From Psilocybe cubensis (Eukaryota): 64,000 bases of DNA. The position numbers were made by a program, and so were the translations under genes. Numbering within the stretch: the stretch's first letter is position 1; the number at the start of each line of letters is the position of its first letter. This document shows, one piece after another, positions 1 through 64,000 of the stretch. The stretch spans positions 3,162,001 to 3,226,000 of the forward strand of contig CM038998.1 of NCBI GenBank assembly GCA_017499595.2, read 5' to 3'. Below the pieces are notes generated by a model, which worked only from the letters and a program-made list of their open reading frames with translations, searched no databases and was not told where the DNA came from.

Positions 1-212
1 TAGTAGGCGTGACATATGTGTCGAAAATCGTTGCGCCGCGATAGTCCACAATGGCGAGACGTCTATCAAACCATGGGTCAGTTGAAGAGACGCGCGTGGA
101 ACTAGTTTCGTTGAGGAAAAAAGACTTGCGCAAGTAAGCTGGTCGTTCCACCAGGACCGACCCCAACAACAGTGCACGAGATGGCAATGAAGCGGTCGAT
201 TGAAGGAGCCAT
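1..212 (-). CDS. Rex4-like DEDDh exonuclease-fold protein, 5' part (runs off the window); ExoI acidic residues appear substituted
   Basis: Spliced translation MAPSIDRFIAISCTVVGVGPGGTTSLLA/RLAIVDYRGATIFDTYVTPT resembles Rex4 ALDCEMVGVG..LARVSIV; GC-AG intron 63-129 with CTGAC branch site. Confidence 0.8.
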
Positions 213-1816
213 CTTTGAGATATACGAGAGCGAGATAATGCTTTGGATGGCGCTTGCCGCCAGTCATCCTGGTCTTATAAACATTTTCGGCAGTGCCGTA
301 TGTATGTCTATGGGTTCTCGTATGATACACTCTTGAATGGAGTCCTGCGTGACTGGAAACAAAGTTATGGACAGGGTGCAACGTATCATGGCATGTTCGG
401 AAGGGGAATTGGAGGCATGCCGCAAGAGATTTCGAAATGACACCAACTAAACGACAAGTGTGAGCAGTATTGGATAACAAAAAACCTGAAAGATACCACG
501 TCGAGAAGACCGAAGGAGGCAGAAAGCGCTGACCCTGTCCAAGTTAGATTTCACAGATTTTTTTCAAGATTGTACAGCTTTAGATGCAGATGAAGGAAAT
601 GACGATCTACTCCCGGTTCAATCGCGCGCTTTGAGCGATAAATTCCGAGTATATGCGCCAGGTTTAACAGACTTCTGCAGGGAAGCGAGTTCACTAAAGG
701 CATGTGGCGCAAACGAACCTGGAAGGTAAGTCAACAGTCCATAACAGTCCATGTAGGAACTGAGAGAACAACGATATGGAAAGGATAGAGCTGTATTTGA
801 CCGAGTACACTCCCTTCGCATGAAGATCAGAGTGTACATGCCGCCAAAGCAAAAGGGAATTTAATGAGCTTCGCCAGATACGGATCACGAAATCAGCGGG
901 GTTTTCAAATGAAAAACCTCAGCAAGAAGGATGACGTCTTGAAAAAAGCGTAAAGCCTTTTTGCTTATGGTACCGTCGGCGTCCTCTAGGTTTGAAGGTA
1001 ACGAGCGGCTGGCGACAATCTCCCAAGGAAAGTTGCTTGGTTATTCGGCTTGTGAAGCCTGGGCGCCAACTATTTACACTAGCCTTCTTAGGCAGATACG
1101 CGTCGAATATTGCTCCTCCTCAAAAGAACGAGATAGCTTTCCAATGCGGATATAAGTCAAAAGTTGACAGTAGAGCCCCCAAGAAGTCAATCCCTCGTCA
1201 CCGTGACAGGGAACTTGGTAGTCAATCGAGAATTTTGAATTGATCATCATCAACTCCTGAATGGTAGATGACTAAGGTTATCCACTGAGATCTTTTTCGG
1301 CTCTTTTCTTCAGGACCGTTTTCTGTAATAATGTTGGAAATATAAGGTGCATACTTTGTAGAGGGTGTAATCTCCATATAGTTCTATAATTATTGCTGCC
1401 ATGTGGACGGTGAAGCTTATTGGATTAACCTAGGCTAACGTTACTTAGCTTGATTGGCGCTCAAATTTAAAGTCAGTTCTTGCCGTATATTTTTGTTGCA
1501 TTTTGATTGTGAGTTTCACGATCCGCGCCTTTGCCCACAACATCACAACCCTGCGTGTCCATAGTTCTTATGGTTGTCACTAAAACTTCTTGTAATAGCA
1601 GCTCCACCTTTCGTAGACACATACATTGGGAGTAAATGGAAATCACGAAAACATTGAATGTACACAACTATGTGGGATTGAACCACTGGTTTGGCTAGAT
1701 TTTAAGACAAAATAGGAAGTGCAAACTCCCGAGGCGATAATTTAACCAAATGCCGTGGTCGAGGAATAGCGTTAGCGAACAACATAATAAGGGCCATGAA
1801 TATCATGTACGTTGTC

Positions 1817-3600
1817 TTAGATATTTCGTCCGGCACCTTTCCTCTTCTTGAGAAAATTCCTGAGTTTTCCCCTCAGTCGAGTCCACAACCGTGTTTCTCG
1901 GCCGTACTTAGGGTACAATTCGCGTGGGGGAAAATGAATATGCCACCCTGGACGTCCTCTGTCCACCCCGTTGGCCATAACCTCTTCATGTAATCGCCGC
2001 TGACGATAACGGTCGGACGCCTCGGACTGCATCATTTGGTTTACCACATCCATTCGGCCTTCCTTCAACGCAAGGTGAGAAACACGTCTTCGAACACGCT
2101 TATCTTCCACTTGTTCCCCCCATACACGACGATAGAAGCTCAAAGTTTTCCAGGCAATCGTTCCACATTTTTTGGCGCGTTGTAGAGGGCCCAAAAGGAG
2201 GTAGATTGTACGCGAATTGGGGCGTAACGATGGGTGCAATTTAAGCAGAGAAACGAGCATTCGTCGAGCCTCATAAAATCTAGGCAAACCGTTTTTGGCT
2301 GGGCAAGACACCATGAGAGCATGTATAGTGTCGAGACATCGCAGAGCGCTCTTGGTGTCCATGGATCGTGGGAGCGACTGAAAGTAGGCTTTAGCGAGAT
2401 CAAGTGCCCGGTGACGGTTTCCAGTCCTGATCAATAACTGAGTGAGACAGTATACAGCGAATGGCTTGGTGTTGGGCAGGGTCGGCACATTCGAAGGTCG
2501 GTTGTCGGAGATAAGTTTTTGACGCTTTCGTAGGTCAGCAGGTGCTTCGTCTAGACGTTCGAAGTAGGTCCGCAGAAATTGGCCATCTTCATCATATAAA
2601 TTGCGCCGTACTCGACGCGCTCTAGGTGTGCGGCAGAACTCTAACCAGATCTGGTAGGGAATTTCATCCGAAGGCAGTCTTTTCTCTGCCATCAACTCCT
2701 GCACATAGTTCCAAGCGTTGTTCCATAGTCCCTTCCCAATGTACCACCGAACCTCTAATTTGTAGGTTTCTACGTTTTTAGGAATGTTTGCATCCTCTAG
2801 CCGTCTGAGAAGTTGTTGGGTCATACCATAAGACCCGTGGCGTAGACTCAATGAAATAAGTAGGTTGTAAGAAGATGTTGAGTGCAGATTAGGAAATTGA
2901 GCATGATAGTCCAGAAGTGCGGGTAACGATAATAGAGGTCTGCGAACGTGAAGGAGGTATAGTAAATTTTGGTGTAGCGATCCAGTGCTTTCGGGGGTTG
3001 GGGGAGTTGCAGAGCTAGCAAAGTGCGGGGAATCGGCGAAAGCCGTGTGGGTGGGTTGGAGAGGAGGTTTGCTTGAAAATTGGGGAGAAAGGTTATTTTG
3101 TTCCAGTTTAGGAAGAACAGGATCCAGCTGTAGTTGTGGATTGTAAAGCAAATTGTTCGAAACCGGGTCACCCCAAAGAGGCTTTGGTTTGGTGTGGGAC
3201 CTAGAGGAAGAAGGATGGGGAGCCTTGCTCTCGGAACATTTTACACGATTGTTGTCGCTTCCAGCTCTCGTAATTGGAGTACTGGAGATAGCGCCGTACT
3301 GTCTGCGCCTTGGGAAAGATCAGAACGGGCAGAATAAGAACACGTCCGAAAAACAACGTACTTTGAGTCAGACGGACTGGGTTGGAGAGACTTGTTGGAC
3401 TCATTGGAAGATATAGTAGGAGAACTGGGTGTGTTTACACGGCGTCTCTGAGTAGCTGTGGTAGAAGCATTGGCTTGGACGCGTCTGGACCAGGCGCGAG
3501 CGGCTGCAAGCTGGAGGGTTGTGGCAAAAGAAAGTGAGGTGGCAAGAGAAGGCTCGGAGGTGGTCGGAAAGGGAAGCAGGCGAAGAGCGCGAAGGGGCAT
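1817..3600 (-). CDS. Putative mitochondrial pentatricopeptide-repeat (PPR)-like protein
   Basis: Two exons (GT-AG intron 3309-3361 joins the 119 aa and 444 aa ORFs); Arg/Ser/Leu-rich presequence-like N-terminus; adjacent 35-aa units TSSYNLLISLSLRHGSYGMTQQLLRRLEDANIPKN and VETYKLEVRWYIGKGLWNNAWNYVQELMAEKRLPS. Confidence 0.65.
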
Positions 3601-3858
3601 GCATGGGAATGGATATGCAGGCTTGTGAGATAACTTTCGGAGACGACCTGTTTACGACGAGCTCGAGTTCAGAGTTGACGAGCACCGCGGTCTTCTTTTT
3701 TGCACCTCTTTGTTGCTGTTTGTTTGTCCTTAACCTTCCCGCCTGTCAATCGTGCTCACTCCTGCCGACGGTACTGCTGCCTACAAAGTTATCGATTCAA
3801 ACAATATAGATAGAACAACGGCATCCAAACGAGTGTACTTGTACGAAACCATATCATT

Positions 3859-5156
3859 CTAAAGCTCGTCCATCCGTTGCGAGCTGCTTCTCCCCACCAG
3901 CCAGCCCACCTTGCTTACCCAGCTGTCCCGGATTCCCCTCATCACCTCTTCAGACACACCAGGCGCCTTCGCATCCACCATCGCGTCCAGCGCGCGCTCC
4001 CAGCCCGTCACCGTCTCCCTTCCAAACATACCCCCCTCTCGGTTCACGACTTCATCGATCTTGTCGACCCATGTCTTCCACTCCTGCGTTAGCCGTGGGA
4101 CAATCATCGGCGCCAGTTCAGACAGTGTAAGAGCCGGCTGGTTGATTATCTGATTCGTCACTGCAGCAAGGAAGAGGAAGGTTTCCGAAGGATGGAATTT
4201 ATCCCTGTGCAATCCCTGGATGGTGGTCGCCGAAGTCGTCTGATTGCCGGGAGACGAATCTGTCGTCTGTGTTGGTGGAGGTATGCATGAGAAGTAGGGA
4301 AAGTATGACATGCAGGTTGATACGTAATCCGCAACGTGGGGACGCAGCCGAGAGATTATATATGAGTCGCGCATGACGGGTTGTCCCACAGGAGACGATG
4401 AAGATGTGGGACCAAAAATTGACTGGGGAGCTCGTGTCGACCCAAAGACGGAAGGTCCTTGTGAAAACGTTGGTGTGCTGGAGTACGGATATGCATCTCG
4501 CAACCGCTTGGCTGCTTGAGCCAATACTTGCTCAGCAGATTCGAGAGTCGGTCGGGGAATTAAAGGAAGGATTACAGACTTCAACGAAGGCTGAGTTTGA
4601 AGAAGGGAAGAGAGAAGGGGCAGCAATGATTGAGGAGGGAGGCTAGCTGCAAAAAAACAGTAATGAGCTTTACGTTTCTCTCAAATTCACAGTACAAGGA
4701 ACACTAACCTAACAACACGCCAATGTCAACGTCGTCATCGTTTGAATCTTCAGAGTTTCGCTTGTCTTTGGAAGATGTGGCATCTTTGGTGGCAGCAGAT
4801 TCCGATGGATTGAGGACCCGAGCACGTTTTGGCGCTGCTCGTTTGGGACGCTCGGGTGTAGGACTTCTGTCCATGGATTCATCGCGGGAAAGAGAGCGTC
4901 GCGGATGCTCTGCTTCATCTTCGGGATCATGTCTCCTCTTCTGAGGTCTATTAGACGTCGACTGAGTTAGTGAGGAAGCAAGCTGATGAAAAGCCGCAGG
5001 ATTTGTGTGCCCTGGAGTTGAAGCACCCCAGCCTGTGGCAGTACTCATGGAGGTTGAAGGAGAAGGACCGAGTCCAAATCCAAATCCAAAAGATGAAGGT
5101 GTGTGAGGCACTGGTCTTGGGTGAAAGTCGGTATGCGGATAAAGAACATTGGCCAT
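3859..5156 (-). CDS. STS1: Nuclear proteasome tether Sts1/Cut8 family protein
   Basis: Two exons (intron about 4646-4706); basic NLS-like KRR...PKRAAPKRAR followed by DIGVLLASLPP..LLPLLSSLLQTQPSLKSVILPLIPRPTLE, typical of the Cut8 domain. Confidence 0.8.
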
Positions 5157-5251
5157 CGTAAAAGAGTCGTTAGTTTGAAGGTGGATGTGGTAGGAAGAGA
5201 AAGGTTGTTCGACCTAGCCGAACACAGTGTCTGTTACACTTTTGTCACGGT

Positions 5252-5297
5252 CCACCGTGTGGTCCAAGTCACGTGAATAGGCAATAAACCTGCCCTA
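5252..5297 (+). promoter_or_regulatory. Three-part promoter module CCACCGTG / TCACGTGA / AAACCTGCCCTA in the divergent STS1 - snoRNA-host gap
   Basis: CCACCGTG 5252-5259, TCACGTGA 5269-5276, AAACCTGCCCTA 5286-5297; the same three words occur in the same order upstream of GID8. Confidence 0.6.
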
Positions 5298-5406
5298 TAG
5301 TAGCGCGTTCAAATTTAAAAAGAGAAAAAATCTTCACGTTACGGCTTGACCACTTTCGTTGTTGTTGTTTCCTTTGATTCTTTGGTATGTCCACGTTTCC
5401 CTTTGT

Positions 5407-5493
5407 TTCAAAGACGAGACCAAACGAATCGCTACTTTGAAGCTGCTACTACGGCTCATGAGCTTTATTCATATACCCAAATTTCTGATTTGA
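5407..5493 (+). ncRNA. Box C/D snoRNA, dual guide: snR50-type (25S Gm867 equivalent) plus snR40-type (25S Um898 equivalent)
   Basis: C box AAGACGA 5411-5417; guide GAATCGCTAC 5426-5435 + D' TTGA, complementary to LSU GUAGCGAUUC; guide TATACCCAAATT + D box CTGA 5485-5488, complementary to LSU AAUUUGGGUAUA. Confidence 0.85.
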
Positions 5494-5601
5494 TCCCCCC
5501 CGCGTGTTCAAAACTTCTGCTAATTCATTTTATCTCAGTCTTCTATAACAATTCGATATGTATCATCCGCTGGCATAACGTGAGTTTCTCTTCCTCTCTT
5601 C

Positions 5602-5688
5602 CACAAATGATCGAATAAAATAGAAGTCAAGCACTGACCCCGTCTAAAGGATGGGGGATGTCGATTATCCATGCTAATACTGATCCCT
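5602..5688 (+). ncRNA. Box C/D snoRNA, dual guide: snR66-type (25S Um2417 equivalent) plus snR53-type (18S Am796 equivalent, possibly also U6 A53 equivalent)
   Basis: C-like ATGATCGA 5607-5614; guide AGTCAAGC + D' CTGA 5634-5637 (LSU GCUUGACU); internal stem CCCCGTC/GATGGGG; C' ATGTCGA; guide TCCATGCTAAT + D box CTGA 5680-5683 (AUUAGCAUGGA). Confidence 0.8.
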
Positions 5689-5892
5689 CTTCTCGATATC
5701 CTTCAAAACTTGTTGCTGACCTTTTCTTTCATTCCAGGCACCTTGCTTTTGTTGATATCGTTTTATTTCTGTGTAATTTTGTGACATTGGTGAAACACAT
5801 CCTTGTTGCCGCCGATACTTCTTGTCTGAGAGATATTCAAAATTTTATTACGATAGTATGAAATTGTAAGATAAAAGGATTTCGAAAGCAAT

Positions 5893-8739
5893 TTACAAAT
5901 CTGAAGGATATGGCCAGAACACATTGAGCAACCATAAAACAACAAAGAAAGCAAGTATTCTAACACCCAGTCGAATCGTCCACGAGGTGTTTGCAGCAAA
6001 CAGTCGTTGAGTAAAACTGTGAGAGGCGGGCTGGGATGGATTCTGTGCAAGACGATCCACCCAGCGTCCCGGCCTGATTGGCGTATCGGGCTCGACAGGC
6101 AACGGATTCCCTGATTCATCCTTGAATGTATCGTCTGCTTGGAGAGGTGACAGCGATATGATGATTTCTTGCTCATCAGCGGCCAGCGGTGTCTCGGGTG
6201 AACTTTGGGTCGGAGTCGTCGCCGGTAACTCTACCTCCCGCACTCGCGTTCCACATATAGTCGCAGTGATCTCCGCTGTAGCAAACGACACTCGATCGCA
6301 GAGGTATAAAAACATCCCCGATGTAATTACGAAGTTGATAGGCCTCCATGCTGTGCCAGGAATGACGAGCAGAATACCCTTGCTATCACCCGCTAACCAG
6401 AGGTGATATTGGATTATGAACGCTTCCAAAGAACAGTTGCCCACAAAGACAAAGGCGCGCGACGAAGCCGATCGGAGTGCGACGCTCGAATTCCGCAAAA
6501 TAACGAACGCCAGAACGGGCAGGGTTGAAACGTACGGATGCCATGAGTTGTAAGCAAATTTTGACTCCTGAAAAAGTTCGAACACGAAAAACCAAATTAA
6601 AACAAGGAATGAGAATCCGATGGATCCTTTCATTGCCCAGGGCCAGCGAGGGTGATCCACGAGGCGGTGTTCGCGAACTTTTGCTATGACCACTGAAGAC
6701 AACATCCCGACATATACAATCCAGATGTCAAGGTTGACCCTGAATGCCCATTCTTGCGACGACCAATGTATTGCGAAGACATCGTGCAGAATATTGAACA
6801 ATCCTTCGAGTAACCAACTCTTATCCATAAACCAGGTCATAAACGCTGCTGAGAACAAAATTTTCCCGACGAGAAGAATAGTGCGATCGTTGAATCGGGC
6901 CCCAGCCGCCATTGTAGCATAAACGACAATGTACCACATCGATACCAGTGGGGTAAAGTAGTACGAAATGTAATCCGTATTCATGGTGTACGCCAAAAGA
7001 ATTGTGAACAGATTCAGACGAATGAGAACCTAATAAGATGGATTCAGCGTTGGAACCTGTGTGTAAAAAGTGTCTTCTTACTTGAGCAATTCGTAAAAAT
7101 CCATAATCTGCCTTCCGCAAGTAAAAGGTAGTGTGACCATAGCCAGTCATGAAAAGATATGAAGCGACCAGCACTCGTACTGGATTATATATTCCTGAGA
7201 TCTGGGATCCTCGGAAATAATGGTAGATTAGGATGACCACTACCATATAAGATGAATTAGCATGAGTCTTTGAACACGTTCAAGCATTTGTGCTCACATT
7301 GCATCCAACCCTTCCATTCTTCTGTCTGGTCACGATTGAGGAAGCCTAGGTCGGTTTCTCCTCGTTGCATGGTGGTTAATCCAAGAGCAAGTGATGTAAG
7401 GCACAATAAACTGAATCCCCAAGGATCAAATTGCTTTTGCTCTTTCTGCCAAAAATTTGTCCTGTCTGCTAGATATATAAGGGCGATTGACGACCCAATG
7501 ATTAAAGGAGGTAATGTTTGCTGCCCCAAGAGTGCGGTTCGAACATCTCCCAGACCTGAAAAAATTAGTAGTAGCTTAATAGTGTAGGCAAAACACTTGC
7601 CTGCTGTGAAAGCCTTGTAGGATAGATATGGCCCCAATGCAAGTACCATGAACAAAAACAACAGCTGAGGAATTGATGGTAGTGGGTAACGATTACAACA
7701 TGTCCTATCCAAAGGAAAGACTTTTGGCAACTTATCGTTGCAGCTGAGGTTGATTAGAATCCTAGCTTGGACTTTGACGACAGTATCTGAGTAGTGTAAA
7801 CCGTCTTCTGTAAGTGAGTCGTCCAACATTTTGTTAAACACGAGTGGGAGCGCAACTTCGCCACCAGGGGCTACGGAGAACATGTGCCCCGAGCTATCTG
7901 TAGGTGGGTTTATGCGATGGAATAGATCTGAGTTCATGGCGTCGATGTCCGAATGATGGATGGACAACGCTCTGTCCATGGAGAGCTTCGATACCGAGAC
8001 TTCTTCCACGGGTAGTATAATGACTTCGTCTGCAGGTTTACTGAAGGTCGACAACGAGTCAAAAATTCGTTCCATGTTACTCTCCCAAGCAGATATTCCT
8101 CCGGATGTGTTTGCATAGCGTAGATACCAAAGGCCAGATCCCAATACTAGCATAGCAGGTCGCATAGAATTGGTAGTCGCCGTACCGGCTAACACTTGTT
8201 GAGTGTAAGTGTTGTTGAGGTAGGGATCCCATATGAAAGTGAGATTAGTAGCATGTTGGGACTGTAGGGTATGATCCGCATGCTTTAGGGTATCATCCGT
8301 CGGAGCTGAAGGTAGAGTCGCATCTAAGGTTCTTGCAGTTTGGAAGAAAAGTTTCCGGGTAACAGAATCTCCGATGAATATGATTTCTCTCGACTGAAAG
8401 CAGGGGGCAACCTCGTCTTCGGAGTAGGGATACAACATGCACCCTAACTCACTCCATAAATCTCCTGCACCGGCAAGTAGATTAATATGAACTTACCGTT
8501 TGGTTGCCAGTTCTGATAGTCAGAATCTAACCAACTTCCGTCGTTCAGCAATGCCTCACAATGCATTGGGTCTGCCCATCCTGAAAGTAAAGTTCAGCGT
8601 CATGACGCGACGATGTCATAACATATCACCCACCAAAGAAGAGAAGATGCGTAATTCCAGAGAAACATGCCAGGAGGATGAAGAAAATGCCTAGGAAGTG
8701 TGGCCATGCTGGATTTAATGTAGATTTGAACGACGACAT
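5893..8739 (-). CDS. CAS1: Cas1-family O-acetyltransferase (SGNH-like domain plus 10-TM acyltransferase domain)
   Basis: Multi-exon; FIGDSVTR and DGLHY catalytic motifs, [37 protein letters not shown]; many TM segments. Confidence 0.9.
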
Positions 8740-9229
8740 AGTGTTCTATTCCCTGAGCCTGAACGCTGATTCTAACAGGCCCTCAGAAACTTGCAGGGTA
8801 TCAATGTGTGGGGTATATCTGGGGGAAGTTGGTCGTTGTCAACAGTGGGTAGGAATGTGCTCAGCATGCATAATTTTGAATCTTGTTCGATTCACAGCTC
8901 CAACATTCAACGTTGTTGGAAAGATACATCGTGATTTTTTGGCAAGTCTTCCATGCTTTGGTTTCTCACGCGTCACTAACTGAATACAATTAAAAATAGA
9001 TTCAGTTTAAATAAATATACAGAGTCCGTCCGTCCGTTATTGAGTGTTTCTAAAAGTATGTAATGTAAAGAATGCGATGGTATCGAAAGTTCAATGCTTT
9101 TGATGCAAACATTAGGTAAAAGTATGGGCGTGATGAGGCAACGAAGGTGGGTAACTAAACACCAGTGTTTGAAGATCCTGACAAACCTGGTTGTCGGGAT
9201 GGTTAGTAGAGCTTTAATGTGCAAAGATA

Positions 9230-11413
9230 TTATGACAGACCAGTTCTAAAACAAGTCAATTTCAATTAGACTCAAATCTAGACGATGAAGAAGAAAACAT
9301 ACCCTTGACAGTGGTTATTCGCAGAGGACGGTATGCAAGATAAGTATCGGCATCCAGAACATGCTATTATGGTTTATGTTACTTTTAAGTAAAAACAATT
9401 ACTTAAAGGAAGAAAAAAACGTACCAGCGTATGGATCTGAGGTATAGAAATTTTTGACAAGTGCAACAAATAGAATGATTGCCAAAGGTATCGCAGCCAG
9501 TCGGAAGCCCCATGTAATGTATCGATGCCGTTTAGTGACACTGATAACTGGATAGAAGATGGTTCCAACAAGTAAACCCATCACAAAACCTCCTATGTGG
9601 GCTGAAATGCATTTCAGTCAGTTCAAAGTAAGAGTATGCCATAATAACAACTGACCAAAATTATCGACATCTAGTAGTATGGACCTGAGCAACGAATGAA
9701 ACCACATATTGATTGAAAGCGCTTACAAGGTATGTAACCAAGCGCAACACCAATGAGTAATTCGATAGTCATAAATATGAGCTGACGCGGTATATCATAT
9801 ACGGTGAATTAGGATGATCATAATATGAGATATTCGACTAACCTTTCTGACTGGGCGGTATTGAAATTTCCAATGTGCTAGAAGGTCTACCCAAGTCACC
9901 TATATAGTGGCTATATAAGAGCAATAAAGCGGATTAAAATGTTGCACGTACAGCGACGGTCCCAAAGATGGCGCCACTGGCTCCAACAGACGGCACCCCT
10001 ACCAGCGAGAAATTGCCTCCAAGAACATTTCTGGATACAAAATATCAGCAATTAGCAAAACAGTAGATTGAACATGAAGCTTGAAGAATAATTACTTACC
10101 CAAAGATGCCTGCTGCTGCGTATGTGATGAGAAAACCACCGGAACCCATTTCTCTCTCAATCTATCATGCACAATAAGGCTTAAAACACAGTTCTTCAGC
10201 GTAACATTGCGTACCTGTGCGCATAGTGTAAGCTGGGCCAGCATGTTCAGAAGAATGTGGATAATGCCGGCGTGGAGGAAAATAGCCGTCATGAATCTGG
10301 TAAAGATCAATGGTATATCAACAGCATTATGAAAGTAGAAGATAAAACCCACCGGAACCATTGGTTAGGGTCTTTACCATGAAATCCTATGAATCAATAT
10401 CTCAGTTAGATACAAGACAGCAATTATAAGCTTGCTACACACCACCAAAGCCGCAAAGATCTTCGACTGTACATACAGAAGTTGCAGGGTTGGCAGTATT
10501 GTTCATACCTGGATGAACCAGGTATCAGGCCCAAAGGATCAGTAGTCATATTGCGTCGGAATACTTACAGCCAATAAGCGTGGTTGGAGGCACCTGCTCG
10601 ACCAATTTCATACAAGGTGGAAACCGTGCCCCAACATTGATAAGGGCACTCCCTGATGGTCCTAACATAGGATTGATGGTTGGCTAACGCCATATTAGCA
10701 TTGTACCTTCCAATGATCCTGTGGAATCACACGTACCTTGAATGATATAGGACTTCCTTGCTCTCTAGAATTTAACACGAGTTCATAGACGAATACGCCA
10801 ATCATCGCAACGGTGAGAGCATATACTATCGATTTTGTGAATACACACAGAACAGGATAACTAATGGGCTTCAAACTCACCGACAAAAGGGTATTTCTGC
10901 CGACCAATTCCTCGTTTCTTGTCTTCTATCCGTTGTTCCAATGGGTATTTGGCTGAGGACATGAATTTGGATAAACCAGCCTGTTTCGAATCCAAAGCTC
11001 TACTTTGATTTTGGGGCTCCGCATACTCTACAGGACAGGTAAGAGATGGTTTAAAAGATATGGCTTAGCAGTGCACCTAAATCTTGATATCCCCCCTTTC
11101 TTCTCTGAGAAACACCGCGAACAAGAGGAGTATCAGGCGAATCATCCATATGTTCGTGAAATCTTTGGGTAGGCTCGTTGTCAGAATAGCTGGTAAGCCT
11201 ATTAGCGGGATCACTAGAGCTTGTTGGAATCATCCCAATGTTTCGTTCCACTTTCGATGGATCAAAACTTTCGCTCAAGTCGCGTCCTTTGTTATTGTCA
11301 TAAACATCTGTTACGTCGGTTGTCCTCGAAGTTGAAGGTTGAACTTGGTGGGCGCTGTCGTATCCAAAGGTATACGGATCCTTCTCTACAGAAGTTCGCT
11401 TTGGAGAAGCCAT
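9230..11413 (-). CDS. Rhomboid family intramembrane serine protease
   Basis: Many exons; FLHAGIIHILLNM, VGASGAIFG (about 9961-9990), DNF/AHIGGF, Cys-rich C-terminus CSGCRYLSCIPSSANNHC. Confidence 0.9.
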
Positions 11414-11883
11414 GTTACGGGGTGCGCGATATAATCTCTGCAAAAAAAAGTAGTATCGCGCAAAAGCTTGTAGTATTAATGAAATGGAGAATAGTAGTGG
11501 GAAGTAGGAAAGGAAGGAAGTTTGAAGGATGTCCTGAACTTGATGGTAGTGGCCAAGCACTGGCAGGCTGTACAGCCATACTTGGGCGTTCTGGCTTACC
11601 AGATTGGGCTAACGCTGCAACGCGCAGTTTATTATGACGACAACGCGGTAATTTTAACCCGCCATGGCATAACTGGGCCCTGTCTGGCCCTGTTCATGCC
11701 TGTTTCCCCTCAAGAACTTGGTGGCTCAAAGTTATGTGTATATTCCCAATGTGTTCCCCTGTATATAGAAAGCATATGCAACAGACACCTACTACTGAGT
11801 GCTAGGTATGGTCTAAATAGATATCATAACAGTCCATGATGTAAAGTTACAGATGTGCAGTTAATATCAGCATAGAAATATGG

Positions 11884-14800
11884 TTACTGACGAAATACGT
11901 GCGAGTCAAATGAAGTTTCTATAGGTGTCGTCTCACCCATACTTTGCCTTCCCTTTGTTCTACCTGATGGTTTGCGCGTGAGTGGAGTGGCATGGCTGTT
12001 GCCACTCTCAAGTGCTTCATCGCCTTCAGGTTCTTCGGATTCTTCAGGTGGAAATGATCGAGGCGCGTGTTCCTGCTCTTCCGGTTCATAATCGTGATCA
12101 ACGGGTCGTCCCCAGCGCGAGGCAGATCCAACCCCATCTACCCACTTGAGTGTTCCGATGCTCACTTCCCGAACTTTGCGGTTTCGTGATATCCAATGTA
12201 AAGGTGTCGCTCCAGTGCGACCTTCCTCAGACGAAGAAAAGCTTTGGACTGATTCTCTTTTGGTATCTTCTAAGACAACTTTTTTTGCAGGAAGCGCTGC
12301 CAACAAGCGAGGATCGGAAGGGAAGAGCAATGGTAACATGTGTCTTGAATCTAATAGTTCACCTAGTGCTTGTGGGGGGTGGACGGGCTCCCACAAAGAT
12401 ATGTCAGCCCGCTTGTCGAATAGAATGTCGATGTTTTGTTGTGGTGAAAGAGCCTCGACTGAAGGGGCTATCGAAGGTGTTGTCGACGAGCTTTCCGCTT
12501 CATTGACAAGAGAAGAAATACTGCCTTCTTGATCTCGATCTCTATCGCGCTCAGTAATCTTGCGATGAACATCAAAACATGTTCAGACTAGATTATTAAT
12601 TTGGCGTACCTCTTTCCTGATGGCCTCAACTCCTAATTTTACTCGATGTCTTTCCCAGTCTTTTTGAAGTTGAGTGAGATACTGTATGCATTCTTCAGTC
12701 ATGCGCCCCTCATTAACCTCGTATTTATAGTCACGAACTGCCCGCCGCATCTGTGAAACGCAGTCTAGTATAAACATAACGAAAGTACGATGGTACATTA
12801 CCTGCAACGGATTGATGCTTTTCATTGTTTGTATAGTTGCCACCAAGTCAGGGAATTCAGCAATGGAAGAAAGTCGCTGAGAATTCTTGGTCAGACAAAA
12901 CTAAGAACTTGGCTCCCAATAGTTTCTTTGGCTTACTTGAAGCCAATTTAGTAAGTCTCTGACAGGAGCGAAGTGGGATTGTATTCCTGGAGGAATACCC
13001 ATTTCCTCGATCCATTCTTCTATAACAGTCAAGTTCATACTAATTTGGACTGCCCTGGATCTTTGGTAGCTAGTAGTTAGTCATCCTGATGGTTACAGGC
13101 GGATGCGCACGCACCTGCATATGTATTTCTTGCGGGTGATAACACGATTGAATATTTCACCTGTAAGATTATCAACAACCCTGTTTCTACCTGTTTATGG
13201 TGACCTTACAAGCAGTCCAGTACATAACCTGGGACCATAATTGTGTTATGATTGCTGGATTGATGTCGGACAGTATCAAGAGCATATGAAGAGAGGTGAG
13301 AAATGATGTTAACTCGAAAGGTGATGGTGGGTGTGACTCTAGGAAGACGGATGAAAGAGGAGGTGCAGCGGATGAAAGACCTCGGGCTCGGGTAATAGTT
13401 TGCCTGAGTGAGGAATACCCTCGAGACCCAGATGAAGATACTGTCGACTGACTCTGAGACGGAGAGAGTGGTCGATGGTGGGGACTGGCTGGCGTAGGTG
13501 AAGGTGGAATTGGATTTCTCCCAATGGGAGAGGAAGGTGTCTTGCGTTTGCCTGCAAATGGTCGAAGGAAGGACCATTCGGATTCGAATTGAACAGCCTC
13601 AAGCTCCGAAGGTACTGGTGTATAAGACAGAATGGCGCTGTCAAGTAATTGGTCTATACGCCGTTCTGCGAATCTTATGATAAAAACTACGAAGGTAATG
13701 GTAAACGAATATGTGAAAATGTATCAATCAGTAACTCACCGAAAACGGAATTGATGACTTCTTCAATCAATTCGAATGAGCCTAGCATTTCGCATGCTTC
13801 ATTTATTGACGTATCACACTCCAGAAGGTGTAACCAGACAGTAGTGTTGTATAGCCAAAACACTAAACACGATAAATCTTCAGCCCGATTCTGTATATGT
13901 GAGAGATGAGAAAAAGTTGGGAGAGTCAAACAAGCACGCACAAAAAATGTCTCCTCAATCGCATCGGTGGCGCCAATAATAAGATCTTCTAGCCAAGTAT
14001 GATCACATGTTAATGCCGCAAACCTTGCAAGTAAATATAGTGTATTGGCTGGTGTCGAATCCTTGAATGTAGGTTGATAATTAGTGATGAGTGATTCGAA
14101 TATCTGTGCCAAAAGAGGCGGTGAAAATACGAGCATCGACGAGTAATCTGGACGGGGTGTCTGAATTCATTTGAGCTTGAAGAAAGGCAGACATGAATAA
14201 TTGTACTGACATATATACCATCGTCCTCCTCCTCCTCTTCATCGGAATCAGACTCTTCGTCAGAGATATCCGAATCTTTGCCCCACCAATCCGGATTCAC
14301 GCCCAGTATTTTGCCTACACCTTCACGTATTTCTTTCTTGTGGCTTTTCTTTCGCGACCGTTGCTCGAGTACTCTGCGCCTTTCCTCCATACGACCGCCT
14401 GTCCACCCCTCTCCTCGCATAGCTTCTTCCAGTAATAGAGCAACGTCTTCCTTCCCAGGTAATGTTGAATGAGCAGTAACAATATCCAGAGGGGTTAGCT
14501 TCCTTTCCGTCACGGCGAAAGGAGAGCACCCGTGGGTCATTAAATATGACACAAGCGTAGGGGGCGATAAAATTGCAGCATAATGTAAAGGTGTCCACCC
14601 GGCTAGCAGACGTATATGTATTAAGATCGACTATATGTCTGTGAATCAAATGTGCGCACCTTTATCTGCAGTCATATCAGCGCCCTGTGAAACTAGCAGA
14701 CGAACACACTCCTCTCGTTCAATGTCACGATCAGAATCCCCACCAAATCCACAGATAGTAAGACTGATGAGATTAACACCATCTTCATCCCTCAATCCTA

Positions 14801-15041
14801 AATTGACGTGGGCTTGTGCTTGAGGATCAGTTAGTAGATGTTGGACAACCGTGATGTCACCAAAGGCACAAGCACGAGTCAAGCAATGGGCAACAAGCTC
14901 TGCCTTCTGCGATGGATCGAGTCCAGAGTTGGGTCCAAGCTGCTCCGATATCTGGCTGACGGTAGGGTATAAGGGGTGGAGGTCTGGTTCTGGAGTCAAA
15001 TCGATTGGTTGCGCCGATACAGCTGGCATTCCCGAGCCCAT
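11884..15041 (-). CDS. Ankyrin-repeat and DIL (dilute) domain protein
   Basis: Multi-exon; ankyrin-like ACAFGD.., GADMTADK, LTPLDIV; DIL-like QLWSQVMYWTA/CEIFNRVITRKKYIC/RSRAVQISMNLTVIEEWIEE; start could be 15029. Confidence 0.8.
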
Positions 15042-15481
15042 GCAACCCAATAATCGATTGCTCGTGGATGCGTGAAGGATAGATGACCCCTACTGGATGG
15101 TTTAACAATGTATGACTATAAGCCAATTATTCTGATGAGTCTGGGGTTGCTGTACCGCGCAGAAACGCGTCGTCACGAAGTACGTTCGGACTGTTGGAAT
15201 ATTGGTGCCGCCTCGTTTGCCTTAGGAGAATAGATCGGTGGGACCTCAATTAAACTGACTTCAGTCCGGAAAGTGACAAAGGTGGCTGACAGAATACAGT
15301 ATTATGGACCACTGCAGACTGATGAAGCTAGAGGTTAAAACGGTTGGGGAGGTATTTCAACTTGCAATTTATGACAACTAGTAATCCCGGTTGCCGAAAA
15401 CAGCCCTGATCGAGTGACTGTCAGATTTACAGCTCGACCAAAATAAAATTCTTCCGCATACCCCCACCAACTGTAACTCTC

Positions 15482-16298
15482 ATGCCCCCCAACAAACGTC
15501 AAAAGCTCTCAAAACCGGAAGAAAAAGTCTCCAACGATGAAGAGTCTCTATCTGGCAATGAATCAGAAGTTTCCTTCGGCGAAGATGAAGAAATGGACAG
15601 TATCTCTGGCTCAGAGAGCTCTCAACCTGATGAAGACGACGAGATTGAAGGAATGACCCGACAAAAATCGAAACAAACGTCGAAACGAAAAATCAGAGCG
15701 ACTGCTGGTACAAAATTCGGCGCTACACTACAATTCTTGCTGAACACCGAAACACCGTCTACCTTGCCATTGTCTCTCAAGCCATCAATAGCGCGTAAGC
15801 GCAATGATGAAAAACTGGAACAACGGGCGAAAAAGGTCCTGCAGGTGGAGAAGAAGGAAAAAGAGGACAAAGCGAGAATAAAGGATGTTATTGGCGGTTG
15901 GGGTGGCGAAAGTGAACGAGCTCTGCGCAAAGTTGCACAGAGAGGTGGTATGACGCCAAATTTTTTTAACACCTTGAGATCTTTGACGCGATATTCTTCT
16001 GCAGTCGTAAAATTGTTCAACGTAATTCAGCAATCCCAGGCTTCCATCACAGCTGCAACTGAAGACGCAAAAGCTAATCGCGGTAGTGGAAAACCAACAT
16101 TGCCTGCGCCCATGATAGAAACCAAAGGCAAAAGCAAAGGGAAGAATAAAGATAACATCATTGGAAGAGGAAAAGAAAGCAAGTGCCTTTCCAATTTGAC
16201 CCTCTTAAACATATTCTTAACGCTTAAAATCAGGTACGGTTGACAAGGACGATTTCTTCAATATGATTAGATCTGGCGGAGTTGTCTCGAAGGCGTAA
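15482..16298 (+). CDS. RRP15: 60S ribosome biogenesis protein Rrp15
   Basis: Acidic and Lys-rich N-terminus; ERALRKVAQRG/VVKLFNVIQQSQ signature; two introns, the second probably GC-AG (16179-16233). Confidence 0.88.
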
Positions 16299-16711
16299 TA
16301 GTGGCATAAGATATATTATGGGCCCGTTTGTTTGGTCAGCAGGACATACTATTGAATTTTGGTGCTATTCTTAGCCATCACCTATTCTCTTTCTCAGACC
16401 ACCTTGTTTCCATCTTCTCAGCTCGTACAAGATGTCTACTGTGACTTCGTTAGAAACACAGAAGAAAACAGAACGTCGCCGCCTTTGTTCATACAACTCA
16501 TACAAAAGCCTATACATTGATGTCATCCATCGCATCACACAACTGGGGATTTCTCCTTTGGAATGATGGCTCGTCACGCCATAGCAGCCTCCAATTGCTT
16601 CAACTGCAACCACGGTCTTTAATTATTTACCAATGTCTAAACACGAGTTTCAGACAGTCTTGACTAATACAGTGAAGCTTGCTTCTTGAAACCCCCACCT
16701 ACGCCGCTGCA

Positions 16712-18456
16712 ATGGTCAACATACAGCGCCTGCTGTTCTCTTTCCTATCCTCTACACTTCCTTCTCAGGTGCCATTGCATTATGAACAGGAGGCGGTCTC
16801 TCGCAAATCTGTGGCTATTGTAGGGGCAGGAAGTGCCGGTCTGGCCATGCTGAAAACATTCACGGAATTGGATACATTTGTCAATAACAGCTGGGAAGTA
16901 GTGTTGTTTGAGGAAAGAGAGCACGTCGGAGGCGTATGGTGAGTAAACAGGCATCTATATTTTCATCTTCACTTACATCGCGTCAGGCTTCCGGATTATA
17001 ATGATGTCCACCCGCCTGAAATTCCTGAGACGCCTTTGTATCCATTACTACATACGAACACACCCGTTCCTTCAATGGCATACCCTGGGTTTCCCTTCCC
17101 ACCTGGCACACCTCTTTATCCGAGTCATGAATATATAGAAGCCTACCATCGACGCTACGCACAGCACTATAAACTATTGGACTACATAAGCTTTAATCAT
17201 AAAATTCAGCAGGCAACCTGGAGTGGAAGTCCTGAGAATGGATATTGGAACTTGACTGTTACAAATGCAGCAGGCCATATTTTTCACAAGAAATTTGATC
17301 ATCTTGTTGTTGCTTCAGGCAATCACCACATACCGCGTATACCTGTTTGGAAAGGCCAGGATAAATGGCTATCAAATGCTCCGCAAAATCAAACGCGCAA
17401 GATCCTTCACTCGGTTTATTATCGGAAGCCAGAGGCTTTCACAGGCCTGAACGTGCTAATTGTCGGAAATGGAGCCAGTGGGCGAGATGCAGCGAGTCAG
17501 ATACTTGACTTTGCCACCACGGTGAGTTTGAATGTTATAACAGCTATATTTACGTTCAGCCATTAATGATGGAGGGTAGACTGTTGTGTCCGTTAGACAT
17601 GATGGCGATCCCTTGGAGGGTGTGATCATCAAACCAGAAATATCTCACTTCACCGCGGATGAGATAGTTTTTGTCGATGGAACAACTTATTCCCCTGATG
17701 TCGTGCTGCTCGGGACTGGATACGAACAAAGGAAGCCATTCCTGACGGCGGGCGGCGAGTTGGCCGTGGACCCAGCTGCGCGGAACAATTCTGATAAACT
17801 GGTCACAAACTTGAAATATATTTTCCCGCTGTATCGTCATATCCTTTCCTTAAGCCCCTCTTATCCAACAAATGCACTGGCTTTCATTGGACTGCCAACC
17901 TTTATTGCCAATTGCCCTTCGGATATTGCTCAAAGTCTGTTTGCTGCACATGCCATAATCAATCCGTCAATTTTGCCATCGCGACAAAAACTTCTGAAAG
18001 AGTTGGAAGCATATGAGGCCTATGTTCGGGCAAACGGACGCGACCCTTACATTAATGGACATCAGATGCTGACCAAAATTGAATCGAGTGATTACCAGGA
18101 TGAACTAGTTGAATTCTTGAAAGACATGGTTTGTACAACTTTCTCGAAAGAATCTTCGCTATCAGTCAACTAATTTCATTTTCTTATTCAGAACGCGATC
18201 CCTCGCGATGGAAAGAAATTTGTCGAAGAGTGGCGTCGGGATATCTTCGAATACCAGTATCTCAAACGTGGATGGAAGCGAATTGAAGAGTTGGGCACTG
18301 GCCAGGACTGGACCAAAGGTGTAAGAACAGAGTCACAATGGGCAGACTTGATGAAGCGCGTCAATGATTGGCAGAAACGTTGGGAAGATGCCAATGGAAT
18401 AGAGTTCCGCGCCGACATGGACTTGGTTGGTTATTTTGGCAACCAGTGGACATGAT
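16712..18456 (+). CDS. Flavin-containing monooxygenase (FMO-like)
   Basis: VAIVGAGSAG FAD motif, EEREHVGGVW, YPLLHTN, ILHSVYY, LIVGNGASG NADPH motif, LLGTGY; three introns. Confidence 0.9.
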
Positions 18457-19271
18457 GATTGTTTTTATACGTGATTATATATAACTAGGATATTCCGGAA
18501 CTTGAGCGCAGGTAAACTTGCCGACTTATTCACCCCCATTGCAACCATTTGCTGCTTTTGAGGGTCCAGGCGCAAATGGTAAACACCACAGATAGTCCTC
18601 GAGGCGAACTTCCCGTTGGGGATTTCGATGATACCTAAGTGGTCGTTTCCAAGTAATGCGCTTACATATGCGCCACTTTGTGAGATGGGACCTCAATAGT
18701 CCGCAGCGAACGAGACAGACCATTCTTGGAAGATTCCGAAAGAACAAACGACGCGTGGTTGGACGGCAGCTGCACTTAAGTTGCACTAGAACCGGAGATC
18801 CATGCCCACCGACCTAGACCTGCTGTGATATACTATAGCAAGTTACTGCAGCCAGTGCCCATCGAATTAGACCAGAACTTGATGGTGCGCGCACAAACCC
18901 CTCAAGGTCGATGATATTCAGACAACGGTTGGTGTTTGTCTCCTTTGCCAGGAGTTTTATCGTGTAAAGGGGGATGACATCGCGCTCCTTTATGAAATTT
19001 ACGTTGATTGAAGAAATCAGCTGAAAGGGAACAGATATCGATACCGACGGATCAAAACAGCAAAGTACATGGAAGGTGAGGATCCTTCGATTGTTGTGAA
19101 TGCCTACAAACAGGAAGATTGAGTTGTTTGCCATGCAAAAGAGGGGGGCCGGCGTATACCCAAGTGGATAGGTTACCGTCAGAAAGGCTTCAACAAGGAT
19201 TAATTTGGCCTCTTGTGGGTGGGATATTGTTCGGCATGTTAAGACCAAGTTAACTAGTTATGTCCCTCCGG

Positions 19272-19327
19272 CCACCGTGCTCGATACTCACGTGATTCCA
19301 ATCCGCCACAAAACGAAACCTGCCCTA
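19272..19327 (+). promoter_or_regulatory. Three-part promoter module CCACCGTG / TCACGTGA / AAACCTGCCCTA upstream of GID8
   Basis: CCACCGTG 19272-19279, TCACGTGA 19288-19295, AAACCTGCCCTA 19316-19327; matches 5252-5297. Confidence 0.6.
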
Positions 19328-19381
19328 AGGCAAAAAATAATGCACAATAAATTGGCGCAACCATCTCATTCAAGTTTTCCA

Positions 19382-20520
19382 ATGGTGAGTGTATCCCGAA
19401 ACTCTGCCCAAGCTTTGTCCTAATTTGCGTACCCTGCGGCCCCAGAAGGCATCCATTCGCAAGGAAGAGTGGGAAAGGCGCCTGCATGATGTGCAAGTTT
19501 CGAAAGCGTGAGTGCCAATCTGCTGGTCTTTGTTCTGCCTGCTATGCGATGATATTCAATTGGGAATCTCTCTGAATATTCTAAAATTCAATGTAGAGAC
19601 CAATCATTGTTGTTTACTGATTCATCTTCTGTTGTTCCTGTTATGGAGTTCTTTTGTACTGACGGGCACCTTTCGTATCAGTGATTTGAACCGTCTCATC
19701 ATGGACTACCTGGTCATTGAGGGGTACAAATCAGCGGCAGAGGAATTCAGCCAGGAAGCCAATCTCATCCCGCCGGTCGATCCCGAGAGCATCGAAAGCC
19801 GGATGGACATCAGAGAAGCGCTCCAACGAGGAGATGTCGAAGATGCCATCACGCGAGTCAACGACCTGAATCCTGAGGTGTGTGATATTTTCCCATGGTG
19901 TCGAGGCAGCCGCAAAGGATTAAACCGTTTCATGCACCACGCATAAGCCCCTCGGGGCTGCTGATGATACATGTAAACCAAAACTTCAGTCTTCAATATG
20001 ATTCTGCGCTGCCTCGGGAACAAGTCTGTATATATAGAAAGAGAAACTGACGGAGCTCATTGACAGATCCTGGACACGAACCCTGCGCTGTACTTCAAGC
20101 TGCAGCAACAGAAGCTGATTGAATTCATCCGGCAGGGACAGATTGCAGAGGCGCTGACGTTTGCACAGGAAGAGCTCGCACCGCGGGGGGAGGAATCGCC
20201 CGAGTTTTTGTCCGAGCTTGAGCGGACGATGGCGCTGCTGGCATTCGACTCTGCGCCAAACGCGCCGGCAGCGATTGCGGAGCTGCTGTCGCCTGCGCAG
20301 CGGATGAAGACGGCGGGAGAAGTGAATGCAGCGATCCTGGAGAGCCTGAGCCAGGGAAAGGAGGTGAAGCTGGTTGGACTGCTGAAGCTGCTCTGCTGGG
20401 GCGAGTCGCTGCTGGAGGAAAAGGCGGATTTCCCAAAGGTGCGTAGTAGAGGGCGATTCTGGAAAATGGCTAACGGGGTGCTCGGTGTAGCTGAATGTAC
20501 TGGAGGGAACGTTGGTGTAA
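19382..20520 (+). CDS. GID8: GID/CTLH complex subunit Gid8/TWA1 (LisH-CTLH-CRA)
   Basis: Exons 19382-19384, 19446-19507, 19682-19877, 20067-20438, 20491-20520; LisH DLNRLIMDYLVIEGYKSAAEEF; CTLH/CRA LQQQKLIEFIR, ELERTMALLAF. Confidence 0.9.
19541..19625 (+). ncRNA. Intronic box C/D snoRNA, SNORD79/U79-like (LSU A in GAGAUUCCCA)
   Basis: In GID8 intron 19508-19681; C box GCGATGA 19546-19552, guide TGGGAATCTC 19561-19570 + D' CTGA 19572-19575, C' ATGTAGA, D box CTGA 19617-19620. Confidence 0.85.
19902..20016 (+). ncRNA. Intronic box C/D snoRNA, U32/snR40-like (18S Gm1271 equivalent) with non-canonical boxes
   Basis: In GID8 intron 19878-20066; terminal stem CGAGGCAGC/GCTGCCTCG; C box AGGATTA; guide CATGCACCAC 19931-19940 complementary to 18S GUGGUGCAUG; D' CATA; GCCCC/GGGGC stem; C' CTGATGA; D box ATGA 19998-20001. 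Confidence 0.78.
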
Positions 20521-20767
20521 TATAGATAATAAATGTTGTAATATAATAAATAATGATATGTTTTTTGGGAGAACGTGTGTGCCTGAGCGGCATGTGTTCT
20601 TAGGTCAGCACGGACGCATTCTCTTTGGAGGCTGAACGACGACGCCGCTGTCCTCGCACACCGTGTCCCTCTCTTCTCTACTCCCACCAGTCTCCTCCTC
20701 CTGCCCCTCCCGCCCACCCCACTTCCTCCGTCCCTCCTGGCGGTTTCTCCGTCTCCTATCTTTCTAC

Positions 20768-23700
20768 ATGTCGGAGGACTCGCGATCCAACAAGCAGACG
20801 GCCAGGAAGATCTATTATGTCGCCAATCCAGGCTCAGGAGACTCCGACGATGCAAAGGACGACACTCGCCCCCGCACCCATACTAATGGCTATTCCAACA
20901 AAAGACCCCAGGTCTCTACAGTTTCCAACTACCACAGGCCTACCCCTTCTCAGCCCACCCTCCTGGCCACAGACCCTTCAGTAACGAATTCTAGATATCC
21001 TCTACCCCAGCCTCCCCTGTCCCCTGACAGCACAGATTCTCCTTCTCCCCCGCCCCCAAGTACCCCCAGTCAGCATGCACACTCCTATTCCGCCGATCTC
21101 CACCTAAAGGTCGACCCCCCATCAAAAGCCCTCCCTCAATCAGAATCCTACCCATCTTACCAAGACTATCGGGCACTCAACGATGTTCAACCCCACGTTT
21201 CTAGTTTCATCTCTCCTTCGCGGACTTCCTCTGCCTCAACACCCTCGGCCAGTAAGGGGTCCAAGCTGCTCAAGCACCTCAAAGCACCGTTCGGTGGTCG
21301 CCCACGGCCACCGGCAGGCGAGCAGTCTCGGAGGCCATACACAGTGAGTTTCCCTTCTTCACTTGTATCATCTTTAATTTCACGATGACCCGCACAGTCT
21401 CCGACCGTCACAACTCCGGAATCATTCACATCGTCATCCAGCATGGCCTCCTCGTCTGTATCTGAAAGAGTCATTTTTGTGACCTCTGATTCAGAGCGCT
21501 ATGTTACCGTGGATATCAGCAGCGCGAGGAGCGCCAGCCAGATAAGAGAGCTCATTTTAAACAAGGTATGTGGCATTTAGTTTTGTCCTTCTTTTTTTGG
21601 TGTCTCAATTGTCGGTTTTAGTTGGGCATCTTCAATGAGGACGAGCTGTATCCATACTCTATCTATCGAACAGAAATTGGGGAGAGTCAGTCCGGGGAGG
21701 CATTGACCAACGACCGTCTTATGGCCATGTGTCGCGATCATGGCGATTCCAAAGGGACCCTCAAGTTTTTCGTTACCCAGTCGACTGCACCACCTCAAGG
21801 ACCGTCGCCTATTCAACTCCCAGATTACTCAAGTCCCCCTGTCTTACCCCCCTTGGCTAACACGACCCCCCTGCAAATAAAACGACGCTCAAGGTCCAGG
21901 AATGGGAGTTTTTCCTCTGCGAGCGAAAATATCCCCCTGGAAATTGGGTATGAGGCCGATCTTGACTACCCGGAACACGATGTCAGCAGACCTCTAGCTC
22001 GCACAACCCACTCCCAACCTTCAGCTTCGTCGTCACAAACTGCACTTCCTTCTCCGCATAGAAGGCCTAGCCTTGCTAATCAAGCACGACCATCTTCTCC
22101 TCTTCTGCACTCGTCTGGGGCCAAGCCTCAGAAGAACGAAGAAAAGTATGGCCATGCTCTGCCTCCATTACCTACTCCGCCACCTCCTCTATCACCTGTT
22201 CGTCCATCGTTTCTCAGCAATGAAGAATCTTCCTCGTTAGGTATTCCACAACGACATCATCATGCAAGGTCAACGTCAGACGCAGGTTCCCACCAGGATT
22301 CCGCAGTGAAGGCAACAGAACACCATCCAGAAACAGCTGGTCAACTTTACAGTCGAGGATTGGGAAAGCTAAAACCTGAGCCACCCCGTGAAAGCACGAG
22401 GGAGCGATTAACAAAGCATGCACATGACGACGAGGATCAGCCTTGGGACATCATTCTACCCCCTCCTCAGCGCGATGAGCAAGAGCGAGTGTCCCCGAGC
22501 CTCACACGTGGGTCACGACAACCGAGTTATTCTTCACAGTATCGACCCTCCTCACCGTATACACCAAGACACCCTGTATACAATTCTTCCAGGCCAAGTC
22601 AGCCCTCTGTCCCATTACCTCTTCAGACGCAACGACCTTCCTCTCAACCACGACCTCCAGCAAATGTTCCCATTCCTGGAAGTGTCTTTGTCAACTGGAA
22701 GGGTGAGGAAGGCGGTAGTAGTCGGAAACCGACGCCACCATCGTCCAATTATTCTTCTACTAGGCTTGGGAAGTCTATGACGAAGAGTATGAATGATTTG
22801 AAGTTTGCTGCAAGTCATGCCTCCTCATCGCAGAGTCGCCGAAATTTGCCATCGGTATCTCAGTTACCCATGACTCGTCAGAGTAACATTGCTCGTGTCA
22901 ATGAATCACCATACTCTCCCAGCAATCTCCCAGCAAGCAATATGTCTCTCAATGTGTCAGCCAAATCCTACGAACCGCCCCGAAGTTTTTCAAGACCCCT
23001 TCCTGTCCATGGAACTGCCGATTTTCATCATAGCTCGTCGTCTTCGTATCTCAGTCGCGGTGGCGGTTACTCTTCTAATCTTTCAACGACTAACAACGAC
23101 CCGTACCCAAGGCCACAATCAGCATCTGGTGATCCGGTTACGTCTCCGACTCGAGGCTATACTCGGTTGCAGTCTCCTGTGTATGGGTCGACGTTGGAAT
23201 CTGGAGAAAGCAATCAATCACCCCGCACAATTTCCCCCAACAGGCCCTATCACTCTCCAGGTATCCCTGGACCTCGTCCAAGGCCAACTACCTCGAGCGA
23301 TCGCTCAGGTTCATCTGACATTCAAAGTGGACCTGAGACTTCAAATACTACCCCTCCTCGAACACCTATTAGTCCTCACAGTCCTCGATACGATCCTTCT
23401 GAGAGGAATGGTCTTGTTGAGGAACAATCCCCACCTTCTTCTCCCGACGACATTGTCATCAAGAGCACTGAATCAACACTCAAGCAAAAGGATCAGATGA
23501 ACCTTTTGGATATGTTGCACGGATCGTATTCTCAGCCCACCCGGCAGATATCACCCCCTCCTCCTCCTTTGGAGAGCAAATCTTCTTACGCCCCTGACGA
23601 TGGTGATGATGACGACGATTTTGATAATGAAGGTGGTACGTGGATTGTGCGACCTGAGGCACCCAAGTCAGCTGCACGGCCACCTCTGACAGTACAAATC

Positions 23701-25393
23701 GAGTCCTCGAGCAGCAGCAGCAGCAGCAGTCGACCAACGGAGAATGGCACTCACCATTCTAATCGCCCAGATGGTTCGGCAAAGGATACCCACCCTCCGA
23801 GTAGCTACCGGCCACTTCCTTATACCTCAGTCAACCCGGTATCACGGCGACCAGAGAGTACGTTTGTCGACCCTGAAGGTGACAATTGGGCACCTCGTCC
23901 TCCACCTGAAAATATCTACGAGCATCTCGAAAAGTTCTTCCCAACGCATGACCTTGATAAGCCAGTCATCGAAGCGACGTCGGGCGACACATCACCGACG
24001 AATGCAGAGCCGGCAGCGGCTTTGCCTCCACCAGTCCAGATCGATGAACGGGCGAAGATCAGGGCGAAGAAATCTATTCGTATCGTTGCTCAGGAGCACA
24101 AAAAACGAATTGATCGCACTTCGAGAGCTACAGATACTTCTCGTGTTGACAACATGATGCGCAAGCGAAGTACAAAGCTCTGGGGTAGTAAGTTGGAGGA
24201 GGTGACTACAGCACAGGGACGCAGTGTGAACACCAACAGTATACCCGAATCTCCTTCTGGTGGACCCAGTATGCTATTTATCTTTCTTATCTTACCATTG
24301 AATTATGCTGACACAAATTTCAGCTACATTCAAGTGGGTACGAGGTGAATTGATTGGAAAGGGTACTTATGGCCGTGTCTACCTGGCTCTGAACGCCACG
24401 ACTGGAGAAATGATTGCAGTAAAGCAAGTTGAACTGCCTCAAACGCCCAGCGACAAAAACGATTCGCGTCACCACACAGTTGTTCAGGCATTGAAGATGG
24501 AGAGTGAGACGCTTCGAGACCTCGATCACCCTAACATTGTTCAGTATCTCGGGTTTGAGGAAACCCCGGCCAACTTGAGCATGTGAGCTTTTAGTTGACA
24601 TTTTATTCAGAAAGACGGTGCTTATTTTGAATTCTTAGCTTCCTTGAATATGTCCCTGGTGGATCTGTTGGAAGTTGTTTGCACAAACACGGAAAATTCG
24701 ACGACAACGTTACGAGATCCTTTACGGCGCAGATATTGAGTGGTCTTGAGTATCTCCATTCCAAAGGCATTCTTCATCGAGTAAGTTTCCTACATCGAGT
24801 AATTATTTCATTGATTTTTTAACCTGTATCATAGGATATGAAGGCCGACAATATCCTAGTCGAGATGTCGGGAATCTGCAAAATCTCCGACTTCGGAATC
24901 TCCAAACGAACCGAAGATCTTCAGGGCGGCGCGTTTACAGCTATGAAAGGGACTGTATTCTGGATGGCTCCGGAAGTTATTAACACGAACAAGAAGGGAT
25001 ATAACTTTAAGGTTGATATCTGGAGTGTAGGCTGTGTGGTGTTGGAAATGTGGGCAGGATCAAGGCCATGGATGGGTGAGGAGATGATCGCAGTCATGTT
25101 CAAGGTGTGTGATTTTTGCGTAACCTGGGTTTGGTGGATCTCAAGTCCTTTTTCTTTTAGCTCTATCAATCCAAGCAACCACCTCCAGTCCCTGAGGATG
25201 TGGTCCTGTCAGAAGAAGCAGATGATTTCAGAAGAAAATGCTTCGCCATGTATGCTGCCCGTTGATCACTTTATGATGTCTTTTCTGACCCAAAGAATTT
25301 AGAAATCCCGAGGAGAGGCCGACTGCGGCTGAGCTTCGAAAACACCCTTATCTCATTCTCCCACCTGGTTGGGTTTTCACTGGATTTACTTAA
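20768..25393 (+). CDS. BCK1: MAP kinase kinase kinase, Bck1/Mkh1 type
   Basis: Long Ser/Pro-rich N-terminus; WAPRPPPENIYEHLEKFFP, RKRSTKLWG; kinase FKWVRGELIGKGTYGRV, AVKQV, HR/DMKADN, DFG, GTVFWMAPE. Confidence 0.9.
23710..23730 (+). repeat. (AGC)n microsatellite encoding poly-Ser in the MAPKKK
   Basis: (AGC)6 followed by AGT. Confidence 0.8.
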
Positions 25394-25716
25394 GAACAAT
25401 CTACATACTTACTACTAACCATACTTTCGCACCATTCTCATTTTGCTAGCCCTTTTCTCACCATTCATATCCAACTACTTTCACGAACCTCCTTGCCATC
25501 ATCTAGTTTGCTTTTCAGATCACTCTTCATGTCGTACTACCATCACATCCAGTTTCACTATTCCTGTCTTCGTACTCTGTGCTCTTTGTTGCAAGTGAAA
25601 ACATACATACCTTTGCATTGTGTAGCAACTTTAATTGCTTAATGGCCATATGACGTCATACATGAACGCACTTGATCGTGTGCTTGCTCAAGCTTTCTGG
25701 AACCCAACTACGACTC

Positions 25717-27923
25717 ATGCCTTTCAACTCACATCCCTCTGATAATGACGATGAAGCAGCCCGTGTCGCTGCAGCAATTATGATCCAGCGTCTTTGGAGA
25801 GGTAGTCACAATCTAACCAAGGAACGGCATTTAAATGCTGACGCCAGATGGGATGACGCTGCCACTGGAGCCAAGCTTGCGGTGCGGCATGTATTAGCAC
25901 CAGTATGTAATTTCAGGGCTGATCCATGATATTTTGCTTCCGGATAGGTTCATCGAAATGCTGCACTTGACGAATCTACCACTCCTCGACAACGTTGGAA
26001 TCGTGCTGCCTTTTTTATCACCCAACTGAAATTCAAAAATGAACTACTGAGCAATAATGGCGTCCAAGTTGAGGCTGAAGAAAAGCACCTGGAAGCTCAG
26101 CATTGGCTGGAAATGATTGATGGGTGTGTATATCTTTCTGGAAATTTGGGCGCCTAAATGTTAATTATTGGATTTACTCACGAAAGGAAGCACCGTTACG
26201 GTTCAAATTGTAATGTACTTTTTGTGAACTAGCAGTATTGAGTGCTTATAATTTATCTTCTTATAGTAAAGGTTGGATATATTTAATTCTTTTGAGGTTC
26301 ACACTGCAGCTCACCATGTGCATGATTCCTCCAGTGGTATTACAAACGATGGCAGGAAGAAGATACCCGAGAGAACTTTTTTAAATGGTATGTATCTTCA
26401 GGCTCCGATTACCACATTGCCTCTTATTATCTTCTGTCACTCGAAGGCTTGACCATGGGGGAGGCAAAGATCTCTCACTAGACCAATGTCCTCGCGAACG
26501 ATTGGAAAAAGAGGTGGGTTGGTATCTCTTCAAAACTATCTCCACCATGCTTGTACTAAAGGAAGAAACATGCATAGCGAATAATGTTGGTGTTTGTCCA
26601 TACAAACGTGCAGCGCTGCTAACAGATATTTATACAGATACCTTTCTGCAGAGCAAAGTTGGCTTTTCTATTTATTTTGATATTTATTGAATGTCTGAAC
26701 ACATTCCCGTAGGGTTGAATTACTTGGTGAAAATAGGAGATGATGGTCGGCTCTACTGGGATAAAAATAACCAACCTGTTGATACCACTGCCGGAGACTG
26801 GAAAGATGCAGGAGAAGGTCGAGGAATCGTTCCAGAGAGCATGCCTACAAGAAATATGCAGCATACAAAGCTGCATGGTCATGTCCCTTTCACCAATAGT
26901 CCAATAACGTCTCGAGAGTCTTTGGACCAGGAAAATGCTGCTACTCATTACGCAGGTGGGATTAAAGGCAGGCATTGGTGGTCAAGATATGTTCGACGCA
27001 ATTTCACTGCTCGAGGAGTAATGGAACGGTTGCTGAGGAAAACCGTTAGACGAAATACTTGGATCTATGTGTCGGTATGTTGCTAATGTTCTAGTTATTT
27101 GGTTTGATTTAAGTAATCGACTGAGGAGTTTGCAGGACAAAAATTGTAAGAGTCAACTTTTTCAAAGACTCAAGTCATCCACTCATACATTGAATTAAAG
27201 TTAATATATTCATTGGAATCAAAGGTAGTATTGTCCACGGAAACTCTACCCATAATCTAATTTGTCAATTATAGAAACAGGAGCCTTTCAACACTCATCA
27301 TTCGTTGCGGGTGGTATTGTGACGTCCGCTGGCCTGATAACTGTCAAACAGGGGGTCATACATACCCTTTCACCGCTTTCCGGCCATTACAGGTTCTTTT
27401 TTTTCAATGGAAACAGCGGAGAATCATACTGACTTCCTTCGTGTATCAGGACGTCAGTAGATGTGAGACTTCGAGTGCAGATCAAACTAAATAGGAAATC
27501 CTGACCCGAAAAACCTTCAGCATTTCCATAGATTCATTGAAGTTTTAGCTGAACGAGGCGTCGACATGCACAAAGTCAAGATTAGTAAAGCGGAAGCAGC
27601 GTTGTGGGGGTACGTCGATTTAAAGACAGTGTACAGCTCGCTAACGAAGAGGAATGCCCACGATTGAGCATCTGGCCAAATTTAAGAAGGCGCAATCGAA
27701 AGTAGTGAGGTCTGGAAAGCAAAGGCTGAAAGAGGGGCCGAGGATGGCTAAAGCAACAGTGGTTCAAAATTCCACAGACATTACAAAATGGAAGAGAGAT
27801 ATTTTGACTGGGCGTAGTTCAGCACACAATGATGGCAAATCCGAAGAGACCAAGCATATGAAGTCGAAAATTGGCCACAACGATTCAGCGAAAGACAGTA
27901 GCGGGAAGAGAATAGATAGGTAG
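25717..27923 (+). CDS. IQ calmodulin-binding motif protein (IQM-like)
   Basis: AAIMIQRLWRG IQ motif; QHWLEMIDG/KHRYGSN, FFK/WLDHGGG, CPRERLE, FQHSSFVAGG, LSPLSGHYR; many micro-exons. Confidence 0.85.
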
Positions 27924-28068
27924 ATTTTACCATCTTGAGGTGCTTGCAGGTGCGATCTAGCGGTGCAATTTGATATAAAGGAGATGTATATTCGACGACT
28001 TCCTCCGTAGTATTTTCCTAATGTAAACTCCACTTGTTTAGCTACACGTACAAGTCATTTAAAAGTGC

Positions 28069-28889
28069 TCATGCCCTATCCCATCGGCTTCCGAATTCTG
28101 AAATACCAACCGGAAGGGCCGCCTAGAAAGAATAAAATAGGTTTCCAGCTCCAAAGTACAACTTGACGAATTTCTCCTCACCTTTTCATCATAATCATTC
28201 CACTCTCCTTCTACCAAATCGACCTCGGGAAACTTAGTCCCAGTGGTGCCTACGCACTTCCATGTTCCCTAATAAATTGGCTAAATCATCCATCCAAAAA
28301 GATTCTTCTTAAAAACAACATACTCGAGGATCAAATCCGACGAACTCTAATCCTCGACATTCAAGCACAAGCAATGGTTGGAATTGGGCATTTTCTGCGG
28401 TGTAGGGTGTGAATGGGGTAGGCTCAAATTTAGCAGAACTTTCTCTTTTGCCTAAAAGAGAAAATTAGAATTGAGCGTGAATCATGCCCGAAGAAAGCTA
28501 CAGACACAGGCCACATTTCCATACGAAGTGTGCAGTGCTTCCTTTTCCTCCAGATACTTCGCGTTCCTCCTTCACGTCATTCACCAGAGATTAGGACGAT
28601 AGAGAACCTGATAGAAAATAAATGGATGATATCTTACAAGACGATTCAGGGAGACAAATTTAGGGTGAGTTTCGTTGCAGCTGTTGCACTTCACCTAGAC
28701 AGTTTTGTGAGAATACCAGTTGTTAGTATGCGATTTAGCGCAACAGACCTGGAAGAAGAACTCAAAATCATTGGCAGCTGGTTCCAAGCTAGTGACATTT
28801 TCCAGTTCGGCTTTGATAGATAATTGGAGACGCTATGCTAATCATAAGTGTGAACATGGCGATTGAATTACAGAGTCAAGTCCTACCAT
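28069..28889 (-). CDS. CXXC zinc-binding protein, DUF866/UPF0587 (CZIB/C1orf123 family)
   Basis: Absent from the ORF track; spliced product M/RLQLSIKAELENV..FFFQ/VKCNSCNETH../EEREVSGGKGSTAHFVWKCGL/CKRESS..LECRGLEFVGFDPR/GTW..GEWNDYDEK/AALPVGI. Confidence 0.9.
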
Positions 28890-29072
28890 CTTGATTGAAT
28901 GAACTGAAGATTATAAGTTTCAGTGGTGACTGTCAAGCAATGATCAAATACATCCCGATATGGTAAAGCGTGAGGGTCTTCTTATTTGGTCATGTATGTC
29001 GGCGTCCTCTCAGCGGACTCGACGCGCGAAATAATTTGTCCAAACTACCAAAGGTGACGTTCGGTATCTGCC

Positions 29073-29996
29073 ATGGCCCATTCACTAGCCAGATTTCTCT
29101 TGTCGCCTAAATGCCCTCGGGTGGCACCCTCTGCCTGCCGGATATCTCAGGCAAGCTTCAGCACATCATCCGCATTGCAAGCGCGGAAACGCGTCCGAAA
29201 CAAGGCGCCCCGTCGGACTAACAGTGTGCTGGAGGACGACCTGGAAGAAATATGGGAGCATTTTGAGGACTCTGCGGATACCTATGATTCACCTACTGCC
29301 GGTCATATTATTCTGCAGAACGAGCGCCAGATGCTACATTACATGCGACTCATTGAACACGAAATGCCAAAACTTGTCGGTGAGTTTAGGAGCGCTTTTT
29401 TATTCTTGGAATCCGTGTTTTTGGCTCATCCGTGTTTTGCATTTTTCAGCTTACAGAAAACCATTTGTTCCCCCCTCTGCGGATAAACCTTTGATTGTCC
29501 GCTCTGTACACTACCAGGGAGAACAGCATCCTGTTTCGCTCAAACGTGTCATCGTCGCCCCAGTCGACGCTCTGCCCTTGAAAGATGATTCTGCTGTCCA
29601 TAAAGCCATCCTCCTCGCAGGTCCAAGATGGAGTCCTGTTCCGCATGCGGACTCCGGTGTCAGTGGTAATGAGCTATGGGGTAACGGCTACATCAAAATC
29701 GCGTGTGAGGACTTCCCTAAGGCCTCCCAGAATCTTAAGTGGGCCAGTGATACCTTGGATAAACTCGTCGCCGAGGCCAACGTACGCATTTATTTCTGTT
29801 GGGTTAAACTGCTGACTGACACATTTCATAGAACTCGGCAGATACATTCTCTGACGTGCCCATTGATGCCCGCCACTTAGTTTCCAAAATCCGCAAGGCG
29901 AAGGGAGGTGACCACAGAGGGAACAGACCATTTAATCGCACCACCATCCATGATTTCCCAGAAGAATGGCTACCTAAACCTGTATCCTTGCAGTAA
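29073..29996 (+). CDS. RSM24: Mitochondrial small subunit ribosomal protein mS35 (Rsm24/S35)
   Basis: Presequence; HYMRLIEHEMPKL, YRKPFVPP, YQGEQHP, LLAGPRW, GYIKIACEDFP..NLKWASDTLDKL, FPEEW. Confidence 0.88.
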
Positions 29997-30447
29997 TTTG
30001 TATAAGACTGCAATACATTATGTGCCACTCATCAAACTAATAGCGTACCGCATTGAACCGACGCACTGGGTACTCTGATACTTTTTTAAACCGTAAGCTA
30101 TGATATATGAAGGCCTTTTGACGCCACTACCGAACCGGCCAAAGGAATGCCATGATGATTCAGTAACATCTACGCGCTTGGCCAGGAATGGCTCTTTGTT
30201 TCATTGACCCTGTAGGACTGGAGTCTTCTTTGGCCCAATTCGTGCCAGCGAAGAATGCGCTTTGTTTCTTGAGTTAACGGATGCTTCCTACTGATAAATA
30301 GCATGTAGTTTGCTGTTCGTCGATCCCCACATTCTCACCTTGACGGTGAAGACGACGTTTCGAACCCTCACATTCTTTTATCACTTGTCTCCAATTTCGT
30401 TATTTTTATTTTTATTCTTTTTCATAATTCGTATTCTTTCGTGGATA

Positions 30448-31206
30448 ATGCCCAAGATCTCTTCGTCTGCGCGTTCGTCTCGCGCCTATGATGAAGTTTT
30501 TCACAGACCACTGCAACAATCGCAGATCGACGCCATTTACGCCTTTAGATCACGATTCGTCTGCGACGGAGTGATAGATAAAGACATTAGCGAAGAGGTT
30601 CGAAACGTCCTATGGCTAACGGAGGCCATACTGCGAACAAATGGACTGAGTTCAATGGAACGACCGAAAGTCAACCTAATGGAAACTCGTGGCAGGACCA
30701 TCTACGACGCACAACCTATTGATTTTGGTACACCTACACCAACACCTCAGGCGAAACATGTGCTTGTTCGAAGGCTCTCGGAAGTACTTGGAGGCCTGGA
30801 GGAGCTTGATCCAGAAACTGTCATATTTCCTATTAAAAACATAGCAGAGCCCATTACTCCTCCGAGAAAGACGCGACAGGATGCAAGAGCTAGATATTGC
30901 GCAAGCACTCCCAACGCATCGCGTTCTCCGACTTCTGATACGCTGTTCCTGACCCTTAGGAAGAAGAGCCAAAAGCGATTTTTTACATCGCCGGGGTCTG
31001 CCGAGGTGCCGGACAGCCCAGGCGAAAGACGAGGGTGGTCGCGATCGCCTACGCCGCCTCTGTCGTGGTCTGTGGAATCGTCGCCAGAGTCAGTGGAGAC
31101 GATGGGGTGGGAGGAAGACTGGGAAGAAATAGAAGCATTGAAGGCTGAAGATTCATTTCAGAAATTGTTCGAGATGTTCGTAAATACCGGGGATGAAATG
31201 TTGTAG
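30448..31206 (+). CDS. Intronless hypothetical protein (252 aa)
   Basis: Uninterrupted ORF after a pyrimidine-rich leader; many SP/TP sites, acidic aromatic C-terminus; no family recognised. Confidence 0.65.
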   Translation: MPKISSSARSSRAYDEVFHRPLQQSQIDAIYAFRSRFVCDGVIDKDISEEVRNVLWLTEAILRTNGLSSMERPKVNLMETRGRTIYDAQPIDFGTPTPTPQAKHVLVRRLSEVLGGLEELDPETVIFPIKNIAEPITPPRKTRQDARARYCASTPNASRSPTSDTLFLTLRKKSQKRFFTSPGSAEVPDSPGERRGWSRSPTPPLSWSVESSPESVETMGWEEDWEEIEALKAEDSFQKLFEMFVNTGDEML

Positions 31207-31537
31207 AATATGAATAATAATTATAGAGAGCCTCGAGGCAGACACACGGAGAGACGTATAAAACTGAGGACGAGACAAGATGGTGGGCAAGATGAAGCAG
31301 CGACGGCGGATTTCGTGGGTGCGTCTGGCGGTTCAAGTTCGGGGTGATGGCAGAGTGCGAATCTGATTGTTTGTATCAGGGTCTCTTGTTGCCCAAACCC
31401 AAATTGGACGTGGGCTTTGCCACCTCGACCAAACAAAGACAACATCGCCCGACTTCTTTCCTCCCCCTCGTTCAAGTCAACTTAAAAGTAATTTTCCCCT
31501 GCCACTCTTCCTTTTCGCTCCTTACCTCTCTTCCCAG

Positions 31538-33260
31538 ATGGCCGACTCCTATACATCCTCGCGCAACGGCGACATTATCTCAAATGGCGGTCTCAATGGC
31601 TCAAGTCCCTCTCTCGTCCCGACAGCGCACACACCAGCTCCCTCCAACGTCATCCGCAAAAAGCTCATGGGCTATGTCGGCTTTGCCAATCTCCCCAACC
31701 AGGTCCACAGGAAGAGTGTCAGGAAGGGCTTCCAGTTCACCGCCATGGTCGTTGGTCAGTCTACCGCCTTTTTCTCTCTGCGACGTGTATCTCATTCTCT
31801 CCGTCTATAGGGGAGTCCGGTCTCGGCAAGTCCACGCTGATCAACACTCTCTTCAACACCACTCTCTATCCACCCAAGGAACCTATTTCGCCGGCTGCAG
31901 ATAGGCCCAAGACCGTTGCCATTGAGAGCATCGGTGCAGGTGCCTATTTTTATCGCACGCCTCTAGACACGTATCCTCACTTCCTTTACGTATAGATATC
32001 GAGGAGAACGGTGTTCGCCTTCACTTAACCGTCGTTGATACTCCCGGTTTCGGTGATTTCGTCAACAACGATGACAGGTAATCATTTGGCGCGTGGCGCC
32101 ATTTTCACCCCATTTTTTTTCTCACTCTTTGCTCCTATTCAGTTGGAAACCCATCGTTGAAAATATCGAATCCCGATTTGACTCGTATCTTGAACAAGAA
32201 AACCGCGTCAACAGGACGAAAATTGTCGACAACCGTGTCCATGCCTGCTTGTACTTTATCCAACCCACTGGCCATTCGTGAGATTTATTTGTTTGTTCGT
32301 TGTCTAGACTATCTTTGTTCTGATCATCTCATATAGTCTCAAGCAGCTTGATATCGAGTTTATGCGCAGACTTCATACCAAAGTCAACCTTATCCCCATC
32401 ATTGCAAAGGCAGACACTTTGACCGATGAGGAAGTTACCGAGTTTAAAGAGAGGGTGCGTCATTTTTGCTTTGCTTCTAGCCGCATTGCCATTAACACAC
32501 TTTTTTCAGATTTTGGCCGATATTGCCCACCATAACATCCATATTTTCCAGGCGCCAACATATGAGAACGAGGATGAAGAGACCATTGCTGAAGCTGAAG
32601 AGATCGCCGGAAAAATTCCATTCGCTGTCGTAGGTTCCGACAGGTTGGTTAATACCCCTGACGGTCGTCAAGTCCGTGGACGCGCTTACCCCTGGGGTGT
32701 TGTCGAAGTTGACAATGAGGAACATTGCGACTTTGTCAAACTCCGTCAGATGCTTGTCCGCACGTACATGGAGGAGCTCAGGGAGTATACCAACGATGTT
32801 CTTTACGAGAACTGGCGAACAGAAAAACTTCTTAGCATGGGTGTCGCTCAAGATTCTTCCGTGTTTAAAGAAATCAAGTAAGTTGTTCAAAAATCCTGAT
32901 TTTTTGTATTAATCTGTTTGTACAGCCCTGCTGCCAGGCTACAAGAAGAACGAGTTCTTCACGAAGCCAAACTTGCCAAGATGGAGGCTGAGATGAAGAT
33001 GGTCTTCTTGCAAAAGGTTCAGGAGAAGGAAGCCAAGCTTAAGCAGTCCGAAGAAGAACTCTATGCCCGGCACAAGGAGATGAAGGACGCGTTGGAGAAG
33101 CAACGTGCCGACCTTGAGGACAAGAAGAGGAAAATCGAAAGTGGTCGTCCATTAACACCCGAGAAATCTTCTGTTCGTTGTTTATTATTTTTGAATGTGA
33201 TTTTTCTTGCTAACACTTTGATTTCAGACCACGAGGAAGAAGGGCTTCCTTCGCACGTAA
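31538..33260 (+). CDS. CDC3: Septin, Cdc3/AspB group
   Basis: [51 protein letters not shown]-terminal coiled coil. Confidence 0.93.
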
Positions 33261-33772
33261 TTTTTCTCTAAGAAACGATCAAGAACGCGGTATCATCCAT
33301 CCACTATTTTGACATTGCCAGCCTCTCTCTACTGGTCATCTACCTGGCCCTTCTTTGTTTTTTGCATGTACACCATCTCATTAAATTACCTTGTTACCCA
33401 TCGTTATCTTGATTCTCGTGAATACTCGTCACTCCTTTCATCGGATATCCCCTACTTGCTTCACTTTTTAGTACAGCTTTGAACTTTCATTATTCTCTAT
33501 GCGGAATTATTACGTCTTACGTCTATAGCGGACCCTCTCTTTTTTGATGACAATATACCATGGTTCTGCTGTTTAGTGATTGTGCCAAGTAGAGGGAAAC
33601 CAGTGGTTGTAATTGGATGAGTGAGATCAGATTGTTAATTGCGTGACTTGTCAACAAGGACAAACGGCTTCATATCTCATCTACACTCTAGTGACCGAAC
33701 TTCCTGCACTTACTTCCGTTTCACCATCCCGCAAGCCAGTGACCTTGATTTCCCGGATTCAAGATCTCCGGT

Positions 33773-36700
33773 ATGGCTAATTACGATATACCGACCTTGT
33801 TATCGGCACTTGATGTGTTCACCCGCACTCCCGACAAAGCATCGCTAGAAAGAGCAAATTCCTGGCTTCAGGATTTTCAGCATTCTGTAAATTGTCTTTC
33901 GCCTATGGCCACTCTCTCGACCAACAACTCTGACCGTGTCCAACGATCCTTGTCCTAGCCTCAATCGTGGGAGACCTGCGATCTCCTCCTGTCGTCACCA
34001 GAAGCACCGCTCGCAGCCAAGATCTTTGCGGCGCAGACGTTTAGGACCAAGGTGAGTATTCTTGTCGATCTTACACTGTTTCATCTTCCTTGATCTGCTT
34101 TTCAACTTGACGATTTCGAATGCCTAGGTAACTTACGATCTCAATCAACTCAGTCCCGAAAAGGTCACAGCCACTCGCAACACGCTCGTTAGTGCCCTAG
34201 AGGTTTTCAAGGCGGGGCCTCGTACGATCACCGTTCAGATTTCTTTGGCTATCGCTGGTTTAGCCTTGCAGCTTCCGTCCTGGGAGAATCCTGTAAAAGC
34301 TCTGGTTGATGTTTACGGGAGGAACCCTGCCACCGTCCCAGTTTTGTTAGAGTTTTTGACCCTGTTGCCAGAGGAAGTTTCGAGCAATACCAGGATTCCT
34401 ATAAGTGTGAGTTGGGAATTTTTTGTTGTCATCAGTCACTTATTTGAAACTCTACAGGATAATGAATACCGGGACCGATCGGCTCAACTATTGACCGATA
34501 ATTCCAAGTTGATTCTTGAGTTATTGTGCTTGTATGTCAACGCTAGTGGTACGCCTACTGTTCCCACCAGTAGTTAACAATAGCGATTAATAGAAAAAAA
34601 TTTAGGCGTCACTTCTACAGTCCAATCACAAGTCTTCAACTGTCTGTATAACTGGCTCGCCGCAGGAGAAATTGGCGTGATTCAGTTGGCAGAGACACCC
34701 TTGTTCGGTTTTGCATTCGAAGCCCTCACTTCCGACGAGCTTTTCGACGCCGCGGTCGATGTCATCTGCCAAATAGTGCACGAGACACAGGAAATTGACG
34801 ATAACATGTCCGTGATTGAACTCGTCGTTCCAAGGATCATTACATTGAAAGAACGGATTGCTGCAAACTACGACGATTCGGACAAGATCAAGGGATATGC
34901 TCGTATATTCTCTGAAGCTGGGGAAACATACCGATCGTTGATTCTACAGCATACAGAAACATTTTTCCCTCTGGTCGAAGCTATTGGAGAGTGCTCAGCG
35001 TACCCGGATCTCGATATCGTCCCCATAACCTTCCCGTTCTGGATGCGCCTTGCTCAAATCCTCGGCAAAAAATCCTCAGTGTCACCATTATTCTTGGAGG
35101 CCTATAAATCTCTTATGACCGTCATCATCAAACATCTCCATTTCCCAGCCGATATTACCACCCTTACTGGTCAGGAGGCGGATGATTTCCGTGCCTTTAG
35201 GCATGTCATGGGCGATACACTCAAAGATTGCTGTTTTGTCCTCCGAACAGAGACTTGCCTTCTCGCTGCGTATCAGCTTATTAACAACGCTCTTGCTCGC
35301 GGTCCTGCTGTATCCTGGCAAGAAATTGAGGCCCCTCTGTTTGCCATGCGTTCAATGGGAGCGGAAATCGACCCAGAAGATAATAGTGCCGTTCCAAAAA
35401 TCATAGACCTCATACCATCCCTACCAAACCACCCTCGAGTTCGTTATGCGGCTTTGTTAATCATTTCCCGCTATACAGAGTGGATCAATGCCCATCCACA
35501 ATATATACCCTTTCAGTTGCAATACATATCTGCCGGATTCGAGGATACCGACGCCGAGGTGGTTGCTGCTGCAGGGCAGGCATTGAAGTATATGTGTCAA
35601 GACTGCAAACAAGTATGTACTTTTATTCTATTGCTTCAAAGCAGAGAGTTAATTTCCCTGTAGCACTTGACAGATTTCCTGCCTACCCTCCATACTTTCC
35701 TTACAACAACTGGAACAAAACTTGTTCAAGATGACCGTCGCCAGGTTTATGAAGCGATTGCATATGTGATATCTGCTATGCCTATGAATAGGGCTGCTGA
35801 GTCGCTCAAAACATTCGCATTGGACATTTTGGCGCAAGTGCACGCGGTCTCTACAAAAACAATACCTCCAACGAAAGCCGAAATCGATGAAGTTGGAAGT
35901 AAGAATATCAAATGTTCATCTCTATTTTTTTCAATTTTACACTGACATAAACATCATTTCAGATGGGCTAGAGAACCTAGAGGTAATGCTTCATGTCATC
36001 CAAGGATACGGTGAAGACCTTCCTCCTGCATGCCAAAACACTGGTCAGGAAGCTTGGCTTGTCTTCGATGCCTTCCTGTCGAGCCACGGACTTAACTATG
36101 ATCTTGCCGAGCGTTCCACTCGTGTATTGCGACGGGGCATTGATCTCTTCAGCAAGTCAGCGCTACCACTTGCCCCATCCGTAATACATAGGATGTCTGC
36201 AGCATTCGAAACCACGGGCTTCCCTAGTTTCCTTTGGATCGCTGGCAAGATTATTGGTCGATACGGAATTGAGAAGGATTCTGCCCTTCATGCTTCTATA
36301 CTTGAAATTTTCCAGCGCAGTACAGCCAAAGTGGCCACGATGTTAGAACAAAGTAGCCCTAGAGAAATACCTGACGGTGAGTAGGAATTTTAATCGTGTA
36401 TCCCTAATATATGAAAATTAAAACCTTGTTACACAGTACTGGAGGACTACCTTCAGATGTTACTTCAATTAATAAACTTGACCCCGGATGTCCTGTTTTT
36501 ATCACCGTCGTTTGCATTGGCTTTCCATTGCGCCATGGCGGGTCTTACAGTGGTACACAGTGACATCGTCTTCGCCGCTCTGGATTTCTTCCGCTCGATT
36601 CTATCGCACGACTGCATGGAGCCCCCATTGCCCTCGACTTCCCCCAAATACCCGATGTATGCCGCCGTTATTCGTGACACAATGAGCAAGGAAGGGAATA

Positions 36701-37057
36701 AATTTTTGGAATACATTCTTAAAGGTTTTGTTGGAAACTTCCCAGAGGATGCCGCCTCTACTGTCGTAACAATTTTCAGGTCCCTGGTTGCTTATTTCCC
36801 GAACCCACTGCTTATATGGCTGCGCGACGTCCTCCTGTTATTGCCTGTTAACAGCGTGCCCAACGAATCCAAGGCTCAACTGCTCCAGGAAGTTACGAGG
36901 TTGGTTTCTTTCCTTGTATCGACCTAGACAATTGTTAACATATTCTTCCTCAAGTGCCGTCAACACAAGACAGTACGACAAAGTCAAGTATGCTATCTTG
37001 GCCTTCGATCGCGCAGCAAGGAAGACTCGTGACCGCAGAAGAAATACTGGGGTGTAA
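33773..37057 (+). CDS. MTR10: Importin-beta family mRNA transport regulator Mtr10 / transportin-SR
   Basis: ANSWLQDFQHS, FAAQTFRTK, LEFLTLLPEE, ITFPFW, FRHVMGDTLKDCC, WQEIEAPLFAMR; multi-exon. Confidence 0.88.
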
Positions 37058-37456
37058 TGTTCATTATGAAGCTATCTGTCAATGTGGCCCTCGACCACTT
37101 GTTATTTTTTGCATTTCTTTGCAATAGTAGTGCTTACTATCATACAGGTAATTTTGAACTCAGTGAGGGGGACATTTCACTTAATGTTGTGTATGTAATC
37201 GAAAAGAAATTGAATATACGATCGAAGTCTTCTGTCTGTAGATAATTCAAGGCCTTGTATATTTTAATTCAAGGTGTGGCCGTGGACATTGGTTTTTCTG
37301 CATTTTTTTAGAGTCCTATCGCGAAAATATCAGTGTCGCAGACATGGTCATGTTCATCAAAGTGCATCAACAAACCCAAATACAGCTTGCCCGCTTGAGT
37401 TTGCACCGAGTCCGGTCATTTGCTGTCACCTCTAACGAATTCTTTGGATTGATACA

Positions 37457-38947
37457 ATGCTTCGCCATGCTGGCCAGTCGTTGATTGGCTCTGGTGAGTG
37501 CTGAAGCAAACTCTGCATACGCGCAAACTGACTCATTTTCTGGACTTAGGACGCAGGACGTTCTCCCAATCTGCAACCCGACATAGCTACGATGATACAA
37601 TCCGCAATCTTCTCATTCATAAAGATACAAAAGTTTTATGTCAAGGACTCACTGGAAAGACGGTAGAACAGTTTATCTGTCTTGTGTATGCAATCTAACA
37701 TTTGAGCAGGGAACTTTCCACGTCACTGAAGCTCTTGCCTACGGGACCAAGATGGTTGGAGGAGTATCACCAAAGAAGGCGGGCCAGACGCACCTGGGGC
37801 TACCCATCTTCGGGTCTGTTAGAGATGTACGGGATCTGAATCCGTCGAGTAACTGAGAAGCTTCTGATGAATTGCTAGGCCGTGAACGAAACAAAACCAG
37901 ACGCCACCATTCTTTACGTTCCACCACCCACTGCTGCAGATGCAATCATCGAAGCCATCGAAAATGAGATTGGGCTTATCGTTTGCGTCACAGAGGGCAT
38001 TCCTCAATCCGATGAGATTCGCGTTCGTGTATTCTAACTCCTTGACGCGTTAGTATTGACCAATTTGCTTTTATCAGGTCATGGATGCCCTCAAAAGCCA
38101 GTCGCGCTCCCGACTTGTTGGACCTAACTGCCCTGGAGGTACATTTAAACACGTCCGTTTTCCTTATCTACCTATCTGCTGACTTCTTTCCCCAGTGATC
38201 AATCCATTGGGTTGCAAAATGGGTATCCAACCGGGACATATTCACAAACCTGGCAAAATTGGTACGTACTTGAATGATGCGTCTGTGACTGTCGCTCACC
38301 GTTTGCTAGGTATCGTTTCTCGTTCTGGCACCCTGACCTATGAGGCTGTCGCTCAAACGACCGATGTCGGCCTTGGTCAATCCCTTTGCGTCGGAATCGG
38401 AGGAGACCCATTCCCTGGAACCCAACACATTGACGTCATTAAAGTTTTCCTCGAAGATCCTAACACAGAGGGTTCGCATCTTAATTGTAGATTAAGTATT
38501 CAAATCCACTTCTCACGTCTAATTTTTTGACAGGAATTGTTATTATTGGAGAAATCGGTGGTTCTATGGAGGAAGAGGCTGCTGAATACCTCGAACAGTA
38601 CAACAAGACTCGCAAGAACCCCAAACCCGTTGTTGGCTTCATCGCAGGCCGTACTGCACCTCCTGGACGTCGCATGGGCCACGCCGGAGCCATTATCTCG
38701 GGAGGAAAAGGTTGGTTTCATCCCACCTTTATTCTGAGAAATTTTTGGATTGTCGATCTAAATGTGTTTTTACAGGTGCCGCTGGCGACAAGGTTAAGGC
38801 CCTGGAGCGTGCTGGCGTTATTGTTACCGACAGCCCAGCTAAAATTGGTGCAGAGATGTTCAAGGTCAGTCTTTTATCATCCTTCTTGATGCCAGCCTTG
38901 TTGATAATCTCTTAAATTAGGCCATGAAAGCGGCTGGGTTGATTTGA
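37457..38947 (+). CDS. LSC1: Succinate-CoA ligase alpha subunit, mitochondrial
   Basis: [60 protein letters not shown]. Confidence 0.96.
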
Positions 38948-39108
38948 AAAGAGTCGTAGCAGTTAGATAAATTCGTGCTTTTAGATCAACTTTAGTGGAT
39001 TGTGGAATATTTGCTTATGTAATGGATTCACCCTAATATATCAACCAACGGGACTTTTGAGCTCGACGTGATTCCCGCTTTCTACAAAGACTGCCTGAGG
39101 CAAAAGAG

Positions 39109-39966
39109 ATGGCCTACCAACCGTCGCCCAAGTTCGACAGTGCTGTTGCTTATCTGTCGTCAGCATCGTCGCTGTCTCATGTGTCTTCTTCTACGAAGCT
39201 CGAGGTCTATGTCTTCTTGCGATCTGTCCCCTTTGCCGTCCTAACCAATCGGATAGTTGTATGGCTTGTTTAAATATCTTACATCGACTCGGACACCTGC
39301 AACGTCACGTCCTTCGATATTTGACATGACTGGACGTGCAAAATGGGATGCATGGAAATCTGCTGGAGAAAAATACGATGAACCAACAAAGGTTGAGGAA
39401 AGATATCTTGAGATTGCACGCACTTTGGGCTGGACAGAAGGGCAAGTGCTGGAAGATAAGGCAATACCACAACTCGAGAGATCCACTGGATCTGATGACG
39501 ATGTCTGGGATAAAGACGACGGCACTAGTAAAAGTAGTGGCGGTCTAGGGCTTTCAGTAAGTACCATGGTCGCACCCGTTAAGGTCGTGGACAACACCAT
39601 ACACGGGCTGGCTTTGTCGAATGATGTGTCTGGGTTGGCCACCTTATTAGACACAGTTCCAGAAACAGATCTGAATGCGCGGGATGAATATGTGAGCATG
39701 ATCTGAGCTTCTTCGACCATTCACTTTAAAACAATATTCTACGCAGGGATACGCGCCAATTCACCTGGCTTGTGACCGAGGAAACGTTGAAATGGTCCAG
39801 CTTCTTCTTCGTAAAGGCGCTAATAGGAATATAAAGGTAACTCATAGAGGTTGTCCCCCAAGCGGTATATTCATTCTTGCAGGATCCAGATAATTTAACG
39901 CCGCTAGAACTCTCGCAAGAGGCCGGTCACTCTGAGATTGCAAAGATTCTAGTATCTACTCCTTGA
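39109..39966 (+). CDS. Acyl-CoA-binding protein with C-terminal ankyrin repeats (ACBD6-like)
   Basis: KLE/LYGLFKY, FDMTGRAKWDAW; LGLSVSTM; DLNARDEY/GYAPIHLACDRG, LTPLEL. Confidence 0.88.
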
Positions 39967-40180
39967 TTATTTTCCTGTATGAATGTAATGTCGTAGACGG
40001 ATGAAATATAGACGATATCTAGACCACGGACAATTTTTTCAGCATGGGGGCATGGAAAGTATCCTTCTTTTCAAATTCAAGTGTCAACGGCAGAATAATG
40101 AAAGAGACTGGGGCATAACAGCTATAGTTGGCATTTACGGTCCACAAGCAGGTGGTCAGAGTTGAAGGGGGATGAGGTGG

Positions 40181-40618
40181 TTATGATGCCTTCTTCGTTG
40201 GGGTCTTCTTGGTCGGAGTTGGGATTGGAGTTGGTTCAGGGGACGGAGGTATGAATTTCTCGGCCAAAGGATGTCGTGGTTGTGTACCTCTAGGGTGATA
40301 TGGAGAGCCAGGTTTAAGAATACCGCCCTTATAAAAGCTTAGATTATTGCCCATAAACCCGACGCGCAGATAACTTACCAATTCCAATAGTTTCACAACT
40401 GATTTACTAGGAAGGGCACCGACGTTTAGCCAATGCTGGATTCTAGCCACACTCCAGCGGACTGTCCTCGCGTCGCGTCCATCAGCACCATGAGGGTCGT
40501 AGACACCCAAAAGCTCTGTGGGTTTGGCATCCCGACGCAGCTTGCTATTAATGGCTACAACGTGGAAGATCTTCCTGTGGCGGTGGCCATGCATAGCCAT
40601 TCGAATACGCATAGTCAT
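40181..40618 (-). CDS. MRPS16: Mitochondrial ribosomal protein bS16m
   Basis: MRIRMAMHG..IFHVVAINSKLRRDAKPTELLGVYDP, WLNVGALPSKSV; one intron. Confidence 0.92.
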   Translation of the reverse strand: MTMRIRMAMHGHRHRKIFHVVAINSKLRRDAKPTELLGVYDPHGADGRDARTVRWSVARIQHWLNVGALPSKSVVKLLELVSYLRVGFMGNNLSFYKGGILKPGSPYHPRGTQPRHPLAEKFIPPSPEPTPIPTPTKKTPTKKAS

Positions 40619-41072
40619 GGTGGGCGAAAGGTTGAAAGTTATTACAGGAAAGACTTGGATAATTGGTGAATGGTCGAAAAAGTTCCCAAAGTCCTTAGAA
40701 TCAGATCACGTGCCATAAGAAATATTATATATGGTTGACCTGTTCAGCGTCTCTGGAAGTGGAATATATCACTAGAATGACTAGATTGGTTTTGATAAAG
40801 TGGAAGATAATATGGCGTGTAATTAGTCCTTTGATTGGCTTTTTATTATTGGATGATTTGTACTGTTTCGGATATCCGACCATAATAAAACAAAAGGGGG
40901 AGCGTCCATTCGGCTTCAATCCTTCGCCTTAAATACAATGGAACAAAAGCAATACAGAGGTAGAAGATCATCGATGATAGGTGCGATGATTGACACCAAG
41001 GATGGATACGATCCCTTACGACTTCGTTGCTGCTTCGCCAATTCATATCGACCTGGAGAATAGGACAAACTT

Positions 41073-41559
41073 TCAACTTGATTCAGGACCGTCACTTCCC
41101 GGTATTAGCTAGAAAAATTACGCGTCAGCTCACAAGGAAGAGAGATTATCTGCTGCGTACCATAGCAATGTTACTTCCGTTTAGTAATGTCTGTGCGAGC
41201 TTTGTCTTTTTGACACCTTGAGCTGTCGTTTCACTGCATGAAGAAAAAAAATAAGTGGAATATCAAAAGTGGCCTGAAGAGTGAGCGTACAACTCTGTCA
41301 CATCCTCTAGGACAATGTCTGTGGAATATCTGGTTAAACGGCCAGCAATAGCACATTCACGAAGTACGGAGGATACGTACTGACATAGTCATCGAATCCA
41401 AGGAGAGTTCCGGTGAATTCACGTTCGCTTTTCATAATCACCCAGATCTTCGACCCGATACATTTGTCGATCAGCTCTTGAAAGGGATCAGCGTCGCGTT
41501 GTTCAAAGATCGAGGAGACTTGGAGGAAGTATACCCAATGGTAGAATCTGTGAGGCCAT
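41073..41559 (-). CDS. LSM5: U6 snRNA-associated Sm-like protein Lsm5
   Basis: [49 protein letters not shown]/..[13 protein letters not shown]. Confidence 0.95.
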
Positions 41560-42033
41560 TTGAATCCTCTACGTTCGCACAATGTTTGCCAGTAATTTCG
41601 TGAGCGTATGGGTCTATGAGAAGGTTGACAATGCTAGCATGAACCGATGAAAAGGATTCGTGAATAAGAATTCAAGTCAAAGAAGAGTTACAGATGAAGT
41701 CAAACCCCGAGAGCGTTCTTTTACTTGTGTCACGTTTTTCCAAGAATAGTCAGCCTTGGGCAAAACTCCATTTGAATGCAACATCGATGGTTCGGTCAAT
41801 ATGATTGCATTCGAGGACGAAAAGTAGATCATGGTTATAGAGAATAGTTAGAGAAAATCGAGATACAAGCAGTCGATTATTATTTGGATTGATGGAAGAA
41901 ACATGGAAAAAGAAAACTTGTAATGAACATTGAAGACAACTAGGACGAGTACACAATCTCAGAATGAGTGCAGAATGCACACGTGTAAAATTGAAAAGCG
42001 TGAATGATAACGAGTACACTAAACCAAAAGAAA

Positions 42034-43916
42034 TCACTGTCCGAAACTGAAACCACCCTGGGGCGTATTCATGTCGGAGTGGAACTACGAGAAAGAGTAA
42101 GAACCAAAAATGAATAGGAATCAAGGTCGCACTTACGGCAAAGTTACCAGCTGCATCTACACTTTGAGCGCTGATGGCGGTGTCAACCTCTTCTTCGTCG
42201 GGGAAGTATTTGTCCATGATGTTGAAGGCCTTCTTGTAGATCTCAAGATTGTCGTGTTGTTGGAGATTGTGGATGGTGATCATGCCACCAGCTTCTTCGA
42301 CATAAAGAGCGTATTGATTAACGGCGCCAGGACCTGCTGCGATCTTGTCCTGCTCTCCGATCTTTAGGATATTGTCGAGTCCATCCAAAGCAACTTGGAT
42401 GATCTTGTTGTCCATCATGGTCAGCAGGTCGCACAGAGGCTTGATGCATCCTTGGGAAACAAGATAGCGTATCTGGGCAGGTTCCTGAAGACCACCAGAA
42501 GTGGCATTAGAAATAGCCCAGCACGCCTCCTTCCTGGTTTTGAAATCGGCATTTTGAAGAATATTGATGAGAGGAGGGATAATATTCGCGTCAATGACGG
42601 ACTGGATCTGAGGCGGGGAGCCGGCAGTGATGTTCGAAATCGTCCAGCAAGCCTCCTTGCGGATCCCATCCTTCGGAGAGGAGAGGAGAGAGAGGAGAGC
42701 GGGAAGGGCACCGGATGCAATAACCACTTGGGTTTGTAAATCATCACCAGTCACAATGTTACCTACGGAACGAAGAGCTGGGGTTTGGACTGAGGTTGAC
42801 TGGTGCAACAGGAGATCAACGAGGCGCCTGCACACTCCAGATTCTATGACGGCTTGGATCTTGTCGTTGGAACCATCAGACAAGTAAGAAATAGCCCAGC
42901 AAGCGTCAATCAATATTTCATCATCGAGGGAATAGATCAATTTGGTTAACACGGTCAAAGCCGGCGAAATCTGTAACACGATGGTCAGTTACGGCAATAG
43001 ACGTTCAAGAGAGCACCATACCAAGTCCCAGTCGGGTTGAGGAGCCTTTCCTCGGCAGAAGTTGCTCAATGTCCATGTAGCATTCCTAAGCATGCTGAGC
43101 TTGTGATTTTCGCTGAGCAAAGTAAGCAGTGGCCTCAATGCCCCCTGTTGAAGCACGTAATCCCTGCAATGTGGGCTATCACCAGCGATGTTTCCCAAAG
43201 CCCAAACAGCTTGCTCTCGAACATCAAGCACGGGTGAAGACAAAAGGTTAATAAATTCGGGAACAGCCTGGGCATTGATGACAACTTGAGTGTGTTCGGC
43301 AGTTCCGGAGGCAATGTTGGTCAAGGCCCAAGCAGCCTCGAACTAATAAGAATTATTAAAAACGAGATGAATGAACATGAAAAAGGTAAATACCTGAAGC
43401 ATTGCATGCCCGACTTTGAGGAATTCAACAAAGCGGGGAACAACACCACAATCGATTACGCGTTCGATAGGTGGATTCTTTTCTTTTGAAAGAAGTTTGC
43501 GGAATTTGGTTGTCGCGTCAAGCTGGCGCTCAGGATCGTCAGAAAAGACACCAGAAATCATTTCTTCGGCGAGCTATTTGAAGATATGAAGAGTCGATAA
43601 AAGATTACACGGACAAGAAAGTAAGTGGCATACGGGAGGATCCCAGACACCTCCACCAATCTCTTCATCAGAGTCGGGACCGGCTGAAGGAAGAAAATTG
43701 CGCCTCTTAGAGATGTTCTCCTCTCTCTTCTGACGTCTGATCTCCACTTGTTGTTCTTCTCGACGACGCCTAAGATCGTCTTGCTTGAGAGGCCCTTTGG
43801 CTTTGTAGGCTAAACGATAAAAACGCGTTGAGAATGGATCGCACGCGATAATGATCAACGATAACAAACATACCATCCCTACGAGCTTTCATAGTGCGAG
43901 ATTCTGTGGATTCCAT
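42034..43916 (-). CDS. SRP1: Importin alpha (karyopherin alpha)
   Basis: [28 protein letters not shown] repeats [37 protein letters not shown]. Confidence 0.96.
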
Positions 43917-44891
43917 GACTGTTGTATTGGATTGTACAGTGGCACAGATGAGTGATGAAAAGGAAGGACGAGAATCAACTTGGTCTTCCAATCAACTGGT
44001 CCAATTCTCTTCAAAAGATGTGACTTGATAGTCCCGTGATCTTATCCAGACTATGTCACAGATCATACCTGTCACGTATCGCCCAATGAGTTGAACCATC
44101 TCACCTTAACACCGTGACAACGAATGACTCTGGTTGTTATTTTCTCTTTTTGCTAGGAAGATCTCTCTATACTCCTAGTCTCAACCTAAACCAAGGCCAA
44201 TTGGAATGTTAACTCGTATCACTGGCAAAAAACCTCGTAATATCAATTTCATGGCAATATAACTGCACCTTTGCTGCAGATTTAACAAATGTGATCTATG
44301 TCTTTGTACATCCCTGAGAACGTGATCGGCATCTTGGTCTACTGTAAACTCGACATTAGCCATGCTCCCTTCAATGATGTTTACCCTACTGGTTTGATGG
44401 ATTCACGCATCAAGGACTTCAATTATCAGTGGCGTGATCGTGTTAAGCACCACAGAACACCTCAAGTCATCTATGCTTATTGCAAACGTATCTGTACGGT
44501 ACCATCGGGTTGCTACTCACACGGATGTACTGGAATAAATCTAGTACTGTCTCTGCAAGGGACCTCTTTCTACCATTTCGTTATATCTGATGTTTACATG
44601 TGAATGCACCAAGTTTTACTCGCAGATATCTAACACCCATGCGTCATGGAAGTGTTTATGATGTACACTGTGGATGTACTTCGATCAACTTTATTACTAA
44701 CCAATCTGGTCTACCTCATGAGAAACCCGTACCAGAAGCATCAGCCGACCCCTCTTCCCGATACTCAAAATATATTGGTATGTATTACGTGTACCCAATT
44801 GTGTCTTCTTTTCATTCTATTTACCGTATCTCTACCGCGTACATAAACAGATTTCAACAAATGTGTGGCCAACCCCAATCGCTTCTTGGAT

Positions 44892-47109
44892 ATGGTTACT
44901 TCAGTTACTTTCTATTCACTGTTTACCCTAGCTTTCTGTGTCTACCTATGGCGAACGCGGCGACGTGCTTTTCGCTTGCCTCCCGGTCCAAAAGGCTATC
45001 CGTTACTTGGAAACCTCTGGGATATACCTCATAAATACGCTTGGCTCACATATGCGAACTGGTCACGACAGTATAACAGCGACGTTATACGCTTCCATGT
45101 TTTTGGAGAGGAAACCATCGTCCTAAATTCTTTGAAGGCGGCGATAGAACTCCTCGACAGACGTTCTTTCAATTATTCCGATCGACCCAGAATGGTAAAA
45201 CCCTGCAATGTGGATCGTTTATGCCTCCACAACTAATATTTATTCCTGGAGGTCATGGCCAACGAACTTATAGGATGGGAATGGGACTTCGCACATATGC
45301 GATATAGTGATATATGGAGGTATTTTGTTCCTCTGTTCCAAAATTTCACCACCAGGTAAATAACAACTGGGTCTTTAGGCGCCACCGAAGGAGTTTTCAT
45401 CAATATTTTCAACCTCGTAACTTATCAGCGTATTACCCTGTTCAACAGAAAGCGGCTGTCATTTTGCTTGAGCAACTTTTACAGAAACCAGAAGAATTCT
45501 CTGCCCATATTCGACAGTAAATTATCTCCTTCTACTCCATACTATCTTCTCAACAATAATACATCTTTAGATACGCAGGTTCCATAGTTTTACGCGTTGC
45601 TTACGGCTACGAGGTCAAGGCAGAAAATGATTTTTATATAGCTCTAGTGAAAAAGGCTATGCCGCCGCTTCTTCAGGTGGTACATGCAGGAAAGTTCCTA
45701 GTTGAATTCATTCCCGCACTCAAGCACATTCCATGTACGGTTTTCCGTCCGCTCTCTGAGTGGTTTTTTTTTTGACGAAGTGGTTGCAGCTTGGTTTCCA
45801 GGAGCGACATTTAAAAAGAATGCTACAATATGGGCCAAGGACACCCGCGCCCTTCGGGATGCGCCTTTTGAGAAAGTTAAGAAAGCAATCGTCAGTACTC
45901 ATAGCTTTGATTGAAGAACATAGACTCATTCACCTTAGGAGGAAGGAACTGCGGAGCAATCCTATGTCAGCGACAACCTCGAGAAGCTCAAGATCAATGG
46001 GGTAGTTGATGCCTCAGAAGAAGAAATCGTCAAGAACTGCGCTGGAATCATGTACCTGGGTAGGATCCTTATCTATATATTTAAAGTCTCAAGGTTTCTG
46101 ACACCCACATATTCCTAAGCCGGATCGGACACTGTACGCTTCAAATATATTGTTCCAATGATATCCCAATTAACAGACATCATAGACTGCTTCTGTTCTT
46201 CATTCTTTCCTTCTGGCTATGGTTCATCACCCGGAAATTCAACGCAGAGCACAGGAAGAAATCGACAGTGTTATCGGAGATTCCAGACTTCCAGATTTCA
46301 ATGATAGGGAATCGCTTCCTTACGTGGAGGCGATACTGCTGGAGACATTGCGATGGGCGCCTGTTACCCCGCTCTGTATGTTGTTAATCACATTTACATC
46401 CCGTTAACTGCAGTAATATTGAACAGCTGCCCCTAGCCCTACCACATCGTGTTATTGAGGAAGACGAGTATGAAGGTTATCATATTCCAGCCGGTAAGAC
46501 CTACTTCATGCAATTCAATGCAGCTTATTTAGTTTTCGTTATTAGGCGCCGTGGTTACACCCAACGTTTGGTCAGCTAGCTCAATAGTTCCTCCATTATA
46601 TCCCATTGACATTGCCATTTTATTGCACAGGGCTATTATGCACAGTGAAGATATTTACCCTGAACCTTTTAAATTCAATCCGGATAGATACTACAAAGGG
46701 TCCAATAAAGAGCCACTTCAAGTAGATCCAATCGCAGCTGGCGCATTTGGCTTTGGAAGACGGTACGTGATCATGGGTCTTTTCTCTTTGAAGTACATTT
46801 TTTAATATACCTTGCTTTAGCATTTGTCCTGGCCGCTACCTCGCATTAAATTCTGCTTGGATCGGTGTTTGCTCCATTTTATCTGCTTTTAACATTTCCA
46901 AAGCCATCGACAACACAGGCAAAGTTATTGAGCCGGTGATAGAGTATCAGGATGGACTTGTGAGGTCTGTATTTTCCAAGTTATGGCTTGTCTCAGTCGA
47001 AAATTTTGTCTGACCGCCACTCATTACAAGTCATGCGAAAGCTTTCAAGCTGACCATAACGCCTCGTTCAGAGAAAATCAAGAAATGCATTGAAATCTAT
47101 TCAACTTAA
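44892..47109 (+). CDS. Cytochrome P450 (basidiomycete CYP64-clan-like)
   Basis: N-terminal TM, LPPGPKGYPLLGN, YSDRP, AGSDT on a 14-nt micro-exon 46120-46133, ETLR, FNPDRY, FGFGRR/ICPG. Confidence 0.93.
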
Positions 47110-47263
47110 ATTTGGCTTATAACGGGAAGGGTAGGCAAAGAATGCCAAGAAAAATTTTGGACTATTCCTACTACACCCTCTTTGTAATGCTTTACGCAAA
47201 AGACAAGTTGCTTAAGGCACTGTTTTCTTGTTTTCAAACTCTGTGAGTCAGGCCTGTACAGAA

Positions 47264-48414
47264 TTACAGCAATCTTTTCGGGTTGCCTTCCAAGAATGAA
47301 ACAATATTTTCGACTGTCTGACCCCAGAAGACCTGAAATTGAAGCGAGTCTTAATAAAGCACGACAAATTCTCAAAGGCTACGCATAAACTTACAGCATA
47401 GTTGGTATCGGCCAAATAACCTGTATGGGGGCTTAATGTTACGCGCTTAGCTTTGCGCAGCGGGTGATCAAGTGGAAGCGGTTCGATGTCGAAAACATCC
47501 AAGCCTGCTCCTGCAATCTTTTCTTCTTCCAAAACCTCCAAAAGAGCATTTTCCTCCACAAGAGGCCCACGGGAAGTGTTGATGAAGAATGCCGTACGCT
47601 TCATGAGCAATAAATCACTTTTCGTGATTATATGTTTGGTCGTCTCCGAAAGCACAAGCTGCAAAGATATGACATCGCTCTCTTTAAAGAGCTCGTCTTT
47701 TGTCGCCACATATTCTACTCCAGCGGCTTCTGCTCGCTCAGGTGTCAAATGAGGTGACCACCCTATCACCCTCATATTAAATGCTTTGGCAATCTACGCA
47801 ATAATTATTGTTAGTCCAAAGCCGACACGTCAAATCAGACGTTAAATAAGAACAACCTTTGCAGTCTGACTTCCTAGCCTTCCCACTCCCACCAGGCCCA
47901 GAGTTCTTCCAGCCAGTCCGAGTGGCATCGTAGTCTGCCATTGCGGGTTTCCATTCTTAACATTGGCGTCTTCCAACGTTATGAATCGCACAGTTGCCAA
48001 AATCAAAGCCCAAATGTGTTCGAGTGTAGCGTTTCCGCTGCCACCTGTGCCCGACACGGCAATTCCTTTCTCTCTAGCATATCCTGTGTCGATACCCCTG
48101 TTCACCGGGCCTGTTGTTGCGATAAGCCTATGAATCCTTCCATCAACGAAAATTATAAACTCTGGCGTATATACAATCACAGACCGTAGATTAGGGAGGC
48201 GGTCAAGTAAAGTTCGAGGGAATTTCGTTCTTTCCCTCATCGCGCAGATAATATCATATTTCTTCAGCCTCTGCACCAGGGAATCCTCATCATGAAGGGT
48301 GTCCTGGAATACATCAATTGTGGCCCTGCCATTCAAAGGAGACCAATCTGCACTCGTCAGGGCGACGCCTTGATAATCGTCAAGGATAGCAATCTGAACA
48401 GCCTGAGACGACAT
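47264..48414 (-). CDS. D-isomer-specific 2-hydroxyacid dehydrogenase
   Basis: ILDDYQ, AMRERT, LGLVGVGRLG, FINTSRGPLV, GAGLDVFDIEPL, SPHTGY. Confidence 0.93.
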
Positions 48415-48857
48415 GGAAGGATGGGAAGAAATCTCTATCTGAATTGTTATTTCTCTCTAGATATGTTCACATATGACAAAGCTCATGATGTGGTAAAATA
48501 AAACAATACTAAACGTGATTAAATTTAAAATCTTGCCTGATTGCGCAGTGTCGCGATCTATATGTCATCATCGAAGGGATACCACTTGGATACCGCAAAT
48601 AACTACATGAGAGACCAATTTGGAAGTCACAGCTAATGATAAATACCTTGGATAATTCAAAAAGGCTCTGCATCAGGTACAGCGACATCCTCGAAGCAAT
48701 CTGCAACAGAGCTGCAACTGCGGATCCTTTCCATGAAACAAAATTTGCCTTCTACACACCATCTAGACGAACCTGGTATCCTCATAACACAAAAAATTCG
48801 CAAAAGAATGAAACTCCGTCACAACCAACATGTCTTTCCAGGTGTTTTCTACAGGTT

Positions 48858-51800
48858 CTACTCGCTATTTCCTGCCGGCGAAACTGACAAAGGGGCATCT
48901 ATGGTCTCGAAAGGTCCTTCTAGTCCGGTATCGTCATCCTAAGCAAATTGGTTGCGTAAATCAACGATCATATTTCACTACGAAGACAGCTCACATCGGT
49001 CAATCTATTGAAATGTTTAGACAATTTTTCAATGACCAAGCTGTACGGTAGATGCTGGGTGAGTTTCCTGTGATTCGTTAGTCAACGGAGACAATCTAGA
49101 GTGGTAATATTAGATATGTGTATCTCACCGCCGTGGTTGTACATTCAGGGAATGTCGAGCATCCAGTGTAGAATCAAGGACATTCGATGAATGCGCGCCT
49201 TCACTTAGTGAAAGCTTGATGGAATACTCCTTATCAGAGTTCCCACGACCGTGATTCCTTTCATAAAGCTCAAAGGTTATATGGGACTGAAGAAATCATC
49301 AGACTCGTCTTTCTGTAGGATAAGATCAGCATACCGCGTAATCCAACTCAGGGATTCGTCGATTGGCAATTGGGAGGCCAGAAAGTAAAACTAGATTTAC
49401 GAGGGTATGGATATGGCTTTCTTTGGTGAAGTAAAGTGTCAGGGAACTTTCGCCGTTATTTCTTGCCGCTTCCAAATCCGATACCACATTGCGAAGTAGT
49501 GGCAGGGATGTCAAAACCCCAATTTCCTCCCTAAAAATGTTAATCAATGTATCAAGTAGAATAGTGTATTATGTACTTCTCATCTGGATCAATTCCATAT
49601 TCCTGAGGGGCAACCAAATCAAATAAAGCTTTAGCACGACCATAAAGCTCATGGATTTTGCGGTCTTGGGGTGGTTGATGAGAATCTGTGCGACCATGTT
49701 CGTCAAAAATGGAGAATAAAAAGGTTCGGTGATGTAGAGCGCAGTATTTAATGGTGTCATACAATTCGGAAACCTGATCAAGTTGAATACATGTTGAGTG
49801 GAGTCAATGTGATAATGCGCAACGTACCCTCGACGGATCAAATTTCTTTTGCTCCACATCGCAGAAATCTTCGAAGAGCTTTTCCCACCTCTCACGGAAA
49901 AGCCAAGGTTCGTCGCCACAGCACCTAAAAGTCATCATCATTTTTCGACCAAACAGTGTCATTATCAAAACCACGACATCAATGATCTTACCATCGTTCT
50001 TGAATCTTGTCAACGTCCAAAGTTTCAAAATTATGGCGCATAATGTCTCTGAATGAACTCAAGAGTTCAATCACTTCCTGACACCCTCCGTTAGTTTCTG
50101 GGACAGCCTAAGAGAAGCAAGAAAATAACTCACTTTGACAACTTCGACAGGCTCCTTTTTCATACTCTTAGGCCATGTTAATTCGGGCCTCTTTTCTGAC
50201 TCTCCAGGCCGCAGCAATATCTTGAGACGCTTTTTGACATCGTCCATGAGATCTTTGGCTGCATTGGAATCGTCCAAAAGGTCCTTCCGCACGATTAATT
50301 TGAGAGGAGCTTGATTCGGAACTTGCTGTTGTTGAGGTACGTTTTTATTGACATACCCATTGTTTTTAGCATCAAGGGGGCTACGAGTAGAACCAGAGGA
50401 ATGGGCCGAATAACTAGGATGCTGTGGATCTAACAGTGCGGCTGCAAATATTTCTGCGGAAGCGATGACACGTCTCTCCGAGGATGTGAATATCTGTGAC
50501 GAGAATTATTATTTAAATTTGGTTGTGATAGCATCCATCTACGAGAACGCACTTTGACATTATGAAGCACCTCTTTGTCTGTTTACATAATAGGGATTTA
50601 ACTCATTACAAATATACGGTAAATTCAACGGAGCACGTACTCATAATAGTTATGTCTTTCTTCAAATTTTCACCAAGATCCCGAGACTGGTAACGCGCTG
50701 AATGGGTGAACTGTAAAGAAAACTTAATATGTACCAAAAATAAATAGGTAAATAAACAAACCTCGCCTCCCCATTTGAATACTAGAGTCAGCTTGGTAAG
50801 CTTTCGCGTTTGACCGACCTGTCTTTTAGAGTATACAGGCTTAAGCTGTGCCTTTGTCCCAGGAAGATCGATTTTGCTGAATAATGCATTACTGAGTTGA
50901 GTCAGTTTACTGAGCTCCTCTCCATCCGCCCCTAGATTCCGGGCTTCTTCAATGGCAGTAGCAATCCAGGTCAATTGTTCCTTTTCTCTCAGAATAATTT
51001 CTTCCGTTTCTCCGTTCAGGAGAGTGACAAAAGGTTGGGTCCAAGGCTCTCCTATTGGAAAGTTGAACTTCAATTTTTGCTGATAACGAGAAGGTGGGTG
51101 TTAGCATATTTAGGAAGGAAATAACATATCAAACACCTTTGGAGTACGATCAGCATGCCGGAAAACCGTAACGTTAGCTTTTAATAACCATGTAGGCGCT
51201 TCCTGGGACGGTACTACCGCTGGTAAGGGCCGTTCCAACGTAGATGATACACGCATGCAAAGGGCAGCTAGGATATCTGCAGCTTTGTCTAAGAAAAAGG
51301 GCCCAGTCACAATCAATAACGAAAGAAGAATAAGGGAAAGGGAAATACCATAATAGGTCTCATTTCCTTTCACAAAACTCCATCCGTTCACATCAATAAC
51401 ATGACTATGTCGACCATTTCCACAGCGCAACATGTCGAACCCACACACACGTTGACCAAATCCTTCGCAGATCTTATCCGCCCAAGATTTCTCTTCTTCT
51501 GTCAGTCGTGTAATGAACCTGGAAGATAGGATAAGCAAGAAACAGAAAGAGTCTGGATATAGCTACCTGATTTCTTTCCCTTCCGTATTGCGTCTCACGA
51601 CACCATCGACCACAGGTGATTTGCGAGTTTCTGCATGGGTATATTCCTTTCCCACTGTGTAAACTTTGATATCTTCTGAGTTATCTACGTCAATAAACTC
51701 TTCATAAATATATGACCCATCCGTTCTAGGGTGATTCAAGGTAGGATCGAGCTCGCTGGATTTGTTCCCCACCTAAAGCACCGTCACCGTCAACGCATTT

Positions 51801-52700
51801 ATAATGAGATATAAGTAACACAAAAACCGACCTTTCTAAACAATCGACGACCTCCACCACCCCGGAAGTATATATAAACATTGTGATCCTCTCCGCTAAC
51901 CGGCTTTTCAACGAACGGTTTTTCCATGGCCTTTCCATCGACTATAATGGCATTACCATCTTCTCGAAGAGTAACTTCAGGGGTCACGAGGAAACCACCC
52001 AGGGTAATGCCCAACTTGTTCTTCATGATTTCGACAAGCTCTGGGTCGACCTTGGGACCACCATCCCTCGATACCTCTAAACGGGTTGGGGTTGGAACTC
52101 CAAGATGATCTAGAACAGCCCCCACCAGGCGTCTGTCCCAGAGCAAAGCCTGGGGGGGAAGATCATTGATACAAAAAGGCTTTCGGAGCTTGACATAAGA
52201 TGTCGCTTTATCAAGTGGAAAGTCGGTCGAAAAAAAGGAGATGAGCACATCGCATCTGGGCCAATTTTCGACATCTGCGGTAAACTTTCATGAGACTTGA
52301 GCTACGTCCAGGGGGCTATCAATGCACCTTCGTCCAGGATGACCTTGTCGCCAAACACTTTGACCTCTATAGCCCCTCTGGCCCTTTCGACCAATCGTGT
52401 AAGAATTTCTCTCATTGCCTTGCTGCGAGCTTTGATATCCATGGCGCAGATACCGAGAACGACAGATTTTTGTTGAGGAAGGACTCCATATCTAAAATTG
52501 ACGTAAGGTGAATGCGGTCCAAAGTGGAAAAAAACAAAGAGAGCTGACTTCAGGTCTCTGGAATCTGTGGTTGTCGCCAAATCTGAATATGATCCTATTG
52601 AGGATGGAGAAGACGAGCGAGTAACGACGGAGCTGGATCGCTGAGAAGGCTTTTCAGGTGAGTGAAGGTGTAATCTTGATTGGCGGTCTCGCGGATGCAT
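48858..52700 (-). CDS. VIP1: Inositol pyrophosphate kinase/phosphatase Vip1/Asp1 (PPIP5K)
   Basis: [73 protein letters not shown]; many exons, last exon tentative. Confidence 0.93.
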
Positions 52701-53084
52701 GATGGAGACACCGGTCAATTGTCAATTAGTTTGTTTTGGCCCCATTCAGTACAGTGACAATTACACATGTCTGTGACCAACTCGCGTTTGAAAATATTTG
52801 ATCAGATGGACCTGGGGTGGACTCAATTAAATCAATATACACCAGCGGCTTTTTCCATGCTGATGATTCGAAATTGCGACACTAAATCAATTACCGCGCT
52901 AAGCCCTGATTGTAGAATCCAACAGCCATGGAAAGAGTGGAACTATCGCTCGTGCTCGTGTGGCATGTAACAGCATGTAACCAGATGTAACTCCCAATGC
53001 TCGTGATGCAATAAAATAAAATAAAACTAGAAGAAGACATGACTAAACGACTTCCATAGGTCCTACTGAGAGTACACGGTGTGT

Positions 53085-56000
53085 CTATGTGTCATTGTCA
53101 AAAGGATACTGAATTGACATCATGAGTACGCGATACCAACTTGGAGTCAAATCACAAACATACCTCAAACGCTTCTGGAGGTTCTGCATCAGGCGCACTC
53201 TCATCCAAGGCGATGTGACGACCCGTAGGCTGAGGCGCCGGAGCGTTGGTATTACTTGGAGGAGCAGCCTCAGGGGCAGCTGGCACCGCAGGCGCTGTTT
53301 CAATTTCAATAAATTCAGCCTCCTCATTCGGTCGAAGGTCGGAAAGAATAAGAATGCCACCACCGCCAGCGTATCTTTCTGAGCCCAAACCTAAAGCAGA
53401 AGATACGCTTTGAGCAGCGACTGCTTTTCCAGATTTTGATAGTGTCGTTTTTGATGAAACAGCTCTTACGGGTTGGTATCTGCCATCGGTTGGGAATGTG
53501 ATATAGGCTAGTTGGCTAGGCGTCACTCGAGAAAAGTTGGGACGCAATTCAGAAGAAGGCTCTGCCTTCTTCTGCCGTGAACTAGAAGCTGTCGCCTTAT
53601 TGTCATCTGCAAGGTTGGAAACTGACTGAATGATTGGTGACACGTCCCCATCTTTGGGTGACACATCGTCGGGTTTCATTTCAACGTCTGCATCTCCTTC
53701 CTGTTTATCCTAGAGGTTCGTATTAACGAGATTGTCCGTCAGTTCTGCAGAAAGTCCTCACCAAATCCATCGTATCTCCTGGAGTAGCAGCTTTCTTCTT
53801 TTCTCTTGCTTTAACCTTGGCAGTAGTCGAAAGCACAGCTGTGGCAACTTTTGCAACTGTTTCCTTCTTAGGAGGTTTGGTTGAAGAAGGATAGGCGAAA
53901 AGACTAGGCCTGGCGTTGGAGATGTACTCGAATTTGGGCGCCTATTACCATGCATATTAGTTTTAATGTATTGATGTAAGGTAAGCAATTTACCTTCAAG
54001 TCACCATTTAAACCAATGATACCGGTAGGGGAGAATGCCAAGCAAGCACAATGTGCCAAAGGATACCAGTACCAGAACTGGCAGAATAAGACCATACCAA
54101 CAATCGCGCTGGTATTGGTGCTTCCAGCACGGCTCTGTAAACTGATGGTCACATTCCTTCCTCCAGCATCAATAAGACCTTGTCCAATAGCTGCACCAAA
54201 GCGCGCCATTGGGTCCTCATGTTTATCAGAGGTTACTTTGTTGTATTTCGCACGCGTGGGTGCGAACGAAGCCGAGGATGCCTCGGATTGCTCGACGAGG
54301 ATCATACCAAGGGCGATGAAAGCTCCTTGACGAACAAAGTCGACACTATCTTTGGTCATGGGTTCCAAAATCTCAACTGCATCCTGAGTAGCCTTCATTA
54401 ACACATCTTTAGCAAGTCATTTAGAGCAGTTGCTTACCGGCAGGCCAGTCCCGGCACATGCAATTCCAAGGGCAAGGGTAGCACCACATCGTACATGGGG
54501 ATTATAACTCTCGCTTAGCAATTGCACAACGCGTGGTACCTGAGCTGGATTTTTGAACAGAAGAAATGCCAATGAAGTCACAGCAGCTCGTCGAACATCG
54601 TCAGAAGTATCGGACACTGCAATATGCAAAAGCTTGCGAACAGCGTCATTGTTTGCAGTGCCTGCATAGGCAAGGGCTAAAGTGTAGACTCCACCGTATC
54701 GCAAAATGGGATCCTATAATCTGTGAATATTGATTGGTACATAGCGAAAAGAGATACAGCACACCTTCTCAGCAAGCAGGACCTTGATAATGTCGTCTGC
54801 CTCTTCCTGTCGTCCGTAAAAGATAAAGGCAATGCCCACGGCAAGACCGCGTATAATCTTTTCATGTGCAGTCTCCCTGGCATACGTCAGCATCTCGTCA
54901 ACGGGTGTTGCAGACGCTGTGCCGAGCATTACCAAGCCCATCGCAAAACCTGACGCTTCACCAGCAACGGCTGAATCGGTGAAGAGAACAGTTTTCAAAT
55001 CTTCAAATGCCTCCATACTTTTAGAGCCCATAGCAGCTACGCCAAGTCCTAGAGCAGCACCGTGCTGCACCACTTCCCCTTGAGCAGCTTTCAAAGCATC
55101 TCTAAGGTAAGCTGTCACAGAATTTCCACAACCAGCGTTGATCAAGCCCAGAGCATAGAGAGCACCACCTTCTGAATAGGCAGCTCCCGCAACATTGCTC
55201 TCGCCTCCTGGTTGGGGAAGGTATGGACCTAGAATTGTTTGGCCCTGTTCGAAGTAACCTTTGTGGATGACACCCAGGCCAGCTGTTGCAGAGAACTTCG
55301 ACCAGTTTGAAGCCAGGCCGAGCCACTCCAAGTTCTCTCTAAGGAAAATGTCGGAAGTTGTCCCGGCGTGCATAAATGCATTTTGAAGGGTGAGGGCAGT
55401 GTGGTATATCGAGGATCTGGGCTCTAGTGCATCCTGAATTAAAAGTTAGTTGATACAGAAAGTAACGGTATCCAGCATCATCACCTTGGTGTTCTTCAAG
55501 ATTAAAAGATCGGTTTGGTTGTTGCGCTTGAGGAATTCACGATACAATTTGACAGATTCTTTGCCGGTCAAAATCGTGCGAAGCTTATCGTATACAGGTT
55601 TGGTTTTCTGTCCGCCAAAGATATTAGTTTGTAAGAGCAGTATGAAGAATTTAGACTCACCGTATCACCTTCTGGCAAGTCATTCCTCAAGGTTTCGAGA
55701 AAGTCTTGTGATCCTCCTTCCACCAAGTCAAAAGCGAATTGATACGCCAATAGTTGTTCAGTGGAAACAAGAGATGAGATAAAGGGTATGGTAAGGCTTG
55801 GATCACTGAGAGTAACAAGTAAGCGGGTGAGGGCGTGGACATGCGGAGATGCATCGCCTGCAGTTGGTCGAGGAAATAGAGGAAAGAGAAAACGGAGGAC
55901 TTGATCTCGGTATGAAAGTGAGAATCCGGTGTCGAGAACACCATCCATAGCGTACGATAGAAGAGATACGTCTTGTGTCTTGGAATAGATATATGAAATA

Positions 56001-56674
56001 ACATCTAGGCGGTGGGATTCTAACGCGATACCGATAGCCTTTGGAAAAGAAACTTGGCTAAGCAATACATAACGGCATACATTCTTAGAGAATCGTACCT
56101 GCTTAAACTCGCCCTCTCCGATGCATCGGTTAAAGATACCTTCAACAGTAGCTTGCAGAAGTGGGTCGATCTTCTCTTTACTGCCTGATTGCTCGGCAGA
56201 GCGTGCCTGGATGTAGCGGTCGATAGCTTTGGCTATGGTGGTGCACAGAATAAGGAACGCGGGACGAAAACGCGGTCAAGAGCTACTCACACACTATCGT
56301 CTCGATATATTCTTCTGATCCATGGGAGCGAGTCTCGTTCTGGAACGCGTTTCCTGACCCAAGTGCGAAAGAGAGTGCCTCGTCGTATTCCCCTAGGAAG
56401 TAGTAAACTTTGCTGGCAACAAGTGCAGCGGCATCTCTAGCTGGTTTAGAAAGTTCATTACTCTCATATAGAGCCTCACTGCAGTATGCGCGTCAGCACA
56501 ACTTAGTTAGAGATGGCAAATAAATGGCAATTACATTAAGGCGATATGTTCAGAGATCTCTGCCCAGAACTGTGGCACAAGTGGGCGTAATCTATCAAGC
56601 GCTAGTTCCTTGAACGTTGGATTTGGATCCTGCAGAAGGGCAAGGACGCCTGCGGCGGAGGATTGTTTGACCAT
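53085..56674 (-). CDS. RPN2: 26S proteasome regulatory subunit Rpn2
   Basis: [30 protein letters not shown] repeats [30 protein letters not shown]-terminal EPPEAFE/YPF. Confidence 0.95.
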
Positions 56675-56867
56675 GGAAATGGGATGAGAGGGAGAGATGA
56701 GTGCGTAACTGGATTTGTACAGAGGTCTAGGTGACGCGTCCTTGCACGCGGACTCATCTAATCCAAATAGACGCAAACATACGGTGTCCTCCGAAATAAC
56801 CCTTCCCGTGTCCTCCTCCTGTTCAGTTTCTCATTTAAATCGTTATCCACTTCTCTGCTTCAGGGCC

Positions 56868-57511
56868 ATGTCCTTCGCCATCCGCAACCTCTCCAGGCAA
56901 GTCGCCCGTGCGCCTTCGCGCCTCCACGCAAGGCCCCGTACTTTTGCCACTGCCGACAAGTCCGTCGCCAACAATGCTTTCGAGAAGTACCTCCAGGAGG
57001 ATAAGGCTTTGACTCACCACGCTCAAGGTGAGAATCACTATAATCAGCTATATAGCCATGCATGTTTATTATTTTTACAGAGACCACCGATCTCTGGAGG
57101 AAAATCAGGTTCGTTGCGCAACTCAGAATCCATCAGTCTAGACCGAGCCATCCAACCAGCTAACGTGTAATCAACAGCTTCTACGTGTGTATTCCAGCCA
57201 GTGAGTCTGTTATGTCTTGAGCTATTCCTCAGACCTAATTTTCTTACTCAATCTAGTTGCTGTCTGCGTTGCTTGGGTATACAACGCGGAGGTTGAGCAC
57301 GCCGCACATATCGAACACCTCAAGCACGAGAACGGTGGAGAACTCCCCGAAACCCCTCTTTACGACTACCTTAACAGGAGATCCAAGCCCTTCCCTTGGG
57401 GAAATAACTCTCTTTTCTTCAACCCTAAGGTGGGTCCTCAATCAATTCACCATTTGTATCTTACTGATCTTTATATGCGCGCACCAGGTCAACAAAGACA
57501 TGAGCGAGTAA
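56868..57511 (+). CDS. COX13: Cytochrome c oxidase subunit VIa
   Basis: Presequence; TTDLWRKIS/FYVCIPA, YDYLNRRSKPFPWGNNSLFFNPK/VN. Confidence 0.92.
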
Positions 57512-57740
57512 ATGTGCTCTACCTCTAGACATGCATTGTGCAAGTAGAACATTATAAATCCATTTACCTGGAGACCTCATTCAATTTTGTATTGATGATC
57601 TATTGAGCATTAAGTGTCCCATATCGCTTGTACGCTAAGGTCCTGTGATTCTACATATACGCTATCCCTCAAAGAAGGTCCCATTTTTCCGACAGAGTTC
57701 AGACTATACTGTATTACATACTGGCACGACTTTCACAACA

Positions 57741-58925
57741 TCAAAGCATCAATAAAATGCCCATAAAAGACACACCGGACACTACTGTCAATGCCCGCGT
57801 CGGCCCCAGTGACAATGCCGCAGATCTGGATTGTAAACAAGTTGAGTGTTATGATATAAATGCATATATCAAAGGCGTACTGCGATTGTCCCACCGAGGC
57901 ATTCGCGGCCTTGCCTGTCGATATCGTTGCCGGGTTAGATGTTGATTGGGGAGTAGAACCATTTACTGTCGCGTCAGCCGACTTTCCAGGAGCAGTGGCG
58001 GAAGCATGGACAGGTGCTATAATGCTTGTTACTGTTGGGGGAAGTGACAGGACTATGCTGCTCTGGGGTTGGGTGGCAATAATCGTCTCCAGCGGCCTCT
58101 CGCTTGTTACTGCTTGAGAAGCAGCAACGACGACGGATGTTTCGACTGGCGTAACTGTTGTCACCTCGGGCGCTACTACCACTGTTGTGCATGCGTCGGC
58201 TTAGGAATCATAGATTAGCGTAAAAAAGCTACTTACCGTCAGAGGTGACTGGCGTGTCTGAGACAACAGTGGTGGGTGCTGGGTCTCCACTAGATGTATC
58301 GAATGTGGACGTAGACGTAGACGTTGCAGAATCAGCTTCGAATGTGGTAGTACTAGCAAGAATATCGGTGGTGGCGGTTTCGGTGGGTGGTTCTGCAGTT
58401 GAGGACACATAGACCGCGACGCCTCTCAGTGCCCGATCCACTGAATGAATAGAAGATCATACAGTACGCCACCTTCTTCAGCGTCTATTTATTTATAGTA
58501 ACAGCCTGGGATTCAAACGTACATTTAGCTCTTGCAACTGTCAATTGCTCCAAAAGATCGACATATCCCGGTTCTCCCTCGTTGGCTACTCAGGTAAACA
58601 ACAGCGTTGTTAAAAATTGACTTACAGACGCCTGGAAAACATACCTTGGTCAAGTTGGAGTTGGAAGTTCTCGACTTGGTCCTGAAGGTCCACCAAAACG
58701 GCTATCGGAATGCTGAGTAAAATAGAGATAGAGACCGTATCTAGTAGTGGTTTAAATATAACACTTACGTGGTATTTCATCCCCTTCGACGAGTGGAACA
58801 AGTTCTCTTTCCACAATGTCATTCGAATAGCGACCCAACGGCACCGCCGTTGATTGTTGGACAGCAACAGAGCTCCACAAGAGTATCAGACCGCATAGAC
58901 TAACTAAAAAGAACCTGCCGAACAT
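57741..58925 (-). CDS. Secreted Ser/Thr-rich protein with putative GPI-anchor signal
   Basis: Signal peptide MFGRFFLVSLCGLILLWSSVA; short acidic domain; S/T/P-rich stalk; C-terminus SAALSLGPTRALTVVSGVSFMGILLML; internal exon boundaries partly uncertain. Confidence 0.7.
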
Positions 58926-59581
58926 AATATTCCTGGATGTTAAGTAAAGTGAATGTCGAAGAAAATAACCAGGCCAGCTGTCTTAAGAAACCAGAAAAGG
59001 AGAAGGGAAAGAGAAAGAAAGGCTCGCGCACGTAAGCTGCACAGAGTCAACAAGAACGAAAGGTTTGAACGCGGGCCCGTGCCGTTGCTCGAGTACTGGA
59101 AAGGACTCGTGAGAAGAGGAAAATGACCAAGAGATCTCGGTAGGCATCGTCGTTAACGAATGATGAACTTGTGGTGAAGGCCCATTCCTTCGGGCAGCGG
59201 TTGTCACTTAAGCATGGCGGCAACGGTAGGCCAGCAAATCATTTGGGAAATGGCTCAGATGTACTGCTGCCCTACAGTCCTAAGCCCGATATTCTCTTTG
59301 ATAATCCGCTAAAGTTGCTCAAATCAAAGAAAATGCAGCGCATAACTATAAAAGTAACAGACAGTTAAATTCCAGCTACTTTAGAATACCATTAAGGTGA
59401 ACAATTTGAACAAGTTTCCCGGTCCAAGAAAAGAAGTTACGAAATAAATAAAGATAGTAAATAATCGTCTCAAGCAAAGAGATTCAGAGCGTTCGAAGGT
59501 AGTAAGGTGAGGGTATGCTGTGTTGCGATGGATTAAAATCTTCAAATGATTAAAAGGTTCCATTGGCGTCCCATGGTGCCT

Positions 59582-60275
59582 TTAGATTGTAATAAAAGCG
59601 CCAACCATGGTGCTAATCATGATGGTTGCAATGCCGACGATTAGAGGTGTCTGGATGCCTGAGGAAGCAGACATTCCACCACTGTTATTGTTGTGGGCAG
59701 CGCTTGATGCTGCAGACGCGGCGGCTCCAGCAGCAGATGTGGCAATAGTGAAGACAGAGTCAAATATCGAGGTTACGGCACCGTTGGTGGCAAGCGTTAT
59801 TGCTTGGCCACCTACACTGGTTACAACTGTCACTGCCTGGCCGCCGATGGCTTTGGAAGGTCGGGAGGGTCAGCCTCGAAATCATTTTTAGATGGAAGAA
59901 TTTGGCATACATGTCACTTTCTGACCGATGCCAGCGCCGATGCTGGTGAAGTCTGACCCGAGACTGGCGGCACCAGCTGTGATCTGGCTACCAATAGAAG
60001 CAGCTGGTAAGAAAGAAAGGTGAGGAAGGGCTGGAATCTGCCAGAGGTAGTAAAACACACCACCACCAGTTATATCAGAGATAATGTCATCAACTGGAGA
60101 AAACAGAATCGATAAGCGAGGAATAAGTAGCAGGTTTTTGGGACTACTTACGGGCACGCTCCTGTACCTGGGGCTCATATGGGGGAGCGGGGGTGGGCTC
60201 TGGGGCAGGAGACGCAGAGACAGCGAGGAAGAGAAGAGCAAAGAAAGAAGCAACAAAGAATCTGGTATTAAACAT
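59582..60275 (-). CDS. Small secreted Ala/Gly/Ser/Thr-rich protein with putative GPI-anchor signal
   Basis: Signal peptide MFNTRFFVASFFALLFLAVSASP; repeated TS(I/V)GGQA(V/I)T; hydrophobic C-terminus PLIVGIATIMISTMVGAFITI; three introns. Confidence 0.75.
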
Positions 60276-60558
60276 GTTTGGGAAGTAAAAGTGGGAGAAA
60301 TGTAAAGGACAGCATTTGACACTGGGCTTTTATGGCCAATTTCAATACAATTTTTGCGGAGAGGCAATGCGATGCGCACTATGACGTGAATGCACAGTTC
60401 CTAATTATAGATCCGGTGACCGGTGACGGTGACTGTTGTGATAGAAAGCGTATTACGTCATGTAGATAAGATCTGACAAGAGAATTTGTCGGGGCGTCTT
60501 GAACATAGACTGTTCACATACTCACTCCCACTACTAACCTCATTATCCACTGACCGTG

Positions 60559-61622
60559 ATGCCCCGCGCAATCATTTCTCCTTCAGTCCTGGCCTCAGAC
60601 TTCGGTCAGCTCACTGCTGAATGTAAGCGCATGATGGTCGGCGGCGCCGAGTGGCTTCATATGGGTAAGTCTCTTCTTGTCTTGCAAGTTTCACTTTTCT
60701 CAGTTTCTCACAGATGTTATGGACGGGTGGCTACCCTTTCTTCATCACCCAAGTGCATAGTATCTGATTCTTGATGTAGTCACTTCGTGCCTAATATCAC
60801 GATGGGTACTTCTATTTTGATCTCACATTGCCCTTGTGCTTCATCTCATCACCGCAGGTGCGCCTATTCTTTCGTGCGTGCACAAAGGAGTCCCAGGCAT
60901 CTTCATGGACTGTCATATGATGGTTTCTGAACCAGAAAAGGTCGAGCATTTTATTTGCTTTCTTCTTAGATCATATGCATACTGATCCACCGCACTCAAC
61001 CAAGTGGGTAGATGACATTGCGGATGCGGGCGGCGCAATGTACTGCTTCCACCACGAGGCCACAGGTACTGATCCAACTCCTCAATCACACGCTTATTAT
61101 CTCACACGCGCGCTCAGACAATCCTATTGCCCTCATTGAGAAGATCCACAGTCGCAATATGAAAGCAGGCGTCGCTATTTCACCGGACACGCCCTCCTCT
61201 GCAATCACAGATGAGGTTGCCGCCGTTGCTGACATGCTGCTGGTTATGACTGTGTATCCAGGTATTTGTCACATTATGTTGTTTTGTTGAATGACAATTC
61301 ACACTAATAATATAGGACGCGGTGGCCAGAAATTTATTGAGAGATGCGTTCCTAAAGTAGCTGAGCTACGCGCACGTTTTCCGGACAAAGATATAGAAGT
61401 AGATGGAGGCGTGGGTCCTAAAACCATCGGCGTTTGCGCTGATGCAGGTAAGTACTTTCTCCTTATTTTCCCTTGGTGTATCTCGTTTGACGTCACCTCC
61501 TAACAATAGGCAGCAACGTAATTGTCGCTGGAACGGCCATTTTCGGAGCAGAGGATCCAACGTCAGTGATAAAGCAGCTCAAGGACACCGTCAATACTGC
61601 TCAAGCAAAATTTACTCAGTGA
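60559..61622 (+). CDS. RPE1: Ribulose-phosphate 3-epimerase
   Basis: [55 protein letters not shown]. Confidence 0.95.
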
Positions 61623-62418
61623 ACATTCCTTGAGTGAGATATCGATTTAAACATTATCTATGAGAACTACCTGTTGTATTGCTCTGTCTTGGATTATGGA
61701 TCTATGCTCGCGGCGAATAAATTTATTTTTAAGTGCACAGACTGGTGGAAAAATTCAACGCACAGCCATATTATTCGCGACGCACGGTCATACGTAGACC
61801 CTCATACTAGGTCAGTATAAACGACATCACTGCGCCCGTCGACTAAGAGCAGTGGTATGGCTATGCGATTTTGACTAGTGAGGCTGACCCTGCTACCCTT
61901 GTGGTACCATGCCAGTTAGATACAACTACAGGCAGACCCGGAGTAAGTTGTGTAGGTTGATGCAGAGAAATCGGCAAAAATTATGACCATTAACAGAGGG
62001 TATACTAGCTAAAAGGCCTGTACGCTACCGAAATCGTGGGGAGTGGAATAAGCATCCAAATGTGTCTACATTAGTACAGTGCGATAGGGATACCCAAAAG
62101 TGTGGAGGGTCTGTAATCGTAATATGCGTCCGTCGCAAAAGGGAAGGGGTCTCGAGCCAGAAAAAGGTGGGTGGGTGGTGAGATCGTGAATACAACTTGT
62201 CCCTTCATAACAACGCAGTGATAGAGGTGGCTCCTAAATGGTCTTCTAGACATATGTCAAAAAGCATAAGTCGTGTCGTCTCAACAAGTCTCGTATATCC
62301 GCTGAATATTCTTGACAAAGAATGTTCAAGAACTAGTCGCTTCCTACCCGCAGCGGAAAGGTAGGACCGTCGTGGCACAAAAGGGAGAATCCAGCAAGAG
62401 CAGGGCGGAAAGTGTGGA

Positions 62419-64000
62419 CTACCATCGTAACATCTCACCATACATATTTGGCCTCTCACCCCGAATATATGACTCAAAAATGCGCTTTAGCACTGTTGCC
62501 CAACCTAAATCTACTCGAACATCCTCGGCACTGTCTTCAAATTCCGCGTCTGAGTGATGCTGATGAGCTTTCGGTGATGTTGCAGAGCGACGAAGGGCTC
62601 GACGGGCGGTGCGCTCGCCTTCCGCAAATCGTGGTCCCAGATCGGGCCAATTACGGGTAGGGTCGAAGGGTTTCCACCTAATACAATAGATCAACATGTT
62701 TAGTAGACAGCTCGGGCGCGAAGGCTACATTGCCACGACATTGACGCACCAAAAGTTATGGAAGTGATAAGAATAGGCACCTCTGAAGAAGCCTTCGAAA
62801 CCTAATGCTTGAGGAGCGGCGCTGTCAGTCGAGGGTGTGTCAAAGAAATGTTCAAAACTAACAATAGAAACATTTTAACTTTAGCGTTGGAATACATAAA
62901 AAAAGGTCAGACCTGACCTTGTGAAAAAAGGTTGAGGCGGCCGCATATGTTGATGGTCCTCAGTTATCAGCCAAGCAGAGTCGAACAGTGCATCAGGCAG
63001 ACGCATTAACAAACCCTCAAGATGTGCCTCTTTGGTGTATTTAGAAACTGTCATCGGGTGAAAATCCAGATTGTTTTTCAATGCCGTCCGGAAGAGAAAT
63101 TTCCCAAGCGCTGAATTCTTGTTTAGATGTAATACGGCGGTATTATACTTCTCCAGTCGCGACCACCGATAAGCAAATGCGCCTTTCCAGCCCCAGAGCT
63201 CTTCCCAGTCTCGCAGAAATATGGTATCTGCGTCGAGATAGATACCTCCAAAGCGATGACATAGGACAAAGCGGGCCATATCCGATAGGATAACAGACAA
63301 CCGGTCATAACTTGAAAGGGATTTCGAACCAGCACGGTTAATCATGTCGTCCTCTCTCGTCGCCGTTGAAAGATATGCGGTGGCATTTTCATCAGGAATA
63401 CCTGGATTCTCGTTCAATTTGTGGGGTACAGGGATGACATACCCGGCCGAATTGAAGAGATCTCTGGACCGCCATTCATCCTTCAATTCCGGCACACCGT
63501 CCAATTGCTCGGTTGTATTCCACATTTTAAAATGTATGATGTCTTTAAACCGGGGATGGAGAAATGGTGATGCCCATGGATTCGATTTTAGCTGGTCGTA
63601 CATGTCTCTATAGGCCGCGGGATTCGGTACAGCAGCTGCAGGACCAGGATTAATCCATAGCCAAAACTGCGGTCTGCAGACACCGTTGGAAGGGTATTCG
63701 TTAAGGTGTAATCCAGTATTTTGAGTGAACAGGAACGAGAGAATGGCAAGATATGGTTTATCCGTGAATGGTCCTGTCCAGAACATATGAAATATACGTG
63801 GATTTTCAGGATCACATTGGGAAGGAGCGGTGGACGCAGGGTGATAAGGAATGGGATTTGATAATTCGATAGGAGGTGTTTCCCACTCTACCCCCCGCCG
63901 TTTAGTTAACCCGCTGTCTGGGTCAGCATTGGGGTCTTCAGTTATGGTTACTTGAGCTTTGCCATAGCTCGGTCCTGTATCCTCATCCAATCCGCGAGCA
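62419..64000 (-). CDS. Glycosyltransferase family 32 (DxD) protein, 5' end outside the window
   Basis: IFHMFWTG, LSDMARFVLCHRFGGIYLDADT, AFSYHFHN/W. Confidence 0.85.

Follow-up and report, generated by a model that had tools for sequence, protein, structure and literature searches.

Two loci in a 64-kb window of the Psilocybe cubensis genome (the window being the whole stretch of 64,000 nt that we analysed) carry the same three short words ahead of a short first exon, in the same order and on the same strand, and they adjoin the only two loci of the window at which we detected box C/D snoRNAs. We think it somewhat probable that the words are transcription-factor sites which make up a proximal-promoter module of two units that deliver box C/D snoRNAs, namely a putative non-coding host (locus 1) and the gene GID8 (locus 2). 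With two instances only, we treat the shared module as a lead and not as a demonstrated regulon. The DNA had been assigned to a basidiomycete from its letters, and this agrees with the CAS1 protein of the window, which is 100% identical to Psilocybe cubensis CAS1.

The module consists of CCACCGTG, TCACGTGA and AAACCTGCCCTA (blocks 1 to 3), read along the + strand, and spans 5252-5297 at locus 1 and 19272-19327 at locus 2 (Table 1). Blocks 1 and 2 are separated by 9 nt at locus 1 and 8 nt at locus 2, and blocks 2 and 3 by 9 nt and 20 nt, respectively; 28 nt are identical between the copies, and the second spacer differs by 11 nt. The words, order, orientation and spacing given in an earlier sequence-only reading of this DNA were exact at both loci, as was its description of block 2 as a palindromic E-box. 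We also found the A-rich tract and short first exon that it had placed after each module. Consensus splice donors follow at 5385 (GTATGT) and 19385 (GTGAGT), 87 nt and 57 nt from the module end, and the A-rich tract at locus 1 could serve as a TATA-like or nucleosome-excluding element.

Within the window, none of the blocks has an exact copy beyond the two loci on either strand, the 12-mer AAACCTGCCCTA has no further match at one mismatch or fewer, and the arrangement does not recur when 1, 1 and 3 mismatches are allowed in the respective blocks. Near-matches to two different blocks lie at most 90 nt apart at seven other sites, all of them mismatched and with an order or strand unlike that of the module. 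At locus 1 a local palindrome, CACGGT-CC-ACCGTG (5246-5259), has block 1 as its right arm. The word TTGTTCG, a possible fourth shared part, may be a chance match.

Table 1. Features of the two loci, in window coordinates.
Feature	Position	Strand	Remarks
Locus 1
Divergent Cut8/STS1 gene	3860-5156	-	Pfam and name match; ATG at 5156
TTGTTCG, possible fourth shared word	5205-5211	+	47 nt upstream of block 1
Block 1, CCACCGTG	5252-5259	+	Exact match
Block 2, TCACGTGA, palindromic E-box	5269-5276	.	Exact match
Block 3, AAACCTGCCCTA	5286-5297	+	Next base T (CCCTAT)
A-rich tract downstream of module	about 5311-5331	+	Sequence
Putative non-coding host, RNA polymerase II unit	about 5350-5850	+	Two intronic box C/D RNAs
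Host intron 1 (GTATGT...CAG)	5385-5538	+	Predicted; splice sites from consensus only
snR40-like box C/D RNA, host intron 1	5407-5490	+	Rfam E 0.018, below gathering
Host intron 2 (GTGAGT...CCAG)	5580-5737	+	Predicted from consensus splice sites
U6-53/snoR53Y-like box C/D RNA, host intron 2	about 5653-5724	+	Rfam E 0.11, below gathering
Locus 2
TTGTTCG, possible fourth shared word	19227-19233	+	45 nt upstream of block 1
Block 1, CCACCGTG	19272-19279	+	Exact match
Block 2, TCACGTGA, palindromic E-box	19288-19295	.	Exact match
Block 3, AAACCTGCCCTA	19316-19327	+	Next base A (CCCTAA, full telomere-type unit)
A-rich tract downstream of module	about 19331-19353	+	Sequence
GID8 start codon, whole coding part of exon 1	19382-19384	+	Donor GTGAGT next, at 19385
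GID8 intron 2	19508-19681	+	Carries SNORD79-like RNA
SNORD79-like box C/D RNA, GID8 intron 2	19540-19611	+	Rfam E 2.7, below gathering
GID8 intron 3	19878-20066	+	Carries fourth box C/D RNA
Box C/D RNA, GID8 intron 3	19955-20058	+	C box TGATGA, D box CTGA, 5-bp terminal stem

In the snR40-like RNA of locus 1, the guide plus D box is identical to the family consensus at 18 of 18 nt, and in the U6-53/snoR53Y-like RNA the stretch CCAUGCUAAUACUGA is identical to its consensus. On the other side of this module lies Cut8/STS1, the gene of the nuclear proteasome tether. Its ATG is 95 nt from block 1, which puts the module within a bidirectional intergenic region (about 230 nt from the Cut8 ATG to the host donor), and with Cut8/STS1 so close the target of the module here may be shared or different. 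The bidirectional promoter had been missed in the earlier reading.

The gene at locus 2 has LisH and CTLH domains and a GID8-like name match, so that its previous identification as GID8, the core of the CTLH/GID ubiquitin ligase, holds. The predicted start and exons are supported by the N-termini of GID8 orthologues, which begin MPPKSSIRKEEW; exon 2 (19446-19507) encodes KASIRKEEW. The ATG lies 54 nt from block 3 and about 260 nt from the likely stop of the upstream FMO-like gene. In the SNORD79-like RNA, UGGGAAUCUCUCUGAA is identical to the family consensus, and the RNA in intron 3 has no Rfam match.

Altogether, four candidate box C/D RNAs, of different families at the two loci, lie in four predicted introns, and in three of the four the guide elements are identical to the Rfam consensus over 15-18 nt. 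While the Rfam matches are below threshold (the search of the window gave 0 matches at gathering score), we agree with the proposal that both loci are snoRNA hosts, given the identical guide elements and the canonical boxes of the fourth RNA. Detection of snoRNAs in the window was insensitive, so further hosts without the module could exist.

The module could instead be a ubiquitin-proteasome element for Cut8/STS1 and GID8, with the intronic snoRNAs as passengers. Both genes are confirmed by Pfam and name and both act in protein degradation, the Cut8 ATG is very near block 1, and the E-box can be used in both directions because it is palindromic. However, the order and orientation of the blocks are constant with respect to the + strand units and not to Cut8, the region upstream of the proteasome gene RPN2 (about 53100-56830, - strand) is without any block, and two genes are too few for a functional class. 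We consider this explanation unlikely.

It is also improbable, in our judgement, that the words are general regulatory factor sites which open chromatin or insulate genes in compact intergenic regions, in which case they would be common genome-wide and the snoRNA link would be incidental. The gaps at both modules are indeed short, and Cbf1 and Tbf1 are called generalist factors with many targets in passages of PMC2834713, but any exact word of the module is found at only two of the window's roughly 28 genes. 

The window yielded a single ribosome-biogenesis gene, RRP15, and even with mismatches allowed it has none of the blocks. This counts against the promoter-module reading and leaves the snoRNA/ribosome-biogenesis regulon of the earlier reading as a hypothesis. 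No cytosolic ribosomal-protein gene was found among the 151 window ORFs scanned (selected from those running stop to stop over 78 aa or more). In favor of the promoter-module reading, CACGTG is under-represented, with 5 sites in the window vs 11.1 expected. Three of the five precede a first exon or start codon by no more than about 130 nt; two of these are the modules and the third is 89 nt upstream of the mitochondrial ribosomal protein S16 gene.

We compared the module with chance by searching for three collinear exact blocks, each of at least 8 nt and together at least 28 nt, with a span of at most 90 nt and a spacer shift of at most 12 nt, in the window and in 100 first-order Markov shuffles of it. 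The real window has one same-strand composite, which is this module, vs 19 in the 100 shuffles, 18 of which had at least one. With the two orientations counted, the real window gives four records, and the 60 shuffles made for this comparison average about 1.0 each; a single CT-rich pair accounts for two of the four records by double counting, and another is a region matching itself. The identity of the module alone is thus within chance for a 64-kb window. What carries the signal is the placement before the first donors, and not the identity of the words. For two pre-specified 150-nt intervals the expectation is about 2e-6, a figure scaled arithmetically from 0.19 composites per shuffled window rather than simulated, and it is about 8e-4 if any pair of the roughly 28 promoters is allowed, scaled from the shuffle rate in the same way. 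The pattern TCACGTGA-N(5-25)-AAACCTGCCCTA, chosen after the data were seen, occurs twice in the real window vs 0 times in 100 shuffles. A coincidence of functionless short words would be in keeping with the composites of equal strength in the shuffles. However, both copies have the same orientation and lie no more than about 135 nt ahead of the first donors of snoRNA hosts, the block in the middle is an E-box with a perfect palindrome of 8 nt, and the modules hold two of the five CACGTG sites, so we regard such a coincidence as very improbable.

Just as little probability goes, in our view, to the words acting in RNA, with transcription starting upstream so that they fall in the 5' leader of both hosts. 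The start sites are predictions and the GID8 ATG follows closely on block 3, which would allow this, but the word in the middle is a palindrome of the DNA type, the preceding gene fills the upstream space at locus 2 with its 3' end, and we saw no hairpin common to both loci apart from the palindromic words themselves. Least probable of all is a relic of an old promoter-fragment duplication that no longer functions as a unit: the three words do keep their order and orientation, but the two loci do not resemble each other in spacers, flanks, first exons or hosted snoRNAs, and exact blocks beside unrelated, unequal spacers and non-aligning flanks are the pattern of selected sites and not of a decaying duplication, and would point to selection on the blocks even if there had been one.

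If the words are transcription-factor sites in the promoters of two snoRNA-delivering units, as we favor, a homodimeric Cbf1-type bHLH-zipper protein would sit on the palindromic E-box, and the flanking CCACCGTG and AAACCTGCCCTA would be bound by one or two further factors. The 12-mer is long enough to hold two neighboring sites or to be read by a protein with several domains, and a Myb-type CCCTA(A) protein is one candidate. The bound factors and the downstream A-rich tract may keep the short intergenic region nucleosome-free and set the transcription start some tens of nt downstream, and both host transcripts, hence the four snoRNAs, would be expressed in parallel. We infer the action of the words at the DNA level, the identity of the proteins that would bind them, start sites downstream of the module, and co-regulation of the two loci.

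The proximal promoters of both loci have a Cbf1-type E-box in TCACGTGA, which is CACGTG flanked by T/A, and Cbf1 prefers the flank seen there. To our knowledge no factor can be named as the reader of CCACCGTG. GCCCTA had been likened to the Tbf1 site and to the Homol-E/telo-box elements. The Tbf1 consensus is ARCCCTAA, from which TGCCCTAA at locus 2 has one mismatch (7/8) and TGCCCTAT at locus 1 has two (6/8). The window holds 55 matches at one mismatch or fewer vs 80 expected; the Tbf1 reading is weak, as its match is no better than the window background. CCCTAA is present at locus 2 only (19323), with CCCTAT at locus 1, and the C. albicans palindrome TTAGGGN6CCCTAA is absent, there being no TTAGGG or TAGGG upstream of CCCTA at either locus. 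The 10-nt Homol-E word has 55 window sites at up to two mismatches and the loci match it only at two, while the Homol-D octamer CAGTCAC(A/G) is absent at both loci and has 4 matches elsewhere in the window vs 4.2 expected. A promoter of the Tbf1-marked kind would be occupied by a TTAGGG-binding Myb protein, which in basidiomycetes is Tay1 or the TRF/TBF-like Trf2 (PMC7952879).

The composite had been put forward as undescribed. Our literature search found no publications on promoter motifs of basidiomycete snoRNA hosts or ribosomal-protein genes, or on these exact words, and a survey of the fungal snoRNAome does not treat promoters in the sections we draw on (PMC5824354). Tbf1 acting with Cbf1 and Tbf1 at snoRNA promoters are both published for Ascomycota (passages of PMC2834713 and PMC4138321), so the concept is not new, although the exact composite in a basidiomycete could be. 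Outside Ascomycota, how fungi match their supply of snoRNAs to ribosome production is essentially undescribed. Should conservation and enrichment be borne out, the module would offer a compact and testable signature by which to find snoRNA hosts in mushroom genomes, where covariance models perform poorly (as here), as well as a new data point on the rewiring of ribosome-related regulons across fungi and a short native promoter element for Psilocybe engineering. If it is not enriched, this is an ordinary pair of promoters that have an E-box and a 12-mer in common by happenstance. A bolder version, which we hold to be doubtful, is an Agaricomycete three-part promoter code for hosts of intronic snoRNAs, read by a Cbf1-type bHLH protein and a new reader of the 12-mer, with a last spacer that varies by whole helical turns. 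Such a code would tie GID8, and perhaps Cut8, to the growth-controlled supply of guides that modify rRNA and U6, and would stand in basidiomycetes where ascomycetes have the Tbf1/Cbf1 and Homol-D systems, with a new component added.

Plants have telo-box plus site II elements and animals have Myc E-boxes at snoRNA host and nucleolar genes, with animal snoRNAs being intronic in host genes. There too an E-box or telomere-like word stands in ribosome-production promoters, but the kingdoms, factors and word sequences are different and we take this as an analogy only. Fission yeast has Homol-D and Homol-E boxes in its ribosomal-protein and box C/D snoRNA promoters, according to passages of PMC4138321. 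The likeness is a promoter signature that couples snoRNA and ribosome-related genes, with Homol-E being CCCTA-rich; the differences are that the exact Homol-D octamer is missing at our loci and that Homol-E is found at two mismatches, as at 53 other sites. Tbf1-marked snoRNA promoters were reportedly described in S. cerevisiae by Preti and colleagues in 2010 (cited in PMC4138321 and PMC7952879). In C. albicans and D. hansenii the promoters of box C/D snoRNAs are each marked by one Tbf1 element, and Tbf1 is at snoRNA promoters in S. cerevisiae as well, in the part of Diao 2014 that we cite (PMC4138321). As in those promoters, our box C/D snoRNA units are preceded by a single word, here a candidate telomere-type element, with an A/T-rich stretch after it. 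Unlike them, our snoRNAs are intronic in spliced hosts where those are mostly independent genes, and the ARCCCTAA match does not exceed background.

Hogues and colleagues are said to have reported in 2008 that Tbf1 and Cbf1 control the ribosomal-protein genes of Candida albicans. Passages of PMC2834713 (Lavoie 2010) and PMC2607300 have Tbf1 acting with Cbf1 at these genes, where the Tbf1 element is the palindrome and is required (PMC2834713). Our loci have a single CCCTA, extended to CCCTAA at one of them, and the extra shared parts CCACCGTG and AAACCTG 5' of CCCTA; they are snoRNA hosts and not ribosomal-protein genes, they belong to another phylum, and their sites are predictions from sequence. 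What the two systems have in common is that the proximal promoters of ribosome-production genes pair a CACGTG E-box and an element of the CCCTA(A) type, and that generalist DNA binders would be the anchoring layer.

We re-found both copies of the three-block module by direct search, and the words, positions and spacers were as the sequence-only reading had described them; the observation itself is confirmed. One copy lies upstream of an inferred non-coding snoRNA host (locus 1) and the other upstream of GID8 (locus 2). The spacers between the blocks measure 9 and 9 nt (locus 1) and 8 and 20 nt (locus 2). Each block has just these two sites in the window when both strands are searched, and the 12-mer of block 3 has no further match in the window with one mismatch allowed. 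A difference of 11 nt in the second spacer would fit helical phasing, to which we give little weight with n=2.

Blocks of the module (plus strand) and box C/D RNAs at the two loci, in window positions
Feature	Locus 1	Locus 2	Evidence for the RNA
Block 1, CCACCGTG	5252-5259	19272-19279	
Block 2, TCACGTGA	5269-5276	19288-19295	
Block 3, AAACCTGCCCTA (12-mer)	5286-5297	19316-19327	
snR40-like box C/D RNA	5407-5490		23.6 bits, E 0.018; guide and D box agree with consensus at 18/18 nt
U6-53/snoR53Y-like box C/D RNA	~5653-5724		E 0.11; CCAUGCUAAUACUGA identical to consensus
SNORD79-like box C/D RNA, GID8 intron 2		19540-19611	19.5 bits, E 2.7 (below threshold); UGGGAAUCUCUCUGAA identical to family consensus
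Box C/D RNA, GID8 intron 3		19955-20058	canonical C and D boxes, 5-bp terminal stem

Both loci also share the word TTGTTCG (5205-5211 and 19227-19233), which precedes block 1 by 47 and 45 nt and could easily be explained by chance. Locus 1 has two palindromes that include a shared word and are absent from locus 2, TGTTCG-N7-CGAACA at 5206-5224 and CACGGT-CC-ACCGTG at 5246-5259. A near E-box, TCACGTTA, follows the A-rich tract of locus 1 at 5334-5341.

Locus 1 contains no ORF recognised by Pfam; two introns are defined by consensus splice sites, with one box C/D RNA in each. The D box of the U6-53-like RNA (CTGA, 5716-5719) overlaps CTGAC, the sole good branch-point-like word of its intron, which precedes the acceptor AG (5736-5737) by 17 nt (window 5653-5737). 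There might be competition between snoRNA assembly and splicing in this intron, or the RNA might end at an earlier CTGA (5680-5683). On the other side of the module is a minus-strand gene that the sequence-only reading had overlooked, Cut8/STS1 (Pfam Cut8). The ATG of this gene (5156) and block 1 are only 95 nt apart, so the module sits inside a bidirectional gap of approximately 230 nt.

The window is from Psilocybe cubensis: it encodes a fragment of CAS1 acyltransferase with 100% identity to the protein of that species, and the next matches of this fragment are from other Agaricales. Orthologues of CAS1 and GID8 in other Agaricales have locus tags that neighbour each other (D9619_003453 and 003458; CVT24_000448 and 000446; D9615_001440 and 001444; AMATHDRAFT_60451 and 60447), which suggests conserved synteny of the block with both snoRNA-host loci (window 5893-8492, 19382-20520).

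The gene at locus 2 is GID8, as had been proposed: it has LisH and CTLH/CRA domains and its best match is named "GID8-like protein [Psilocybe cubensis]". The short first exon proposed for this gene is also supported. In Galerina, Hypholoma, Coprinopsis and Agaricus the orthologues start with MPPK.SIRKEEW, and in the window an ATG (19382-19384) is followed at once by GTGAGT, the donor of a 61-nt intron, after which comes an exon (19446-19507) that encodes KASIRKEEWERRLHDVQVSKA. The public P. cubensis model (211 aa) takes an internal Met as its start (MDYLVIEGY) and continues beyond the last splice donor. Because the orthologue starts match N-terminal exons present in the window, the deposited model looks 5'-truncated, and such a truncation would put the promoter approximately 300 nt off. 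Between the end of the module and the GID8 start codon there are 54 nt. Upstream, the neighbour is an FMO-like gene of the same strand, which faces the module with its 3' end.

Rfam gave no match at gathering score anywhere in the window, and at E up to 5 it gave the snR40-like match alone, so "only two snoRNA loci" should be read as only two detectable. A custom C/D box scan recovered one of the four snoRNAs (19955-20058) along with many implausible matches in coding ORFs, making it unreliable as a census.

We searched for the module elsewhere in the window. With 1, 1 and 3 mismatches allowed in blocks 1, 2 and 3, the arrangement was found nowhere in the window beyond the two loci. Near-matches to two different blocks lie within 90 nt of each other in seven other places, all mismatched and without the order and strand of the module. 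The Pfam scan covered 26 + 125 ORFs, picked from 235 ORFs that run stop to stop over 78 aa or more, plus earlier picks. Cytosolic ribosomal-protein genes were absent among these ORFs, and one ribosome-biogenesis gene was present, RRP15 (ATG ~15483), whose upstream region has no block, either exact or with the same mismatches. The upstream region of RPN2, a proteasome gene, is also without blocks. The word CACGTG is under-represented in the window (5 sites vs 11.1 expected); two of the five belong to the modules and two others fall within coding ORFs. The remaining one, TCACGTGC at 40706-40713, is the third promoter-proximal E-box and lies upstream of a minus-strand gene for mitochondrial ribosomal protein S16, at 89 nt from its ATG (window 40616-40713). 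RPN2 (minus strand) and COX6A (plus strand, ATG ~56869) form a very tight divergent pair, with starts apparently a few tens of nt apart (56830-56870). Scanning bacterial and archaeal contigs with the three-block pattern gave 0 matches, a result that is uninformative on fungi.

Most likely, judging from the sequence, this is a proximal-promoter module driving both snoRNA hosts. It would be a set of putative transcription-factor sites around a bHLH E-box, followed by an A-rich stretch, and by driving the two spliced host transcripts it would cause their snoRNAs to be made together. The module could instead control Cut8 and GID8, its protein-coding neighbours, which both belong to the ubiquitin-proteasome system, but a proteasome reading is made slightly less likely by the orientation of the module and by the RPN2 result. 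The blocks could also be generic sites that open chromatin or act as insulators where intergenic DNA is compact.

Chance deserves a closer look. Our first chain-score test, with 6-mer seeds, was too noisy (the pair scored 35 and the best background 27), and we replaced it with a stricter count of composites, defined as three collinear exact blocks of at least 8 nt each, at least 28 nt in total, spanning at most 90 nt, with a spacer change of at most 12 nt. The real window has one same-strand composite, which is the module, and 100 first-order Markov shuffles have 19 in all, with at least one in 18 of the shuffles. By these counts, a three-block match of 28 letters in total is unremarkable for 64 kb. 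When inverted arrangements are included, there are four records in the real window vs a mean of approximately 1.0 per shuffle (60 shuffles); two of the four (20671-20720 with 60190-60238) are duplicate records of a single CT-rich pair and one is a self-matching region (40550-40601). That CT-rich tract and its AG-rich partner make an inverted three-block composite with a nominal strength equal to that of the module, so such composites can come from low-complexity sequence. The remarkable part is the placement, which speaks against chance: both copies are co-oriented and directly upstream of first exons at the two detected snoRNA loci. Scaling the shuffle rate by arithmetic, not simulation, gives approximately 2e-6 for two given 150-nt intervals, and approximately 8e-4 for any pair among ~28 promoters.

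A duplication relic is another alternative, against which the spacers speak, being unrelated and of different length. We rejected segmental duplication, since the two 220-nt regions align nowhere outside the blocks and repeat finding gave no longer repeat linking them. An element acting at the RNA level is a further alternative.

As to which factors might bind a promoter module of this kind, TCACGTGA is a perfect palindromic E-box, and Cbf1 prefers a T/A flank around the E-box. The proposed Tbf1 reading of GCCCTA is weak. The telomere unit CCCTAA is complete at locus 2 only, with CCCTAT at locus 1, and the Tbf1 consensus ARCCCTAA, with at most one mismatch, has 55 matches in the window vs 80 expected. 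Homol-E also has 55 matches, with at most two mismatches; the exact Homol-D octamer is at neither locus, and the strict C. albicans palindrome TTAGGGN6CCCTAA is absent. We take Homol-D, Homol-E and the Tbf1 consensus as absent or non-discriminating at the two loci. The conserved element is longer than CCCTA, and we know of no reader for AAACCTG, the 5' part of AAACCTGCCCTA. For block 1 we rejected two readings. Its reverse complement has GGTGG, which resembles the yeast PACE core, but the full PACE word is absent and RPN2 lacks the blocks; a CGG-N-CCG zinc-cluster site would have unequal spacing, 4 nt at locus 1 vs 3 nt at locus 2.

Precedents for such promoters come from excerpts of several papers. 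These place Tbf1 and Cbf1 at ribosomal-protein genes and rDNA in C. albicans, stated for most fungal species (PMC2834713, PMC2607300). For box C/D snoRNA genes they describe upstream Tbf1 elements in C. albicans and D. hansenii, and Homol-D in fission yeasts (PMC4138321). Tbf1 at S. cerevisiae snoRNA genes is from Preti 2010, as cited in PMC4138321, and excerpts of a 2025 preprint describe a Tbf1-like motif at Neurospora ribosome genes (10.1101/2025.02.27.640643). All these precedents are from Ascomycota. In basidiomycetes, excerpted text describes the TTAGGG-binding proteins Tay1 and the TRF/TBF-like Trf2 (PMC7952879), and the excerpts of a fungal snoRNAome paper treat neither promoters nor host genes (PMC5824354). 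Our literature search found no work on the promoters of snoRNA hosts or ribosomal-protein genes in basidiomycetes, and for these exact words it returned unrelated papers only.

The proposal of a snoRNA/ribosome-biogenesis regulon signature with Tbf1- and Cbf1-like sites is thus partly supported, and we regard the finding as a lead, reasonable but thin, with two instances and one negative ribosome-biogenesis promoter in this sequence. In contrast to C. albicans Tbf1/Cbf1 promoters, the module is without the defining Tbf1 palindrome, and two of its conserved parts are unexplained; we therefore do not class it as a member of that type, although by analogy it may work in a similar way.

Follow-up and report, generated by a model that had tools for sequence, protein, structure and literature searches.

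Introduction

Introns hold 45 of the 55 box C/D snoRNAs of Neurospora crassa, whose clusters I-V have been called UHG/gas5-like (Liu et al. 2009, PMC2780460). Across fungi, with Coprinopsis, Phanerochaete and Ustilago among them, non-coding host clusters I-III have been described (Luo et al. 2013, PMC3596301). In these descriptions, fungal hosts of the UHG/gas5-like kind are spliced and have a single box C/D snoRNA in each intron, placed at a constrained distance from the splice sites; their short exons show little conservation and no real open reading frame (ORF).

The yeast methylations Gm867, Um898, Am796 and Um2417 are assigned to snR50, snR40, snR53 and snR66, respectively, in PMC5199042. 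In N. crassa, CD11, whose homologues are snR53 and snoR53Y, is described as using one guide for both 18S-Am793 and U6-Am47 (PMC2780460), and, outside Saccharomycetaceae, Canzler et al. 2018 predicted a U6 target for the whole snR53 family (PMC5824354).

Here, we analyzed a 64,000-nt stretch of Psilocybe cubensis contig CM038998.1 (the window), in which an original prediction had placed an unannotated, spliced non-coding gene between STS1 and CAS1. The analysis indicates that this gap very probably holds a short non-coding plus-strand gene hosting one box C/D snoRNA per intron, with guides predicted to direct rRNA methylation. The claimed GAS5/SNHG-type architecture, and the claim that similar hosts occur in fungi, agree with the N. 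crassa (PMC2780460) and Basidiomycota (PMC3596301) reports. The architecture is therefore not new for fungi, Basidiomycota included, and the locus belongs to the known UHG/gas5 kind. Particular to this locus are its combination of guides, its stable linkage to STS1 and the bulged fit of one guide.

Results

Locus layout and RNA evidence

The host comprises three short plus-strand exons and two introns and lies between an STS1/Cut8 gene and a CAS1 gene, both on the minus strand; it is divergent from the former and convergent with the latter (Table 1). The identity of both neighbors, as named in the original prediction, holds up in Pfam searches: the STS1-side protein matches Cut8 (the STS1 family) with an E-value of 5e-11, and the CAS1-side protein matches Cas1_AcylT with an E-value of 4e-72. 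Both of the predicted introns, 154 and 158 nt in length, read as canonical GT..AG introns in the sequence. They had been described as about three times the usual size, which is correct for this neighborhood, where the RNA-supported introns of the flanking genes measure 62, 52, 58 and 45 nt (n=4).

Table 1 Features of the host locus and its surroundings, in window coordinates. Elements of the two snoRNAs are predicted from sequence.
Feature	Position	Strand	Remarks
STS1/Cut8-family gene, divergent neighbor	3859..5156	-	ATG 5156-5154; one intron, 4647-4708
CACGTG motif, STS1/host shared promoter	5270..5275	.	sequence
GCCCTAT, one-letter variant of GCCCTNA (telomere-repeat-like)	5292..5298	.	sequence
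Host exon 1	5355..5384	+	5' end approximate, set by RNA contig start (X1, X2)
Intron 1 (154 nt)	5385..5538	+	GTATGT, branch-like CTAAT 5520-5524, CAG; splice signals kept in relatives
Box C/D snoRNA 1 (~88 nt)	5406..5493	+	ends inferred
snoRNA 1 C box AAGACGA	5411-5417	+	
snoRNA 1 D' guide GAATCGCTAC	5426-5435	+	
snoRNA 1 D' box TTGA	5437-5440	+	
snoRNA 1 D'-C' hairpin	5441-5445 with 5452-5456	+	
snoRNA 1 C' box	5458-5464	+	
snoRNA 1 D guide TATACCCAAATTT	5472-5484	+	
snoRNA 1 D box CTGA	5485-5488	+	
Host exon 2 (41 nt), not conserved	5539..5579	+	sequence, RNA contigs and alignment
Intron 2 (158 nt)	5580..5737	+	GTGAGT, branch-like CTGAC 5716-5720, CAG; RNA joint 5579 to 5738
Box C/D snoRNA 2 (~87 nt)	5602..5688	+	ends inferred
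snoRNA 2 C box ATGATCGA	5607-5614	+	
snoRNA 2 D' guide TAGAAGTCAAGC (12 nt)	5621-5632	+	
snoRNA 2 D' box CTGA	5634-5637	+	
snoRNA 2 D'-C' hairpin	5638-5644 with 5650-5656	+	
snoRNA 2 C' box	5658-5664	+	
snoRNA 2 D guide CCATGCTAATA	5669-5679	+	
snoRNA 2 D box CTGA	5680-5683	+	
Host exon 3, not conserved	5738..5815	+	3' end approximate, set by RNA contig end in both runs
CAS1-type acyltransferase gene, convergent neighbor	5893..8492	-	stop at 5893; 3' part only, gene continues beyond

Of five sequencing runs that contain the stretch, none of them on record as RNA, four were used as evidence for splicing. Runs X1 and X2, which belong to one study, are taken to be RNA, as their contigs skip the introns of the flanking genes with CT..AC ends. 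Runs X3 and X4 each give a single unbroken 5-kb coverage without joints and are therefore DNA. Each of the two RNA runs yields one 303-nt contig in which 5355-5579 is joined to 5738-5815. Read on the plus strand, this joint, 5579/5738, is bounded by GT..AG (depth 44.3 in X1 and 57.5 in X2); it is absent from DNA runs X3 and X4, whose contigs span the whole 5 kb. Intron 2 is thus spliced from a plus-strand transcript. Given the minus-strand orientation of STS1, the same joint bears out the claim that the host is transcribed divergently from that gene.

The corresponding joint of intron 1, 5384/5539, was not found among the assembled contigs of X1 and X2, both of which retain the intron. Of the two junctions named in the original prediction of a spliced gene, one is therefore present in two RNA runs and the other in none. 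Assembled contigs drop rare or minor forms, and the fully spliced host RNA would be only ~150 nt. Conserved splice signals suggest that intron 1 is spliced as well. Its retention in the contigs counts against this but is no refutation.

The outer limits of the host are those of the RNA contigs. The start of exon 1 at 5355 is a contig end and does not by itself fix the start of transcription. Downstream, the CAS1 mRNA contig begins at 5836, leaving a gap of ~20 nt to the end of the host contig at 5815. The longest ATG-initiated ORF of the spliced host RNA encodes 6 aa (17 aa with intron 1 kept), in keeping with the prediction of an exon without a credible ORF.

Putative box C/D snoRNAs in both introns

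The placement of one C/D snoRNA in each intron, with the D box 50-54 nt from the 3' splice site, agrees with the D boxes that we locate in Table 1. The distance from the D box to the 3' splice site is 50 nt in intron 1 and 54 nt in intron 2; that from the 5' splice site to the C box is 26 and 27 nt, respectively. Both D boxes are exact CTGA motifs. The C boxes, AAGACGA and AUGAUCGA, differ from the RUGAUGA consensus, but their GA core is present in 31/31 rows of the alignment of relatives, in which the box C, C' and D' cores of both snoRNAs are invariant. The odd C at position 5 of the snoRNA 1 C box is also found in the Rfam snR40 consensus. For snoRNA 2, the C' box reads TGTCGA in the window and the canonical TGATGA in most relatives.

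In both snoRNAs, the internal C'/D' pair is joined by a short covarying hairpin. That of snoRNA 1 is paired in 99% of the alignment cells, with changes on both sides in three of its four pairs (11 cells). Its score was reached by 0/500 shuffles, and sliding the partner by one column lowers pairing to 27-49%. The snoRNA 2 hairpin is paired in 82.7% of cells, with both-side changes in five of seven pairs (20 cells), and was likewise equaled by 0/500 shuffles. As for a terminal stem closing the C/D kink-turn, TCAAA/TTTGA flanks snoRNA 1 in the window but leaves no bulge, and inspection of the loci did not reveal a consistent stem. The D' guide of snoRNA 1, GAATCGCTA(C), is invariant in 31/31 rows, as is the 12-nt D' guide of snoRNA 2, TAGAAGTCAAGC, together with the CTGA that follows it, all of which lie outside the pattern used to search for relatives.

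In the Rfam check that had been proposed, no match in the window reaches its gathering threshold; below threshold, and on an 801-nt stretch searched alone, three families (snR40, snoU6-53 and snoR53Y) are matched with identical guides. The snR40 model (RF01201) aligns to 5407-5490 with 23.6 bits, where gathering requires 50, and is identical over UAUACCCAAAUUUCUGAU. Its scores in seven relatives (21-24.6 bits) are also below gathering, and in an E-value search of the whole window it was the sole match left (E 2.9). The part of the snR40 consensus that holds the 18S Gm1271 D' guide is unaligned at snoRNA 1, where the guide fits LSU instead. In snoRNA 2, snoU6-53 (RF00377, 19 bits) and snoR53Y (RF01279, 16.4 bits) score below their gathering values of 36 and 43; both are identical over CCAUGCUAAUACUGA, and the D guide of snoRNA 2 is the consensus guide of both families. 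The Rfam evidence alone would not stand as a case for snoRNAs.

For snoRNA 2, the Rfam alignments imply a different layout, with GGAUGUCGA as the C box, the D' box at 5680 and the D box at 5716-5719. This was rejected. The supposed D box is part of the intron branch site CTGAC, which varies in relatives (CTTAC, TTAAC and CTAAA), as expected of a branch site but not of a D box. The layout ending at 5683 was preferred, since it yields a complete RNA in which an upstream C box and a D' guide are accompanied by the covarying hairpin.

Conservation among relatives

Relatives were collected through a metagenome scan for both D guides, each followed by its D box and the two separated by 165-195 nt; it returned 30 contigs. 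At a 93% cut, the 30 loci fall into 24 distinct groups, or 25 with the window included. The D guides and D boxes of these relatives are conserved by construction, as the scan forced both. It did not force the 5' splice sites, C-box cores, D' guides, C' boxes or branch-like motifs, yet all of these are kept.

Splice motifs were counted against shuffled controls. In a 35-nt interval upstream of the snoRNA, a strict GTRNGT is present at snoRNA 1 in 19/25 distinct loci and at snoRNA 2 in 23/25, as compared to shuffled means of 1.4 and 1.8 (2000 shuffles, maximum 8). With a looser 5' site, the count rises to 25/25 for both snoRNAs (shuffled means 5.1 and 5.6), and a branch motif with a YAG lies downstream of each in 23/25 (shuffled means 8.5 and 9.0). 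These counts are well above those of the shuffled sequences, and the pattern thus exceeds chance.

The remainder of the host behaves differently. Exons 2 and 3 and the intron flanks are unalignable across relatives and contain no conserved columns. A heuristic parse, with a few mis-parses, gives intron lengths of 136-165 nt and 145-182 nt and an exon 2 of 22-61 nt in the relatives. Concerning a conserved protein in the spliced exons, which the original prediction had weighed against itself, we find unalignable exons and an ORF of 6 aa. Judged from the alignment, the two box C/D snoRNAs appear to be the only conserved content of the host.

Gene order and a probable shared promoter

The gap between STS1 and CAS1 had been proposed for a synteny check, and the relatives largely preserve it. 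In 19/24 distinct loci, the first 5' splice site is preceded, at 128-247 nt, by a divergent STS1 homologue with 43-70% identity to that of the window. Among the five distinct loci without STS1, three have less than 100 nt of flank, L007 lacks STS1 over 732 nt, and L013/L023 stand in another context. Downstream, a convergent CAS1 homologue is present in 13/24 distinct loci; it is missing from four loci whose flanks exceed 1 kb, and most of the remaining ones have flanks too short to judge gene order. In L013 and L023, the snoRNA pair and its splice signals are found with neither STS1 nor CAS1. Overall, the order STS1/Cut8-host-CAS1 is conserved.

Two motifs recur in the promoter region between STS1 and the host. 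In 15/25 distinct loci, CACGTG occurs in the 200 nt preceding the first 5' splice site (shuffled mean 0.9, maximum 5; 1000 shuffles). GCCCTNA is found upstream in 20/25 (shuffled mean 1.0, maximum 5); the window, with the one-letter variant only, is outside those 20. We take the CACGTG to resemble a Cbf1-type site, and the GCCCTNA motif, of which the window has the variant, presumably resembles a Tbf1-type site. TBF1 and CBF1 are described as driving ribosomal-protein and snoRNA genes in several fungi (PMC4138321). The motifs suggest that TBF1 and CBF1 may have a role at the host promoter.

Predicted rRNA and U6 targets

Eukaryotic rRNA contaminating bacterial assemblies, and not the organism's own rDNA, served as the target in these searches, which covered the complete LSU, the SSU from position 613 and 5.8S. 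A scan with the snoRNA 1 guide pair in reversed order returned 32 contigs, 30 of which hold the same LSU stretch with the guide complements 21 nt apart. Of the 12 longest contigs, ten were identified by Rfam as LSU_rRNA_eukarya; the other two, L031 and L044, were rejected as rRNA and are chance matches.

Pairing of snoRNA 1 with these 30 contigs extends over 10 positions for the D' guide, perfect in 9 contigs and including one G-U in the other 21, and over 13 positions for the D guide, again perfect in 9; in 8/30, both guides are perfect Watson-Crick matches on one contig. Applying the fifth-base rule with UYGA as the D' box selects one G and one U on the LSU, spaced by 31 nt. As yeast Gm867/Um898 have this spacing, snoRNA 1 is predicted to guide 2'-O-methylation at the equivalents of 25S G867, through its D' guide, and U898, through its D guide. 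An alternative in which YGAA is the D' box, and the target then the adjoining A, was disfavored because UYGA retains the box GA; PMC2780460 lists a guide near there, that of N. crassa CD25 for 26S-Am846.

On an SSU fragment, the D guide of snoRNA 2 forms 12 bp at ...TATTAGCATGGAA..., the Am796/snR53 site; it is predicted to methylate the 18S A796 equivalent. By analogy with the literature and the Rfam consensus, it probably also acts on the adenosine of U6 ...AUUAGCAUGG... The U6 ...AUUAGC... stretch presumably holds the catalytic AGC triad.

Assignment of the snoRNA 2 D' guide is less direct. No gap-free match to it was found in the complete LSU, the SSU from position 613 or 5.8S. Its best site, ...AGCTTGACTCTAG... 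in three LSU contigs, pairs over 8 positions, bulges one guide A and pairs over 3 more; RNAduplex gives -14.9 kcal/mol for this site and -12.7 kcal/mol for the runner-up. The fifth base before D' faces the second U of ...GCUUGACU..., a Um2417-type site, and the 25S U2417 equivalent, reached via the bulged duplex, is the most likely target of this guide.

Altogether, three of the four guides upstream of D or D' give 10, 13 and 12 contiguous rRNA pairs, and the fourth gives 8 + 3 with a bulge. Within the rRNA covered, RNAduplex returns the expected site as the best one for all four guides, with -16.1, -15.7, -14.9 and -17.1 kcal/mol as compared to -12.3, -14.0, -12.7 and -12.8 kcal/mol for the next. 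In a 12-mer pattern search of five bacterial assemblies, matches were at control level only. All 12 bases of the snoRNA 2 D' guide, the bulged A included, are invariant in the 25 distinct loci despite the 8 + 3 fit.

Discussion

Combining these data, we propose a gene that would run from ~5355 to ~5815 on the plus strand, starting ~200 bp from the STS1/Cut8 ATG, with a divergent promoter common to both genes. Transcription would probably be carried out by RNA polymerase II. Splicing would free both introns, and a snoRNA-protein particle forming on the C/D and C'/D' boxes of each would shield an RNA of ~88 nt, with mature ends close to those in Table 1, while the remaining intron is trimmed. 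The shielded RNAs would then presumably direct methylation at their predicted rRNA sites and, for snoRNA 2, at U6. The spliced exons would serve as a throw-away carrier.

The contigs of X1 and X2, unbroken over 5355-5579 and spliced at 5579/5738 alone, are also what would be expected if intron 2 alone works in this species, with snoRNA 1 excised by nucleases from an unspliced 5' part and its GT..AG ends left as a relic. There are described parallels for both halves of such a scheme, namely the exon-encoded CD6 beside intronic snoRNAs in one N. crassa cluster (PMC2780460) and the loss of yeast snoRNA introns through decay of splice signals (PMC3596301). A relic would, however, hardly be expected to keep the consensus GTATGT, CTAAT and CAG with the same spacing as intron 2 (26 vs 27 nt; 50 vs 54 nt), and the looser 5' site is found at snoRNA 1 in 25/25 distinct loci against a shuffled mean of 5.1. 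At ~150 nt, moreover, the fully spliced form would be captured inefficiently by ordinary libraries and lost in contig assembly. We therefore regard a relic intron 1 as unlikely, and favor a host from which both introns are spliced.

A function of the host RNA itself, spliced or with intron 1 kept and exerted, for example, on STS1 via the common promoter or on CAS1 via convergent transcription with the snoRNAs as passengers, would be in line with the very stable STS1 linkage (19/24 distinct loci, gap 128-247 nt), with a host end at ~5815 that almost abuts the CAS1 mRNA end at 5836, and with the assembled species being the form that keeps intron 1. The common promoter alone can explain the linkage, however, and conservation is found in the snoRNAs whereas exons 2 and 3 have no conserved columns. 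Furthermore, the pair and its splice signals persist in L013 and L023 away from both genes. A functional host RNA thus appears quite improbable to us. Every Rfam score is sub-threshold, as would be the case if ordinary long UTR introns or noise transcripts merely contained C/D-like words, but such a chance likeness is incompatible with the conservation, covariation, gene order and specific rRNA complementarity observed here, and we assign it a negligible probability. A non-coding carrier of two guide RNAs remains the reading that we prefer.

Protein-centered gene finders leave this gap empty, and two RNAs encoded there probably set four conserved ribose methylations. Annotating the host and its counterparts beside STS1 would make up part of the snoRNA deficit known in Basidiomycota. 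The pair also offers examples of guide shuffling, with snR50-type and snR40-type guides in one RNA and an snR53-type guide moved from D' to D beside an snR66-like one. In addition, the promoter pair of CACGTG and GCCCTNA could help to locate further ribosome-related non-coding genes. The result is a sound annotation gain that is mechanistically ordinary and leaves the understanding of such genes unchanged. A more far-reaching but rather doubtful scenario is that the snoRNA 2 D' guide has another primary target (an snRNA, a tRNA or a pre-rRNA spacer) or forms an obligatory bulged duplex outside current box C/D rules, and that the D guide, through 18S A796 and the U6 adenosine, links modification of the ribosome and the spliceosome in a wide range of fungi.

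Comparison with known systems

The fungal hosts described in the surveys carry clusters such as snR72-78, snR57-55-61 and snR41-70-51, among others, and not the pair of snoRNA 1 and snoRNA 2. The present host further differs from the described fungal clusters in having two introns only and in being tied to STS1 and CAS1. We found no published description of the snoRNA pair or of the locus; the supplements of the surveys may list the pair.

The two RNAs themselves recombine parts of known families. The D guide of snoRNA 1 is the consensus guide of snR40 (RF01201) and pairs with the Um898 site, and its D' guide pairs with the Gm867 site, which snR50 serves in yeast. In yeast snR40, by contrast, the D' guide is described as directed to 18S Gm1271 and Gm562 (PMC5199042). 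A Gm867-type guide takes its place in snoRNA 1, which thus unites the jobs of two yeast snoRNAs. SnoRNA 2 has in common with snR53, N. crassa CD11, plant snoR53Y and mammalian U6-53 (MBII-28) the guide CCAUGCUAAU(A) followed by CUGA. In those families, however, this guide stands before D', whereas in snoRNA 2 it stands before D and the D' position is occupied by an snR66-like guide. The latter matches the Um2417-type site of S. cerevisiae snR66 and its N. crassa counterpart CD2, but CD2 pairs with 26S-Um2379 over 13 bp without mismatch, as compared to the 8 pairs, bulged A and 3 pairs of snoRNA 2.

Mammalian snoRNA hosts typically have a 5'TOP start. With the mammalian GAS5/SNHG hosts, the present gene shares the principle of a disposable, spliced carrier of intronic box C/D snoRNAs. 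It has no sequence relation to them, and with three exons and ~150 nt of spliced RNA it is a far smaller unit of the same design.

Guide and promoter conservation

All 25 distinct loci (the window and the distinct members of the metagenome contigs L001-L030 that carry both D guides) share an unchanged 12-nt D' guide in snoRNA 2. In a target search that covered the complete LSU, SSU from position 613 onwards and 5.8S rRNA, this guide pairs with LSU rRNA only through a duplex in which one guide base is bulged. Upstream, the divergent promoter between STS1 and the non-coding host gene contains CACGTG and GCCCTNA approximately 20-25 nt apart in 14 of the 25 distinct loci, the region concerned being the 5' flank of the host in the window and the corresponding upstream regions elsewhere. 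Ribosome-regulon-like promoter elements thus seem to be common to a snoRNA host and a gene related to the proteasome.

Comparison with RNA and DNA runs

The single-base differences of the two RNA runs, X1 and X2, from the window are strain or allele differences. Some of these are common to the DNA run X4 and none to the DNA run X3; RNA editing is rejected as their source. In the CAS1 gene, RNA contigs of both X1 and X2 skip 45 nt, with ends given as CC..TG versus CT..AC in the other minus-strand introns. The cut position is uncertain and may be up to four places further on, so the unusual ends may simply reflect joint placement.

Eukaryotic rRNA in bacterial assemblies

Contigs of eukaryotic LSU, SSU or 5.8S rRNA, short and mostly of low coverage, were observed in 30 genome assemblies that are catalogued under bacterial species. 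They are contamination, and served as the rRNA source for this analysis; users of these assemblies should be cautious of them.

Features by location
Feature	Location	Detail
snoRNA 2 D' guide	window 5621-5632
Promoter motif region	window 5211-5354
Single-base differences, X1 and X2	window 3621, 4279, 6175, 7127, 7422
CAS1 skip	window 7554-7600
Eukaryotic rRNA contigs	L032-L043, L045-L062; G001 and G003 contigs
snR107/SNORD12-like match	L013/L023 cluster, 1st after LSU rRNA	sub-threshold
RNase P RNA	2nd	66 bits
RNase MRP RNA	3rd	65 bits
U14-like match	4th	38.7 bits, below gathering
5S rRNA	5th	109 bits
snoRNA 1, then snoRNA 2	6th and 7th

An rDNA-linked copy of the snoRNA pair

In two fungal metagenome contigs that are 97.7% alike (L013:1-2982 and L023:1-4119), the snoRNA pair recurs with its GT..AG flanks retained and with STS1 not adjoining. 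Here the pair sits in a cluster on one strand immediately 3' of the LSU rRNA end, where the terminal T-run of the 5S gene is followed after ~10 nt by the first 5' splice site; downstream of the cluster lie telomere-repeat-like TTAGGG runs. No rDNA spacer is known to hold a dense non-coding RNA cluster of this composition.

Follow-up and report, generated by a model that had tools for sequence, protein, structure and literature searches.

The idea that one box C/D snoRNA may guide the methylation of both ribosomal RNA and the spliceosomal U6 snRNA in fungi goes back to 2009, when CD11 of Neurospora crassa was described as a 'multi-function' snoRNA: its D' element targets 18S-Am793 (13/0) and U6-Am47 (11/0), and its D element targets 26S-Am356 (Liu et al., 2009; PMC2780460). 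As homologues of CD11, the same work lists snR53 of S. pombe and S. cerevisiae and snoR53Y of plants, and, for human, mgU6-47 is given as its counterpart. A guide shared between the two targets can, under the +5 rule, reach only the adenosine of the AGC triad; we therefore take the human counterpart to be mgU6-53, not mgU6-47.

The proposal was later extended to the snR53/CD_11 family, where a U6 interaction is predicted in all 18S-guiding members except those of the Saccharomycetaceae, with an ICI of 0.89 for U6 vs 0.94 for 18S and mean energies of -13.78 vs -17.34 kcal/mol (Canzler et al., 2018; PMC5824354). Modification of both targets is described there as 'not unlikely', and experimental data as lacking for most fungi. 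The U6 coordinate is given as U6-62, or 'S. cerevisiae U6-45'. In the main text of that study, neither snR66 nor Agaricomycetes occurs, although its supplementary tables may list the family. Likewise, a literature search for a basidiomycete snoRNA study, or for the guide arrangement described below, returned none among the matches listed.

Here we describe a genuine, conserved and intron-encoded double-guide box C/D snoRNA at positions 5602–5688 of a 64-kb window, the whole stretch of DNA that we analyzed. We read it, with a probability of about 0.8, as an Agaricales-type intronic snoRNA that would methylate the equivalents of A796 in 18S rRNA and of U2417 in LSU rRNA. Both are known fungal methylation sites with described guides, as exemplified by N. 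crassa CD11 (18S-Am793) and CD2 (26S-Um2379) (Liu et al., 2009; PMC2780460). Several features count against this reading: the C box departs from RUGAUGA, a terminal stem is missing, the D' duplex is bulged, 19 of 39 aligned relatives deviate from CUGA in the D' box, and no Rfam model matches at gathering level. In the following, we describe the element, its host gene and its relatives, and discuss which RNAs its two guides may act on.

Anatomy of the snoRNA and its host gene

The elements that a sequence-only reading had reported between 5602 and 5688 were all found where it had placed them (Table 1). Besides the terminal CUGA, the element has internal D' and C' boxes, and its spacers, 19 nt from C to D' and 15 nt from C' to D, are both typical. 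The C box retains UGAU and GA with one base between them. A terminal stem is absent from the predicted fold of the window copy, whose flanks CCACAA and UCCCUC cannot pair; intronic snoRNAs often lack such a stem. The 10-mer complementary to the core of the D guide occurs once in the 64-kb window, where 0.15 occurrences are expected, and at least once in 15 of 100 shuffled sequences. By comparison, the composite pattern of C' box, guide and D box also occurs once in the window, and in none of 100 shuffles.

Table 1. Features of the snoRNA and its host gene, in window coordinates
Feature	Positions	Strand	Description and basis
Host-gene transcribed span	5355..5815	+	303-nt contigs: 5355–5579 joined to 5738–5815
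Companion snoRNA-like element	5408..5493	+	snR40-type D guide (TATACCCAAATTT + CTGA); terminal stem TCAAA/TTTGA
Host intron, GT..AG	5580..5737	+	5579 joined to 5738 in contigs of runs X10 and X11
Box C/D snoRNA	5602..5688	+	~80–87 nt; boxes and guides read from sequence; layout common to 51 homologous loci
C box	5607..5614	+	AUGAUCGA (A-UGAUCGA), variant of RUGAUGA; read from sequence
D' guide	5621..5632	+	TAGAAGTCAAGC (RNA form UAGAAGUCAAGC), followed by A5633 at D'+1
D' box	5634..5637	+	CUGA; read from sequence
Hairpin between D' and C'	5638..5656	+	8 bp, loop AAA; fold and covariation
C' box	5658..5664	+	AUGUCGA; read from sequence
D guide	5665..5679	+	TTATCCATGCTAATA (RNA form UUAUCCAUGCUAAUA); read from sequence
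D box	5680..5683	+	CUGA; read from sequence

The snoRNA lies in an intron whose removal is seen directly in contigs of two sequencing runs, X10 and X11, which belong to one study and which we judge to be probable RNA, their nature having been guessed; none of the runs listed with this sequence is recorded as RNA. These contigs are poly(A)-like and have the intron spliced out, and no contig of either run extends across 5604–5735. A DNA run from another strain (X9) is, by contrast, continuous across the whole intron. This strain differs from the window at two positions, T>G at 5586 and T>C at 5727, both of which fall within the host intron and outside the snoRNA. A further run, X12, yielded only an identical piece of 153 nt and is not informative as a relative. 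Within the intron, CTGAC at 5716–5720 is probably the branch site, 17 nt ahead of the 3' splice site that the contigs confirm.

The host gene looks non-coding, since the plus strand of the region contains no open reading frame of at least 100 aa. Upstream of the intron, it carries the second snoRNA-like element listed in Table 1. This companion has an odd C box, AAGACGA, and matches Rfam snR40 in part, at 5472–5490 (21.1 bits, E 0.071); full-length but weak snR40 matches were obtained in the loci L074 and L061. An intron predicted around the companion (5385–5538, GTATGT..CAG) is retained in the X10 and X11 contigs. In the reading that we prefer, the host is a non-coding gene for two snoRNAs, and the snoRNA at 5602–5688 would be freed from its intron after splicing, accumulate as a stable RNA and assemble into a fibrillarin snoRNP.

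Two observations concern other genes in the window. On the minus strand, two long open frames at 5893–8492 encode a Cas1p-type 10-TM acyltransferase domain (PF07779, E 3.6e-72 and 6.1e-22); they probably represent one intron-containing gene that is convergent with the snoRNA host gene. Elsewhere in the window, an importin-alpha exon shows 93–95% identity to named Agaricales proteins, which identifies the organism as a mushroom-type basidiomycete.

Conservation and extent of the element

Relatives were collected by scanning metagenome contigs with the pattern UGNNGA, 2–6 nt, UCCAUGCUAAU, N, CUGA. The 98 matching loci include 51 with the full layout of the window copy, that is, C box, D' guide, D' box, hairpin, C' box, D guide and D box in this order; the other 47 are snoRNAs of other eukaryotes that have the same 18S guide in different layouts, plus chance matches of bacterial or viral origin. 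Some other eukaryotic snoRNAs of unrelated appearance (L005, L076, L037, L038 and L090) also carry this 18S guide ahead of their terminal D box, combined with different D' guides. The position of this guide, before D or before D', is therefore not fixed across eukaryotes.

For a closer comparison, 39 distinct sequences, the window copy included, were aligned (alignment A1). The scan pattern fixed positions 2–12 of the D guide, the D box and the UGNNGA of the C' box, and the family filter required 11 of the 12 nucleotides of the D' guide. The invariance of D guide positions 2–12 and of the D' guide is thus not evidence in itself, even though the D' guide is identical in all 39 sequences. Near-variants of the D' guide were also sought among the other 47 loci, and none were found, bar two chance-like matches.

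The hairpin between D' and C' is supported by covariation. Six of its eight pairs change on both sides in a compensatory manner, and 91.5% of the cells in the alignment are paired vs 82.9% in shuffled alignments, a value that none of 500 shuffles reach; all slid controls are lower as well. The genomic setting recurs, too. In 51 of 52 loci, a 5' splice-site motif precedes the D' guide by 36–62 nt, and in 51 of 52, a YAG follows 31–68 nt past the D box. Of the 45 family loci with enough upstream sequence, 35 have an snR40-type guide on the same strand in the preceding 500 nt. The snoRNA is under selection as a unit.

Several boxes vary within the family. In the C box, the columns read U (22 of 39), G (37), A (37), U (35), a variable base (C 24, U 5, G 5, A 5), G (34) and A (39). 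The extra base that had been reported for the C box of the window copy is real, and it thus occupies a tolerated variable position; two relatives, L044 and L060, have the canonical GUGAUGA. The D' box is CUGA in 20 sequences, C[U/C]AA in 15 and something else in 4, and the position D'+1 is A in 22 and C in 17. The commonest forms of the C' box are UGACGA and UGAUGA.

In one sub-clade, the C box is without its U (L003, L004, L006, L007, L009, L013, L017, L029, L046, L049, L072, L075, L078, L087 and L096). Its C boxes read GGAUCGA, AGAUCGA, CGAUCGA or GGACGAA and its D' boxes CUAA or CCAA, with the D' guide unchanged. These sequences have gained G-rich and C-rich flanks, GGGAGG and CC(G/C)CC, with which a terminal stem is possible, and the k-turn register may have shifted to UCGA.

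At gathering scores, no Rfam model matches anywhere in the 64-kb window, nor on 11 of the relatives. Below that level, the vertebrate-type model snoU6-53 (RF00377) reaches 19.0 bits, where gathering demands 36, with guide and D box identical to its consensus over 15 nt (CCAUGCUAAUACUGA), and the plant-type model snoR53Y (RF01279) reaches 16.4 bits, against 43, with a nearly identical guide. Two relatives also show weak matches to snoU6-53, whereas the snR53 and snR66 models give no match in the window at E values up to 10. The agreement of guide and D box with the two consensus sequences supports the assignment of the D guide's target independently.

The two Rfam alignments take CTGA at 5716–5719 as the D box, and the guide published for snR53 and CD11 precedes the D' box in yeast and N. 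crassa (Liu et al., 2009; PMC2780460; Canzler et al., 2018; PMC5824354). Both observations would suit an element delimited differently, with the real snoRNA at 5653–5724, the shared guide upstream of its D' box and its D box at 5716. In a related version of this view, the non-canonical C box would mark 5602–5688 as a dead copy. We consider either highly improbable. The upstream half of the element is conserved in the 51 relatives, whereas the sequence immediately downstream of 5683 diverges, and the CTGAC that would have to provide the later D box sits where a branch site would, ahead of the 3' splice site. On these grounds, the extent 5653–5724 was ruled out, and the boundaries proposed in the sequence-only reading, 5602–5688, are right, the ends being approximate. 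As for a dead copy, the same C-box variants recur across a diverse and otherwise conserved family, and neither of the two differences in the second strain (5586 and 5727) affects the element.

RNAs matched by the two guides

Short motifs of 18S, U6 and LSU rRNA, rather than sequences from this fungus itself, served as targets here. With the 18S motif, the D guide forms a duplex of 12 bp at -16.8 kcal/mol (RNAduplex), and by the +5 rule it picks the A of AGC. With the U6 motif, it forms 10 contiguous Watson–Crick pairs at -14.4 kcal/mol, since one 10-mer is common to the two RNAs, and the same A of AGC within this 10-mer is picked. The fit to both RNAs had been noted before, with 10 bp for U6, as found here, and 11 bp for 18S, to which the A–U pair at D+1 adds the twelfth. 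In 1000 shuffled guides each, none matched the real duplex for the 18S, the U6 or the LSU motif. We take the 18S site to be the equivalent of yeast A796, i.e. a site of the snR53 type. This assignment follows Liu et al. (2009) and Canzler et al. (2018), and the energies of the two duplexes are close to the means reported in the latter study. The D guide would thus place a 2'-O-methyl group on the 18S adenosine that corresponds to yeast A796, which is the function of snR53.

The D' guide pairs with its LSU motif over 8 bp and, past a single bulged A in the guide, over 3 more, at -14.9 kcal/mol (RNAduplex), and the +5 rule puts its target base at the second U of GCUUGAC in LSU rRNA. This uridine presumably corresponds to yeast U2417, the snR66 site. 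A match to this site with a single bulged A had been anticipated; the base selected is correct, but the bulge interrupts the duplex. The LSU motif was also sought in viral contigs, where it yielded 31 loci, 3 of them with real LSU fragments; in these, the motif falls at about position 2419 of the eukaryotic LSU model of Rfam, which agrees with the region of yeast U2417. The three fragments (L121:1-271, L127:1695-2061 and L130:1-369) belong to contigs filed as viral in IMG/VR whose ends match LSU_rRNA_eukarya with 59–116 bits; such contigs are likely chimeric assemblies or host carry-over. In the same viral contigs, two U6 motifs gave no match, the 18S motif gave 6, none of them rRNA by context, and a longer 18S motif gave none.

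The extra A is present in the LSU guide of every family member, and no bulge-free member occurs among the 98 loci. It either represents a conserved, tolerated bulge or indicates a true target other than this LSU site. In another reading, the D' element would act in accessory or chaperone-like pairing with LSU rRNA, or on another, perfectly complementary RNA, so that methylation would proceed via the D guide only. For this, one can cite the mere 8 bp formed with the LSU motif before the bulge and the D' box, which 19 of 39 relatives have in degenerate form (CUAA, CCAA, CAUA etc.) next to an unaltered guide. Degenerate D' boxes are, however, common in working fungal guides. Also fitting this view, N. 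crassa has a separate snoRNA, CD2, that matches the site 13/0 (Liu et al., 2009; PMC2780460). On the other hand, the +5 position falls exactly on the uridine that is methylated in yeast and in N. crassa, and no perfectly complementary target is found in the 551 kb covered by the 98 metagenome loci, in which the sole matches, 51 in all, are the antisense strands of the snoRNA genes themselves. We therefore regard a D' element without methylation function as fairly improbable; in the reading that we prefer, it would guide 2'-O-methylation of the uridine that corresponds in LSU rRNA to yeast U2417, as snR66 does.

A further question is whether the D guide also acts on U6. It might methylate the AGC adenosine of U6 during a nucleolar passage of this RNA, as vertebrate SNORD8/9 (mgU6-53) do with a guide that is nearly the same, which would make it a tri-functional guide. 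The ten contiguous pairs with the U6 motif and the placement of +5 are compatible with such a role, as is the identity of guide and D box to the snoU6-53 consensus. Several N. crassa guides are listed with only 10/0 pairs (Liu et al., 2009; PMC2780460), and the fungal U6 interaction scored nearly as high as that with 18S (Canzler et al., 2018; PMC5824354). Human U6 does contain Am53, and reviews attribute it to guidance by SNORD8/9.

Against this stand the positions that flank the shared core. Position 12 of the D guide is a U, where the vertebrate U6 guide has a G. Two freely varying positions adjoin the core in the alignment: position 13 of the D guide (A in 28, U in 10, C in 1) and D+1 (A in 35, G in 2, U in 1, C in 1). 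Both pair with 18S and not with U6; at D+1, 37 of 39 sequences have an A or G, which pairs with the U of 18S, and 2 of 39 have a C or U, which would pair with the G of U6. These two free positions favor 18S over U6. Moreover, we found no fungal experiment in the literature, and Canzler et al. (2018; PMC5824354) term the interaction a prediction. In passages on S. pombe U6, Porat et al. (2023) name the sites A41, C55–57 and A64, with A41 as the sole one outside the internal stem-loop, but not A47, although S. pombe has an snR53; as an argument, this is weak.

Weighing both sides, a tri-functional guide is possible but doubtful, and U6 methylation by the snoRNA of the window is at best a tentative proposal. 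The same holds, with yet more reserve, for the general statement that one intronic snoRNA of mushroom-forming basidiomycetes methylates LSU rRNA, 18S rRNA and, with the same antisense element as the latter, the AGC-triad adenosine of U6, which we consider unlikely. If it were true, no dedicated guide of the mgU6-53 type would be needed, and a common guide would hold the 10-mer that occurs in both 18S and U6; it would also fit a descent of vertebrate mgU6-53 from an snR53-type rRNA guide by the change of a single flanking base. We favor the double rRNA guide, for which action on U6 is a possible but secondary property, as already predicted for snR53-type guides.

The sequence-only reading had suggested that one RNA could modify LSU rRNA, SSU rRNA and the spliceosome. 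Of this, the double rRNA guide is real and the U6 fit extends over 10 bp, but as a discovery the suggestion does not stand, as it had been made in 2009 and 2018. In other words, the snoRNA itself is ordinary and real, and its overlap with U6 was correctly observed but already published as a prediction. The question raised in 2009, whether an rRNA guide modifies the catalytic centre of the fungal spliceosome, is left in its present state by this locus, which adds one lineage that fits the prediction on paper.

Comparison with known guides

The snoRNA provides a clean and conserved basidiomycete example of a double guide that no Rfam model reaches at gathering score. Its relation to the described systems is best seen from its two antisense elements, each of which has counterparts elsewhere.

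With N. crassa CD11 and the snR53 family, it has in common that it is intron-encoded and that one element is complementary both to the equivalent of A796 in 18S and to U6, the second being directed at LSU rRNA (Liu et al., 2009; PMC2780460). The order of the two is reversed, though: CD11 has its shared guide before D' and its LSU guide before D, whereas the window copy has the shared guide before the terminal D box and the second, snR66-like guide before D'. The LSU targets differ as well, being 26S-A356/359 in Pezizomycotina and the snR66-type site here. Plant snoR53Y (RF01279) has the same core of the 18S guide, but carries it upstream of D', unlike the window copy.

By its D' guide, the snoRNA resembles yeast snR66 and N. 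crassa CD2 (Um2417 and Um2379, respectively), which select the same LSU uridine by the +5 rule from a D' box (for CD2, Liu et al., 2009; PMC2780460). In contrast to the 8 bp, bulged A and 3 bp found here, CD2 matches its target with 13/0, and it is a separate intergenic gene, whereas the D' guide of the window is fused with an 18S guide in one RNA.

Two vertebrate systems involve U6. The first, mgU6-53 (SNORD8/9, RF00377), shares the 15 nt of guide and box with the window copy and selects the A of AGC in U6. Its G at position 12 extends pairing with U6 to 11 bp, whereas the U of the window favors 18S, and the overall layout is different. The second is human mgU6-77 (SNORD10), which is named in a review. 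It is alike in being an established case of one box C/D snoRNA that serves both U6 and rRNA, and differs in that it uses two guide elements, one per target. The basidiomycete snoRNA would unite an snR66-type and an snR53-type function in one RNA, functions that yeast and Neurospora distribute over separate genes.

Follow-up and report, generated by a model that had tools for sequence, protein, structure and literature searches.

A putative double-guide box C/D snoRNA with a non-canonical kink-turn pair in a GID8-like intron of Psilocybe cubensis

Described guides of the Gm1271 type and the Neurospora RNA Nc CD55

The 18S rRNA methylation Gm1271 has been mapped in yeast, human, Arabidopsis, Dictyostelium and fly, and in S. 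cerevisiae it is likewise guided from a D′ box, that of snR40 (RF01201; snoStrip CD_43), which directs Gm562 and Gm1271 with one D′ guide and additionally directs Um898 (published statements, Supplement 1 of PMC2780460 apart, are given throughout from those parts of the sources that were covered; other sources covered in part are PMC12723226, PMC4344503, PMC8583080, PMC11014333, PMC8817022, PMC8216456, PMC11971394, PMC3116282, PMC4605285, and PMC2377427). The snR40 RNA differs from the one described here in having another guide register that also pairs with G562 and a D guide for Um898. The plant snoR21/Z221 (RF00300) and Drosophila snoMe18S-Gm1358 (RF00533) RNAs agree with the present locus in the target, the guide word and the position of the D′ box after a short spacer, but differ from it in having canonical C and D boxes (with a G-C pair) and a consensus that lacks a helix-47 D guide. 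These two families were the best Rfam matches in 11 of the 20 homolog loci scanned, where the homologs scored 20–29 bits and did not reach the gathering cut-offs of 44–50, and the letters common to the homologs and the two families were mostly those of the guide and the boxes. The S. pombe snR107 and yeast snR190 RNAs are similar in being intronic box C/D RNAs with two conserved antisense elements, although their targets (25S G2483 and residues 333–343) and their canonical boxes set them apart, as does a second element that works without methylation.

A further described RNA is Nc CD55 of Neurospora crassa (EU780979, Liu et al., 2009, PMC2780460; snoStrip family CD_55, PMC5824354), an intronic RNA that was cloned as a cDNA, validated by northern blot and left as an orphan in 2009 (PMC2780460), and whose family Canzler et al. 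(2018, PMC5824354) again listed as an orphan, confined to Neurospora. Its boxes are C AUGAUUA, D′ CAUA, a C′ box and D AUGA (Supplement 1, PMC2780460), and on our reading of that supplement it is the only RNA there with the GAUUA/AUGA pair. With the Psilocybe locus it has in common the GAUUA C box, the AUGA D box, the D′ guide, the D′ box CAUA, the hairpin between D′ and C′ and the intronic position, together with a 20-nt stretch, compared by eye, that is identical over the guide, the D′ box and the start of the hairpin. Nine of these 20 nt lie 3′ of the guide, the next four bases after the D′ box included. Because the odd box pair and these 9 nt are not dictated by the target, we infer from the sequences that the locus very probably encodes the ortholog of Nc CD55. 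The Neurospora RNA differs in being longer (137 nt), in its long hairpin and in lacking the 25S D guide, of which only an apparent 5-nt remnant is seen. The non-canonical boxes noted in the original prediction for this locus are real, but as a sequence they are not new, being already present in published Nc CD55. We found no paper that assigned Nc CD55 a target and none that joined snoRNA, intron, GID8 and fungi. The N. crassa table lists, in the part covered, guides for Um1265 and Gm559 and none for G1267 (PMC2780460), a gap that CD55 would fill.

The Psilocybe locus, its boxes and its homologs

The RNA lies on the forward strand of the window, by which we mean the whole 64-kb stretch of DNA analysed, within an intron of a GID8-like gene. 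Its features, with those of the host gene, are as follows:

19385–19445, + strand: inferred first GID8 intron (GT..AG, open 211-aa frame, directly after the ATG)
19878–20066, + strand: host intron of the GID8-like (LisH-CTLH) gene (189 nt, GT..AG, open spliced frame)
19902–19910, + strand: external terminal stem, 5′ arm (fold and sequence)
19916–19922, + strand: box C variant AGGATTA (GA core kept, position 6 = T)
19931–19940, + strand: D′ guide (10 Watson-Crick bp with own 18S)
19942–19945, + strand: box D′ CATA (degenerate across homologs)
19946–19959, + strand: hairpin between D′ and C′ (fold)
19962–19967, + strand: box C′ TGATGA (near-canonical; missing from the original prediction)
19983–19996, + strand: D guide (14 Watson-Crick bp with own 25S; originally given as a D-side segment at 19984–19997)
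19998–20001, + strand: box D variant ATGA (sequence)
20008–20016, + strand: external terminal stem, 3′ arm (fold and sequence)

Inspection of the sequence recovered every element that had been claimed for the locus at its given position, the C box AGGATTA, the D box ATGA and the D′ box CATA among them. Splicing of the host intron was observed directly, the 189 nt of 19878–20066 being absent from contigs X1 and X2 (2/2 probable RNA runs of one study). The exons on either side encode LisH and CTLH domains (Pfam), and when joined they gave their best named matches, among 120 proteins compared, to Fistulina (77% protein identity) and Exidia (74%). A GID8-like host is therefore upheld, but its description as intron 3 requires a first intron that was not seen spliced in the contigs. 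The segment 19385–19445 is the probable first GID8 intron, and it may be partially retained. Contig X2 reads through this segment, and contig X1 begins at its 3′ end. The intronic region folded with a z-score of -2.75, 1 of 200 shuffles being equally stable.

The pairing rules of the kink-turn (tandem G·A pairs, a U-U pair and a Watson-Crick pair in stem II) and the assembly of the snoRNP are established. The literal consensus RUGAUGA/CUGA was not matched at the locus, which has AGGATTA and ATGA in its place; the GA and TGA cores of a kink-turn are nevertheless present in the sequence, and the predicted replacement of the stem II G-C pair by U-A, with the G·A core kept, recurred in 55 of the 56 aligned sequences among the matches listed (TGA being fixed by the search pattern). 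The same pair of variants occurs in Nc CD55, which is expressed, and the literal C/D consensus is thus not obligatory. The first base of fungal D boxes has been reported, in the part of the survey covered, as altered in 4.2% of cases, mostly to A (PMC5824354). The idea that the two boxes compensate each other holds only when the U-A pair is set against the G-C pair that the general consensus and the plant and fly families carry; within the homologs no covariation was seen because the U-A pair is invariant (score 0 for the C6/D1 pair, while a control slid by +2 paired in 99%, in 56 aligned sequences among the matches listed). The 9-bp terminal stem met a similarly mixed outcome, being present at 19902–19910 and 20008–20016 but not conserved as a sequence feature; the flanks paired at -6 kcal/mol or lower in 28/56 clusters among the matches listed vs. 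22% of swapped-partner controls. Its 5′ arm is probably trimmed from the mature RNA, as suggested by the Nc CD55 cDNA, which ends 4–5 nt outside its own boxes.

Homologs were collected by a metagenome pattern scan for both guide cores plus NNTGA, whose fixed positions were 8 nt in the D′ guide, 12 in the D guide, the TGA and the spacing; bases fixed by the pattern are conserved by construction, and how often guides are lost is not something such a scan can show. The matches listed comprised at least 120 homologous loci, with 91 distinct cores that fell into 56 clusters at 90%. GID8 exons were found on both sides of the RNA in 106 of 120 of the matches listed, on one side in 9 and on neither side in 5. 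Judged by the best matches of the host, for which the agaricomycete reference set consisted of four proteins, the clusters among the matches listed were agaricomycete-like in 37 cases (38 with L122), Pezizomycotina in 9, unclear in 2 and without a match in 5; two further clusters were Glomeromycotina (three were scored, but L122 was a misplaced, truncated agaricomycete-like one). The host exons were 94–98% identical to Glomeromycotina proteins at one locus (L116) and 83% identical to Leotiomycete proteins at another (L028). Conservation of the boxes and the host intron was thus observed over three fungal lineages.

Among the matches listed, several features left free by the pattern were conserved, namely the C box, the first base of box D, the D′ and C′ boxes and the D-guide extension. 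Box D was ATGA in all 56 clusters, its first base being free in the pattern, and position 6 of box C was T in 55/56; position 2 of box C was mostly G (31) or T (23) in these 56 listed clusters, so the G seen here is not family-wide. The internal D′ and C′ boxes (CATA and TGATGA at the locus) kept their positions in the listed homologs, with box D′ reading CTCA in 28 of the 56 clusters, CATA in 11, CTTA in 6, CGTA in 5 and other sequences in 6, and box C′ reading TGATGA in 34/56. The hairpin between them reached -2 kcal/mol or lower in 45/56 clusters among the matches listed, and the D guide extended to 13–16 bp with own 25S in 54/56, an extension left free by the pattern.

Rfam gave no match at gathering cut-offs in the whole 64-kb window, and at E up to 10 it gave two in the intron, both unrelated chance matches, and none at the snoRNA locus. 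This bears out the expectation that motif scanners would miss the RNA, as does the 2018 snoStrip survey, in whose covered part the Nc CD55 family is Neurospora-only. A DNA search of the genome for paralogs found only the locus itself, though a diverged copy may have escaped it. One candidate paralog from a box and guide pattern (L145) was rejected at 8.3 bits, having neither a D guide nor a D box, and was taken as a chance match; a reversed control also gave 1 match.

Two individual homologs are worth describing. At L049:512–626 (+) the RNA sits in a spermidine synthase intron rather than in GID8, which is a host switch. The homolog at L048:143–246 (+) belongs to the only cluster among the matches listed with a C-A mismatch at C6/D1 and has a shortened D′ guide; it is possibly decaying.

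Pairing of the two guides with 25S and 18S rRNA

To find targets, we considered all perfect duplexes between the candidate RNA and this genome's own rDNA unit (L004), and both antisense elements yielded at least 10 nt in D/D′+5 register on rRNA of the same genome (10 bp with 18S and 14 bp with 25S). The longest duplex joined 19983–19996 to own 25S at L004:4225–4238, the 3′ strand of helix 47, by 14/14 Watson-Crick bp, ending one base ahead of box D, with an energy of -21.6 kcal/mol as against -14.0 for the best non-overlapping site. A 14-bp match to rRNA occurred in 1 of 2,974 86-nt windows and 1 of 18,280 20-nt windows of the 64 kb, and that one was the snoRNA locus; a genome search with the 13-mer site, which is also the search that bears on snRNAs, returned 7 occurrences, of which one was the D guide, three were rDNA copies and three lay where there was neither a tRNA nor a box. 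We therefore hold helix 47 of 25S to be, with high probability, the partner of the D guide, which had been called an orphan matching no modification site; the 14-bp duplex in D+5 register overturns that description.

The candidate base for modification is given by the D+5 base, 19993, which stands opposite A at L004:4228, 25 nt past the A targeted by Nc CD51. That RNA is listed as a U24/U76 homolog, and its A corresponds to yeast Am1449 (PMC2780460, in the part covered). On a numbering that assumes no indels between species, and with none found here against the Rfam model, L004:4228 is yeast A1474, N. crassa A1455, Arabidopsis A1484, Chaetomium A1457 and human A2388 (current numbering). The human Am2388 of older numbering is presumably a different base. 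In the Chaetomium H47 hairpin the A1474 equivalent falls on the 3′ strand, four bases past Psi1453. The site belongs to the H47–H50 unit at the tunnel exit, whose modifications differ between Chaetomium and human ribosomes according to the part of the source covered. Methylation of this A was absent from the covered rows of the tables for Arabidopsis (Gm1460, Cm1479, Cm1518), fly (Gm1692, next Am2183) and Dictyostelium with its yeast and human columns (Am1689, next Gm2132), and likewise from the covered parts of the N. crassa tables (PMC2780460) and the A. fumigatus rows. No report of Am1474 was found in the literature searched, the S. pombe and Chaetomium tables, the snoStrip supplement and the A. 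fumigatus sequences being outside its scope. Because it is in none of the tables covered, 25S A1474 methylation is only predicted, and we consider it likely that the RNA methylates A1474 as well as G1271.

The same silence of the tables is what would be expected if the RNA kept its 18S target but used the D-side element as a folding chaperone on pre-25S helix 47, without methylation, in the manner of the second element of S. pombe snR107 or of yeast snR190. The target strand of the D guide is paired in the mature 25S fold, a non-canonical C/D box adjoins the guide, and in S. pombe the ASE2 element of snR107 is described, in the part of the source covered, as pairing with unmodified 25S and as required for 60S biogenesis, all of which fit a chaperone. 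However, the spacing from guide to box D was one base in 56/56 clusters among the matches listed (a spacing set by the pattern), and the base adjoining box D varied among them (T 36, A 17, C 2, G 1), as in methylation guides. The tables covered, yeast aside, concern N. crassa, in which the guide is absent, or non-fungi, and an essential chaperone would be harder to square with the loss in Neurospora than a modification that can be dispensed with. We accordingly regard the chaperone as a minority reading, improbable though worth keeping in mind, and prefer guided methylation of A1474. A further 8-bp pairing joins the spacer and guide start at 19925–19932 to a 25S segment some 50 nt upstream of the D target; many homologs are without this pairing, and we treat it as a lead only.

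The D′ guide, CATGCACCAC (19931–19940), formed 10 Watson-Crick bp with own 18S, or 11 counting one G·U, and placed its D′+5 base opposite G at L004:1587, the equivalent of yeast G1271 and two bases past the Um1269 equivalent, in agreement with the Gm1271 target proposed originally. As a match of at least 10 bp to own rRNA was common (815 of 2,974 86-nt windows of the 64 kb), the assignment draws on the register, the conservation and the known site. Among the matches listed, the guide kept 10 bp in 55/56 clusters, 8 nt of it being fixed by the search pattern.

A separate D′ guide of the snR40/CD43 type was found at L139 (G000:C4, near 1167533, minus strand), and it is a possible redundant guide for G1271. 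Its energies were -21.2 kcal/mol at G562 and -19.1 at G1271, compared with -19.8 at G1271 for the D′ guide of the locus, which at G562 reached only 6 bp and -10.0 kcal/mol and so lacks the dual-site pairing of snR40. The L139 guide's pairing with both sites, and the service of both by one guide in yeast snR40 (in the part of the source covered), raise the prospect of a real snoRNP whose G1271 is methylated mainly by the snR40-type RNA, leaving the locus to act on the 25S site or as a G1271 back-up. We think this unlikely, since N. crassa retained the D′ guide while the D guide was lost, which places the D′ guide under selection, and since a guide unable to pair with G562 kept 10 Watson-Crick bp in 55/56 clusters among the matches listed. 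Identification of the locus as snR40 itself was rejected: RF01201 gave no match, there was no pairing with G562, and the Um898 D guide was lacking, the D guide pairing with helix 47 instead. A Um898-type guide lies at 5472–5484, and two snR40 functions are split here over two other RNAs, at 5407–5490 and L139.

Two other partners had been suggested for the D-side segment. The one in 18S fell away, as own 18S differs at the site and has no Watson-Crick match of 8 bp or more to the D guide. The anticodon arm of tRNA-Phe does pair with the element over 11 Watson-Crick bp in this genome, longer than first supposed, and at least 11 bp were reached by 34/56 homolog guides among the matches listed against this species' tRNA; yet the duplex is out of register. 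It ends at 19992, the D+5 base 19993 meets a U-U mismatch, and 11 nt separate the anticodon G from box D; the 11 bp, moreover, hinge on this species' U38 (tRNA numbering by our own count). With 25S the duplex reaches 14 bp and takes in a 3′ TCAA that tRNA-Phe cannot pair, making the tRNA a very improbable target. Six intronless tRNA-Phe copies, whose anticodon loop has a U following G37, lie at L135 (G000:C3, near 1.18–1.24 Mb). A first 12-nt tRNA pattern was discarded, having hit 2 genome places that were both non-tRNA.

That the locus is chance intron sequence producing no RNA agrees with its want of an Rfam match but can hardly be reconciled with an RNA kept in the same intron across hosts with GID8 36–95% identical and with an N. 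crassa counterpart seen on a northern, and we are close to certain that it encodes a real box C/D snoRNA.

Proposed model and neighbouring snoRNAs

In our preferred model, which we consider likely as a whole, the locus encodes a double-guide box C/D snoRNA of about 90–95 nt, the agaricomycete ortholog of Nc CD55 in an older two-guide form. Going by established box C/D biology, the snoRNA would be released by splicing of the GID8 pre-mRNA and then trimmed, and its boxes C and D would form a kink-turn, with U-A for G-C, that binds Snu13, Nop58, Nop56 and fibrillarin. The D′ guide would direct 2′-O-methylation of 18S G1271, perhaps jointly with a separate snR40-type RNA, and the D guide would open pre-25S helix 47 and direct 2′-O-methylation of A1474 (yeast numbering). 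This mechanism is ordinary guide-RNA biology, and the kind of RNA and its Neurospora member were already published; the range, the two targets and the family-wide U-A kink-turn were not found in the literature searched.

Two box C/D snoRNAs of N. crassa were still orphans in 2009 and in 2018, and the model supplies one of them with a testable target. It further predicts that a ribose of helix 47, within the H47–H50 unit at the tunnel exit, is methylated. The 2018 survey described, in the part covered, no double-guide family over all major fungal lineages, two clans aside (PMC5824354), and among the matches listed the CD55-type double-guide family spans three fungal lineages, which contradicts the published Neurospora-only range of the Nc CD55 family. 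The natural, fixed U-A variant of the kink-turn could also be used for Snu13 binding tests, and the locus illustrates one way in which snoRNA catalogues miss members. More tentatively, and with somewhat less than even expectation, we suggest that the RNA is an ancient fungal double guide that predates the split of Dikarya and Glomeromycotina, derived from a eukaryote-wide Gm1271 guide, and that it kept its U-A kink-turn throughout; it would then install a fungus-specific Am1474, four bases from a Chaetomium-specific Psi by which the H47–H50 gate of the exit tunnel is tuned, the methylation having been lost in budding yeast and Neurospora. If this reading of the origin is true, the model fungi hide A1474 methylation.

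The preceding GID8 intron (19508–19681) contains a U79/Nc CD14-type snoRNA at about 19543–19613 (+), with a weak SNORD79 match and a 10-bp guide to own 25S at L004:5069–5078. In 37/38 clusters with enough flank among the matches listed, a U79-type guide motif preceded the CD55-type RNA by at most 700 nt, and GID8 thus hosts a conserved snoRNA pair. In N. crassa, Nc CD14 and CD55 are both intron RNAs of chromosome IV according to the part of the paper covered (PMC2780460), which fits a shared host but is no proof of one. At two loci (L040 and L069) there was no GID8 match nearby, and the U79-type guide motif lay 293 and 238 nt upstream, respectively; at these loci the coding host may have been lost and the two snoRNAs kept.

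A second box C/D candidate in the window, at 5407–5490 (+), gave a weak Rfam match to snR40 (23.6 bits, E 0.014). Its D guide (5472–5484) formed 13 bp with own 25S at L004:3651–3663, of the Um898 type, and in place of the 18S guide of snR40 it has a D′ guide (5426–5435) with 10 bp at L004:3621–3630, a site that we take to be of the Gm867/snR50 type. The locus resembles an intronic RNA whose two guides have been reshuffled.
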